DNA from: Penicillus capitatus
Taxonomy: Eukaryota; Plantae; Chlorophyta
Direction of reading: 5' to 3'
Length of the DNA stretch: 64,000 nt
Assembly: GCA_965649825.1 (NCBI GenBank)
Contig: OZ287709.1
Location: 124,001-188,000 of the forward strand
The notes under the pieces: model-generated
The model's database searches: none
Told to the model about the DNA's origin: nothing
Seen by the model: only the letters and a program-made list of their open reading frames with translations
Program-made: the position numbers and the translations under genes
Shown here: positions 1-64,000 of the stretch, in pieces
How the letters are laid out: every line of letters starts with the position of its first letter
How positions within the stretch are numbered: position 1 is the first letter of the stretch

Positions 1-1307
1 AGGGATACGGCTTTGTGGAATGCATATCACACGACGCAGCCGGACGTGTTTTGGAGCTCTATAATGGAAAACCGATTCATGACTCGGGAGCAGTGTTCCG
101 ACTCAACTGGGCGACGCATGGTCAAGGAAAACGTGCGCCATCGGAAGGTAGATGCGTCTGTTCGTGTCCATCGGCACACGACTTCGCCGCAAACTAAACG
201 GCGCGCGCACCGACGACTTCCGAATGTCTAGATTACTCGCTCTTCGTGGGAGACTTGGCAGGCGAAGTGACGGAAACAATGCTGTTGGACCATTTTCGCT
301 CTTACTTCCCGAATGCCACAAACGCCAGAGTACGAACAAACACACACACTCTCACTCTTCTCACTCTTGTACAGGTGATTATGGACATATCTACGGGTCG
401 ATCAAAGGGCTATGGCTTTGTGCGTTTCATGACGGAGCAAGAACGTGATCAAGCTATCGGACAGATGAATGGAACTTTTCTTTCCTCAAAGACCATCAGA
501 GTGTGCGAAGCAACAAGCAAGCAAAAGACCAGCGCTCAGTCAGCGGGTCTGTCATATCCATAGCCTGTATGATGACTTTATCGTGCATTGCTGTGTGTCT
601 CGGTAGCTTCTCAGGCATACGGATCTGATTTGACGAATACGACGTTATTTATCGGCAATCTCAGTCCAAGTATCACTGAGGAGTATCTGAAGGCGACGTT
701 TAGTCAGTTTGGAGAAATCGTGTATGTGAAGATTCCTGTGGGCAGAAACTGCGGTTTCGTGCAGTATGTTGATCGTCTCTCGGCCGAAGCTGCTCTGGGA
801 TCCATGAACAATCAGATTCTTGGAGACTGCACCATTCGCGTCTCCTGGGGACGAAATAGATCCACCACAACGCCGACAGCCACAACCATCGGTAAGCCAA
901 CCAACCACACAGCCGACAGACAGCACCACCTCCCTTTATGCTCTCAGGAACGTCTGCGCCGATTGCTGCAGTTCCATCTCCGTACCCCTATAGCGGTGGC
1001 TATGCGCCCTACGATCCCAACATGATGGCAGCGTATGGATACGATCCAAATGCCTATGCCGCGTATTACGGTGCTTACGGGGTATGTCCTCGCATTTGTG
1101 TGAGCATCCTGACGTCTTCTGTTCTGTGTTGTCCTCTAGGCATACGCCGCCGCCTATGCACATGCACCTGCAGGGTATGTGGAGGCCGAGCGCCCTGAGA
1201 ATACGGAGTACGACCCAAGGGCACCAGATGATGTACACAAAATGAACCAACAATACATTGAAACGAATCAACCCCCATTGACTGGGTCCAGTCTTCGAGT
1301 GCCCTGA
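1..1307 (+). CDS. RBP45/RBP47-type three-RRM polyadenylate/U-rich RNA-binding protein (5'-partial, multi-exon)
   Basis: Spliced exons give GYGFVEC...FRLNWA, DYSLFVGDLA..., TGRSKGYGFVRF and NTTLFIGNL...RNCGFVQY...IRVSWG (three RRMs), then a Tyr/Pro-rich tail ending TGA 1305-1307. GT-AG introns, e.g. 329-373. Confidence 0.9.
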
Positions 1308-2082
1308 TTTGGAAAGGACTGTTCTTTGGACAACACTGATCCCGTTCGCTTGGCACTCCGTCTTTCATAACATCTTGTTTGCATTGCTTACCCTGTTGTT
1401 GTCTTGACGAGAAATCATTTTATGAAGTGCGAGCGAGAAACCACCAGAGTCCACGTGATGAGGATGATGTCATCCCCTTAGAAAACAAAATAAGAACGTG
1501 GAGGCTTTGTATTGACGGAGATTAGGTATCTGTGTGAAATCCAAGAACTAGACTTCCATTTTGACATGACGGTGGGTAGACGACAAAAACAACAACAACA
1601 ATGGACAGCACGTACATTCCGAACCGCGGGCGGTTTAGCCTTTTCTGAGCCGCGACGCGTCCATCAAGATACAAAAGAAATCCTATGATCCTATCCCGAT
1701 CACATGTAGACTCGCATGATTCGGCGAAGTTTTCCCAAACGAACGAGGCGTCAATAAACGCCTCGAATCGCCGTTTGTAGACATGCGATAGAATCGCATT
1801 TTGACAATGACAGACAGGACACTTTGCCTGTCGATAAAGCATGTTGGGTCCGTCAGATTTTGTGGTTGGTTGGGTGTCGAGTCCGAACGTCTCGTCTTCA
1901 TGACAAACGGCGACATCTCACGTCTTGATGTTGCCCTTGATGCACATTGCTCGTGTGGCACAAAGAATCGCCATTCCACGAGCTCCAAGTCACCGTTGCG
2001 CCACAGCCTCTCGTCCAAGGTACCACCTCCGAAGGACGGACGGCACGATGCCTCGCGTGCTTATCATTGCAGAACGTCGGCG

Positions 2083-3205
2083 ATGAAGATCGACGGGCAT
2101 CTCCATGTCTGGGCCAGTGAAGCAGAGAGTCAACAGTTTCCCTATGATGTTTGGCTATCTCGGTGTTTCTATACACAGCATTGGTGTGTTCGTGCAGCGT
2201 CCTCCTGCTGTGCAAGGCAACACGGATTACTTGGTTGATCTGCTGGCCAAGTGTGACATCGACATGGCCATGATTGTCCAGTCCGCCACGCATGCCTTTG
2301 ATCACTCTTATGTGCGAGATGCCATGGGGCGCTTTCCTGGAAAATTCATCGGCTGTCTACTGGCCAATCCAGATGACGTCTCTCGGATGACGCCTCTGTC
2401 TGTGTATGTGATTCGATGGGTGTTGTGTAGAGTGGATGTGGTCTTGCAGAAATGGAGGGACTGGTTCAGCAAGACGGATTCCGTTGTGTCCGATTCAATC
2501 CCTACATTTGGCCAAATGGGCAGAAGATGACGAACGAAGTGCTTGTCGCTGCATTCCTCTGTAACCGCATTTGTTTGGGAAGATCGGCAGGAAGCTGTTC
2601 CGGAGAGCCGGTGAACTGAACGTCCCTGTCGGATTCATGCTGTTCAACGGTAATTGCAATCCAAACCTGGCAATGCGTGACGTCTATCCGATGTCAGGTC
2701 TGCTTGAACATCTCGACGAGATCGAGTCGTTGTGTAAAGACTATCCCGAGACCCTCGTCATATTGGATCATTTTGGATTCTGTAAGGATTCCGAAGATGC
2801 GTGGGGGAAACTTCTGGAGTGGTCAACGCAGTTTCCTCAGGTCTGGGATGAATGGCAGTGCTCGTGAGGAAGTGGATGTTTCTGTAGATCTACATCAAGT
2901 CGAGCGCTTTTTTCCGCAACTCTCAAGAAGGGTTTCCATATCTCGATCTCCGCCGCCATTTCCGAAGATTGGTGGACAGCTATGGAGCGCAGAGGGTATT
3001 GTGGGGGACAGATTTCCCATGGATCGTGCAGGAATGCGGGTACTCCATTCTCCCCTTGCAAACACGCTCTCTACTCCATGACTGCAGCTATGCAGATGCC
3101 TGGAGAATCATCGAAGAGGGAGACCGCATCTCCGGCACCCAGCTCCTCAGCGATGAAGAAACGGAATGGATCGTCGGGAAAACGGCGCAACAGTTGTTCT
3201 TGTGA
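2083..3205 (+). CDS. Amidohydrolase_2 family metal-dependent hydrolase (multi-exon)
   Basis: Motifs IDGHLHVW, AMIVQ..HAFDHSY, VILDHFGF and RVLWGTDFPW lie across successive ORFs separated by short GT-AG introns. The start could be further upstream. Confidence 0.85.
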
Positions 3206-3387
3206 TCGTAGGACAGATCTTTAGCTTATTTTAAAACCCGTTTAAGTTGTTCATCAAAACAATGATTGAAAAGTGCTTCATTGGCACAAGAATTGACGGC
3301 ATCGTCGACTTGATTGGAAGGTTTCTTGCCTGGTCGGCCTTGAGTGAGAAAACGGATACTGATGAATCATCATTGAGAAAGACTTAG

Positions 3388-5033
3388 CTAGGTAGTGGCA
3401 TTATCTTCATTTCTACGGGGCTTGCTGCTCATCTCTTCGGCAAAGCGCATGGTTTTCTCGGCGAGGCCCATCTGAATCTCTTCTTCAGTGTACTCTGCCA
3501 GGTAATAGTCGATTGCTCGAGCATCTGGTATAGGTTTCCACAGCAGTCCACCCCACATTGGATAATAGATCGTCAGAAGGAGCAATGTGGATAGGAGTGT
3601 GGTAACACCAGCCCAGAAGAACCCTTCATGGGTCTCCAATCTGGAAGACACCGTCATCCACCACTCTTAGCAGAGATGCAGTAAAGAGGGAGTGCATACC
3701 TGGATTTGTTGAAGAAGATTTCTTGCAGAACGGATCCGATGATGCTGGCGCCAGACCCAACGATGCCCTGGACGAGCCCCAGCGCTCGATGCGAGACGAA
3801 GGGCGTCAGAGAGAACAGTGCAGCGTAGAAGATCGAAACAAAAGCAATCACTAACTGAAGTGCGATGATAGAAAGAGTGAGACTCCGACGGGACTCGGAC
3901 AGAAGAATGAGAGCGACGCCGAGTGCTACCATGTCGATGGCAGCAAACCAGAGACGTCCGCGCATGCCTCGGTATCGCGAAACGAGATCGGAGAGATAGC
4001 CGCCGAGCGGCACATAAATACCATTAGCAAATCCAGCCAGACTGCCAAGAGCTCCGGCAGTTGCAAAACTACATACCATCCGCCGCGCGTCAGGAAGGAG
4101 AAATGTACTGCTGTGTTGTGCTGACCCGATTTCAAAGTTGTCGAAGTAGTATGAAGTGATGATGTTGTAGATAGAGAGGCCGATGCCCAGAACGATGCCA
4201 CAGAGCAACATGAATACCCAGGTCCTGTAGTTTCGGATGGCCATTACCCATCTTTGGCGTTGTCCGCCACCACTCTTGCTATCCTCGGGCAGCGGCGGTG
4301 GTTGCTGTCCGTCTGGTCGATCTTGAGTCGCCAGAAGGACGTAGACAAACACGATGAGCTGCAGAATTCCCGGAACAAGAAGTGTAACTCTCCATGCCAC
4401 AAAAGGCTCAAGACTCTCAGAAAACGAGACGAACATGGCTGGCAAGAGCAGCTGAGCCACACCGTATCCCATTTCCGACAGACCAAGCATCGAGGAATTC
4501 GCTGCCCCAACGATGTCGTCTGAAAACATCGACGAACACCAGTAAAGACTTACGGTCTGGCAGCCCATTGACAATCCGATCAACGGTCGGCAGATGACAT
4601 GCCCTAAATATAACAAGCTCATGCTGGGGATATTGCTGTGAGGGGTCTTGCCTATAGGTTCATTGACGAGTGTGATAAGATGAAATGGCAGTCCTGTGGT
4701 GACAAGCATGGTCAGCATGACGATTTTCGGGCCGTAGGCGTCGCACAAGTATCCAAGCATGATGCGACAGAAAGCTGTTCCTCCGAGCGTCAAGGCATTT
4801 CCGAGTGCGATATCGGATTCGTCAAGGTTAACCGTGTCTCGAATCGGAACAGTCAATGCTGCCGGAGCAAAGGACGCAAACATGGCGACGAAGAAACACG
4901 CCCATGCGCCATGAAAAGCACGCACAGGTGCCGTGTGAAGACACCAGGGACGAAAGGTCGTTGCGCAAACACCATCGAGTGCATTGTTTCCGCTTTTGAC
5001 TGAGGGCGGCGTTATAGGAGCTCCTGACGTCAA
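3388..5033 (-). CDS. NRT2: NRT2-like nitrate/nitrite porter (MFS), divergent
   Basis: N-terminal RAFHGAWACFF..., RIMLGYLCDAYGPK and YYFDNF; the last exon (ORF 3388-3657) carries the typical PMWGGL...DYYLAEYTEEE...GL...MRFAEE tail. Confidence 0.88.
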
Positions 5034-6547
5034 CGGGGCGAATCATAGAGAGCATCGAGTCGGAGCGCACGTACTTGTTTTCACATTTCCTGCCCTCTGA
5101 TTGTTTTCATTCATAGTACAAAAAACGGTGGCTGACTGGAAGAATTATGGGTCTTGTACTGTACAGGGCTCTAAGCAGTAAGGATGTCTCCCTACGGCAG
5201 GTCGAGAGGCGATTCAATCACGTAACTCCTACTGGAACTGTCACTGGGAGAAACAACTGAGTTTGCCGTTTAAATTGTAAGGACGGTTTTCTTTGCCGGT
5301 CTGCGTTTCCTTTTAAACAGCAGGATGGATGGCTGAGGGAAGAAGACCAAGCAATACACGTCCCATCAGTGAACAAGGACCCTCCAAGGCAGTAGGTAGA
5401 ATAACAGTTGCAGGGACGACGCTTGGGAAGCCGTCGATGGAAAGCTAACAGATCGGACAATTGCTCGGAATCCGTCGAAAAACGAACCGGAGGAATGGCA
5501 TCCGCTACGGATCGATATGACGCAGCTATTCTAAGATCCTCGCAGCACGCGGATGGTTTGTTCCAAACAGAAGAGCCAATGGCGGAGAGACGTGCATTCG
5601 AAGCGCCCTATCACGTCCTTTCGAGAAAAAGACGCGACGCTTGAAGCGTCCAGTCTTACGTACGTCTAGACTCAGATGTGAGAGCGCCCGCAGTACAGTG
5701 CTCGTCAAGGTACGGAACGTCCTGCATTGCGGTAAAAAAAGCAAACAGCCAAACGATGCAGTTTTAATCATCACCAGAAGGTCGCTCCGCAGTTGCGGAC
5801 ATACAGACAAGCCTATCCGGGATATGACGATTCGAACGCTGTTCATCCAGTTGTTCGTTGACATGACGTGTTAGACACCTCCGTTTAAGTAGACCCTGTC
5901 GCTCAGCGAAAGAGAGCTTTGTTGACATGCAGCTCACAAGAGAGATGTCCGCTTCTTCACATAATCTTATGTTGACGCTGCTCTAAGAGATGCATGAATG
6001 TTCCATTGATGTCACTTTGTCTTTTGGAAATAACGATGGAGCTAGAAAGATCTGACATGATAACCACACTTAGCTAGCTGATGGAGTCTTTAAGAGTATA
6101 GTGGACTGTCAAGTGAACGAAAGGCAATCACGCCTTTTTTGTCCTAACACGAATCCTCAGCGCTAGAGAACATGTAGATGATCTCAGATCAAAAAGATCC
6201 GAGACAGTGAGAAAGAATCCACAAATGGTAAGGAAAATATGCATTATTGTCTGAGGCGTATCGACAGATCAAGATTCCAGACTACGTGATCTCCACCCTG
6301 CTTGGTTTTTGAGTGCACTTGCTCTCTTTACCCTTATTCATTCTCGCCATGTGCGTTTTGATGACAGGGAAAAAGAAAAAAACTTGATGAAGGCGCGACG
6401 CAGATGAGTTCATGAAAACAGACCAACGAATTGGAATCATTAATTTGTTTTGTGTTTGCATCCTTGCGTTAAAACAGTTTGGTTTCAGAGCGAGGTTGAG
6501 GTTTAATACCTTGCGAGACGATGAATTTCCTGTATATCCGTCAGTTA

Positions 6548-6807
6548 TGTCGCCGGTCGGCCGAACGAAGAAAATACAACAGCGGAAGACTTCTTACAAG
6601 TGATCGGAACAAGGTCTGGAATGGTTCTGAATGCCGATTAAGTACTCGCATGACGATAAGACGTTCCTAGGCAGGTGAATCATCGTGCTGCCAAAACCAC
6701 AGAAAATGGCCTTTTGGCCCGTAGGACAAGACGACAAGCGCCCCTCGAACACATGAACCCCTCAACAACAAGACAATGGTCACATCGCCAGGCGAATCTT
6801 GGCGACA
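6548..6807. mobile_element. Solo LTR (family B, 260 bp) with 5-bp TSD AGTTA
   Basis: Begins TGTCGCC and ends GGCGACA (7-bp terminal inverted repeat). AGTTA at 6543-6547 and 6808-6812. Homologous to 10478-10724 and to the reverse complement of 45574-45821 (shared ACAGCGGAAGACTT anchor). Confidence 0.85.
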
Positions 6808-6909
6808 AGTTAGTCCACCGACTCAGGTGGGAGCTGGCGTTGGCCGTCACCTTATCAACCCTGCCGTTTCTGACGGTTATGAATCTGCGTCGCTTTTACG
6901 CCTGCTACC

Positions 6910-7090
6910 GACAAAGGGGAAACTAAAAAGTCGCTAGAAAAGAACTTGTCCGGGCCGGAGAACACATCAAACGCAAGTCAAGGGGAGAACGACTCTGTAG
7001 GGTTGTCTGAATCGCTAGAATCGAACCAGCTGGTTTCACAGAACTCCTCGGAACTCAACTCAAGGGGAAAGCGACTCTGTGTGGTTATCT
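6910..7090. repeat. Degenerate ~82-bp tandem duplication
   Basis: TCAAGGGGAGAACGACTCTGTAGGGTTGTCT (6978) versus TCAAGGGGAAAGCGACTCTGTGTGGTTATCT (7060); TCGCTAGAA recurs ~81 bp apart. Confidence 0.6.
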
Positions 7091-7803
7091 ACTTATCAAG
7101 CCGGGCAACAGGCATTGCGGGAAGTGGATTTGAATGCGGCTTGCATGACGCTTTTGATGACCACGATGCAATGGGCTGCCGTTAGCGTGGTGTTGTGGCT
7201 TGTACTGCGTGTTTATGAGTGTTTCCTGTGAACGTCGACCCGGCGGCCGAGTCCGGACCGGATAGCGAGTCGCGCAGGCAACTCCGTCGGCAATGCTATT
7301 TACATAGGTAGAGGACGAACACAACAAGGCAGTTCCGTTTAAATACCCAGCAGTGTGAGAGTCACATCATTATGTAAGCGCATCGTCACTCACACCTCGC
7401 GTCATGCGTTCCAGTGATGTTCTGCTGGCGTGGCGCCACAAGGACGGTTGGCACGCCAGCAGCGACTCCTCGCCAGAAGACCCGAGGCGGAACCAGCTAC
7501 CTTTCACATTTCCAACACGCGCTTGGAGTGAAGGAACGTGTTGCCGGCTAGTGGGTGAACCGCAGTCGATTACGGGGTATATGTTTTAAGGGACATGATG
7601 TCCAAATGTTGCGAGACCTTACACTGTTACACGCTTCCGAAAGCGAAAGAATCCGTGAGTTGATATCAAAGTATTCCGAAGGTCCTAGGATAGCAAATAA
7701 AGCCTAGAAGCTCGATATGATAAACAAAGTGGTGGAAAGGATTACTGGAGATACTGGTGTTCGGCAGATGGATTCCAAGATGCCTCGTGGCTTGGCGTCA
7801 AAA

Positions 7804-8092
7804 TTGTGGAAGAACGTCTTGGAGGGTGATGCCGAGATCAACACACAAAAGGCCACGCCCGAAAACAGCAACCTCTCAGACCTGGACAGCGAAACCCGAC
7901 AGACCGTCGAAAAAATGATAGTACGGCGTGACGGCATAGAGGGTGGGTGCTCACGGGAGTGATGCTGTAGTTTGACCAGCGCCAGAAACAGATGGGACTG
8001 CCGACAAGCGAGGAACAAAAAAGAATGAGATCTTACAGAAATTCATGGCTGCGCATCCCGAGATGGATTTCTCTCAGGCGAAGATTAGTTAA
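7804..8092 (+). pseudogene. NUDC: 3' fragment of a NudC/BOBBER-type gene
   Basis: [37 protein letters not shown], intron 7921-7970, FDQRQKQMGLPTSEEQK, then a frameshift in an A6 run into NEILQKFMAAHPEMDFSQAKIS*. No upstream CS domain is recognisable. Confidence 0.75.
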
Positions 8093-9415
8093 AGAGAACA
8101 GAGCCAAAGACAGGGTGTTTAAAGGTTGTTTATTTTAATTTCTGTTCCGTGAAGAGAACGTGTGCGTTCACTCTGGGATCGTATTTGACGAACTGCAGTT
8201 TCCGAGTCAGCTTCTTCGGATTGCGCTTCGTCACGTAGAAGAAACCCGTCCCGGCTGTGCTGACGAGTTTGACAAAAATGGCGCCTGCTTTCTTTGCGGG
8301 TCCCATTGTCCGACTGCACGGTCTGACGATAAAGATAACGCGATGGCCAATTTGCGTGCGTCAGATGAGTAGGCGAAAAAAATGCATGACGGTGACAGTT
8401 TCATCAAAACGGATAGGAGTAGGACGAGATGAATTGAGAACTGGCACATTTCGGAAGAAATGCAGAGGGTCGCTGCAAGAAGCAATAGCTGGGAAATCAT
8501 AAGGTCACCAACCCCTGGTGAAATGGACAACCAACCGTCTGGCATTCGGCGTCAAAGTTGGTCGACAGATATTGGCAATCAAGACTATTTGTAATAGAAA
8601 TGCGATACTTATCTCTCTGTTTCCAGATACTGTGGCTGCTGTTAATGCTTTTATACAATCTGCAGAGCCTTTTTACGATTAACGATTTGGTGAAAGATGT
8701 ACGCTCAGGGATTTCGTCATAGTCCGGTTCACTCGAGACACTCATACACAAAGCCATGTAGTTAACACGAAAAAGGCAAAAAGAAACGTAGATGTCGGGC
8801 TAGATCTTGACGAATATAAGATCTGAGAAACAAATGGGAATCAGGATGCACTGGTGTCAACGTATTTCACAATCTATCCGTTGCCAATCGTGTTTCTCTG
8901 CTGTCTCTTCCGTGTGATTCGCCGGACATCAGATGGTCTGACCCTTGGACACACGACCTGTTCTTCGGCTTCACCTCACACCTCTTGTTGTGTAGAGCCT
9001 GAACCGATCAAGCTGGCCTGTTGTACTTCACCGTTTGGAGTGGCTGAAAGTCCGTTGGGTTTCAGCAACTGAGTCTACCGATCTGTGCCCTGATGGGTGA
9101 ACGTCCCATAGGAGGCCCATGGATTAACTGTTGACCCTCCCATCCTCATCTTGCTGTAGCTTTTTTGTGGTCCTCGTTCAGCACATGGCAACCGCTGTTG
9201 TTTCTTGCATTCTCCATTTCGCTATGCCTGTCCGGCTGGGAATTGCTGCCAAATCATCATGATCGTTGCATCTGAACGAAAGGCTCATGACAGCACGACC
9301 AGTGTCTTTTGGAAAATGAACGGACCATCGCGATCGTGAACTTCACGTATAAAGTCTGAACGGTCGGCCATGAACTTGTTTTCCGTTCAGACAGCATCGT
9401 TTTCCAGTTTCGAGG

Positions 9416-9682
9416 ATGGCATTCAAAGCTCGCGCTCTTCTGTTGATCTGCCTCGTTGCGGTGGCGCACCTCGCGCTCGTCGCGGAAGGAAGGGTCATTC
9501 ACCCCGACCCGCACGGCTCTCGTCTGGAAAATTTCGTCAACTCTGATGGCTGCGTAAGACACAGGCGCCACACGTTCGAGCTAAACAGACCTTTGTTTGT
9601 TTAGGGTTATCCATGCCGTTCCGATCATGATTGTCCTTTTAGCTGCCCTTTGTGTATTCTCGGTGAGTGCACTTGGAGGTAA
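9416..9682 (+). CDS. Small secreted six-cysteine (knottin-like) prepropeptide, 71 aa
   Basis: Exon 1 (9416-9553) encodes a signal peptide MAFKARALLLICLVAVAHLALVAEG plus pro-region. Intron 9554-9604 (GTAAGA...TTTAG). Exon 2 (9605-9682) encodes GYPCRSDHDCPFSCPLCILGECTWR*. Confidence 0.75.
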
Positions 9683-9794
9683 TGACCACTCCCGAGTGAT
9701 TCCGTCGACCCCGACGTCGAAGAAATCAGAGGTCCCTTTTTGCAGTAACATGATGCATCCGTCTCCTTGTCAAATGTGTCGACTCTGATGGTAA

Positions 9795-9863
9795 ACGAAA
9801 CGCCTGCAGCGCGCCGTTTTCGAAGACGATAGACGAAACGTCTGCAGCGCGCCGTTTACGAAG
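9795..9863. repeat. Two-copy tandem repeat, 38-bp period
   Basis: ACGAAACG(C/T)CTGCAGCGCGCCGTTT(T/A)CGAAG at 9795 and 9833; 31-bp unit with 2 mismatches. Confidence 0.8.
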
Positions 9864-10477
9864 TGAGCGTCGCACAGCAAACCGCAGACGACGCGGTTAT
9901 CACGTTTACGCCTTGGCGACAAAGAAATCTCTGCGCAAATGATGCTCGGTACGACTACGAACTCGTTTTTGACGCCGCCCAGGGTTTCTCCTACAAGATC
10001 ACTGACAGCTCCGCTTCGATCTCTGTCTTGTACACAGTATTGTGCTGCCAAGGGTCTTTGCCAAAATTCTCAGACATGACGTTCGCTAAACGTATGCGAG
10101 ATTTCTGATGGGCGGACAAGTTTGTCATTGGATTGTCTGCGCGGCTGCCGCGGTATCGTGAATGGACGACGCCAAACTTGACGGACGTGGGAGTTCGAGT
10201 GACGACGGGTGGGGCATTTGCCGAAAAACAAAACGCGTCGAACGAAACTCTGGGCGTCTGAGAATTCACGTCGAATCTGCGTGCCCTGACGAACTTCGAC
10301 TGTGCAAGACGACCAAACGGGAAGGAAAGGAGAAGAGACGCGAAAGGAACAGCGCCTGTAAGAGAGAAACGCGTTTCTAACATCGGCCTTTGGATGCAGC
10401 GCGGATAATGAATGTCGCGACCAACATGCCGAGTTGCAATGATCCATGGATCATTGAATAGCCGCTGTCGTCAGGAC

Positions 10478-10724
10478 TGTCACCGCGGAAGTGCCGCGCC
10501 AAACGATAACAGCGGAAGACTTGTTACAGTGTTCGGAGAAGGTCTCGAAAGGTTCAGCTTGTCCATTATATACTCGCGTGGTGACGTAACCTTTCTAGAA
10601 TGGTGAGTCAGCTCGTGTTCAGGGCCAGAGAAAGACGTCCCAAGACGCAGTTGACAAGACAGGCAGCGCCCCTGCGCACGGCTGACCCCCACAGAACAAG
10701 GCAGTGTCACATCGCTCGGCGACA
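10478..10724. mobile_element. LTR family B copy (247 bp), no perfect TSD
   Basis: TGTCAC...GGCGACA, same orientation as 6548-6807. Flanks AGGAC / GAGAC do not match. The last 77 bp are nearly identical (1 mismatch) to the reverse complement of 45080-45156. Confidence 0.75.
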
Positions 10725-11615
10725 GAGACTGCGCGCTGAACGTGCAGAAAAATCCGCCTGCACTCGACGAGCGGCTACCGGTGTATCCTGTTTCCGTCGC
10801 GGAGACAACGCGACGGGCGCACGAAGACGTGTTCGTTGGTTCGACGAAACAGACGAGGAAAAGACGAAGCTCGAGAACCTGAGCTTGGACGCAACCGGCG
10901 GTCTGCGGACCATAAGAAAGCACGTCGACTCGAGCAGACGAGTCGACATTTGCCAACCAACGCACCAGAGTTTGCGACGGCTGACGAAGAAGACGAATCA
11001 TTTTGCCAGTTTCCGGCTGGTGACAAGAATCGACTGAGCACGAGACTCAATGCGATGAAGCCTGGAGGACCAGAGGATCGGCTGGATACTGGAAGAATGC
11101 AATTTTGGTAAAACCACTTGAGGTCATCCGGTTACATGAAGCTCGTGGCAAAGTTCCACTCGAAGCTCTGACAGAGTCACCAGTTCACGAGGCTGGACTG
11201 TGTATTTATGTAGGTATTTCGTTGCATTGTTGTCTATTAAGTACACTTGCTTTTCTGAGTTGTGTCTCCCATTTTTTGCTTTTCTGTCATAAATGAGGAC
11301 TTAAATGTCGAGATATAACAATACAACAAGATTATGCAACAACTGTAAAAACCTCCAATCTCTGTTTCATCGATTTCGTCGCACATGCACCATCATCTGA
11401 GAGAATAAGTGTTTTCGCGTCACATTTATTATTGGTAGTCACACTGTTTTAATTTAAACAAGAAAAACAAGTCATTTGCCGGGAACGCTCTCTTCAAGAA
11501 ATCGCGCACGCGATTAAAATCGCAACTCTCTCACAGATTGAGCCGTAAATCATTTCACTAACAGTGTACGTAACCATTATGAACATTTCGCTGATGTGAC
11601 AGTCGAGATGTAGAC

Positions 11616-13418
11616 ATGCTCAACACCGAAGCACGACTCTCTAGTGCTCTTCTTTCCTTCCAACCACTACGCGCGTGCGTAAAGAGAAAACCTACACGCC
11701 TTCATACTTGCATTCGAAGCTATAATGCTGCACTCGATGTCCAATTGCAATTGGCAGCGTCGTCGGATCTACTGGACCTCAGCGAGTCGGATCTGCAGGA
11801 GGTGCCTACCGAGATCTTCGACCTACAGAACCTGACGGAACTCTCTCTGGCGGGAAATGCACTGTCACATCTGCCTGCCGAGATTTCCAAGCTTACCCGT
11901 CTTCAGAAGCTTCAACTCGCTGGAAATGCTCTTCGGGAGCTCCCGGAGGAGATCGGGGCATTGACAGATCTGCAAGGATTCTGGATACATGGCAATTTCT
12001 TGGAGAAACTTCCAGAGTCGTTTGGAAATCTGGCAGGACTCCAAAAATGCTCCCTCTCTGGCAACAGACTGCAAACGCTGCCATCCACTCTGTCACTTGC
12101 AACGGGATTGATAGAGCTAGAGGCAGCTGGTAATCAGCTGAAAAGACTGCCGACCCTAGAGGGATTGCAACATTTACAGAAGCTCACACTGCACGGGAAT
12201 GATTTAGCAGAGCTGCCAGATTCCATTCTATCTTGCCTTTGTCTTCAGAGCCTGGCTCTACAAGGAAATGCCATCGACAAGATTTCCAGTTCTGGTTGCT
12301 TTTTTCCTCAAGGACTAACATCGCTAAACATCGCTGACAATCAACTTCGATGCCTGGCCTGCGATATCAGCAATCTGATAGAGCTGGAGGACTTGACATT
12401 GTATGGTAATCAGCTGAACACACTCCCTGCAGGTCTATTCGATCTTCCCAAACTCAAAGCGGTATGGCTGGAGGGCAATCCACTCGATGCGGCGACTCTA
12501 AGAGAAGTGATCGTCAAGAAGACTGTCAAGGTCGGATTGGATCTGAAACAATGGGCGTCTTCGGGCCAGTCTCAGTCCAACAATACTTTGGTGTCCTTCA
12601 GTCAAGTCCCGACATCTTATCAAAAAGGCTACTTCAAGTTGATCCGAGATCAGCAGGACCAGGCTTCAGATATGGTCGTCATTGCCTTTGGTAGTGCACC
12701 AGGGACGCCAAACTGGGGCTCTGTTCTGCGAAAAGTGAAAGAGAGAAGCCATACCAAGCCATCAACAAAACGGCATTCCTTTGAATCGTCCAGAATTCTG
12801 GACGATCAAAAAAGGACAGACGTGAAATTCGATGTGCTGTTTGTCGTCGATCCATCGAGATCTTGGTACGGTGCAGGCGATGCCGAGTTCGAGAGATATA
12901 CAACAGTTTTGCAAGACATCTGTGCTGCCTATCCCCATCGCGTGATGATAGGTCGCGTCATTTATCAGAGAGATGATGGTAGATTGGTCACTTTCCTGTC
13001 TCTAGGAGATTCGATGGGCGCATCGGCTGCACTGCTGTTCTCAGATCTCGCAACATATGTTCTCGCCTTCTGTCCTCAAATCGACCTGTCCTCGGCATCC
13101 ATTCGACCTGCACACTCGCCACAGCAATGGTCTGCTCTTAAACAACAGATCGAGAGCAAAGTGGAGCAGACATCGGCCAATATCAACGTCATCTCTTTAA
13201 TAAATCCTCACGCTATACACAGGCGTGTTCCGTAGGTCGTCACCGGGACATGGAGTCATGACATGGCTCAAATCCGGCATCTCAATAAAGACAAGATCCG
13301 GCACTCTGTGATCCATGTTGACACGCATCGACTAACGGCCTATCTGGAACGCCGTCAAGAACTCGTTCCTCTAATTCGACGTGCACTGACAGATGAACTC
13401 TCAGAGATATCTAGTTGA
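11616..13418 (+). CDS. Leucine-rich-repeat protein with C-terminal alpha/beta-hydrolase-like domain
   Basis: About ten LxxLxLxGNxL repeats, then VVIAFGSAPG..NWG, FDVLFVVDP and the GDSMG nucleophile elbow. The last exon after the intron ending 13235 gives ...HD...DTHRL...* (TGA 13416-13418). Confidence 0.8.
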
Positions 13419-13598
13419 CAGACGTTTAATGATAAGATCTCTATGAGTTTCTCTATCTAATCCAAAGAATGATAAGTTGGTTCTCTCCTTTGACCGTTCC
13501 GGGATCACCAACAACAAAAACGATACCCAAAACCGTTATTCATCAACAACATATCCAATATAGAGGAGGAAATCCCAGATACTGCGGTCAACAGATGT

Positions 13599-16460
13599 CT
13601 ATTTAAATAGAACCTGAACGTCATTGTCCAGCGATGCTGTCTGCTCGATATCCACAGTCAATTCTCCACTTCCCCTTTCGTATTGGAAAGGCACACTGCT
13701 GGCATTCACCCACACATCGACGGGTTTCTTGCTCGAGTACATGAGAAAGGTGCCGCATCCTTTGATAGAGATATCAAAGAGCGTGCATCGATCCGTCGTT
13801 GTCATTTCCAGCAGTTGCAGTTGCGATGCAGGGTTCTGTTTTGAATGGTCGTTATCTTCGCCTCTATGGCTCCATTCAATTTGCAGCTGACTCACTTTCA
13901 CACGTCTTCCGGCACAAGATCGCACCGCTCCTGAGCCATTGAGAAGGTGTGGAAAACCGATGGCAGCGAAATCCACTCGAGCCACCCGTAAGACAGGAGT
14001 GAAGGACACGATCTCGCTGCCGTAAGCGGGAAGCTCAACACAGAGGCAGATATCTTCCCCGCCCACAAAAAACTGTTTCTTACGGAAAGCGTAGGCCACA
14101 TACTTTCCATTGAATAGACGATGCTCTTCGGCCATCGATGCCAAACACTCCACATCGTGTGGACTCACTCTGGCTTGCAGACTCGGTGGTTTGGCATTGT
14201 GTGTCCTGAACTGCCTGAGCTGCCGATCCCACGAAGCTCCTTGCAAATTGAAGACGCCCACGATTCCCGAAAGCGCATTTCTGGTCCAGACCTTCAACAG
14301 CGTGCGGCCGTCCTTGAGCGTATTGCGAAAGAGGCAATCTCTTGTGGGTCGTCCAGGCAACTGAGGACGAAGAATGGATCCGTCTGGCAGCACGAGCTGC
14401 GAGAGGATCTCAAAGTTGTGCTGATCTGGTTTGTCACTGATATAGATGGCACCTCCACTCACTGTCCTGGCAGCTGCATGGAGATCTGCCGCTCCATGCT
14501 TGGTCTGAAACATGTCCCAGTCGGGTTGCACCAGTGGGGCCAGAAACAACGAGTTGTATGCACAGTTTGCGATGTGAGGTGTCGTCGAGGCTGGATCTCT
14601 AGGATAGAAGTCATCTGATGCTCTAGCTATGGCAGTGTTCAGCATTCTGTAAAGATTCTCTGTTGAATGACACATGCAATTGATGACATGGTTCCCAGGA
14701 AAATGCTTCTCCACTGATTCCTCCAGTGCCATGTGCCACTTGTACGCCAATGCGGCGCCTCCGCCCAGGACACTCCCAATCATACCCACCCCTGCCTGGG
14801 CATCGACCTTGACACCGGTAGCTCCGGCAGATTTGAGATAATCATGCATGTCTAGGTACAGCTGTTCTGGACAGTCGACAACGCCCACGCCTCCGACCAC
14901 AGAAGGATTCCATGCCAAGGATGGCTCGACTTCCAGTATCCCAGGTGTGGGTTTTGCTTTTAGGACGCGTGGATGGTACTTTGCCATGGCTGGTTCCTCT
15001 TGACTGATGCCACTCCAGTATGCGGACATCCCGTGCCAGAGGTAGACATAGGCAACGCCCATTTCTGTCTTGAGAAATCGGATCACCTCTGCCAGATTCT
15101 CTTTTCGATTCCATTTCTTATCTTCAGCTGCATTCGGAGACGAAAACTTTCCGTTTGCCTTGACAGAGACAAGACGTCGACTGAAATCCCCAGCCATCGC
15201 ATAGAAATTGAGCAGAGGCTTGCGCAACGGACCGTTTGCTAAATATGTAAACATTCGTACTCGGGTGGATCCTGGAGGGGCTTTGTCCACCAACCACTCG
15301 TAGGCCAAAAGACAAGCAGATGACATGAAGCCCACCAGAGATCCAACCATGCGCTGAATCATGCTCACCGCTGCTTTCACTTCCTCTTCCTTCTCATCGT
15401 ACTCATCTTCGTCTTCTTCCACGCCACTGGGCTGAGGACCCATGGCAGACAACGTTGGCATCACGACATTTGCTGTTTGATGCGGTAAATGTGCCGATGC
15501 CTCTGCTAATACCTCTGTCTCAGCAAGGGTACATTCGGCTTCCGTTTCGTATTGTTTTGGCAGCTTAAGTGGCTCTGTTGGTGCCATCTGCTCGGCCTGA
15601 TCGAGAGCGGTCGTTTGCCAACCGTCGTCGATGATGAGCAGCTTGGGAGGAAAACCGCCGTCTTTTAGCGTCTGCAGCCCTTCCTTGATCCCTTTGGCTG
15701 AGACAGTACTGTAGAAGGCATCCCATGTGCACCATCCAAAAGCATCTAACGATTCCGGCAAGGTCTTTTCGGTTCGTGGTCTGGCCCCTCCCGAGAGCTT
15801 AGCTGCAGAGATAACAGCCCGGTCGACTAAGGAATAGGGATTCCATCCTGCAGCGACGTAGAGAATGGAGTTAAATTTGTTTGCCTTGACGCTCTCATCT
15901 CCACTCTCCACCCGCAGTATCATCTCCTGATCTCCAAAAGGGAGATACCTGTCACATCGCTCACCCATCATACGAGTTACGCATCGAGGACAGTACTTTG
16001 GTGGACGAATGGTCGCGCGATAGACGCTTCTGTCAATCAACGGTAGCAGAATGGCATAGGGTCCCCCCTCTCGCACTTCCATCAACAGAAACTGCGTTTC
16101 TGGTGTCAGGTCTCGAGCCGAACTCCCCCATTCAGGTGTCATCCACCAGAGCTTGCAACGTGCCGATGACACAAATCTCTCGCAGTCCAGTTTGCCTAGT
16201 GTAAAATCTTCCATGTGTGTCATTCCATTCTTGGAATTGAATCCCAACACCACGTCTCCCTCGAGTGACTCGGACTGATTCAAGAACGCAGCAGCATCAA
16301 CACCTTCCACCAGTGTCAGTCCCAGATGCGTCACCACGTTTCCATCATGAAAGGACAAAGGAATCCTGTCACATCGTTCCTCAGATTTCGCTGCTGCTTC
16401 TGGAGAGGCGAGTTCCACAAAATTCACGCCTGAACTTTCGCCTAGATCATCATCACACAT
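13599..16460 (-). CDS. Raffinose synthase / seed-imbibition-type alkaline alpha-galactosidase (GH36)
   Basis: Motifs KLWWMTPEWG, FGWCTWDAFY, LLIIDDGWQ, GVKVDAQ, NCMCHS, RASDDFYP and PDWDMFQ. At least one in-frame short intron is probably included in the ORF. Confidence 0.93.
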   Translation of the reverse strand: MCDDDLGESSGVNFVELASPEAAAKSEERCDRIPLSFHDGNVVTHLGLTLVEGVDAAAFLNQSESLEGDVVLGFNSKNGMTHMEDFTLGKLDCERFVSSARCKLWWMTPEWGSSARDLTPETQFLLMEVREGGPYAILLPLIDRSVYRATIRPPKYCPRCVTRMMGERCDRYLPFGDQEMILRVESGDESVKANKFNSILYVAAGWNPYSLVDRAVISAAKLSGGARPRTEKTLPESLDAFGWCTWDAFYSTVSAKGIKEGLQTLKDGGFPPKLLIIDDGWQTTALDQAEQMAPTEPLKLPKQYETEAECTLAETEVLAEASAHLPHQTANVVMPTLSAMGPQPSGVEEDEDEYDEKEEEVKAAVSMIQRMVGSLVGFMSSACLLAYEWLVDKAPPGSTRVRMFTYLANGPLRKPLLNFYAMAGDFSRRLVSVKANGKFSSPNAAEDKKWNRKENLAEVIRFLKTEMGVAYVYLWHGMSAYWSGISQEEPAMAKYHPRVLKAKPTPGILEVEPSLAWNPSVVGGVGVVDCPEQLYLDMHDYLKSAGATGVKVDAQAGVGMIGSVLGGGAALAYKWHMALEESVEKHFPGNHVINCMCHSTENLYRMLNTAIARASDDFYPRDPASTTPHIANCAYNSLFLAPLVQPDWDMFQTKHGAADLHAAARTVSGGAIYISDKPDQHNFEILSQLVLPDGSILRPQLPGRPTRDCLFRNTLKDGRTLLKVWTRNALSGIVGVFNLQGASWDRQLRQFRTHNAKPPSLQARVSPHDVECLASMAEEHRLFNGKYVAYAFRKKQFFVGGEDICLCVELPAYGSEIVSFTPVLRVARVDFAAIGFPHLLNGSGAVRSCAGRRVKVSQLQIEWSHRGEDNDHSKQNPASQLQLLEMTTTDRCTLFDISIKGCGTFLMYSSKKPVDVWVNASSVPFQYERGSGELTVDIEQTASLDNDVQVLFK

Positions 16461-17000
16461 GACATGACGGCTGTGTCAGAATCGTCATCTGTACTGTATT
16501 GCATGCGTCGTTGTGTGACAGAACTCGCGAAGACGTGATATCCATATCTCCTGCGACGAAGCACTCGCCCATATCCATACCTAAAAGACAAAGAGATGAC
16601 AGGTGACGTGAAAGCAACGGGTACCGTTTGAGTCGGTAGTTCCACCCGGGTCGACGTCGCAATACGAAGGCGGTGGGCACCACGCTTCGTTTCAGGGCGA
16701 ATCCCGCCCTATTCACTTCCAAAAAAGAAGTCATTCGTCGAGAGGTATCGACAGGCACAGCTATTGTACAAAACTTCCAAAAACGGTTTCCAAAATCTGT
16801 TGCTGATTACGGCGAATTCCGAGCACTGAGTTCGGGCAGGTGTTGGAAATGCTGGCTTTATATCTCGAGGAGGTGGATCGATGCAAGGCTGACGCCAAAG
16901 CCAACGTGGTCTGACGCACGTGGGATGCTAATGAGGCCGTCCATCAATGTGTCATGCGTTCATTCGGTGCGTTATTTGGGGTTGGCCTTCCTCCGCTCAA

Positions 17001-17306
17001 ATGGGACGTTCGAACTTCCTTCTTACAGCAGGTGGCATCCTAACAACGCCTCTGCGTGATGCCTTGTTGTTTTAGCCGCCATGGCGGGAATCTACTATAT
17101 GTTGAAAACCGACGTGCGGCCAGGCCTTACCATGTTGCGTAAGAATATGGGTCACCTCAAAGCTTGGTGGGAAGAGACAGCAGAGACTTCCAAAAAGTGT
17201 GATCTGGTCGATGTTACTCTTTTTATTGATGTGACGTGTGGTAAGAGAGGCGGATCGAGAAGTCAAAGAAATGGATAAGACAGAAGAAAAAGATAAGACG
17301 ATGTAA
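17001..17306 (+). CDS. Small three-exon protein of unknown function with N-terminal hydrophobic segment
   Basis: Exon 17001-17031, intron to 17075, then AAMAGIYYMLKTDVRPGLTMLRKNMGHLKAWWEE... and a charged tail ending TAA 17304-17306. Confidence 0.55.
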
Positions 17307-17398
17307 GATGTCATGTACGTGCGTTCGTTCGTTCGTTCGCTTACACGAAGTGTCGTGTTCTGAGCTGATTCGCTATATTCATCCGCACGGTCTCGACG

Positions 17399-19285
17399 AT
17401 GAAGTTCCTCAATCGACTGAAATCCGTCGACTTCTACAAGAAACTCCCAAAGTCTGACAGCACTCTGTGGCGCGGTGGGTCGTGTGTGACGCCGCATTGT
17501 TCAGTGACTTGACGGAGGCCACTCTGGCTGGTGCCTGGATTTCGATAGCGGCGGCGATACTTATCGCTTCTCTCATTGGACTTGTACTTCAGTCTCACTC
17601 TTTTCTTTACTCTTCTCATTCATTGAACGAGACAGGAGCTGACAGATTATCTCAGTCTGAAGACAAAGTCGGACATGGTGGTCGACCGCAGCCGTCCGGG
17701 AGAACTGCTCAGGATTAACTTCAACTTAAGGTCACACTTTAGGCATGTGTGAACAGCCTCTATCTTATCGCTTGCAGTTTTCCGGCCTTGTCTTGCGAAT
17801 TTGCTACGGTGGATGTCAGCGATGCGTTAGGAACAGTATCAGACATCTCTGCATCGATCGAACCGTTTTCTCACCGTCTGCCCTGTTGTGTAGAAAAAGA
17901 TCAATCTGACGAAGACCGTACGGAAAACACCGATCGATTTCGATCTGCAGAAAGCGGGAGCCACTTCGGACGATCGAAAGCGAAAAGAGCCAAAATACGA
18001 TGAATGGGTTCCTTCTTCGCCTGCACTCCTTATGACACACATCTTTATTCCCTTTCTCTGAGACAGGAGGACTTTGATTACGAGGAAGTGGACGTTTCGT
18101 TGCCGATCAATACAAAAAACTTTGAGCATACGGTCAATCATTACCCCATAGGTGCTATCCCCGTCACACCTTATGAACACGTCACGTCCTGAATCTGCCG
18201 TACAGTTTTGGTGAATTTCTATGCTCCGTGGTGTCCTTGGTGCCAAAGACTGGAGCCTTCATGGGATGCCGCGACGAAAGAGATCCACGATAAATATCCC
18301 GAAACAGATGGACGTATTCGTTTGGCAAAGGTATTCACTCAGTCGGTACAAGCTCCCGTAGATGAAGGTGTGTGCAATGTCAGGTCGACTGCACGCAAGA
18401 TACGGAACTGTGTCGGAGTCATCAGATCACGGGATTTCCTTCGATTCGCGTCTACCGCAAGGGACATGATGACGTCTACGTTCAGAATCATCACGTGCAT
18501 GAGAGCTATCTCGGCCATCGCACAAAAGAAGCACTCATTGAATTTGCAGACAGTCTCATTCCTTCTGCTGGAAATCCGCACATGCACCATCCGGAAACGC
18601 AGAGGATGGCGCAACACTCAGGATGCAATCTTGCCGGTCATTGCGCATCTTGGCTCACTACATATGGGAAAAAGAGTGAGATTTAGGTTTTGTACTGGCG
18701 AAGAAAGTTCCTGGAACATTACACTTCTTGGCCAAAGCACCCGGCACATCCTTCGATCACGAATGGATGAATATGACCCATTATGTCCATCATCTTTATT
18801 TTGGCACCCGTCCCTCGCCCTATCGTTACAACTTCCTGCGGAAGATGCATCCTTTGGGTCTTCAGAGTGACTGGGCAGATAAGATGCAGGGACAAGAATT
18901 CATTTCGATCAACACACAGTCCATTCACGAACACTATATCCAGGTACACGCCCTCTGCTCCATCGTGATGCTGTATGGGCTGTTGCAGGTTGTGTTGACG
19001 ACGATCGAAGCAGGTTCTGGGAGTTCTTTTACAGATTTTAATTCCTACGAGTATACGGTGCACAGTCACGCTTATACCTCTGAATCCATCCCAGCCGCCA
19101 AGTTCAGTTATCATCTCTCACCCATCCAGATCGTTGTGAAGCAAGAGCCACGCGAGGTCTACAAATTCGTGACATCTCTATGTGCCATCATCGGAGGCGT
19201 CTTCACTGTTGCGGGTATTCTGGATTCGATCGTTTATCAAGGGGTAAAAATTGCAAAGAAGATCGAGCTGGGGAAACAGAACTAA
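17399..19285 (+). CDS. ERGIC/Erv46-type membrane protein with thioredoxin domain (PDIL5-3/5-4-like)
   Basis: N-terminal LKSVDFYKKLP.DLTEATLAG (ERGIC_N), thioredoxin site FYAPWCPWCQRL, ITGFPSIR, and C-terminal COPIIcoated_ERV motifs FSYHLSPIQ and LCAIIGGVFTVAGILD...KKIELGKQ. Confidence 0.9.
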
Positions 19286-19672
19286 GAGATGCTGTGATGC
19301 ATTGCTGTGTGCCATCGATCTCGAGCGAATATCTTAGAGTGTAAGGTACACGGCAGAGTGGCGCTGTTGGCACTGTCATCTAACCCCTCGTACCGATAGG
19401 GCGCGTGCGCAACAGCCCTTTGCACTCCGTTCTGCAGAAAATGATCATTCACACCAAACGGCACTGAATGGCACCGCCATTGGCGCTCACACGAATTAAA
19501 AAGAGCGTAGGCCAGGATAGGAAATCGGTTGATCGTATGGAGTGAGTGCGATGAAAACGGAAACGTCCCATCAAAGGAACTTCGTCGTGCTGCCGGACAA
19601 GGAATCAGCAACGAATCGTTGCGCAAGAATACCAGTCTCTATTCACGACAGCACCAAGGAAAGCAGGCAGTG

Positions 19673-21112
19673 ATGGAGTCCCCAAGTTCGTCGATACAGA
19701 ACTCCGAACAGCAGCGACTCGTTCCGCTGTCGGTGTCCTACCAAAACGGTATCGACGTTCCATCCCTGCTACGAAAAATGCACAAGCGCCTGTTGCCTAT
19801 CTGTGTCCTCATTCTCGTCTTTGCGAACATCGACCGAGGCAATCTCGGCTTCGTCGCGAATCAACTGTGCCGTGACCTAGACCTGACCCAGACGCAGTAT
19901 GGTATAGGGGCCAGCATCTTCTTTGTGGGAATCCTCTTCTCTCGCATTCCAAGCAATCTCGCCATGCGCTATTTCGGCGGGCCATTGTGGTTAGCGATCA
20001 TTGTCTTCTCGTGGGGCATTCTGGCCACCGCCCTCGCTTTCATCACACACGTTTACCATTACTACTCGATTCGATTTCTGTTGGGCATTGCTGAGGGCGG
20101 CGCTTTTCCGGGAGTCTGGTACTATGTCACGATGTTCTTTCCGGATGATCATCTCACATTTCCTTATGCGTTTACCTCCAGTGCTGCTCCAATTGGAAGC
20201 GCATTGGCCGGTCCTCTGACGACCATGTTCACGCTGACGGAAGGTCTGTTTGGCATCGAATACTGGAGATACCTCTTTTTCGTCGAAGGAATCGTCCCGG
20301 CAATGATCGCTCCCTTTCTGTACTACACGCTTCCACGAGACATCGAATCTGCATCGTTTATCCAGCCGCACGAGCGTCTCTGGCTTCAGACCAAGAGAAA
20401 CCGTCTGCACGATGGGAAGTATCGCACCTTCCTGGAGGAGCTACAGATCCTGGTCATGCGTTCTTCCTTCTGGCTCTTCAACTGCTTTTCCGTCGTGCAT
20501 CTCGTCCTCTTTACCGTCGTTCTGTACTGGACGACGCTGATGATCGAGGACAGCTTTGCCGACGACGAGAAAAAAGACTCTGAAACGTGTGCGTCTTCGC
20601 GTTCTTTGGGCCTGGTCTCCATCATCCTCACTTCTGTCGTCTTCATCACATGCACCGTCGTGACTGGAGTTCTGGGATGGTTGGCCAGGAAGTCCACCAA
20701 CCGAAACCGCATCGCCGGCTGGATAACAGTCATCGGCGGCGTTTCCATGGCGCTGTGGACAGTCGGCAATCTGGTGCACAGAGTGCTGGGTCTGATCTTG
20801 TTGACCATTGTCGCCTGTGCCATGAATGCACCGACATCTGTGGCAGTGAGTCTGTATGTGAGTGCCTTCGATGCTCGTATGAAATCGACTGCCCTGTCTG
20901 TTATGTCCACCATTGCCACATTGGGTGGACTCTTTGGACCCGTCTTAGTCGGCGCCATCGTCGACCATTACGATAACTACCACGCAGCTTCGGTAGTTGT
21001 TGGCGTTATTGGTATACTGGGCGGATGCTCGGTTCTGATGATACAAGATCCGTTGAAGAAATCGGGGAACAGCGAGAGCGAAAGGGAGGAATGTGATTTG
21101 CGCACGGCGTGA
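19673..21112 (+). CDS. MFS transporter, anion:cation symporter (TtuB/Dal5-like), intronless
   Basis: RKMHKRLLP, IDRGNLGF, IPSNL, RFLLGIAEGGAFPG and WRYLFFVEG; about 12 hydrophobic segments. Confidence 0.9.
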   Translation: MESPSSSIQNSEQQRLVPLSVSYQNGIDVPSLLRKMHKRLLPICVLILVFANIDRGNLGFVANQLCRDLDLTQTQYGIGASIFFVGILFSRIPSNLAMRYFGGPLWLAIIVFSWGILATALAFITHVYHYYSIRFLLGIAEGGAFPGVWYYVTMFFPDDHLTFPYAFTSSAAPIGSALAGPLTTMFTLTEGLFGIEYWRYLFFVEGIVPAMIAPFLYYTLPRDIESASFIQPHERLWLQTKRNRLHDGKYRTFLEELQILVMRSSFWLFNCFSVVHLVLFTVVLYWTTLMIEDSFADDEKKDSETCASSRSLGLVSIILTSVVFITCTVVTGVLGWLARKSTNRNRIAGWITVIGGVSMALWTVGNLVHRVLGLILLTIVACAMNAPTSVAVSLYVSAFDARMKSTALSVMSTIATLGGLFGPVLVGAIVDHYDNYHAASVVVGVIGILGGCSVLMIQDPLKKSGNSESEREECDLRTA

Positions 21113-21681
21113 CAGACGTGTTTGTTGTCTGTCCATCCGTCTGAGTGTTCCGTCCATCAATAAGCGTCCTCCATAAGAGCACATCGATGTGACGTGATGA
21201 CGCTCGTCGACACATGTCTTTCGTAAAAATCAATGGCAGAAGCTCCGAACATCGCATTCACTACGTTGCGCCTCGATGTCGGATGTCTCTATCGTAGCCA
21301 GCTGCGCTTGTGATAGGGGGAGACGTCGAAACCGACCGAAGCTCCAAGGGTGGCGGCGTGTATGGAGATGACAGTCTGTTGTCGTCCGTGAGATCAGCGA
21401 CGGACGTCGACTTGTCTTTCTCGATGCGCTGTGCGACATGAAAGAACATTTATTACATCGTCGACGGTTTGATCGTTACGGTGTCTTTGACGGGCATTTC
21501 TGGGATTGTCACAAAACGTGGCGGTTTCGGACATCTTCTCATGGAAACGCGGGCAAAGGCGAAGGTACCCTCTCTCCTAACACATACACCGCTGACACTT
21601 ATTCATCCTCTTTAGCAAGCCCCACCTCCGACGACAGAAACCCCGTCGCTTGACGCTTCAAGTTCGATCGGCCTTTCGCAG

Positions 21682-23209
21682 ATGGCGCATCCTATACAAA
21701 CGCTTTTATTGTATACAGCGACGAGACGGTCGGAAGTGGCGGGATCTCGATGTCCATCGGGGGAGGCAACAGAAGCGGTGCCCCGTCTTCGGGCAAAACC
21801 GCGCGGAAAGCTGACAGCCGAAGCCATCAAGGCGGAACTGACAGCGCTCAAGAATCCAGTCAAGACACCGCCGCCGCCGCCGCCAGCAGAACGACCGACC
21901 ACACCGCTGAAGCCCATTGCGCGACGATTGACCGCACCTGTACATGAGAGTCCCAATAAACCAGCAGCACTACCTCTGAAATACAGTCAACTGTTAGAAA
22001 TGTTTAGTAAGCATCCTCGCACGTCACATCATCTTCAGATCGAATTCTCGATGCTGTCAGAGCATTTACAAATGGTCTATCGCATTCGTACAACGAAGAG
22101 TATTTTCTTAACCTTTGCCGATGCCAAGGCTGCTATCCAGAAAGCCACACGAAAGACCTTCTCGGTAAGGACAGACGATGTCATACAGGACGACCATTCA
22201 TGCACCTCTGTCATCATAGATCAAGCATCTGGCGAAAATGAAGTATATGATACCCGAGATACTGCAGTGGCAGTATATGGAAGGCACGAGCGATACCTTG
22301 GCATCGGCACGACTGATTATCCGTCTGGAACCGCTCTCCGGAAACGACCGTGGAGGCATGGAAGACATGGCGATGTATGGAGAACTGCGAAATCGTTTGG
22401 CGCGTCACGCCCGACGCGCTGCCCTCATTGGCAAAGAGACTGAAGAGATTCCGGAGGCCGAACTGCCCGATCCATCCCTCTCTGTCCTCGTCTCGACCAG
22501 CAAAGCCCTCTCGGGGCGTTCCTGGTCTAACGCTTCATCGGGATACCGTTCCAAATCCCCGTCCAGTGTCAAACCACGACGCAAGACGTCTTCCTTCACG
22601 CCGATCAAACGCCTTGAGATGTGCTCGAATTTTGAGACGCCGAGGCGACTGACGTCAGTGACAGAGGTGACAGAAGGCGGCGGAGAATCGAGCTGGTCGA
22701 AACCGGTGACGCCTCACAGTGGAACTGCCGCTTCCCTTTTCTCTCCCTGCAGTCATAATCGAGGCATCCTCCGCGAGAGTTTCAAGAGACGTATGCTGAT
22801 GTCGCCGAGCAAAGTCAAGGAACGTGCACGGCATCATGCCATGGCCAATCTCATCACAGCCTTGAACGATATCCGTGCCGTCTTCCATCGTTTCAAGACG
22901 ACAAAGCGTCCCCTAAAAGACGTCCTCCACGCCATGCGTATCCACACCAAGAGCAAATACACAGAAGAAGCAGCGCAGCTGCATTTGCAGTTGCTTCTGG
23001 AGTACGCCCCTCAGTTTGTGTGTCTCGATGGCGATGCCGATGGGAAAGAGATTCTCTCCATCAACAAGGAATGCAATCTGCCTGCTATCAAAGAGATGCT
23101 CAAAGAAATGGCAGAGCAGCGTCCCAAGGTCGAAATCTCGGATGCCGTGGTGGAGAAACGCCTTTCTGAACTCGACATGTTCCAACAACAGAATCAGGAC
23201 GGTGAATGA
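21682..23209 (+). CDS. CDT1: DNA replication licensing factor Cdt1-like
   Basis: Pro/Lys-rich N-terminus, LPLKYSQLLEMF, TFADAKAAIQKATRKTF...HLAKMKYMIPE, and C-terminal winged-helix-like HLQLLLEYAPQF. Confidence 0.8.
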
Positions 23210-23253
23210 AGGGACATGTCACGATCGCATGCGTTCGTCTCTTTTTTTGCCTG

Positions 23254-25183
23254 ATGCATCGTGTCTCCGAACGAGTGCGCGTCTCGCGTGGCCACCTGGT
23301 CGTCCCGCCATTCGATTGCGCCTGGCTCTCGGACGCCGATTCGAAGCTCGATAACGAACGCGGCTGTGTCGTTTTTGAAGTATCAGGTGAAACGGACGCG
23401 ACGATTATTCTTCAGTCCAAACCGGGCTCAAGACGTCTACCGCTGCAGACCTCTACCGAATCGAATGGCCGTTACGTCATTGTCTTCGGAAGTCATCGCA
23501 ACAGTCGGCTTAGCATCGAACGGAATGAAGATAGACAGGCGACTGTGCGCGAATCGTGGGCGCAGATTTCCCCGGACTGTTTTCGCAAGTTCTGGATGTG
23601 TTACGTATCCGGTGTCATGTACTTTGGCACAGGAGACCCGTCTATGAGCTACCAGTACAGATGGGAAGATACCAATCCCCTCCACAACATCCATTTCGTG
23701 GGGCTGAGTGCATGGGACAAGCACTGCACCTTTAGGAATGTCCGTGTCCTGCCTTGTCTGCCATGGCTGGAGATCCATCAACACATCCCTTCTCTCTTTG
23801 ACATTTCGACATCCTTCTTGTCGAGGCACATGGATCTGCATGCCGCTTGTCAAGTGATGCTGATTTTGGATCGACTGCAAATGCCGTCGAATGTTGGTGA
23901 ACTGTGGAAGAAGGCGGTGTCTGTCGTGGCCCACGATTTTGAGACATTCCTTGTGCATAACCGAGATGCTTTCTGTCAGATGTCGAGCGACGCCGTCTGC
24001 GCTCTGCTCAAATCTCCAGCACTGGTTCGTAGCTCTCTCTTACTTGCTGTGATGGCACCTCTTGACGATCATCATCGCATATGCGAGGTGCGTTGGCTGA
24101 CATGTTTGTGTTGGCAGTCGTTGGACGAACGTTCGGTGTTCCATGCAGTTGTCTCATGGATGTTCTACGGAAGGCCAAGCAATCACCTCCATGCCATTCG
24201 ACCTCCCAACGAGATCAAAAACGTCATCAAATGGATCCGATTCACCACGATCGAGACAGAAGAACTCCAGGCATCGACGACCCCTCGATCACGGCTGGGA
24301 GCATTGACTAGCGTGTCTGTCCCGCTTCAGGTGATGCTCGATGCGGCGCGGCAGATGGATTCGGTAGAGCTCAGCGGTGCCATTCAGAATGCTCTGGTCG
24401 TGCAGTCGTTTGCTTCTGGAAGCGCCGTGGGGCTCACTGCAGAAAACGTTGGGATGAGTGGGAACGAGATTTCGCAGGGTCAGTTGGACATCGATATGTT
24501 CTGGACGCGATCTGCCCGAAACGGCGTTCAGCTTCAGTACTACTATGATGGAGACAAGAAAGGCGTTGTTAATTATTTGGCACACAGTTGCGGTCAGAAA
24601 CCGTGGAGGAATCCGATGCTGAACAAAAAACTCCTCGTCAAGACCAGCAGTCCTCCCAGCAGATCCACCAGTCCAAAAGCAAACATGCCGCTTCTCTAGA
24701 CGCCATGGATCGACGCTTTCTGTGATGCAGGACATTGTCAGCGAGAAATTCCGCGCCACGAATTTTGCTGGTCCCAAGCGGACGCAGTCGGGTCTTGAAA
24801 CGTGGTGGATGATCGATCTGCTTGACTACATGCTCATTTGCAATTACTACACCGTGAAGCACGACGCTTCCACAGATTTCGCGCGCTGGTGGGATTTTCA
24901 AGTAACGAACCAACCCCCTCAGCACTGCGCCGCCGTAAGATACTGGTCATGATAGGCGTCAAATGATGGAGAGACATGGGTGGTGTTGAGACGGCATGAG
25001 AACGATTGCACCATCAATGCACCCAAGGCATACGGCTCATGGCCGATCTATTGCAACACGAAACCGTATAGAATGTTTCGTCTTTTGCTCACGGGGCCAA
25101 CGGAGAGCCAAGTCGCCCCACGCAATATGGCGCTCAGCAATTTGGAGCTCTATGGCATGCTGGGAGGACCCGGTATTGCCTGA
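23254..25183 (+). CDS. At2g30600-like protein (FAMeT-like N-domain, BACK, C-terminal F5/8/discoidin-like)
   Basis: PPFDCAW, YVIVFGSHRNSRL, VGLSAWDKHCTFRNV, LQYYYDGDKKGVVNYL, WWMIDL...LICNYYTVKHD and W.VLRRHEND...YRMFRLLLTGP. Confidence 0.82.
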
Positions 25184-25823
25184 ATGTTTGTACTCCTGTC
25201 ACATCACCCATACCGACCGACGCCAGTCTCATGAGATGCACAGAAGATGGGTGTCCTTTTTTTAATATCTTGTTAAAGATTTTTTGACGTCTGAGTAACC
25301 GTCCTCCCTTTCTTTATTTCTGCTGTATTCCTTGCTATCTTGTCCCGATACTCACTCTTCGGCGTTGAAACAATTCCTCGTAATCAACGTGTGTGATTCA
25401 TGAAAAGCGACTCCGATCCCGATCCCGTCCCATCATCACGATGCTGTCGAATGCTCGATGACCTGTGTGGGATGATGTCATCCTCACGAGGCAAAATCAC
25501 ACGACCACTGCACACCAAAGACTCCACCAATCAAAGCTCGCGTTCAGAATCATGGTGTCTTTACAGACATGGATGGTCCTGCCCGACCGACGGCGCCAAC
25601 AGCGTCTGTCCTCCCAGCCTCGAGGCGTTTGCTAGACAACCATATCCTTGTACATTACAGACTGTGATCATCGTCGTCGTCACAGTTGCCTTACTATGAG
25701 AAGAGCTCTATAATAAGAGCGCGCTGTTCTCGTCCACAAGTCTTTTCATTTAGCGAGGTTGCCAGGACATTCTACCAATAACTCGTGCCGTTCATTACAA
25801 CCCCTTTCCGACGCAAGGCACTT

Positions 25824-26456
25824 ATGGGTCTATCGCTGTCCCGAACCACCCACTGTCGAACGCCTGACGGCGACGAGGAGTGCGCTGCTTGTGGATGGAA
25901 GTGCCGTTGTATCTATTGCGAGTCGGACCGATACCCCAATGAGTACGTCGACTGTCACTGCACGTGCCGTTTTTGGATCGTCGTCTGTAGCATTGTCTGT
26001 ATAGGCTTCTGTCTGCTTTTTGCTTCAGCCCTTTTTCACCGTCGTACCGTTCTCAGTTTTCTCAGCTCAGGGGCTGTTTTCTATTCTGGTACTCTTTTGG
26101 CATTGACAGTCATTGCGGATCATTGTGTTTGGCCTGCCTTCTTTTCCATTACCATGGTCTTTGCATTTCCTTGCTTTTATTCTTGTTGCTGGAGTCAGCA
26201 ATCGGAAACGTCTGATGACCCACAGGTCCGATCACCAACGATGCCATTGTCATCAGCCAACGCGGTCTCCAGACCAACGAACAAACCGACGTCAGCTGTC
26301 GTCATGCTCTTCCCTGATGGCGATATGCAGCTCGGCGTGAAAGAAATCGAAATGCATGCTCTGTCAGACAGTGATCCCACGACATCCACCCCTCCGTCAG
26401 ATACGGCTAGCACTTCACACAATGGGACGCATGTGGTGGAACGAGAAACGGTCTGA
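25824..26456 (+). CDS. Hypothetical Cys-rich membrane protein
   Basis: Open frame with a CAACGWKCRC..C...CHCTC cluster followed by two to three hydrophobic segments and a Ser/Thr-rich tail. No family recognised. Confidence 0.45.
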   Translation: MGLSLSRTTHCRTPDGDEECAACGWKCRCIYCESDRYPNEYVDCHCTCRFWIVVCSIVCIGFCLLFASALFHRRTVLSFLSSGAVFYSGTLLALTVIADHCVWPAFFSITMVFAFPCFYSCCWSQQSETSDDPQVRSPTMPLSSANAVSRPTNKPTSAVVMLFPDGDMQLGVKEIEMHALSDSDPTTSTPPSDTASTSHNGTHVVERETV

Positions 26457-26668
26457 GACATAAGGACATCGTTTTGTTAGCGTTTTATAACTTCATCTGT
26501 TTCAACATAAACACTACGTCACTGCTCTTTCATGGACTGAGACGTAACGAAAGGAGATCGTCCATCGAGAGGTGGCTATTGGACTGGTCTGTTATTGTTG
26601 TGTCATCGCAATTATCATCATCCTGTTGTTAGAGACAGAACAACAGCAACAACGGCAGATTCGCCTTT

Positions 26669-27887
26669 ATGGTATCGAAGGAGTTGATTCGGTGGGCCGC
26701 GACGATCGCGCGACGTTCGTTTTCGATCAGCAAGAGTCCTCCACCGGCGAAGCCACGTCAAGCATTCGTTCCGAATCGTGTGCGTCACGATCCGTTCGTC
26801 GATCCGCCGCCGAAGCTCTATGTGGATCAGCCGGAGGGCGTGACGTCGACAGGCAAGCCTCCTGTGACGCTGCATCGCGCATGGAGCAAGAACAGAGGGC
26901 GGAATCGGTCAATGAAGGCAAGGGGCTATCTCTTCAGCGACGTCGAAGAGGACTTTGGACCACCTCGGTTTATTCTGCCTGGAGATGAAGAGAAAGCGCC
27001 ATTGCCTGTATTGGACATGGACGTCTGGCGCAATGCCGTGGTCCTGGTGGACAAGCCAAAGAGATGGACATCCTTTGATGTCTGCAGCGATTTGAGGAAA
27101 GCCACGTTTGGTTATCCGTTCAAAGTGGGACACACAGGGACATTGGATCCCCTGGCGACAGGTTCGTAAATGTGTGACCTGGATAGGAAATGTGTGAGAG
27201 ATGAAGGTTTGCTGATCGTGTGTATGGGTAACGCAACAAAGTGTGTGGAGAAGATGAAGCGGATGACCAAGGAATACAGTGGGACGATGAAGTTGGGAGA
27301 GATAACGGCATCGTACGACGCATCAGAGCCGATCGCTGCCCGCCGTCCTTGGGAACACATCACAGGTCTGTCACTCTTTTTGAGAAGAGTGAGAATGGGC
27401 GACAGAAGCTGTGTGCTACGGTTGGCAGATGATCAGATTAAGCAGGCAACGACGGAGTTCAAGGGTCACATCAAACAGCGTCCACCGATGTTCTCCGCCG
27501 TCCGGGTAAATGGCGTCCGCCTTCACGAGCTCGCGAGAAAAGGCGTCACCGCTGATCGGTACGATGTGACGGACGGTCACACATCAAGGCAGACTTCGGT
27601 CGTCACGAAATGTGTGATGATGTGACAGGAAGGTTCGATCGGTGAACGTTTCGGATTTCCAAGTCAAGCGATTGGATCCGACATCGCAAGTCGTTCACTA
27701 TCACATCAAGTGCAGCACAGGAACGTATGTTCGTTCGCTGGTGCACGATTTGGGTCAAGTGTTGGGTTGCGGAGCCTACGTTCGGAGCCTAAGGAGGGTT
27801 GTCATCGGGCCTTACAGATTGTCCGATGCATGGGATTTGGACAAGCTGCTCAAAGTCATCGAAGCTTCCAAAATTGCAAGTCAATAG
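26669..27887 (+). CDS. truB: tRNA pseudouridine-55 synthase TruB (probably organellar)
   Basis: [49 protein letters not shown] and [15 protein letters not shown]. Confidence 0.95.
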
Positions 27888-28494
27888 AATCGACAACAAC
27901 ACTTATATATTAAATGTGGAGGAATAGCTAAGCCATGGATGAAATTGAGAGCATCACATCGGCGATGGCGGGTGGCATCGTCACCGAATTATGAGCGCTG
28001 CAACATACACCGCGGCTCCCTGTTCGAGTTATTAACCGTTCGAAATTATTATTCTCGTCTCTTTTCTTATGCATTGGACGTCCTAAGGGACATCAGCACG
28101 GATAAGATGTCACCAATTCCTCACCGAACGACAATGGGTCAGGCAGAAATGGATGACACACTTAACTCAGAGTCGATACGATGGGGTGGGTGTTGGTGAT
28201 GACGACGACGACGACGATGTCGAAGACGATGATGATCCCAGCAACGCGATAAGGCTTAGGGAAAAGAGACGACATCGTGCTCAAAGAGAATAAATATGCC
28301 GCAGAGAGATTCGATACGATACGATTCATGTAATCAGCTGCTTCTTTATCTCAAGATCAAAAGAGAAAGGCGACACTGCTTGCGGAACATCCCGTTCATA
28401 GACCAGCAGTTTTAGCAAAGTGAAAAGATATCGTCAGGTTAAGTACGGTATGGGATAGGGATCAGAGAAATTAAATACGTTGCCGTGCCCGGCG

Positions 28495-30111
28495 TCAGTT
28501 GTTGGACGCGACAAGAAGTCTTCGATCGGTCGAGGTCTTGACTGGACAATCTTGAACAAAGATCGTTTCGGTACCCGTTGCCGTAACGGATGTGTACTCT
28601 CTTGTCTCGCATCTGGACTGAACAACGGCCTTCTTTTCTTCGGGAAAGGATGTCTCTGTTAAGACAAGCGTCTTGCAACGATCTTGAAAGAGTGAGCTGC
28701 CTTTCTGTCCGGCATCGTTCTCATCAAATGAGCAATCCGCAATGATAATTTTCTCACACATCGGAACGGCATCCTCTGCACAGGAGACCTGTTTTTGGTG
28801 ACTAGGAGACAGCCAATCCGCTTTGCCACATCCTGTCTGCATCACGGCGCCGCCAACGCTTCCGCCGGTGTTGTGCGTGAAGGTGCATTCCGTGAGCTCA
28901 GTGTTTTTGACATCGCGCTGAAAGAGAGCACCACCGGCGTGCATGGCAGCGTTGTTGGAGAACAGGCATTTGGTGAAGCTGGTGTCTTTGAGACGTTCTT
29001 GATAGACAGCGCCGCCAAACGCGCCGGAATTCCATTCGAAATCACACGTGTCGACCAAAACGCTCCCACCGTTGAGCGAAGAGACGGCGCCGCCATAGAC
29101 GGTTCCCTGGTTACTGGTAAACATCGTCTCGGAGACTTCGAGCTCACTGCCGCCATACGAAACAATCGCCCCCGATGTTCCGGTGTTTTCCGTGAGCGTG
29201 CTGCCCTGGATCGTCAGGCGGGATCTGAGATCGAGGAAAGCGGCGGCGCCGTCCAGAAATGCTTTGTTTCGGTAGATCTGTGTATTCTCCACGATGCCCG
29301 TACTGATATCGATCAGCGCAAGAGCCCCCGATTCTCCAGAATTCCCCTCGATCATACAGTCCTTGAATCGTACAACAGTGCGCTTGACACCAGTAAATGC
29401 CCCAGCCCCAGCACCGTCTGCCACATTCTGCTTCATCTGACATCCCTCGAACTCCGTCAGCGTGTTCTGAAACGAAAAAACGGCACCAGATACAAATCCA
29501 TCATAATCGCGATCGCATGGGCCGCCTTGGTTATTGAAAAATGTTGTGTTGACGAAAAGTGTACGGCAGCCCGAAGTGGTAGAGACGGCACCATATCTCT
29601 CTCCTTTGTTGTCTTCAAAGATCGAGTCGTAGACATGCATCAGACTTCCACCGGCTGAGTAGATGCCACCGGAATGGGCGCAAGAATTCTTGATAAAACG
29701 ACAATGGTAGAAGAGACCTGCACTTTTATCGAATACCACGGGTGCCAATATCCCGCCCTCCAATCCTTCAAAGAGTGAATCGAGAATGGTCAGACTGCGA
29801 ATGTCTTCAAACTGAATCCATCCTCGAACTTCCTCATCTGTCGATAGCTTCACCCCTTCTTGCACGACCGCCGCTTCCTTAACTGAGGGATGGACACGGA
29901 TGGGGACTGGCAGCTTCGTGCCCGTGCAATTGAACGAGACATGTTCAAGTGCTCCGACGCTCATTGTGCTTTTCTTGGTGTCGCCGGATTTTCCCACCAA
30001 TTGAATGACGCACACGTTGTCTGTCACCGGACGGTCGGTTGCTTCGACAGCCGTTGGCGTGAGCAGAACACCCCACAGAATAGCAGTCGCGACAATTCCG
30101 CGCACCGTCAT
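28495..30111 (-). CDS. Secreted right-handed beta-helix protein with polymorphic-membrane-protein-type (FxxN / GGA) repeats
   Basis: Signal peptide MTVRGIVATAILWGVLLTPTAVEA and repeated FxxNxxxxxGGA motifs (e.g. FEWNSGAFGGAVY, FSNNAAMHAGGALF). Intronless. Confidence 0.8.
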   Translation of the reverse strand: MTVRGIVATAILWGVLLTPTAVEATDRPVTDNVCVIQLVGKSGDTKKSTMSVGALEHVSFNCTGTKLPVPIRVHPSVKEAAVVQEGVKLSTDEEVRGWIQFEDIRSLTILDSLFEGLEGGILAPVVFDKSAGLFYHCRFIKNSCAHSGGIYSAGGSLMHVYDSIFEDNKGERYGAVSTTSGCRTLFVNTTFFNNQGGPCDRDYDGFVSGAVFSFQNTLTEFEGCQMKQNVADGAGAGAFTGVKRTVVRFKDCMIEGNSGESGALALIDISTGIVENTQIYRNKAFLDGAAAFLDLRSRLTIQGSTLTENTGTSGAIVSYGGSELEVSETMFTSNQGTVYGGAVSSLNGGSVLVDTCDFEWNSGAFGGAVYQERLKDTSFTKCLFSNNAAMHAGGALFQRDVKNTELTECTFTHNTGGSVGGAVMQTGCGKADWLSPSHQKQVSCAEDAVPMCEKIIIADCSFDENDAGQKGSSLFQDRCKTLVLTETSFPEEKKAVVQSRCETREYTSVTATGTETIFVQDCPVKTSTDRRLLVASNN

Positions 30112-30513
30112 CTGCTGCGAAGCACGAATGGGTTTTGCAGAGAGCATAGCGTTTTTGCTTCGTTCTGAATGCACGGTTCACCAAACCGCTTGTTTCTTGG
30201 GCGGAACCTTGACCACACGTAGCCGTCGGTTGAAGCAGAGCTTAGAGACCTGCCTGCGGTTCGAAGTTGAAGCGCAAGACGACAGCGACAAACGCACAGA
30301 GTTAAAGATAGAGACGGAGAAGGCTTAACATGAAGGTGCGCCTGAAAGCGATGAACACTTCCTGCACAACCAACCGTATACGCCAACCATTCTGCGCCTC
30401 GTTTCGTGGGAAAACGGTCTGAACATCGGCGCGCTTTCTCGCCATGGTCATGTATCCGTCGGCGTCGAGATCAAGACGTTCTATGCCGCGTCGAATGCGG
30501 CGCCACGACATTC

Positions 30514-31266
30514 TCATCGCATCCGGCATTGTTCAGGAAATCTGCCAAATCGGTCTCTCATGGTGGCACTCGAGGGAAAGCGACCCAGGAGATACATGCC
30601 AAGCTGCTCATGGTTCTGCACAGGATGCATGATGGGCTGTCAGTCACATCGATGAATGAAGACGTATCGACTGCACTTGGGCAAATGCCTTGTGCGCGGA
30701 TGTCTCGCCATCGGCATCTTGAACATCGCCATCTGCTCCGAACTCGATGCTGCTCAAGGCCATACGATACGTACGGCAAGGTAGATCAATGGCTTACAGT
30801 TTTTCCACGATGGTGTGATGACCCATGTGGGCGGCGCGATGTAGAGGAGTGGCGCCGCCGGCTGCGGTCTTGCGATGGACGTCAGCCCCTGAATCCATCC
30901 ATGTTCGGCCACGGCATGCCATTGGACAGTGAACGACCTCGTTGCAGCAGGAGCACGACAGCATCGAGATGACCACCTCGGGCAGCGTAATGCAAAGGAG
31001 TGTATCCACTCTTCCCTGTTTTGCACTCCCATCGACCGCCTTCGAAACGGAGAGCTGCTGTGTGTTGAGGTATGACCTGAGACGCCGTCGTCGTGCAGAC
31101 GGTTCGGTTTCTGGTCGAGAATGCGTCTCAGTCGTGCGCAATCTCCAGCCCTTGCCGCTGCACATGCACTTTTCATGAAGCTCAGCTCATCTGTCGATTG
31201 CTGCAGAGAAGAGGAGCGCAGTGCACAGGAACAGACGCCATCGTGGCGACAGTGTCCTTCATCCAT
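30514..31266 (-). CDS. Ankyrin-repeat protein, ANKRD39-like
   Basis: MDEGHCRHDGVCSC...QQSTDELSF, GYTPLHYAAR, GATPLHRAAHMGH and QDADGETSAHKA across short introns. Confidence 0.8.
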
Positions 31267-32193
31267 GAAACGTCTCGTCAACAACAGCGTCTGTGCCGAT
31301 GCGTCGAGTCGAATACGTGATGGCGGTGTTGGCATCTTACAGCACTTTGAAATTGACATAACCGCATAGGTACTCGGTCTGTCCATTCAAAGCGCCGAGT
31401 GCGTCATCCACGTATACATCCATCCTCCTGATAACTGCGAAATGGCGATGGATCCCTCGAGATATGTCGGGAATCGCCAACGCGACAACAGATTCCATCG
31501 TTACAACAGAGACGACGCCGCCAAGACATGGATCGTTCTGGACGCATCAGAGAAAACGGCAGCTAAGAAACGACCGAGTGCAGATAGAAGCGTATCGTGC
31601 GAGGCTGCGACCTTGAGTCGAATACGTTGTCGGTGGAGTCTGACCGTCGCCATCCTACAGAACGACGCATGAACATCTGAGATAGCGCCGAACGACGTGC
31701 CGAGCGTGACAGTGCCGATGCCGTTGTGAGGCCTACCGTATCTGCATCGTCCTCTTTGCGACGGAGTTCCTGAAAAGGCATCCTTGGCCATCGCCTTTCG
31801 AATTCGGCATCATGGAGAGCAGCCGGACGTGGATAGACGTTCTCTTTCCCCTTGCCGTTCTTCGACATCCTTTTCTCGCGTTTTGCGATCCGCCGCCTAT
31901 ACGATGCGTGCAGACACAGCTGGAGCTTCGCTCAATGTGCAGCCTTACGGTATAAGACAGCACTCTGACGCCGTGTGACGTTTCGCCAGTGCCCAAGGGG
32001 GGTGAAGATTGTGCGAAGGGTCGAGTTATGAGTCAGAGCCTCTCGTTGGCGTCAGCACCATGACTCAAACACACTGAGCGAGCACAAATCGCCAGGGCAC
32101 AGAAACGTAAAGCTGTCTCGTTGACTGTCGACGTTGACGCACGTCAGCGATACGCCTCGAGTGCATGAAGAGGCATCCAAAAACGACGGCGGT

Positions 32194-33129
32194 TTAAACA
32201 CAGTTTGGCGGTTTAGGGCAATCTATGATGAGATTCTTGCGCTCGACGGGCGTCGTCGACAGTTCGAGACGTCGACATTCGCCTGGTCGAAATCCTCGCT
32301 GCCAGTGCGTCGCATCCGCTTCGCCCAGAATCACCGTCTGCAAAACGGAGAGATTCTCGGAGTCGGGTGAGATGACAACAATATTGGCGCCACGGTACTG
32401 CGTCTCCATAACGGAGAGCATCTGACGGACCCGCACAAACACATCCATGACACTCTCATTCGGCGTCCCCGTCGTCGTTGGCGGCGGACGGAGCGAAGCA
32501 CCACGACGATCGATTTCGTGGATCTCGGCATAGGCTTCCTCAGGGGCCAGTCGGTCGAAGATGCCGAGCCCGCGCATATCGAGAAAGCTGTATTCGGGGA
32601 CGATACGTTCTCGGCCGATACGAAAGGCATAGGAGATGAGCTCGGCAGTTTGATAGGCGTTCTGTGTGATGGATGGCCACAACCAACAGTCTTCACGACA
32701 GGCGCCCATCTCGTACAGCTTCGGCACAGTTTCGCGCAATACTTGTCGCTTCCCGTTCTCACTCAATCCGTTCGACATGGACGTCTTGTTCACTGGATTG
32801 GTATCGATCAGGCCCTCCGCCTCAGATTCGCTCTCGCCAGCGCGCAGGAGATAGTAAGTGTTCTGCAGCTCTGTGGCTGGGACCATCACCAATGCCGCCG
32901 TCGCTGGACCGGGACAACTCAAAAGAGCGCCGCCATTCGTGGCCAGAAGGACAGACAGCGTTTCCATGAGCACCGTACGTCTGTGAAGAGGACGCTCGTC
33001 GTTCGGGGATGTAGCGTGGAGGCGAAGTGCTGTCGGCGGATCACTTCGACGCGATATATGGAGGCAGTGGCCACATCGTAAAGTGTCCGCTCGAAGGAAA
33101 GCGGAAGAGGTCATGGAGTGCATCATCAT
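32194..33129 (-). CDS. Phosphoglycerate-mutase (histidine phosphatase) family protein, plastid/thylakoid-type
   Basis: Transit-like N-terminus, YYLLRAGESESE, GLSENGKRQV, LWPSITQNAYQTAE and TPNESVMDVFVRVRQ. Confidence 0.82.
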   Translation of the reverse strand: MMMHSMTSSAFLRADTLRCGHCLHISRRSDPPTALRLHATSPNDERPLHRRTVLMETLSVLLATNGGALLSCPGPATAALVMVPATELQNTYYLLRAGESESEAEGLIDTNPVNKTSMSNGLSENGKRQVLRETVPKLYEMGACREDCWLWPSITQNAYQTAELISYAFRIGRERIVPEYSFLDMRGLGIFDRLAPEEAYAEIHEIDRRGASLRPPPTTTGTPNESVMDVFVRVRQMLSVMETQYRGANIVVISPDSENLSVLQTVILGEADATHWQRGFRPGECRRLELSTTPVERKNLIIDCPKPPNCV

Positions 33130-33169
33130 CCAAGGTTGAAGGATCCGTTCGTCTGTCGTCGATTGCTTG

Positions 33170-35071
33170 ATGTTGCGCCAATTGTGGCATAGCAACGTGC
33201 GACAGATCGCATGTGCACGATCGACGTCGGTTTTGCGCCTTTGCACCGTGGACGCCGTAAACGACAGCGAAGCTACGTCGCAAGAAACACAGCCGCCTCA
33301 GGAAACGTCTAACGCAGTGGATACCGATCTCGTGAAGACACCAGCGAAGCCGAAACAGACGCCCAAACCGAGCAAGAAGGCACAAGTTAAAGGAAAGAAA
33401 GCCAGACAGAGGAGAACTCCCGGAAGAGATGCAAAGTCATCCGGGTATGCCTTTCTGTTATCCCTGTCCCTCTCCATCCCACCATCCACACAGGCGCTCT
33501 TTCTACCCGAACATCAAGAGTGCACGAAATTGGCGTATGGTCGAGAGTATGTTTCAGCGAGACGGTATCAAATGGTCGATGAACGATTATCGATTTGCTT
33601 GGAAACGTTGCGTCGTGGTGCACTTGGACAAAAATCTGAGTCGTCTCCGGATGGGAGCGGCATGTACGGCACGAGGCGGACGGCAATTTCTGAGAGACCT
33701 CATGAAGGGCACATTGACCCAACTGGAGCGCGAAGGTTGGAAGATGAATGGCGTACAGGCACGAGACATCGGCTGGTCTGCCGGAAAACAGTGGTTCATG
33801 GATGAGAAACTCGTCGATCCGATTCAAGTATAGAAACGTGTGACGTGTCTAGTCAGATGAAAGAAGGGCGATGTAGACAGGTTTGCTCTTCGGTATCGAG
33901 AATCGAGAGATCCATATGTATCATGCGATACCGGTGGCCTGGGCCATTGCCCATTCGGGTCAGTATCCGGTGCGATTGTTTGATGCCTTCGTGCAGAAGA
34001 TTGCATCTTTCCATGAGGATCTCAATCTCCAGCACTGTACGAATATCTTGTGGTCCATGGCCGTCTGCGGTTACTATCCCGGACAGCCGTTTCTGCAAGT
34101 GATCGCTCAAGTTGCCGGGCAGTTGGTACACAGCGATGAACCATCCGTCATTCCGCAAGCCATTGCCGATTTGGTAGACGCTCCACAGCAGCGCAATGCA
34201 TGTACGGTGTGCAGATCTGGAGTTTAGGTCGGCTGAATTTGAAATCTGGACACGAGGCGCTTGTGCACAACTGCATCCGATGGGCATACAAGAAACTCAC
34301 AGATTTTTCCGCAGAGGAGCTCCTAACCTTGGGTGGGTCTTTCTCTGGGTGTGGCTGTTCTTTGTACGGTCTGTCTGTGCAGCAATGGGGTTGGCAATGT
34401 TGGAGAGCTTTGGCAGAGAAGACATGCGAGCATTGGCAGAAGCGTTCCACGTTGTGACACAGAAGAATCTTTTGGAAGTCCATATCGATCAGTTCATTGC
34501 CCTCTCGCTGCTTTTCCCTCCAGAAGAGCGTGTGATATTCCACGAAACGGCGTTCGGTTCAGAAGCGATGGGAGCGATTATCAGCGCACACCACGATCGT
34601 CAAGCACAGATCGCGGTAAACAAGGATGCAAAGAGTGACGTCAAGATCTTTGTGTGACATCAATCACTCTTTGTGACAGATCCAAATGAAGAACAACAGA
34701 TTCTTGCAGCTGATTAGCCGCCAGTTAGACAAAGTGGCCGAAGGCAAGTACGAGATCGGCGTCCTGACGGAGGATCGCAATTTGGCGCTGGAGATCCTGG
34801 TACGCGGAGATACGGAAGACTACTCCGTCATTCCCGTTTATCCCATGTCCAGGTATAGCCAACTGCCTCGATAAACGCACATGAGCAATGGACTGTTCCG
34901 TTGAGATCCCGTAACGTTCCGGAAATCGAACTGGGCGAAGTGCGCATCGCACAGAGGCTGATCGAGGCACAGGGTATCAAATTTGGTGGATTCTTGGAAT
35001 GGATCATTCCTGAAGACAACGACGAGCCAGAATCCGTATCGGATGACAGCAAACAGACGGACAACGTCTAA
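33170..35071 (+). CDS. Organelle-targeted helical-repeat RNA-binding protein with C-terminal RAP-like domain
   Basis: Targeting-peptide-like start, repeats such as HCTNILWSMAVCGY and IWSLGRLN, and a last exon ...GEVRIAQRLIEAQGIK ending TAA 35069-35071. The exon joins are inferred. Confidence 0.62.
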
Positions 35072-35080
35072 AGACATCTT

Positions 35081-36355
35081 CTACTCTTGTTTATCAAGTT
35101 TAAGAGCAATTCTGAGCAGCCTCTGATATCTAGAGCATCAGCAAGAAGGGCATTCTGCTGCTATGTACGTTTGTTCGCACTCTCGCTTGTCGGCAATGGT
35201 GGCGTCTGATTTCTGGAAAGGCGCTTTTGATGAACGGATCATAAAGGAACGGACATTGTCTGCGTAGAGTTCAGGATTTTCCTTCTCTTCTGCAGAGGGG
35301 ACGTAGACAGGTAGCCTCAGAAAAGTGACCTGCCATCACATCTGGCATCACGGAATACTACGTGGGCGATACGTACGCTCGTGTATGGAGTGCTGAGGAG
35401 TAGACGGATGTGACGCGGACCCGTAATCGTCTCCCAGGCAGGCGAGATCCAATGACTGGAGTAGATCAAGACGACAGGTTGCACCGGAAGTCCCGCCAGA
35501 AAAGCACCCCTCTTGAATTTCAGCATGTAGCGTCCGTTCGTCGTCGTTCCCTTATCACCCACGATCTCACTCTTTTGAAGACAGAGAGTGCAACGCACGA
35601 ACGAACCTCAGGAAACAACAGAATCCTGCGATGCGGATCGTTGGATACGGCTGTCTGTTGCATACGCTCTCTCACTCTTCCCGAGACGCCCTGTTTGTCT
35701 GTTCTCATCATACTGGTGAGCTCCTTGGCGATGATGGCTTACCTGGTACTCCGAACCTTTGTTCTCGCGTTCCACGTAGATGCATCCCATCATCTCACTC
35801 ATTTTAATATCCGAATAAAGATGTGTGATGTGTCGGAGGACGACAACGAGATTACCTGATTCTGCCGACGAACGGCAGATGACGTGCAGAAGTGGCGGCG
35901 ACAAAGCTCGGAAAGCTGTCTGCCATGTGAACCAGAATATCAACCCAGCTGACATGATTCGATACCACAGCACAGGGAAACCTCTCTGCGCTATCTCCCT
36001 CGTCTCGCCATCGAATCTGCACACCCATGACCGCCAAACACAATCGACAGTACATTCGCCCGAAAGGCGCCATGACTCTGGGCTGCCGTTCAAGGGAGAA
36101 ACAGGTCTGGATGGCCAGACATGTCAGATAGCATCCCATTAACAGCATCATTGCCAACAGGACGCGAAGAGGCAGAACGGTGATGGAAAAGAGGCCGACG
36201 ACGAGACGGTCTTTCCACGGAATGGGACCCAAACCCGCCGGTCCAAAACGATCGTGTCGGCGGTAGGGATCGAAAAGCGGGTTGTCTTGGACCCCATCGT
36301 TCGGCATGGACATTTGACCGACCCGTCGTCCAAAGCGTTGGTACGTTCGGCTCAT
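35081..36355 (-). CDS. Lysophospholipid acyltransferase (LPEAT/LPCAT type, PlsC domain)
   Basis: VVSNHVSWVD (HX4D), ILLFPE|GTTTNG and FKRGAFLAGLPVQPV. Confidence 0.92.
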
Positions 36356-36428
36356 CCATTACTTTCCCGTTGCCGACCATTGCTTAATCCCCTGTCGTTG
36401 AGTTTCGGACACGCGAGAATCTCGAAAC

Positions 36429-38029
36429 ATGGACTCGCGCGCTGCGCTCCTTCGGTGGCGCGGCGTTGCGGGGATGCCCGAGCGATGCCTTCTGCGCCGA
36501 CACAAGCGATGTGTCGACCGGCATGCCTTTGTCCAACGTTCCACCTTTGCACGTACCCTCATCTCCCGTCCACCCCTCAGCGTCACAAAGAACCCACTTG
36601 GCACACCACTCTGCTCAAGCAGCGTCGAAGAGCACAGCGCAACGAAGATCTCTCGCTCAGCGTCGCTGATAGACAGCGGTGAGGAGGAGGATTTTGAGTT
36701 TGGAGGCGGAGACATCGGCCTCAAGGCCTCGACCAAGAGTCGGGCTGTTTATGAGGTCCTTCGTGTCGATAGCGAAGGACGCAATCGACGAATCTATGTC
36801 AAGAGACGGGACCTGTTGCGCAGTCATGGACTAAAGCCACGGGATCTTCGGCGTGTCGATCCCTTTTGGGATAAGCCTCAGTCGACGCATTCCATTGTGA
36901 TTAAGGAATCGGCGTTTCTGGTGAGCCTATTGGGCGTCCGTGCATTGGTCGCGGAGGATCGATTGCTGCTCTTTGATCCGGAGAATCCAGCGGCGCGTAA
37001 ATTCTTGGCATTCGTGACGCCTCGGCTCCGCACAGCCGCCGGCAAGGCACTGATTCGCCACATGCATTTCGAATCGACGGCGGCGGCGATGATCAATGGC
37101 GCCCCTCATGGATCGCAAGGAGCGCCGTTGCCGACGCCTTTTGAACTGGAAGTGCTCGAAGGCATCTTGGTGGTGGCGTTGTCCCAACTGGATGCCGAAT
37201 TGAGCAATTTGACGAAACAGGCAGCAAAGGTCTTGTCTGCCGTTCCCGCTGAAGTGAATCCACTGGATTTGGAACAACTGCGACGGACAAAGCAGTCCTG
37301 TGTCGAATTGGAATCGAAATCTGAGGCACTCAGGTGGGATCTGGACACCCTACTGTCTCACTCCCTGAGAGATGTGAGCGATAGGGAGTTGCTTGAGGAG
37401 ATTCTGGACGACGAAGACGAGTTGGTCCGATTGAATCTCAGCAGTCGCCCGGCAAGGGAGAACCGAATTCGCCTAAGGGAAAGAAAGCGTCTGCAGTTTG
37501 ATCAAGGGTATGTCTTACAGCTCTACCAACCACTCCATGCACCCACCATACATGTTTGTTTGTGCAGATCGCCTATGCAGTACCAAAATGCCGAAGATGC
37601 TTTGGCGGAGATGGACGATGAAGAGGAGGAGGAACGGGAGATGGAAGAGGTAGAGGATCTGCTGGAGTACTATATGCAACGTGCGGCAGGCGTTCAGTCT
37701 GAGGCGGAACGTGTGTTGGCAGGTGTAGCTTCGCTTCAGCTTCTTTGTCTCACTCTTTTGTGTCAGGCGCACGTGATCTAGAGGAATCGATCAGCGTTTC
37801 TCTTTCAGCTCGGCGTTTTGAAGTGAATCGTCTGGAATTGATGTTATCGATGGGCAGCTTCGCGGCAGCTCTCGGCGCCATGGTCTCTGGCATCTTTGGC
37901 ATGAATCTGCGATCGAATCTGGAGATGAGCATGATTGGATTCTACGGTGTCACTGGACTCATCATCGTCGGTTGCCTCTACATCTTCATCTCACTCTTTC
38001 TCTACACAAAAAAGAGAAGAATTGTGTGA
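36429..38029 (+). CDS. MRS2: MRS2/MGT magnesium transporter (CorA family), probably plastid MRS2-11-like
   Basis: RRDLLRSHGLKPRDLRRVDP, PFELEVLEG, EVEDLLEYY and FGMNL (GMN motif). Confidence 0.93.
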
Positions 38030-38338
38030 CGTCTTCTCTGTCAACAGTGTCATTATTTATTTGAGAGATCAAGAAGCCTTAGGAAGGCAATCAATGACTT
38101 TAAGACTAAATCTCAGTAAATCGCCGTGGATGGATACCCTATCCCTGATGTGACGCAGTATGCAAACGCATCGGGAAATGACACGTTCCTACAAGCGATG
38201 TTCATCACCGCCCCCTAACCAACAACGTTTTTACAGTTCCTATCCGAACTCTGCGGCGCATAACGCAACTCTTATTGGCCTCGTCATCGTACACGTACAA
38301 GTTAATCGACTGAGATGTGTCGAAGATGAACGCATTGT

Positions 38339-40929
38339 GTGAAAGAAAATGCGACAGTGATGCAAAGGCACGCTTTGGTCAACCGACCGATCTCGAATGG
38401 GTACCGCTTTACAAAGCAACGCAGATGGCATCCGCGTCGAGGACGCATGGTATACGCCTCTCGGGAATCCGATGCGTCGCGTCGTCGACGAGATCTGGAG
38501 AATCGCATGCGCGAACTGGCAGAGAACGACGTGGTTTTGAGCCAGGAACAGTTGCGGGATCTCTGGGATGAGATGCAGGACGTGATGCGACGGGAAGCCG
38601 ATGAGCATCCCGAAGAGAAGACAGAGGCCAGGAGAAACATGCAACACTTTCTGGAAATGCTCTTTCGCGAACTCTCCTCCACAAACACAGGCAACATTCC
38701 AGTGGAACACCACTGCAGAGCATCTTTGACTGAGCTGTTCAGGCGATTACCTGCCGCAAAAACGCATGGCACAGATGATCAATGATCTGCCGCCAGACAT
38801 GGTCCAGAGTCTTAAAGATTCAGGGATTTGGAGCCGACTGCCGAATGCAGGGTTTACAACAGACGAAGTGGGGCGGCTCGAGCTGTGGACAGAGGAAGAA
38901 TACAAAGTGCCCATTGACCTTGCTAACCAAAAACAGAAAGCACGGTGATCGATGTTGCTAAGGTCTTCAAGGAAGATCCGAACGCACCACCCCCTCTCGA
39001 CGAAGAGGAAGAGGTCTTTTCACTCTATGCTCTATCGCCTCCCCCACGTTTTGGTGCAGATCCGTAAAGAGCTGACATTGCTTCGTGCCGTTCGCAAACT
39101 GGAGGTGTTCTTCCGTACCTATCCAGAGGATCCTGCCGAAGTGCTGAACATGATGGTCGCTGCCAAACGTAATCCTTCTCCATTGGACACATAGAAATGC
39201 ATCCGTCTATTCATCACGATTCTGTCTGTCCAGTGTCGCTCGAGGCAAAACGCCACCCCTTTGCTTTCATCGATGCCGAACTCGATGATGTCGACGACGG
39301 ATCGGAAGAAGATATGAAATCAGAGATCGATGTGGACGCCATCGAGTCCTGTCTCAAAGCTCTTGAAGAAGGTGCGGCACACTTCTAGAGCCTTCAAGAG
39401 GAGAGGTGTTGCCCAGGTGAGGATGCACCGCATCCGGATCCGACAGAGCATCGGGTCATTCCTGCCGATTCGCCAGAAGTCTTTAGGAAGAGGATGAAAC
39501 TGATGCAAGACTTCTATCAAGACCCACAGAGAAAACGCAAAGATCGAGTTCTGTCGAAGGACGTATACAATGAGATCAAAAAGAGATGGGATGCGTTTCT
39601 GCCAGATGAAGATCCTCTCAAATTCCAAGACATCTCACACATCCGGCAAACAAACAGCCTTCTCTTTGAATGGATGCGGAGAGAGCATGTGCAGATTGGC
39701 TCCCGAGTGGCCTGCATGGATGGAGCCACATTTCAGAGCCTTGCAACATATGACATACATTTTGAGGGCAGCTCATATCGATGCCCGTATCTCAGAGCCA
39801 GGAAAGCGACTCAAGCGACACGATCGTATTGCATCCGATGTGACGTACACAGATCCGGCACTTCACGTAGAAGGTAACGCATTTCCAGAGAGATGGTGAC
39901 GGGATGTGCACGTCTGTGCTGTGGACAGGATATGAGGCGGTGATGGCACAAATGGAGAAACTTGAGGCGGCGGGGTTAACGACGGAGCCAAGCATGCTCT
40001 TCGTCCACTGCAAACCTCCAGAAAACATGTTGGACGATCAAGAGATCGAGAATCCTTGGAGCTATACGATTGTGGTGGACGAGCATCTCAACATTCCCAT
40101 TCCAGAATGGTGACAAGCGCTCTGCCGCTCACAGATGAGCACTGCCACCACAGGTATCATGAGGTCTTGGATGTCTACGAAGCGAACATGGACGAAGATG
40201 ACTATGTCCAAGAAGAAGATCCAGTGGCCGATGAAGAAGCGTATCAGCTGACAGAGAGCATGGATCGTATCGTTAAGGCCAAGGAGACAAAGGAGCCTGG
40301 AAAAAAGAGAACGAAAAAGACAAAGGCGGCAGTCCCGCATCCGTCAGAAGTGGCATCGGGCGATGTGCAACGGCAGCTCGATGGGCTGGGAGTCGGTATC
40401 AAAGATGGAGATCCCAGCATCTATTCCCCTCTGATGATGCCCAAAGATATTCTGTCGCCACCGAAAAGTGCGATCCCTGTAAGAAAAGGATTCCGATCGA
40501 GGGTCTTTGTGCGAACGATGGGGCAGAGGAGTTCAAGGGGAGCGGAAAAGTGAAGGGCGATTTCTGGTACAAGGGACAGTTATGTCAGGCATGGAAAGAC
40601 GGTTATCAAATCACCATCAATGCCACTCTCCTCTACGATCTCGACATCCAAGCTGGTCATGTGGAACAACGTCCATGCTCAGGAGTGCATATCTGACGTG
40701 GATGTCTTTGTGACAGGTCTCCAGTATTCGAATGCGATGGGGGGCTATCATGGGAAGCGTCCTCTCGGCAGAAGATGCCGAGAAGATATTCTGTGAGGTA
40801 TCGGGCATCGAATACACCCAACGTCGCTATCACCATGACTTCACAACGGAATGGAAGGAATTTGAATACAAGCCGATTCGGAAGGATCCCGTCGAGTGGT
40901 TCAAGAAACATATCATGGGAATGGAGTAA
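38339..40929 (+). CDS. Hypothetical multi-exon protein with probable plastid transit peptide
   Basis: Chain of protein-like ORFs (38339, 38766, 39197, 39494, 39904, 40056, 40732) linked by GT-AG introns; Arg-rich transit-like start and acidic stretches. Family not recognised and the 3' end is uncertain. Confidence 0.5.
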
Positions 40930-40948
40930 TGTGATTTCGATGTATATG

Positions 40949-41823
40949 TCATATGACAGCGACACCTACGGCAGTGTTGACAGAGGGCACCTCTGTCGGG
41001 CCGTCCGATGCAGCTGTCCTTCGTGAGTGTCGCACCAGCATTGCCGACCAGGCAACCTAAATCCAGACCCCGTGTCCCTGCTGATCTGCTTTTGCAGTGA
41101 GAGGCTGAACGGCACCGCTACGGTATTGATGTAGAGGACTCTAAGGTGTGAAGGGATGAGGGCAAAGTTGACAACGTGAGCAGCCGGCCAGAGCTTATAA
41201 GCATCTTTGAGGGTCGGAATCAGTTTCCTGCGCACTTCTTTGCCACATTCCTACAGATCTCTCATACTTATGGACGTCAGTCACATCAACGTGAGGGACG
41301 GACTTGAGGCATCCCTTCCATGAGCTTTTGACTAGTAAAGAAGAGAACCGTTCCGATCGGCGAAAAAATCAATTGGTCCAATGCGCATTTAATCCCAATC
41401 GTCAGCGCATGGGTCGGTCGAGATGGAAAAATACGCTAGACATGATCAACGAGGGTCACTCACCTCTATTTCCTCTTCAAAAGTGTGACTCACAGCGTCT
41501 AATCCCACATACCAGTAATGCCCAAGAGGTCCGTTGACGAATCCAGCGAAGGCCGCTGTACGCAGCACCTGTCCAATGCGGATCCTGTCCACCCCTTGCA
41601 ATGTCATCACGCATGACGAGGACAGGATCTCTTACGGAGGGCCTTTTTCGCCGCGCTTGTGTGTTAGACATTGGGAAATGAGATCACCAAGTGACATTCC
41701 CATAAGGGACGTAAGACATTTCGTCGTGAGTGGAAATCTCCGAACCGCGTGGTTATAGCGCGCCAATGGCCTCCTCAATGTCACTGGGGATGGACGGGAG
41801 AGTGATTGAGCAGTCGGCAGCAT
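40949..41823 (-). CDS. Mpv17/PMP22 family membrane protein
   Basis: YNHAVRRFPLTTKCLTS..G..LGDLISQ, GPLGHYWY..LD and LWPAAHVVNFALIP.HLRVLYIN. Confidence 0.88.
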
Positions 41824-41926
41824 GGGCGAAAGAATCAGTGAAGTCACGTGCACAATTTTCGCGATCGATGCTGTGCGTTCGTACGTCTTTGTTGACAACA
41901 AGATTACATTCATTTATTTTACCTCG

Positions 41927-43676
41927 ATGTCGGACACGAACTTGCCGATCTTTCGTGGAACCAAGAAGACGGTGCCGAATACCTGCGCCAAATGCGGCAC
42001 AGATTCCACTGCTGGATGCTGGCGGCGCGGCTGGAAGGTCGGCGATTTCTCTGCGAACCTCTGCAACAGGTTGGTATACCGTCACGTACTTGACAGTCGA
42101 CAGCAGAAATGGAAAACCCAGATGCGGGTTGCAGTTCAAGAACGGCAAACTCGAGTCGTCCATTTACAGAGAACGTCAAGATGACAGTGTTGATGTCTCA
42201 CAAACGTCACACATACATACACCATCTCGTTGTGTCGCCAACGGCATGCGCTGACTTAGATCGCCCTTTATGGAGGCGTCGGACGCGCCGGGTCCTTACG
42301 TTGCGTTCAGCTCCGAGCGTCAAGACGATGGAGCTCATGGGAGAAAAGTGTCGTTTTACGTTTACGATGCCGAAGGCGTCGAGAAGCTGGCCTTAATTGT
42401 GGGGTGACGTGACGTCTGCATGACCGAGATGAGATGTGTGACGCCGTAGGGAAATGATCCGCGCGGAACGGCGCATTTCACTTACGAATCGGTGACAGGA
42501 TTTCACCCTCCACTCAAATGCAAGAACAGAAGACTGGTGCGTGCGTGGTTAGAAGCCATGGGCGCTGTTCAAGAAATCGAGAGACCGACTGACAGTTCTT
42601 CTTTTTGTCTGTCATTGGTCCGATCAGGCAATACGTTGCAATGCCCCTCCTTTGACAAGTCACATCAGATGCCTCGTTTAAAAGGGCGAAATGTGGCGGT
42701 GTACAGGGAGTACTGTGACTATCGTGTTGAGAAGGTGACCGATGGTGACGTGGAATCTGAGAACTTCTACTTCGTCGATGCAGAAGGACAAGAGCGCCTT
42801 GTCATACGTGGCGGCACTCAAGAAGATTGGTCACTCTTTCGAAGTGTGAGGAGGTGATGGATGGGATGCTTGTGTGTTCAGTTCTCGGTACCGCTGCGTC
42901 ATCCCAAAGCATGATGTGACGTTTGATGACCGCTTGGACGTCATTGCATGGATGGAATGGTGTGTGGGCAAGTCCGAGAAACCGCCAGAACGTTTGTTGA
43001 AGAAAGAATTTGACAAAGCCATTCGAAACAGAGTCCCTCTTGCCCTTTTTCCCACTCACTCTATCTCACACTTTTGATGCAGGAATGCTATTCCAGTTCC
43101 TTGCCAGAGGGTCCATCGTCTAAAAGAATGTACCCCTCTGTGTTTCTTCGATAAGGTGATGTATGATAGAGTGTGCGATCTAAGGGCATTGTTGAAGATA
43201 AACGAGATGCAAGCCATTTTTGGAGAACTGACAGACTGGATTTTGCGTTATCCATCCAATGAGGAACAAACAACTTTCAATGACTGGAAGTAACACATCT
43301 TCTCGCTTCGCACTCACTCACACATTCTCTATTGTTTCAGGAAAAAGCTGACCGTTGGCAATAGAGAATTTGACGATGTAAACAATAATAAGTCAGATCC
43401 GCATGAAATCCTGGAACTGCTGCGCAACATTCAACAGTCCATGCTCTTCGAGTCACACAAAACATGACAGTCATTTTCATTGTTTTCAGGAGAAAATCGT
43501 GTCTGAAGCTGCTGGAGTTGAGTTCTTTGGGACAGCCCATTTCGGCACTGCGCCGTCATCCGAATAAAGAAGTTGCCAATGTGGCAACAGAGATTACACA
43601 GAAGTGGAACGATTGGACATCCCGTGCATTGAAGAAAGCAACAGCAGCTCAGGATAAGGCTGCTGCGTCTCATTAA
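41927..43676 (+). CDS. Putative chromatin/transcription protein: GATA/VAL-PHD-like zinc finger, two repeated beta-modules, TFIIS N-terminal domain
   Basis: The spliced finger is CAKC-x22-CNRC with WRRGW. There are two FYxxDAEGxE modules, and the last exon LELSSLGQPISALRRHPNKEVANVATEITQKW matches TFIIS_N/Med26. Confidence 0.65.
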
Positions 43677-43812
43677 ATGGACAGCTGCATGATCGCCATC
43701 TGTTAACATTATTGAATAACGGGAAGCGCTAAAGGGTATGGAAGATGTAATGGAAAGGACAGTTGGCGGCGTTTTGTCTCGAAAACGTGCGAATTCGACA
43801 TTTTTCAACAGT

Positions 43813-44215
43813 TTAGGGAGAGACACTGATGTCGGTCTGTTCCCTGGACGTGCTTTTTACAATGACATCCGCGAGTGTCTGAATCAGCCAATCGCACGTC
43901 TCGCGTGGCGTATTGGGTGCCACCATGATGTAGACAACGTTGCCTAAGGGACGGGTGTAGATGCCTCTTTCCCTGAGTGCGATGGCGACATCCTCCGAAG
44001 CATTGGAGCCGTGTCCCTTCTCCCATTCCGTCTGCACAGTGCCATCTCTTTCGCCAAACGCATAAGAAATCGCAGGAGGCACTTTGAGTGTGACAGCGAG
44101 GACGGTTCCGATTGAAACAATGCTTTAGATGCATGCCGGTTCGCCTATATGTATCCCATTGCAACATGACGTTACTAGTTGGTTCGTTCCGATGCTCTTC
44201 GTTCCAGACACTAAG
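43813..44215 (-). pseudogene. BIO1: C-terminal fragment of DAPA aminotransferase (BIO3-BIO1/BioA type)
   Basis: SVWNEE...[stop/frameshift]...SIVSIGTVLAVTLK...ALRERGIYTRPLGNVVYIMVAP matches the BIO1 C-terminus. No upstream exons are visible in the AT-rich DNA at 44230-45000. Confidence 0.72.
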
Positions 44216-45079
44216 TCCGTTTTTCACCGATGACGGGTTTCTGCGTTAATTTGTTCTTCGTTTTCCTATTGCGACATAAGTAACTATCACCGTCACGACT
44301 TATTTATGAAACGCGAAAACTAAGACGAGGCCTACTCACCTGTCTGCTGCTGTAGTAAACACTAAAAGCGAAAGACATATCCGTAAGAGAGTGATACTAT
44401 ATGTTCGTTTACCGTGAATGATTCGACACGAGTTTGACTCATTGTTCGAACTCACAATTTCTATTTCACATAATCTGCCACTGTGTTCTTCGTAAAGTTC
44501 CAAAGATGTGTGATCTGCATCGCTGTTCGATACGTAATTAATTGGTAAACAGGTAACGCAATTCGCCGTCCAAAGATCGTGGCTTCATAACCATGTTCGA
44601 TCCTAGCATTAGCAGTATGCGATTTCTGTTTGCTAGAGAAAGGACATTGTCTTTAGGATATGAGATAAAATGCTTTTCACTTGTTATTAAGAAAGAAAGA
44701 ACTCAGAATGGAAGGCACGAGCTGTGTACCCACGACGCACACTGCCAAGGTCGACCGACGCGGAGAAGGAAATCAAACATTCACAAAACAGCATTAACAG
44801 ATTTGGGTTAATGAGGATGTATAACGATCATGCAAAGTAAAAAAAATAAGGATGCGAAATCAACTAAGCATTAGCGAAATTCTGCATCTGAGTAGGTCTG
44901 AGATATCAGGAACACCTCAGAAAAAGTGTGAGATAATGATAAGTCCTTGGCTTAGACAGGATTGCACTCATGCATTGACACTTCGAGTACGGATTTCACT
45001 AAAAGTGTAAGAAGTGTAACCTTGGAATCGTAAGACAGTAAGGAGGCAGATGTCTTTCGGGCCATGTCTCTGCCGAGAC

Positions 45080-45309
45080 TGTCGCCGAGCGATGTGACAC
45101 TGCCTTGTTCTGTGGGGGTCAGCCATGCGCAGGGGCGCTGCCTGTCTTGTCAACTGTCTTCAACGGACCACTTTCTCTGGCTCTCGGGTGGAGCTGACTC
45201 ACCCGTCTTCTCAATGGGGAAATTTAAGGGACGCTTTGGGATACATGTTGTTATCTCTTGCGCACTCTGTAAGACCTTGTTTTCGGCCATCCTGGAACGC
45301 ACCAACGAC
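45080..45309. mobile_element. LTR family B copy, right part diverged
   Basis: The first 77 bp match the reverse complement of 10648-10724 with 1 mismatch; TTCTCTGG and TGACTCACC motifs are shared with 45574-45821. The right boundary is approximate. Confidence 0.6.
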
Positions 45310-45573
45310 GAGCAGGAAACGCGACGCGCGTCCGTTTCATATCCACTGCTATATCCAACCTTCCAAGAGAACCTAAACTCTTTCCGACTCAGGGAGCAAG
45401 CGGAACTCCAACGACGGGGCGCGGAACGCGTTCAGAACAACCCCATCCCAGACGGATCAAGACGCAGTTCCGAGGATCAGAGCGTCGACCTCGTGTTATT
45501 AGGCCCGGACGATCTACCGACAGCCGGCCCCTCGGAGGTGGACGAAGGATCTCTAGAAGAAACGACCGGCGAC

Positions 45574-45821
45574 TGTCGCCAAGATCTGGCTTGGCGATGT
45601 GACTGCCTCGTTTCAGAGGGGCTCACCGTTTAGGGGGACGCAGGTTGACTCACCTGAGGCGCTATTCTCTGGTTCTGGCGCAAGGGTGACTCACCTACCT
45701 AGGCATGTCACGTCGCCACGGGGATATTCAAACGGACAATCTGCACGTTACTTTGCCTTGCTCCGAACACTGTAAAGTCTTCCGCTGTAGTTCGTTTCAA
45801 ACGCGGCGCCTCCGCGCGACA
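45574..45821. mobile_element. Solo LTR (family B, 248 bp) with 5-bp TSD GCGAC
   Basis: TGTCGC...GCGACA termini; GCGAC at 45569-45573 and 45822-45826. Inverted relative to the 6.5 kb and 10.5 kb copies (CTCCGAACACTGTAA and AGTCTTCCGCTGT are shared with the 10.5 kb copy). Confidence 0.85.
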
Positions 45822-46111
45822 GCGACAGAGACACGTCTGATTCTCGATTTCGTTCAAGGCGTCTCCTTGACAGATATCTCAACGCAAATACAGGTCAAAA
45901 GTGTGAGAAAAGTGTGATTTGTGGTTTGAGTGTTGGACCTTCCTTCGTTTGATCTTCGCGTCGACGGCTGGACCTTCAATTTTATCGTGACTATATAACT
46001 GCGCAAATCATCTGACGGTCCATCGGAAGCACATCGCAACCAGACAGCTTTGACCATTGGCACCCTGCACCGCGCCTCGAATCTCCCGTTGTTGCGCACC
46101 AGGCTACACTG

Positions 46112-46623
46112 ATGGCAGAAGGGCGTATACACTTCAACTACCGTCCACGCAGCGTTGCTCACAAGAGCAAATTTCAGCCCAACGACATGCAACTCCAACT
46201 CCTACATCAACACTTTGACTCAGGTACGTCAATCTGCACCAACTGAGCGGTGCAATCGGTCGAACGGACGCCATGTAGGAATGACTAAGGCAACACCGGA
46301 ACTCTTTTATGCGGTGAGGGAAGCAGGTCCGGCGACGAAGGACCAGGTCGTGCTATGGTTTAAAAACCGGCGAGCACGTGCAAAACAGCAACCAGCGAAG
46401 GCGGGATCTGAACGATCCGGCGTACCGGATGATGACCGTGAAAGCATTTGTCTTCAATTAAGGGAGCCTAGTTTACAAGAAGCGGATGTTCTGGTCGCGA
46501 GTGAAAACGAGGAGCGCGAGGATCACCAGACGAATTCAAACTTTAGGTGTGTGCAGTCTTCCTTACTTGACCATTTCTCCTCGTTTCTGCAGATGTAACC
46601 TTCAAATGACTTACAGATTGTAA
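46112..46623 (+). CDS. WOX-like homeodomain protein
   Basis: Exon 46112-46223, intron 46224-46278 and exon 2 give KSKFQPNDMQLQLLHQHFDSG-MTKATPELFYAVREAGPATKDQVVLWFKNRRARAK. The 3' end is uncertain. Confidence 0.72.
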
Positions 46624-47449
46624 AATACAAAGTTTGCAAGCAAGCTGTCGTACCAGATGCAATCACGGCCATGCCAATAGGCATGTTTCCAGAAGTCTCT
46701 TTGTTCACTTTGAACGACGCGTCGATGCGGAATTTTGTTAATGTTCCGGACGATAGACGGAGAAGTTCACAGAAACGGTTGCGGGGCTGTCGAAGAAGTG
46801 TGTGAAGGGCCGATGAGATTTAGAATCGGACGTGTTGTGTTATAACGTGGGCATTGCGATATGGTGGATGACCTGAGTGCGAATCATGCATAGCTATCTT
46901 TTTACATGGTTGCGGTGAGGCAAGATGAGTTCATGAACTGTTAGGATCGATAGGGTCGGCGATTGGTCCGAGCGCTTAGAGGCCGCGGTGCGAGAAGAGC
47001 CAGACGGGTATTCTTTACACGTGCTCAGTACGTCGTTATATAGGTAAACGTCCTGTCATTCGACAGTGACGTTTCTTGATCCAACAGAACGGGACAAAAT
47101 AGACGTTAACGTCATTCGCAAACACCGAGTCATTGGGAAGAATGACAGAGAAGCATGGATTTGCACACTTTCGAGGTTTTGGGTGGCGGCGTGTACAATA
47201 TCGATTTCGGTCTGCCAGACGCAGAGACCGTCGACTTCTTCGAGCAAACTTCAAGGCAGCGCACAAGAAGCACAAAATCAGACGAGAAAGGAAACGTCGA
47301 GAAAAGCAAAGAGACGTTATCGGCAGCCAACGCGATACGACGTGGAGTCAGTGCGGAGTCGGAAAGGAACGTCACGGAGCCGCCTCGAAGCGGCAAAATG
47401 AAACTAAGCATCTCAAGAGGCGAGTCGGAATACGGATTTCTTGAACCGA

Positions 47450-48260
47450 AGGCCAAGAACGCAAAACGAAAGGAGAACATGGTAACGAGGGGAGCAAGAA
47501 TCTGGAGCTTGCGTTGAGTGTAAAGAACATGGTCACGCATTGTGAACGTCGAACTTGCGTCGTCGAACGTCACTGACGATCACTCGTGTGACAGCAGAGT
47601 GTCGCAGACGACTTTGACTTGTGACTCGGGTGTCAAGTCCTACTCGGTCGTCGAGCTTCGCACGTAACGAATCCCAAATCAACTGTGCTTTTTTGCCTCT
47701 CGAAAGCAGTGCGAAAGTTTTTTGAAATCACCTTCTGGGCGACTTCTTGTTCACACCATGCCTTGTCTGATTCGACAGAGCCAGATCGTCTGCGAGTGAC
47801 GATGTTCGTCGTCTTCTTACTCTTGAAAATGACTAATGAAGCAAGTTTGGTCCCGTCTCTTCGAATGCAGAAGACACATCCGACTCAAGATGTCTCGAAT
47901 ACCCTCGAAGGGATCAAGATCGGCGAGGGTCTTTTACCGTCAACGGTTACTTGGCTGGACTGGCTTGTTAAAAGAACACGGAAACCTGGTAAATGGCGAT
48001 GGCAAATCTGGGTCACATTATCCGATGTTGATATATCTGAGGAATTGGCGAAAGATGCACGTCTTGCCACGACACATCTTCGTCTTCAAGCTCGAACAAA
48101 GTATGCAGACCCAATAAAGATGACAACGAAAGCATGGCAGGTTTGTCTTACCGCCGGATGCCAAGCACACTCCTTCTTACTCTCGAAGTTCTCAGGCCAA
48201 TAGTCCGAAGTTTCGAAGTTAATGAGATTTGGTCGAGGCTTTCTTTCTGTTCAGCAAGGT
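47450..48260 (-). mobile_element. Decayed pogo/Tigger-like (Tc1/mariner superfamily, DDE_1) transposase relic
   Basis: In order on the minus strand, with stops and frameshifts: FETSDYWPENF (~48200), CIRRDGTKLASLVIFKSK (~47840), DKAWCE, LIWDSLRAK (~47670) and TQRKLQILAPLV (~47490). TIRs were not found. Confidence 0.55.
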
Positions 48261-49451
48261 CTTGAATGGACTACGTACAGAGAATGGAGTTCTTAGCCTT
48301 CATTCTTTTGGAAGTCGCTCTACAAATAACTTCTTGCTTCCTGTTTATTCGGGTTCGGAAGATGTGCGTGTTGCTCGGTCTCTCTCGCGGTGCCTGCCGT
48401 TTTCGTCCAGTGTTAGAGTCCGCTTGAAACTCCTGTATCACGTTCTTCTATGATCTTGTTTGAAACATATGGAGATGCGTTGTTGTCGAGAGTCTTCCGC
48501 ATGGAGCGATTGAAAGAAGATACGCAACGAAGTGGTTCGTCGAGATTTGATCAACCACATCTTTTAACGATTACAATTTAAACACGAAAGGACTTCATAA
48601 CATAATATGTTCGACAGTCAGAAATTTCATGCACAACAGGGGATTGTTATCTATGGATTTTTGCAAATACCATTCCGACATTCGGGAAGAAAGTTACTCT
48701 TAGATTAATCCTGCCAGCTCATTGATCAACGCCAAAAATTCTCTAAGAACCATGAATCACTTCCCAACTCTGCAGATGTCGAAGGATTGTTGGATTCACT
48801 GGAACTACGCTAGAACGTGTTATGTGATTAATGGGACTCTTTGTTTGATTCTAAATCTGCCATTCTGCTAGAGTTTATCGTCTCTAGAGAACCCTGCTGA
48901 TTTGAAATAGTATGGAGCAATCCAAAAAGTTTTCCTGATCCGAGCGCTGAATAAACTACAGCCTCTTTCAAAACAGGAAACAAAAAAGTGAGATCATTAC
49001 CATATCACCGTTGTTAAACTTATCTCAAAAAAGCTACGCGCTTGTTAAGCGCCAACAAGCTCATTTGCAATGTCACTCAACTCTCGGCCTTTTGTCTCGA
49101 TCATAAAGACCTTCAGGAAGAGCAATGATAAAATGCAGAAGCAGAAAAGCATGAGGAACGCCCCCAGTGCCCCGATCGCGTCGAGAACGGAAGGGAACGC
49201 CAACACCAGAGTGAAAGATACGAGCAATGAAAGCGATTGGCCGAGTCCCAAGACGATTCCAGCAATCTCGGACGGAACGACTTCTGGTGCATATGAGGTA
49301 TACAGAATTCCGCTTGCCGTGCGAAAACCGAAGGTAAACATGATAGCGAACACCACGGAAGAAGGACCGGCGACGCTGGATCCGGCTAGATCTGACAGCG
49401 ACAGGCCCAAGTAACTGGCTGCCATGATAGAGAAACTTGCGTATGCCATGG

Positions 49452-49561
49452 TGTCGGATTGATGGGCGATTTTAGAAATGATGGGACATCTTGCCTGACA
49501 GGACATGAACAGGGCCTGTGTTTGACTTTTTAAGAACAGAGCATGCGTGAGTTTTTTGACA
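49452..49561 (+). repeat. 5' LTR (110 bp)
   Basis: Sequence identical, read base by base, to 54245-54354. Confidence 0.96.
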
Positions 49562-52500
49562 TGGTTTCGGAGCGAGTTCGCCGCGTGTATCTAATCTCTG
49601 TCTACTACTTTTGGTGTTATGTGATATCGAAGTGGACGCTGCAAGTTTTAGAGATCGAGATTCGCGGGCCGAGACTCGAAGAATTTTTTCACGACAAAGA
49701 CTCATGCGATGTCTGCGCGTCGCGCTTCGCGTGCCTCATGGATGACTTGCGAAGGCGCATTGGAATGGTGGTGACTATGGCCACTGAAGCGTGGATGCGC
49801 AATGGGGCGTCATGGCTTGAACTCATTTTCTGGATTCAAATCACAGTTCTTGCGTGGAAGGTGACATGTTTCGTCTGGCGCTGCACCGACGTTGGCTTTA
49901 CGGCGGCGGTCGAAGAAGTGATGGATGGGTGGAATCGAAACGTCGCGAACTTTACGGACGGACTCAGAGGTGCATTCGTAAGGGCGACTGTCAGACCCGT
50001 CCGAAGCGTCAACGCAGTTCAAGACACGACCGTGTCTCTGCCGCCAGCGAACGCCAACCCACGTCCTTCGTCGGCATTTCATGGAGTGAAGCTTGACAGG
50101 TGGAACAGAGACTGGCACGAGCGAATTTTCAGGACCCTCGAGTTTGAGTGTCCAGACGTTTGTGTTCGAGTCCGAACTCTCACGGCAGTATTCGACCCGA
50201 AGTCCGTATTTGGGGAGTCTATGCTCGAAATCATTCGTTCAGGATGTCTCGAGTATCTGCCAACGCAAGAGCTCCCGGAAAACGAATTCGGACTGGAGGA
50301 TGACATGCGAAGGAACCTGAGGAAGATGTGGTCAGAACTGAAAGCGCTTTTCGAGCGCATGTGCTTGGAGGATGATGCGGAGAGCGATCAGATCAAGACG
50401 CTGAGTCGAGTAACCAAGATGCACGACGAAACGAGACTCGCCTTTGCCTATCGATTCAGAACAGTCCTACGACTGAGATGCACCAATGTGCAAGAGAAGA
50501 CAGGTCTGGAGATGATTCTCAACCAGTTAGACCGTCCCTTCCACGAATTTCTGCGCACACAGCACTTTCGGGAGGGCCTGACGATGGAAGCGGTGATCAT
50601 GGCAGCCAAGCAGTTTGAACAATGGGATCCGAAATTGGCGACCGGCTTGCCCCACTCCGATTCTCAGCGTACGTCATCGGCAGGAGTGGCCAACCAAGGA
50701 TCGGTTCTAGTGACAAAAAGAAATGACCAGAACCATCGGAAAGTGTGGCAGGTTCGATGTCAGATATGCGATAAGCTTGGACACAACGCTAAGTCATGTA
50801 ATAAGAGAAAAGAGTTGAACTACCCGAGCGTGCTTGCTGGCGACGGAAACGGAATGAATCATGAACAGAGCGATGTTGTGATGCCGAAAGGTGGCGAAGG
50901 ACAATCTCTGTTGCTGCATTTGTCGACGAGCGTGTGGTCGGCAACAGAAGACAAACAAAAGATTCGTTTTCTTATTGATACTGGTGCTTCTGTGAATCTA
51001 TTACCGACTCGGCTGGTTAAGAAGCACGCATGGGCATTGAACGATTCAGAGAAAATCCATGTGCTTTCCTACACTGGTCAAAGAGATGAGTCGCAAGGTA
51101 CTGTATGTCTCAACGTGATACTCGGAGATGTTACCAAGGAACTCGTCTTCCATGTTGTTTCTGTCGCAAAGGAGCCAATTCTTGGTTTGGATGGCCTCTC
51201 TGCTCTCGGCGCCGTCATTGATTGCGAGGCGAAATCAATCAGAATGCCTTCCGGGAGATCGATCATGTGTTCAGAGGTACATGAAGCTCAGCGAATCCAT
51301 CAGTGCAAGGTCTTTATGTCAAAAGAAGCAGCAGAACAAAGTCAGCGAACGGAAAATGAAAAAGCGACGCAAGACAAACTGTCGATGGTCGAAGATGAGG
51401 ACCGTGGAGTACTTCCCTTTAGGAAAGGGAACTTGGTCTATTGCCCTTCGGGCAGAAGTCTCGTACTGAGTCCGCAAGAAATGACTCTGGTTCAACTTCC
51501 CTACCACGTGGACACGCACGACATCATTCTCGCAAGTTCTGGGAATACTGGAAGCAATATTGCGGTGATTGGAAGCGCAAAACAGAGGCGCAGAGCTCTA
51601 AAGTATCATGCAATCAATCTCGGAAAAAGACCTGAACACGTCGGAAGCAAAAATGGACTAGCTTGTTTTGAGGTGCAACCGGATCAACAAGTTGAGTATC
51701 GAAAGATCGACGGCACCGTTGTCATGATACAAGAAAATAGGAAGGGTGATTCTGAATGTGTGTCGGCCACGTGCTGTTCGATGAGACCTGCCGATGAGGA
51801 AAACGACGAAGTCAGAAAATGGCAAAGAGAATTCCCAGACGTGCTGACGCTAAAGATGGGGAAGACGACACACTACGAGGTTGATGATAGCATGATCAAA
51901 ACGGACGTTGAATGGGGGAAACTGAAGCCAAGAGCGTACTCAGCTGCAGAAAACCGAACGCTCGCTCCTTTGGTTCAAGAACTTCTAGATCTTGATGTGA
52001 TTGAGAAGGTCAGAAAGCGTCCTGAAGTTTCAACACCCATGTTGGTGGTCGCAAAGAAAGACGGAAAGATGCGACTCGTCCATGACTTTAGACTTCTAAA
52101 CTCTGTGACCAGTATGATGCAGAATGTGGCGATGGATAGAATGAAGATCCTTGCGTCTGTAAGGAAGCAGGAGGTGTGGACATCTTTAGATCTACAGAAA
52201 GGATTCATGCAGGTACCTCTTCATGAAGAAGTCCGAGGTGTTTTTGGTTTCGAGTTTGATGGGTGCTGGATGCAGTTCAAACGGTGTCCATTTGGCTGGG
52301 TCAATTCGATGCAACACTTTTGTACTGCAATGCGCATGACGCTACAAGAGGCGAGAATGGAGATGCCAAAGGGAATTACGCTGGAGTCGTACGTTGACGA
52401 CATTCTTCTTGGGACGTCAACAGCCGTGCACGACGATGCACTAAGGATCTTGTTCCAGTGGCTGCGGCAACATGGATGGACTGTAAATCCGTCGAAGGCC

Positions 52501-54255
52501 ACCATCAAAACGACCGAAGTTGATTTTCTCGGTCACCATTTCGACGCTGAAGGAATCGAGTTGTCTTCGGGACTCATCACAAAACTGAACGAGCTGATCA
52601 TGCCGCGTAACAAACAACAGCTGCGCTCATTCTTCGGCCTTTGCATTCAGCTAGAGAAATTCGCGTGGAAACTCAGAGATTCGACGGCAAAGCTGGAACC
52701 CTGGCTGAAAAAAGCTCCGAGAGAATTTGAAGGATCCGAATTCAGGGAGATGTGGAACCAAGTGATCAGAGAGGTTTCAGAACGCATTGTGAAGCTGGGG
52801 TATCCAAGCGAAGACGAAGATCTCGAGGTTGCAGTCGACGCATCAGGAGACGGAATTGGAGCGGTTTTGATGAGTGGCGGACGGCCCATTGCCTTTTTTA
52901 GCCGAAGAACTACCAAGCAATGGAGGCACAGCTCAGATTCAGAAATTGACGGAGTATTGAAGGCTCTCCAAGCGTTTCAGATGTTTATCGCATGTCGGCC
53001 AGTCAAGGTACTGACTGACAATTGGTCAGCATACCGCATTGCAAATCCGCTGAACTGTGGAGCACCGGTTCTGAGGCGCATCGAAGAGATCCTTCAATTC
53101 AATCCAAATGTTGAATTCGTCGCGGGAAAAGACAACACATTCGCTGACTTCTTGAGCAGAGATTTGTACATGCTGCAGCATGGTTCAGAAGGCAAGAGTG
53201 GAGGTTGTGGCCGAGCAAACGCAGTTGATCAGGATGTCGAGAGTGATAAGCTCCTGGAGATTCACGAAGAGGCCAAGAAGATGCATGAAGAGGGCCACGC
53301 TGGCTACCGCGCCATCAGAGCAATGTTACACAGAAAGGGACTGGAATGCAAGGGAATGGCGAAGGTCATACGAGATGTCGTTGATAGCTGCGACGTGTGC
53401 AAGAGGTGGAGAAAAAGGGAGTTCAGAGAAGATTTCTCGTTCAACGAAGCCACTGAGATCTCCGCTGTCGTTGGCCTGGATTTTGTAGGGCCGTTGAAGG
53501 CTATCAGAGGACGCAAATCGAGGCATTTGGCTGTAGCTGTAGACGGGCTCAGTCGACTGATGATGGCCATCCCGGTGAAGAGTTGTTCGACTGCCGAAGC
53601 GCAAAAGGCAGTGAAGGAGTGGCAGAAGGAACACGGGAAGATAAAGTGCTTGGTCACTGATGCAGGATCGAGTTTCTCATGTCGAGACTTCAAGGACTTC
53701 TGTGACAAGCAAGGCGTCAATCACAAGATGGCAGCGCCAGGTCATCAAAGTAGTAATGGTTTGGTCGAGAGAGCAATCCAAAGCCTCATGAATCGAGTCA
53801 AGAAGGTCTGTTTTGGTAAACAGCGAACGTGGGACCGTGTTTGGAGAAACGCTGTGAAGAACTATAATGAAACACCACATGGAATTACAACATTCTCTCC
53901 AGATGAGTTACGCTATGGGGATTCTTGTGGAGCCTGGATGGATGAAGAGGAACTTCTGAAGGCAAGGAAGATCGCAGTTGCGAAGACAAGAGCCCACCGA
54001 GAAGTGTGGCAACGCGGACGGCAGAAGAATGTGAAGTCTCAACATCTGGAAGTCGGCGACAGGGTTCTCAGATATGATCCTGGAGGTGGAAAGTTAGAAC
54101 CTCAATGGTCTGGACCTTTCAATATCTTGGAGATTCCTCACCCTCGCTTATATCGTATCTCCCAAGCACCAGTCGGAAGCAGAGCAAAAGGAGTTGTTAT
54201 ACACGGTGATGATCTGATGAAGGTCACCAATGCACAGGGAAGCGTGTCGGATTGA
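49543..54255 (+). CDS. Gag-Pol polyprotein (1570 aa)
   Basis: CCHC knuckle CQICDKLGHNAKSC; protease FLIDTGAS; RT SLDLQKGFMQV, PFG, YVDDILL; RNase H VDASGDGIGAVL, TDN, ADFLSR; integrase H..GH..C..C, GLDFVGP, TDAG, NGLVER and the GPF motif WSGPF. No chromodomain. Confidence 0.97.
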   Translation: MREFFDMVSERVRRVYLISVYYFWCYVISKWTLQVLEIEIRGPRLEEFFHDKDSCDVCASRFACLMDDLRRRIGMVVTMATEAWMRNGASWLELIFWIQITVLAWKVTCFVWRCTDVGFTAAVEEVMDGWNRNVANFTDGLRGAFVRATVRPVRSVNAVQDTTVSLPPANANPRPSSAFHGVKLDRWNRDWHERIFRTLEFECPDVCVRVRTLTAVFDPKSVFGESMLEIIRSGCLEYLPTQELPENEFGLEDDMRRNLRKMWSELKALFERMCLEDDAESDQIKTLSRVTKMHDETRLAFAYRFRTVLRLRCTNVQEKTGLEMILNQLDRPFHEFLRTQHFREGLTMEAVIMAAKQFEQWDPKLATGLPHSDSQRTSSAGVANQGSVLVTKRNDQNHRKVWQVRCQICDKLGHNAKSCNKRKELNYPSVLAGDGNGMNHEQSDVVMPKGGEGQSLLLHLSTSVWSATEDKQKIRFLIDTGASVNLLPTRLVKKHAWALNDSEKIHVLSYTGQRDESQGTVCLNVILGDVTKELVFHVVSVAKEPILGLDGLSALGAVIDCEAKSIRMPSGRSIMCSEVHEAQRIHQCKVFMSKEAAEQSQRTENEKATQDKLSMVEDEDRGVLPFRKGNLVYCPSGRSLVLSPQEMTLVQLPYHVDTHDIILASSGNTGSNIAVIGSAKQRRRALKYHAINLGKRPEHVGSKNGLACFEVQPDQQVEYRKIDGTVVMIQENRKGDSECVSATCCSMRPADEENDEVRKWQREFPDVLTLKMGKTTHYEVDDSMIKTDVEWGKLKPRAYSAAENRTLAPLVQELLDLDVIEKVRKRPEVSTPMLVVAKKDGKMRLVHDFRLLNSVTSMMQNVAMDRMKILASVRKQEVWTSLDLQKGFMQVPLHEEVRGVFGFEFDGCWMQFKRCPFGWVNSMQHFCTAMRMTLQEARMEMPKGITLESYVDDILLGTSTAVHDDALRILFQWLRQHGWTVNPSKATIKTTEVDFLGHHFDAEGIELSSGLITKLNELIMPRNKQQLRSFFGLCIQLEKFAWKLRDSTAKLEPWLKKAPREFEGSEFREMWNQVIREVSERIVKLGYPSEDEDLEVAVDASGDGIGAVLMSGGRPIAFFSRRTTKQWRHSSDSEIDGVLKALQAFQMFIACRPVKVLTDNWSAYRIANPLNCGAPVLRRIEEILQFNPNVEFVAGKDNTFADFLSRDLYMLQHGSEGKSGGCGRANAVDQDVESDKLLEIHEEAKKMHEEGHAGYRAIRAMLHRKGLECKGMAKVIRDVVDSCDVCKRWRKREFREDFSFNEATEISAVVGLDFVGPLKAIRGRKSRHLAVAVDGLSRLMMAIPVKSCSTAEAQKAVKEWQKEHGKIKCLVTDAGSSFSCRDFKDFCDKQGVNHKMAAPGHQSSNGLVERAIQSLMNRVKKVCFGKQRTWDRVWRNAVKNYNETPHGITTFSPDELRYGDSCGAWMDEEELLKARKIAVAKTRAHREVWQRGRQKNVKSQHLEVGDRVLRYDPGGGKLEPQWSGPFNILEIPHPRLYRISQAPVGSRAKGVVIHGDDLMKVTNAQGSVSD
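49562..49573 (+). promoter_or_regulatory. Primer-binding site, initiator tRNA-Met-like
   Basis: TGGTTTCGGAGC abuts the LTR and matches the classical TGGTATCAGAGC at 10 of 12 positions (one difference can form a G:U wobble). Confidence 0.65.
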
Positions 54256-54354
54256 TGGGCGATTTTAGAAATGATGGGACATCTTGCCTGACAGGACATG
54301 AACAGGGCCTGTGTTTGACTTTTTAAGAACAGAGCATGCGTGAGTTTTTTGACA
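54245..54354 (+). repeat. 3' LTR (110 bp)
   Basis: Identical to the 5' LTR; preceded by a short purine-rich tract (AGGGAAG). Confidence 0.96.
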
Positions 54355-57300
54355 CATGGTCTTGCGTTGAAACTTATCAAAGAGACCAACCGAAATGAAG
54401 CTGCTGATGATGCTGCTCGCACCGTAAAGGGCGCTGCCGATGATGGCGCGATCCATTCCAGCGTTCTCGAAGATCGTCGTCGTGTAGGATGCCAGTATGT
54501 TAACGCCGCAGAGCCGGGCCACAGTCGGAACACCGATCCCCAGGATGACACAGTGACGATACTTCGGTTTGAATACCAAGATGACCTTTCTCTTGAAGGT
54601 TGTCCATGCAGTCACGAACGGAAGTCTTTTTTGAAGTGGTTTTTGAATCGGTTTTTCGTCTGTTGTAAGAGGCAATGTCCCGTTCGTTTCGCGGGGACCC
54701 TCGTTTGCTGATGAATGAGAATCTGCAGCAGCTTCGTTCTGTTCTGTCGCAGGCTGAAGCTCGATGTCTTGCTTAGATATCTTCTTGCTAAAGTCCTTTC
54801 TCACTTCTTCAATGGACTGGCGAAAGAGTGGAAATGTGAGAAATGTCAATGCACACTAAACGAAAGAATGTAAGACAAGCGCGAGACGCAACAGGTCGAT
54901 TACTTGAACAATGGGTGGCACCGAAACGCAGAGAAACATGAGTCGCCACCACTCGTATCCTCCGATCCTAAAGCTCTCATCGAACTCGTACGGAATGCCT
55001 AGCAGCAGCCCGAAGAACACGCCAATAGTCTGGGCCAACTGCGACACTGGATGAAGAAGAGTGAGATAGAATGAGAGAAGGCGTACCTGGGAGCAAGCTC
55101 CAATTTTTCCTCGTATCTCTGGAGGCGAGACTGTTGCCAGATACCTGGCCACACAGATATCAAACAAAAAATCTCTCCTGCCATGTCGTACTTTGGCGAG
55201 ACGACGAGCATGAGACCCAACGCAAATCCGGTTAGAATGCGCGCCGCGAACAACATGCTGGTAACGCATCCATCGAACGGCCCTCCCCAACAGAACTTGT
55301 GGTCTGCGGTGAGGCCGGCGATGATGTTGCCGCACGCGTACAACACGCCGATCCACAGCTGCGCGAATTTGCCGCTCGCTTTTTCGAATGGCCCAGCTAC
55401 GAGTCCGCCGAGCATGGCACCAACGTAGAAGATCGATGAGACCGCGGCACCTCCGACGTTTTTCTCGAACGTCAAATCCTCGGACAGGTTATCGAGCATC
55501 GTGTTGACGATGACGAGTGCGATGCCTGCGGGCACTGCCGCATGAAACAACCGAACATAAAACCGTCGGCAAGCCCTTACCGAAGTTAAATGAACCCAGA
55601 AGGGCGATGAGGATTGCCGTGTAGACACGCCACATTTTTCTCTGCCCGGATGGATGCGCGGTCCGTGTTTGAAGTGAACTGGTCTGGTGTCCACGATGGA
55701 GTCAACTTCCGCTGATGTCGTTGCCGCCGCGGCGTATCCTTTTTTGGTCGTCATCAAGACGTCTACGGCGCAATTATCATTAAAAAAATGAGAGTCTTCG
55801 ACTAAGATCGAAAACTGCCAGCTGTCCGTTCCATGCACCTGTAGAGAACGCATATGCACACAAAGCTCCGACGAACCATCAGTAGACGCATCTGTGCAGC
55901 TCGATGTCTCGTCCACGCCGCGGAAAGCAAACTCGTTTGTCACGTCAACTATGTTCTTTCTCCATGCTGGACATTAACGTGCTGAAAGGCCACACGTGCA
56001 TAGCTGCAGTTTAAACAGGAGTGTACGAAAACCAGTGCTGGAATTCCAGCTGCCGTAATGCATTTTTGCAGCAAAAGTGTTGCGTGTGACAGGAATGAGA
56101 TCTTACCAACTTTAGTGAAATGACCCTGCGTGTTGATGCAGAGTCTTTCATTTCAGGTACTAGTGAATGGAAGACAAGAACCGTTCTACCTGTTTAATGA
56201 AAACCCAATCGCGACGACTTCGTCGACAACTTTTTTGACGACTTTGATGCCTAAGGACGTTCGTTGCTCACACGACAACTCTTGACAACTTCTGCGACAT
56301 CCGGTTCGTTTTTCCTTGTTTTAGAATTTACAACAACTCTTTTCACTTCTAGAAGCGTGTTCTTGCAGACGACAACTTCCACTTTGACGATGAGGAAGGG
56401 AGGAAGACAAGGGGAGTGACAGCGTGGATAATTAGACGCCTTTTTCTGCGAATCAACCGGATAATGATTCTTTGCATGTATTGGAAAGCAAAATGCGTTC
56501 GCAAAAGAGACCAAAGCGGGACACTAGATAGCCGCAAAGTCGTGTCAAATGTATTCCGATGCAAGTGCAAACATCCATTCCAAACGTGTTCAGGCTAAAT
56601 AATGTAATAGAGAATGCGCTTTCCAATGAGTTAAGATAAAAGGCCATGTGGGACCGAAGCGACCTTTCCTTTCATCATCTGCTTGTCCACCCAACCGAGA
56701 CTCGCAGACCTGCAGGAGACTCCAGATTTGTTAAACAAGACAGCGTGGGACTGCTGCGTCTTGAAGTATCGCTACCAGAAGGCCGCTCCGCCGGGTAGAG
56801 CAACATCGGTGATCGCAGCAGCGACCCTCGGCGGGCCTGAAAGAATCGGTTCAATGCTGAAGGTCGATCGCGATCCGCGGGGCATCGAAGCCGGGTGAAC
56901 GGCAACTACCAGACAGCGTTTCGACGCGAGGGGTGAAGCGTCGTGCGTGTCCTTGGAAGGACTCCACGCGGGGACGGGTTGAAAGCACCGCAGATATCAT
57001 GACCTGGAGTGCACCAATCGTTTTGACACCACGATCGATATCCAGGACACAGAATGGCAGAGCATTTGATCACAGGTAAACCATTTTGCGTCGACATCGA
57101 CAGTCTCGGGCGTCCTCGGACACCCTGCCAAGCAAGCCTCGTCCTACATGAGCATCTGTAGATCGAATTCCTAAGTCCGTCGATCCGCATAACGCTACTG
57201 AAACCCAGGATCTGTGCTCTCTGACATCATATGGTGTTCGAGAGTACATCTACGATTCTAGATGAACAATGGCCGTCATCACTGCAGCCACTCCGAGAGA

Positions 57301-58475
57301 AGAGCTCGTCGCGGTCATCGCCGTCCGATATCGACGGAAAGCGTGTGTCCCAGTGGTCCAAACTGGGCAACAGTCGAAAAAGTGCATTCCTACACAGCGA
57401 TCAAGTATAAGGGGACGGCCTATAGCACATCGTCTGCGTTTGTCGGACATCTTGTATCCACGTTCTTCCGTGTCCATCGTATTGTAGAACGCGCATTTCT
57501 TGATGTTTCAGAATCTCTGCCACTTGGTCGTCATCTTCAACACGTTGTTTACACCACATCAGCGTTAATGTGGATCACCCGTCGAGCGAGGACTTTTTAC
57601 CTGTCTCACATTCGCGCTTGTCTAAATCTCCTCTCGAATAGTGTGCACAGACAATGGCGTTGTGTCCTGTAAGATGTGTTGGGTAGCTTGGCCACTTCGC
57701 CTATCATACGTTTCTGTGTTTCGCGGTTGATGTCGTCTAGTCAGATGTCGAGATGGAAAGAGAGAAGATGGAAATGAGCAAAATGGTCAAACCGATTTGC
57801 AAGACCGTCGAATGACGCGTTATGAAACGCGTGGTGAACGAACCACCGTGCACAAGGCCGCCTATCTCGCCACCGCTAGCTGCTCCAGTTTGTGCGCGAC
57901 GCTCCCCAATTGTCTGCGTCCGATGTGCCGTCGGAGGTCATGTCTCTGACGACTTTCATTTCTTGGTCGGTTAGCTGCAAAGAAATAAAAGCCAATCTGT
58001 CGATCCTTCTGATCCCGACACTAAAGACTCTATTTCTGCACAGCTAAGCTAGCTGTGCTGCAGGCCGATGGGTCTTCATTTCTAACAGGTACAGAATCCA
58101 TCCATCTTACCATGCGCATGATCCGGCCACGACATGGGCGTCACGCTGGAGTGAGCATCTGCCCATCGGATGGACGATTTTTTCTCGTCATAGAGATGGA
58201 GCGAATGCACGCACCACTTGTCTACTTTGATTGCTTTATTACAACAGTACATATGTTCTCTTCTACTTAGAAGTCGACCATCGCGATTGTTTCCCCCTTC
58301 AAACAACCCATCGACATAAGGAACACTTCAAGAAACAGTGGCCATTGTGGATCAAAAAGATAGGTTTTGGTTGGGAGACACGACAAAACACTTAACAAGC
58401 ACAACAATTCAAAGATCGCCTTCGTTGCCAGTACTTTTTCATCCAGTACGACACGTCTTGAGACAGCGCGCGCAC

Positions 58476-59331
58476 TTACTGACCGTGGGTCAGCCTAAGG
58501 ACGTTGTAGCTACGCGGTTCAGTGTTGCGCGAGACGAGATCAAACTTCCGCTTCGAGAATCTCAGTCCCCATTTGCGTGCCACGGGGTTCAAAATCTCAA
58601 GCAGTTCATCATCGACGACCTGAACAGCGTAGGTCGTCCGAACGTGAGAAACGGAGAAAACGAGAAATCCTTCTTCAACGCTGGCTGGATTTCGCATCGA
58701 AACGATATCCAGAAACGTAAAATGCCCCCGTTTATTCACCCACTCCATCGAGCAGAGAACGCGAGGCACGTGAATGCAGACACGTCTTCTCGAATCTGGC
58801 TTGCCATTTTCGATCGCCTTGTAGATGTAGACTGTCCATGGAAAGAAATCTCGCAGACCACACGCCTCGATTTCTTCCAAGATTTGCACGACAAGGCCTT
58901 CGGCGTAAGACTCTTTCAACTGAAAACCCACTTCCGTTGTACCCAAGCCGAGTTCTTCGAGGCACGGCAGCTGGTAGAAATCCAGATCGTGTTGCAGGGC
59001 GTCGTTGGAGACGCCAGACGGGACACAGCTGCGGTAATCGCCATCCCTGCATACGTATGAGGGTTAAAGGGTCTGTTGTATGGAGGCTGTCCAAAACGTA
59101 CCTGTAGACTTCGAGTATCCATTCGAAGGTTCTAGGACTGCGGTCGACGAAAAGCGCTTCGCCGCGTTCAACGAGTTCGGGAAACTCATGCGTCATGCGT
59201 GTTAGGAGCGAATCGGGATAGTTCTCCAGAGAATCGCTAGAGATGCGAAACACTTGACCACCGACGTCGAGGTGGACGAGCGGCTGGCGTTGCGTTTTGG
59301 ACGACGACGCGGCGAAGTGGTGGCTGTTCAT
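58476..59331 (-). CDS. KCTD-type BTB/POZ (T1-like) domain protein
   Basis: VHLDVGGQVF......L...PDSLL, LFVDRSPRTFEWILEVYR, intron, then DLDFYQLP. Confidence 0.8.
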
Positions 59332-61486
59332 GGCTTCGGAAGAAAACGTGACGTGCCTTGTCAGTAACTGTGCATAAATTAAATACTAGGCAGTTGAACG
59401 ATGCACACGAAAAGTAAACGTATCGGGCGTCATTTTGACACGTTTGAATGATGGACAGCTGAAGGGCGCGCTGTTGCTACAGATGAAGCGAAAGTCAACC
59501 GTTACGGAATACGAACGCCGTTCGGACGCCGAGGCCAGACAGCGACGCTGCGGTGCATACATTGTTATGGAGTTGTGCTGTACCAGATGGGGCTGAAACG
59601 TGCCAGCAGTCTACGCGCTTCGCTGTTCGACCTGTGCGTTTCAGTCCAACGCAATGTCGAGACTCCCACAGTCCTTTTTACTCGTTTAAGGTGCTAAACA
59701 TCAAACACAAGATAAGAGACCGTAAGCGGAGTTGTCTGAATGACCCCGCTAACATTAACAGTTTGGCGTAAGGTAACGAGACTGAAGTTGTCTTCGTTTG
59801 CGATTTTTTTTGGGTACTATCCCGTGGCCACTTTCCTATGGCCGTGATGCTAAAGAGACGGCACTTCTTCCGCAATCGCATACTCGACGATTGTTTTCCA
59901 AAGCCGCTGCTGTTTTAGCCGAACTGTCTAACACAAGAAGGCGATCTTCTATAACGTAATGAACAGTTGAGAGACATTTGTTTCGGAGCAAGGGAGTAAT
60001 GGGTGGTTTCCTTCTCACTTCTTATCGGAGACTACGTTGGATCATTCTATTCGTCAAGACATTTATCCGCCATTCTCTACAATCACTAGAAAACTTGTTA
60101 AACAAAAGAAAAACACCGATAATGTTTGTTCTCGTTTGGCTATCTCGATTTCGTTGAGGCCACTAAAATCTAAGTCTTCTCTTTCCTAGGAATGAGATTC
60201 TCTTCTCGCACTTCTGGCTCAGCTAAAGACTGTAATAAAGCAACTAGAGTTTGTCGGATAAAAGCTAAGAAGACGGAAATGCCTTACACGTAAATGGTTT
60301 GTATTTCATCACTCGACACGATTGGCATCATAAAGATCTTCTATTTCTGTTAAAACACCACAGAACTGACACCATACGTAGACTGCTTTGTTTGAAGTTG
60401 CCGAACAAGGAGAACTAGAAAAAGATCGATTCATTTTCCATGAGCGGTGTAGAAATAAAGGTTATCCGACTCTTAACCAGATCTAACGATTCATGCACTT
60501 CATATTGCTTCTAACTTCAGGATGGAAAACGAATACAGCAAGCTAAGATGGAACCAATCCGATATTTTCAGAAGTAAACACGAATGTTGTGTGAAAGCTG
60601 CGAAATCTCTGTATCTAGATTGGACTGCATAATCGCATATTGGCAAAAATTGTTTTGGTAACTTGTAGAAGAACATGTCTACTGCTGCGATAAGTTTTTT
60701 AAAATTTGAATCTTTTAATCATCGAGCACAAATGTTAACTCTAGAGTGATTTACTCGAATTGGAACTTTGTTCGGCTCTCTTTTGAATCGGCTTGCTATT
60801 CTATGTACTATAGCGTTGCAGTAATCATCACTATCCTTCTCTGTCAGCGGAAATCTCTGGCCTCGTAAACACTTGTCTACATTCCTTCATCTAAAGCTAT
60901 TACATCTTGAACCTAAGAGGACTTCGGACAGCATCATCCTGATAAGATGACTAATCATTCAACAAACTCATTGAAGTTGCCACATTTCCGTTACTTCTTA
61001 TCCTCTGACCAAAGAACCCCATTCTTAATCCAGTCGGTATTGCATGGCAATCTGTTTAACCATGAAAGTCAGAACTATAATCAAATCTGATGTCTCTTCG
61101 AATTCCAAACTGCAATACTTCTTATGAAGCCTAGATTAATAAACAGCATTAAAAATCAGTTCTCCCTTTTTTTCTCGGTTCCTTCAGAAGAATAAATCGA
61201 AGTAATGTTGATTCTATACTCCAGCTCTGTAAAGAGTGGACAATATGAAAGAACTGTTCAGCATTTGTGATCTAGATTATACAGACGCGGAACGAACGAA
61301 TGAACACTGTTCTCCCTATCTTCAGTCAGCTGCAAAGCCGAGCAAGCACGATGTGACGCAATGTGACAACAGTAAGATATCGTGGAATTGAATTGTCAAC
61401 AATAGCTCGTGTCGTTTTGATGCGGTGTCTTACCTTCCGAGCTCTCCCTCAGAAACACATCAGCCTTAAGCAGCGAACGCAGCTTC

Positions 61487-63320
61487 ATGCCAGAGAATGG
61501 AGGACACGTTTTCTCAGGCGCTGCACCCGCAGCCGCATACGTCTCTGGCCAGTCAGGTCGCCATCTCACCTCTGTCGCTCCTCTTTCACGGACTTCGTTT
61601 CTCCGCAGAGCAGCTGTCTCGACAGACACAGATCTGTCCACAGAGTTCAGTAGCGATTACTCTGAATTCGTTGTCGATCTCAAGGCTCCTTATGGATTTG
61701 CCTTAGCCCCGGATCTTCTCGGCCAAGTTGCTTTTACTTCAAACCATTCCCTCTGCAATTTCTGTCGCTGTGCAGATCTACGTCGCATCCGTCGTTCCCC
61801 ATAGCTCGGCCGAAAAACAGCAAATTATGGTGCTGAGCCGTTCAATCCACATCCCTCAACACTGACACAGATCAATGGCAAAGGTGGGAGACATCTTCAA
61901 ACAGTGCACCTGTGCTCTCCAGCCTGATAAGGTCTGCGCCTACTCAGATCTGAGAAAGATCCAGTGGTCCATCAACAAAAACAAGGAACAACTACGTCTG
62001 GTTCTGAAACGGCAGCAGACGATGGGACGTATGCGATGGCATCGATGTGGCACATGTGGGTGTGTCTCCCACTCTTCCAGTTGGCTTATCTCGCCTCCGC
62101 ACTTCCCACCGATATCTAGTGGCGAATGGTGCAATAGACGAGAAGGCAAAGTCATCGTCGCCGCTTTTCATAAGGCCATCATCGAAGAGGTGAAATTGCG
62201 TGTCCTTCGCATTGTGCGTGTTTCTATTTGGGGCTTTAGGACGAGCACTGTCCGGATGAGAGTCGTCACGTTGGCAGAATGGCCAAAGCTGTGGATTTGA
62301 GATCGCGACTCCTGGATGCCCTACAGCTTCCCACACTCGTGTTGCCAAAATACTCTCTGGTACATCCATCGAGTGTGGATGAAGAAGATGTGGATGGCTG
62401 CTATGTTGACATGCTAAACGACGAAGCGCTGTCGAGTTTTGAACAGAGCCGAGTGGAAGAACAACTGAACAGCAAAAAAGTGTGACTCGTCCATACGGTT
62501 GCTGCTTATATAGATCATGGAATGTGTGTCTCCAGCTCATACCCATTCTTCCATGGCTTCAGGTGACAACGGGACGATTGGCCCAGCCAGATATTTTGGA
62601 ACTGGCCAGTCAATGTGCCCTGCAGTGTCTCCTGGAGCTACGGCTGCATCTGTGCGACAACGGTGTGGCGTTGGCTGGAGTGCCTTGTCAGAAAAACGAT
62701 CCAATTCTGGGACTGGTCATTTCTGCCGCCACTCTTCATCGACTGGTAATACGCCGAAAGGCGATGATGCGACAGGACATCCATTCCTGCAACGTGCTGC
62801 TTCACTGTGAGGAAGAAATGACAGCCGCCGTCGGGACATTGCTGGCGGCTTATTACTACTGGTTTGGAATGATCGACGTCGACGAGGCCATCAGCCTTGC
62901 CGAGATGGCCCTTACAACCACCATCTCCAAGGTGCAGAATTTTTGGAACAGAGAATGCACGTGTGGGATGGTCTGTGTCTTTAGGATCTGTTGCACGAGG
63001 CGTCTGATTTTCTGTACAGACAAGCGACAGAGAGATCGGAAACGGTTACCGTTTTGTGGCCTTATGGAGGCAACCATGTCCAGGTGGCAGGAGAATTGGT
63101 TGGAGGATGGGATCAGAGAGCGATCTTGCATCAGGCGCCATCGAATTTCTCTCCCTGTTTCAATATCCCTCCAGCTGCGCATTACCTCAGAGTCCGAGGA
63201 CTATCGTCCGGCACCTATCATTACAAATTCATTGTCGACAACCGATGGACGATCGATCGCCGAGCTCCGACAGATGCCGATCGAAGCGGCAACTGGAACA
63301 ATGTCTTGACGGTCAGGTAA
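61487..63320 (+). CDS. LSF1: LIKE SEX4 1 (LSF1)-type glucan-phosphatase homolog: transit peptide, PDZ-like, degenerate DSP, CBM48
   Basis: Spliced model gives FVVDLKAPYGFAL...IYVASVVPHSSAEKQQIM|VGDIFK...LRLVLKR (PDZ-like), LIPILPWLQ...VLLHCEEEMTA...AYYYW (DSP), and VTVLWPYGG..V.VAG...W...GTYHYKFIVDNRW...DADRSGNWNNVLTV (CBM48). The last codons are uncertain. Confidence 0.8.
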
Positions 63321-63529
63321 GCACCACACATTAGGGATGCTCTTTGCAGAGATGTGACAATAGGGAGAGATCTGTGGATCGCAGCCTGTTTCGACAGGAT
63401 CTCTGTCGGTCGTTTGCCGCGTCGATCGCGTTGCGTATCAAACGCACTTCGCGGAATCCGTCGTAGACAACTTACAACTTGCATCTGTCGACTCTTCGGT
63501 TTTGGATCGTTAGGTTCTTTGTGGATCCA

Positions 63530-64000
63530 CTAGGTTTCGTTTTGCTCGTTTTCTGGTGTGTTCAACTTCGGTGCCGCGGTTTTGTGGAGTTCTTTCTCTG
63601 CCACGAACGGGATGTCTGTCACTCTCGTTCCAAATTTAATCAGATCTTCGATCTGCTCAGAAGCGACCCCACTCAATATCTCCGAAACAGAACCGACATA
63701 AACCTCTCTCTCTTCACCTAGTCACATCATATCACACATTACACTTTCTTAAATCACAGCCCAAGGAGTCTGTCCGTCACTTTGGATGGGATGGATCATT
63801 GCGGATGGGTCGTAAAGAGGATCCTGGTCGGGTACGTGTGACGCAGGAAAGGCAGGAGCAGGCCATTCCGTATTCTGCTCAGGCGTTTTGAGGACGGCGA
63901 TGTTCGTTGCCTCGTCAACAGCATAGAGAACAAGTTCAAGATTCTTCGAATCTTCTTGCTGGACCACATAACTGGTGGCACCCTGCAAAGCCATTCGACA
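63530..64000 (-). CDS. Hypothetical protein, 3' part only (runs off the window)
   Basis: ORF 63749-63994 is followed by a probable intron and an open last exon ending TAG at 63530-63532. Confidence 0.5.

Follow-up and report, generated by a model that had tools for sequence, protein, structure and literature searches.

The window, a 64,000-nucleotide stretch of Penicillus capitatus DNA, very probably contains an intact nuclear gene of a bryopsidalean alga that encodes a chlorophyte orthologue of LSF1 (LIKE SEX4 1), a protein with a dead phosphatase site that is predicted to act as a granule-bound, non-catalytic adaptor. Three-frame translation of positions 61400-63500, combined with splicing, gave a plus-strand gene at 61487-63466 with seven exons and six GT..AG introns of 47-56 bp. 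The coding segments shift frame at the short GT..AG intervals, and the spliced product is a single open frame of 556 amino acids (aa). The start codon is the ATG at 61487, and an in-frame stop is present on its 5′ side. From one end to the other, the protein consists of an S/A/R-rich N terminus, a PDZ-like domain, a linker with a helix, a degenerate DSP fold, a CBM48, and a C-terminal helix. For comparison, an orthologue was taken from the ENA metagenome assembly ERZ26696514, in which it lies on two long contigs (loci L002 and L003); it is referred to below as the metagenome orthologue. The features of the gene are as follows.

61487..61726, plus strand: exon 1, with the ATG; it encodes the presumed transit peptide (aa 1-54, rich in S/A/R) and the first part of the PDZ-like domain, which begins at aa 55 (window 61649)
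61727..61775, plus strand: intron 1, 49 bp, GT..AG; splice sites kept in the metagenome orthologue, with 82% identity and one indel
61776..61829, plus strand: exon 2, PDZ-like domain, ...IYVASVVPHSSAEKQQIM
61830..61883, plus strand: intron 2, 54 bp, GT..AG; in-frame TGA if retained
61884..62189, plus strand: exon 3, which completes the PDZ-like domain (to about 62027) and continues into a linker that is disordered in part and carries the motif W-x-R-x-G-x-x-G
62190..62239, plus strand: intron 3, 50 bp; splice sites kept in the metagenome orthologue
62240..62479, plus strand: exon 4, the middle region, with a conserved helix at aa 207-227 (...LRSRLLDALQLP...) and an acidic linker
62480..62535, plus strand: intron 4, 56 bp; 60% identity with indels to the metagenome orthologue, compared to about 89% in the adjoining exons
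62536..62931, plus strand: exon 5, encoding the degenerate DSP fold with its P-loop (whole domain, aa 280-431)
62803..62829, plus strand: P-loop HCEEEMTAA, aa 370-378; the same in the 86%-identity metagenome orthologue
62932..62984, plus strand: intron 5, 53 bp; splice sites kept in the metagenome orthologue
62985..63316, plus strand: exon 6, in which the DSP fold ends and is followed by the CBM48 (aa 432-522, window 63042-63314)
63317..63363, plus strand: intron 6, 47 bp, GTAAGC..AATAG; donor and acceptor kept in L002/L003
63364..63466, plus strand: exon 7, C-terminal amphipathic helix (...QDLCRSFAASIALRIK...), with the stop TAG at 63464-63466

Intron 2 was already part of the original prediction, and it is real, as its spliced flanks recreate the IMVGD segment that aligns to Arabidopsis LSF1. 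Its removal joins IM to VGD, for which the counterpart is IIMVGD in Arabidopsis LSF1 and IMMGD in Caulerpa. The spliced sequence across the join (...AEKQQIM/VGDIFKQC...) pairs with ...AEKARIIMVGDTLKKAS of Arabidopsis LSF1 (PDB 8j5d_D), and in a single-sequence PDB search the join AEKQQ-IMVGDIF was found opposite AEKARIIMVGDTL of the same structure. The intron itself is unusually conserved, with 51/54 positions shared with the metagenome orthologue.

The 3′ end had to be moved. The gene had been predicted to end at 63320, but the TAA at 63318-63320 sits in a conserved splice donor (AG/GTAAGC), and exon 7 follows. Relatives extend about 35 residues past 63320 with a conserved helix, L-x-R-L-x-A-A-L, which is the exon 7 product, and this helix aligns with the C termini of the relatives P0001 and P0002 and with the C terminus of streptophyte LSF1. 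Exon 7 is 91-92% identical to its counterpart in the metagenome orthologue, without indels. Several other splice choices were tried and rejected. An acceptor for intron 6 at 63351 uses an AG that is absent in the metagenome orthologue, in which the 63363 acceptor is kept. Within exon 3, removal of a 52-bp intron at 62029-62080 disrupts the reading frame. The frame is restored if a 60-bp intron at 62060-62119 is used in its place, yet Caulerpa P0001 and P0002 read through that interval. Exon 3 was taken as continuous because these two closest relatives read straight through the 62029-62119 region.

The closest full-length protein to the 556-aa product is Caulerpa lentillifera EP00210_P006582, at 56-57% identity over the full length. 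The window also holds a second gene, a single-exon raffinose synthase on the minus strand at 13599-16460. The top matches of the latter were the ERZ26696514 relative (95%), the EukProt model g6324.t1 (65%), which judging from its numbering we take to be probably Caulerpa, and Bryopsis sp. KO-2023 (54%). Other chlorophytes matched it at 40-50% identity, and land plants gave a lower bit score; their local identity was comparable (34-43%), with alignments that covered only 31-56% of the query. Because of the Caulerpa best match and the raffinose synthase matches, the host is, by these sequence affinities, a chlorophyte of the Bryopsidales (Ulvophyceae). These Caulerpa and Bryopsis affinities agree with the green algal host that had been proposed and remove the objection that it could be a streptophyte.

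Analysis of the individual domains showed that the PDZ-like, DSP-like, and CBM48 modules named in the original prediction are present, although the strength of the signal depended on the method used. The N-terminal 54 aa are S/A/R/T-rich, almost without acidic residues, and fast-evolving, and this composition and rate make a chloroplast transit peptide plausible. The PDZ-like domain was faint in a single-sequence Pfam search (PDZ E 0.21). In a single-sequence PDB search, the best match was Arabidopsis LSF1 (8j5d_D, E 2.8e-8), with two matching segments, the PDZ-like segment (8j5d_D residues 4-54) and the CBM48. The family profile gave a strong signal, matching residues 2-91 (PDZ) of 8j5d_D with an i-E of 5e-14; for canonical PDZ structures, its values reached 2e-5, and a PDZ-only profile scored 47-87 bits against streptophyte LSF1s. 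The CBM48 was the clearest of the modules in Pfam (PF16561, AMPK1_CBM; E 1.6e-18; 67 bits compared to a cut-off of 26.8), and in Foldseek it matched AMPK beta CBMs at a target-normalised TM of about 0.9. It retains the equivalents of the AMPK beta carbohydrate contacts, W454, K493, W500, and N517. Across the 16 chlorophyte sequences, K493, W500, N517, and N518 show no variation, and W454 shows almost none.

The DSP-like domain was found by comparison of profiles and of structures; when only the DSP region was used in a phmmer search of the PDB, no match was obtained. Profile-profile alignment with hhalign sets aa 280-431 on the DSP domain of streptophyte LSF1 with the P-loops in register. In a Foldseek search with the AlphaFold2 (AF2) model, SEX4 (3nme) ranked first (E 1.3e-12, 313 columns). 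The global superposition of the model on SEX4 was poor (TM 0.35, rmsd 16 Å), a probable reason being that the domains are arranged differently. The AF2 model was built on an alignment of 34 sequences and has a mean pLDDT of 75; the PDZ, DSP, CBM48, and C-terminal helix regions lie at >85-90 over most of their length. In 10-residue blocks, the values were about 77-95 for the PDZ-like domain and 81-97 for the DSP fold. The N terminus and aa 144-201 are disordered in the model, with pLDDT <50 for aa 144-201, and the C-terminal helix is placed at aa 533-552.

In the PTP/DSP mechanism, a Cys is the nucleophile, an Arg and backbone amides bind the phosphate, and an Asp is the general acid. The P-loop of the window protein, HCEEEMTAA, keeps His370 and Cys371, but three Glu follow, with the Gly changed to Glu374 and the Arg to Ala377. 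The corresponding loops are HCTAGMGRA in SEX4, HCSAGLGRA in LSF2, HCTNGVGRS in Mesostigma LSF1, and TCTTGFDRS in Arabidopsis LSF1. The loop therefore departs from the HCX5R(S/T) form of active PTP/DSP phosphatases (SEX4, LSF2) by having Ala in place of Arg. Furthermore, the D-loop segment with the general-acid Asp (...LLLHDPIRDFD... in LSF1/SEX4, about 30 residues 5′ of the P-loop) is deleted, and so is the beta-strand ahead of the P-loop; in other chlorophytes, this segment is replaced by low-complexity inserts. The proposal that the catalytic loop is dead is thus borne out by the absence of the CX5R Arg and of the Gly and by the three Glu. Since the PTP/DSP mechanism needs residues that are lost here (Arg and general acid), the DSP domain should neither bind nor hydrolyse phosphate esters.

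Comparison with the metagenome orthologue showed that the seven-exon gene is under purifying selection. The two loci are 86% identical at the nucleotide level, with 12/12 splice sites and the reading frame kept. The exons are 87-92% identical and contain a sole indel, a 3-bp gap in the transit-peptide exon, and introns 3-6 are 60-76% identical, with indels in introns 3 and 4. The codon differences consist of 115 synonymous and 42-43 non-synonymous changes. Exon 1, in which the start codon is kept in L002/L003, holds most of the non-synonymous changes, many of them within the N-terminal 40 residues. Because purifying selection acts on the seven-exon model, we do not regard the gene as a pseudogene. 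That it is decaying, or that it is an annotation artefact put together from chance open frames, might be suggested by its absence from protein sets, the locus being recorded only as prokaryote-style ORF fragments. We consider this extremely unlikely in view of a 556-codon frame that is unbroken over seven exons in two diverged genomes, a threefold synonymous excess, the kept splice sites, and the full-length relatives in Caulerpa together with a transcript-like contig. The latter is a Logan contig detected for the relative P0002 and not for this locus, and exact-sequence look-ups of the exon-1 ORF and of the raffinose synthase ORF returned no record. A different question is whether the degenerate DSP domain of an intact gene is inert. 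Cys371 in its acidic loop might serve as a redox sensor or as a site for a cation or basic ligand, or the domain might be an atypical hydrolase, as the His-Cys pair is retained in Bryopsidales and in most Volvocales sequences, the P-loop is the same in two species with 14% nucleotide divergence, and the domain is under purifying selection. We judge such a role improbable. The Cys is gone in Raphidocelis (HH), Myrmecia (HS), Tetraselmis (QS), and P0009 (RL), which means that it is not a family requirement; the Arg, the Gly, and the general acid are all missing; three Glu would repel phosphate; and Arabidopsis LSF1 itself is without detectable enzymatic activity (PMC8968401).

A catalytically dead product of an intact gene thus remains the favored reading, and the relation of this product to LSF1 was analyzed with profiles. 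The chlorophyte profile, made from the 16 sequences, matched Arabidopsis LSF1 in the PDB at 1.9e-30, SEX4 at 5e-8, and LSF2 at 0.49. On Arabidopsis LSF1, besides the PDZ match, it covered the C-terminal half of the DSP and the CBM48 (i-E 3.7e-13). The hhalign comparison of this profile with a streptophyte LSF1 profile of six sequences gave a probability of 100%, an E of 1e-48, and 495 collinear columns that run from the PDZ to the C-terminal helix, with VLLHCEEEMTAAVGTLLAAYYYW opposite VYVHCTNGVGRSPAAAVAYLHW. The LSF1 architecture put forward in the original prediction is therefore upheld by the collinear modules, the best PDB match, and the hhalign E value. The module order is shared by the window protein with Arabidopsis LSF1 (At3g01510; 8j5d_D) and with the LSF1s of Mesostigma, Mesotaenium, and Diphasiastrum, although the identity to streptophyte LSF1 is only about 21-25%. 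Streptophyte LSF1 keeps the P-loop Arg and the PIRD D-loop segment, whereas in the window protein the entire D-loop segment is missing, along with the Arg and the Gly. In the profile comparisons, no similarity to the BAM1/MDH-binding linker of Arabidopsis LSF1 was detectable in the window protein. SEX4 (DSP4; 3nme, 4pyh) is an active C6/C3 phosphoglucan phosphatase. It has in common with the window protein a DSP fold followed by a CBM48 and a C-terminal segment; however, it has no PDZ and carries an intact HCTAGMGRA loop and general acid, compared to the PDZ-like domain and the dead loop of the window protein.

The same architecture could in principle have come about by convergent fusion, in which an unrelated PDZ was joined to a chlorophyte SEX4-like DSP-CBM48 protein independently of streptophyte LSF1. 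Two results leave some room for this. The DSP-only signal was weak, the domain on its own being too diverged for an assignment, with no clear preference for LSF1 over LSF2 (Mesostigma LSF1, 19 bits; Arabidopsis LSF2, 14 bits; Arabidopsis LSF1, 6 bits; Arabidopsis SEX4, 2 bits). In a neighbor-joining (NJ) tree of the DSP and CBM48 regions, with one SEX4 and one LSF2 as outgroups, a group made up of the chlorophyte clade and streptophyte LSF1, with SEX4 outside it, had only 62% bootstrap support. In that tree, the window protein grouped with Caulerpa at 100%, and the chlorophyte clade was monophyletic at 100%. The other modules, however, speak for LSF1. The PDZ is specifically LSF1-like, both in its bit scores and in the i-E for Arabidopsis LSF1 compared to that for the best generic PDZ (2e-5). 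The CBM48 profile prefers LSF1s (37-49 bits) over SEX4 (25 bits), and collinearity extends to the order of the modules, to the W..G..G motif that follows the PDZ, and to the C-terminal helix. LSF1-like character is thus seen separately in the PDZ, the CBM48, the C-terminal helix, and the module order, which makes convergent fusion very unlikely, and this alternative of the original prediction can be set aside on the collinearity and homology of all modules with streptophyte LSF1. Its other suggestion, that LSF1 is older than the chlorophyte/streptophyte split, fits the data, as all modules appear homologous with those of streptophyte LSF1.

The gene had been thought unusual on the premise that chlorophytes are without LSF1. 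This premise fails because database matches contradict it. An exhaustive HMMER search returned 914 proteins at E<1e-3, of which 20 reached E<1e-30. Full-length proteins that combine a PDZ-like domain with a degenerate DSP and a CBM48 were found, by name, in Volvox reticuliferus (GIL77883.1), Chlamydomonas eustigma (GAX74509.1), C. euryale, Dunaliella salina (KAF5842673.1), Sanguina, Raphidocelis (GBF88665.1), Myrmecia bisecta (KAK9815611.1), and Pycnococcus provasolii, and the Caulerpa protein has the same architecture. Tetraselmis striata also has a clade member, in which a search for a PDZ-like match was negative. The CX5R Arg is absent from all of these named chlorophyte members, and in several the Cys is also lost. 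Same-architecture, Arg-less proteins are therefore already public for the green algae listed, a set that does not cover C. reinhardtii. They are filed as hypothetical proteins, and that of C. eustigma is a "PDZ domain-containing protein" in UniRef. The streptophyte LSF1s (Mesostigma, Mesotaenium, and Diphasiastrum) appear lower in the same HMMER list, with the Arg kept. By sequence, then, the window gene is an additional member of an already known LSF1 family.

Members of the chlorophyte clade differ from the window protein in several ways. The P-loop of the Caulerpa lentillifera protein reads HCEEGMSSA, with the Arg likewise lost. In the chlorophycean members, the linker and the DSP region are expanded by long inserts of low complexity; the window protein, by comparison, is compact, with three loop Glu. 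A paralogue clade of chlorophyte proteins (P0024, P0028, P0033, P0035, P0037, P0081, and others) shares the degenerate DSP, the CBM48, and the C-terminal helix but is without the PDZ-like domain and has a different N-terminal region. In the NJ tree, this PDZ-less clade nests inside the chlorophyte pseudo-DSP clade (100% for the whole clade). Among the open-access papers that mention LSF1 and algae, a scope that excludes the primary LSF1 papers, no chlorophyte LSF1 orthologue was described.

In plants, LSF1 is a non-catalytic scaffold for beta-amylases (PMC11593807, PMC8968401). The partners of the Arabidopsis protein are the beta-amylases BAM1 and BAM3 and the plastidial MDH (PMC8968401, PMC11593807, PMC12892837). 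LSF1 is required for starch breakdown, and a BAM1-LSF1-MDH complex forms via the PDZ and interaction regions (PMC8968401, PMC11593807, PMC12892837). The window protein would most likely be a non-catalytic, starch-granule-bound scaffold as well. Judging from the lost residues, it would be unable to hydrolyse phosphate esters; its CBM48 would dock it on starch granules, and the PDZ-like and linker regions may bring partner proteins to the granule surface, making it a non-catalytic adaptor. The description of the protein as purely a scaffold in the original prediction can thus reasonably be inferred.

Current models are unchanged by this gene, because homologues are already in public protein sets. 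What it adds concerns the family. LSF1, which has been functionally studied only in Arabidopsis and other land plants, is now extended to siphonous green seaweeds, and an LSF1-type protein is kept across the chlorophytes, in which the active site has degenerated even further. We suggest only tentatively, and with some doubt, that there is a chlorophyte-wide LSF1 clade with a fully dismantled site, perhaps never described in print, that spans Ulvophyceae, Chlorophyceae, Trebouxiophyceae, Chlorodendrophyceae, and Pycnococcus. If this is true, LSF1 would descend from an active SEX4-like enzyme and would be older than the chlorophyte/streptophyte split, and catalysis would have been lost independently, and far more thoroughly, in chlorophytes. 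The PDZ-less paralogues would then represent another undescribed family of pseudophosphatases associated with starch. The LSF1 of the basal streptophyte Mesostigma retains a canonical HCxxGxxR loop, and the clade-level contrast between this loop and its loss in chlorophytes is a modest, testable evolutionary point. Volvox, Dunaliella, and relatives of Chlamydomonas are tractable algae in which the scaffold role and the partners can be studied. The finding favors a non-catalytic selected function for LSF1, which would consist of granule binding and partner recruitment.

Analysis of the chlorophyte LSF1-like clade, whose members have a degenerate DSP domain, showed a second clade lacking the PDZ domain nested inside it. 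This apparently uncharacterised clade includes proteins P0024, P0028, P0033, P0035, P0037, P0081, P0101, P0127, and P0130, none of them from the window, which combine a degenerate DSP domain with a CBM48 and, at the C-terminus, a helix (…ERLRLARFGAAILAYY…).

Comparison of the LSF1-like gene with its orthologue in the ENA metagenome assembly ERZ26696514 (the ENA relative) showed that intron 2 (61830-61883) was 94% identical (51 of 54 nucleotides), above the flanking exons, compared to 60-76% for introns 3 to 6. This could be due to chance or to a functional element within the intron. Upstream, ∼1.4 kb on the 5′ side of the gene (within 60001-62000) has a GC content of 42%, compared to ∼50% elsewhere. 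The alignment to the ENA relative covers the gene and its 3′ flank, but not this upstream stretch.

Other features of the window are as follows.

3654-5033, minus strand: MFS or sugar-transporter ORF
13599-16460, minus strand: raffinose synthase, 953 aa, without introns (PF05691, E = 8e-179)
19529-21112, plus strand: MFS or sugar-transporter ORF
23206-24699, plus strand: ORF encoding a domain of the farnesoic acid O-methyltransferase type (PF12248, E = 1e-17); this family is more familiar from arthropods
49543-54255, plus strand: single ORF of 1570 aa encoding reverse transcriptase, RNase H, and integrase domains; the source contig has the same call
54999-55943, minus strand: MFS or sugar-transporter ORF

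The 1570-aa ORF is a Ty3/gypsy-type LTR retrotransposon polyprotein and looks intact. Additional Sugar_tr genes flank the LSF1-like gene on the contigs of the ENA relative.

The raffinose synthase, which was used for host placement, is 54% identical to that of Bryopsis and 65% identical to the EukProt model g6324.t1, which is probably from Caulerpa. Two observations suggest that linkage of the raffinose synthase and LSF1-like genes is conserved: the model numbers g6324 and g6287, the latter being the Caulerpa LSF1-like gene, are only 37 models apart, and the ENA relative carries both genes on one contig.
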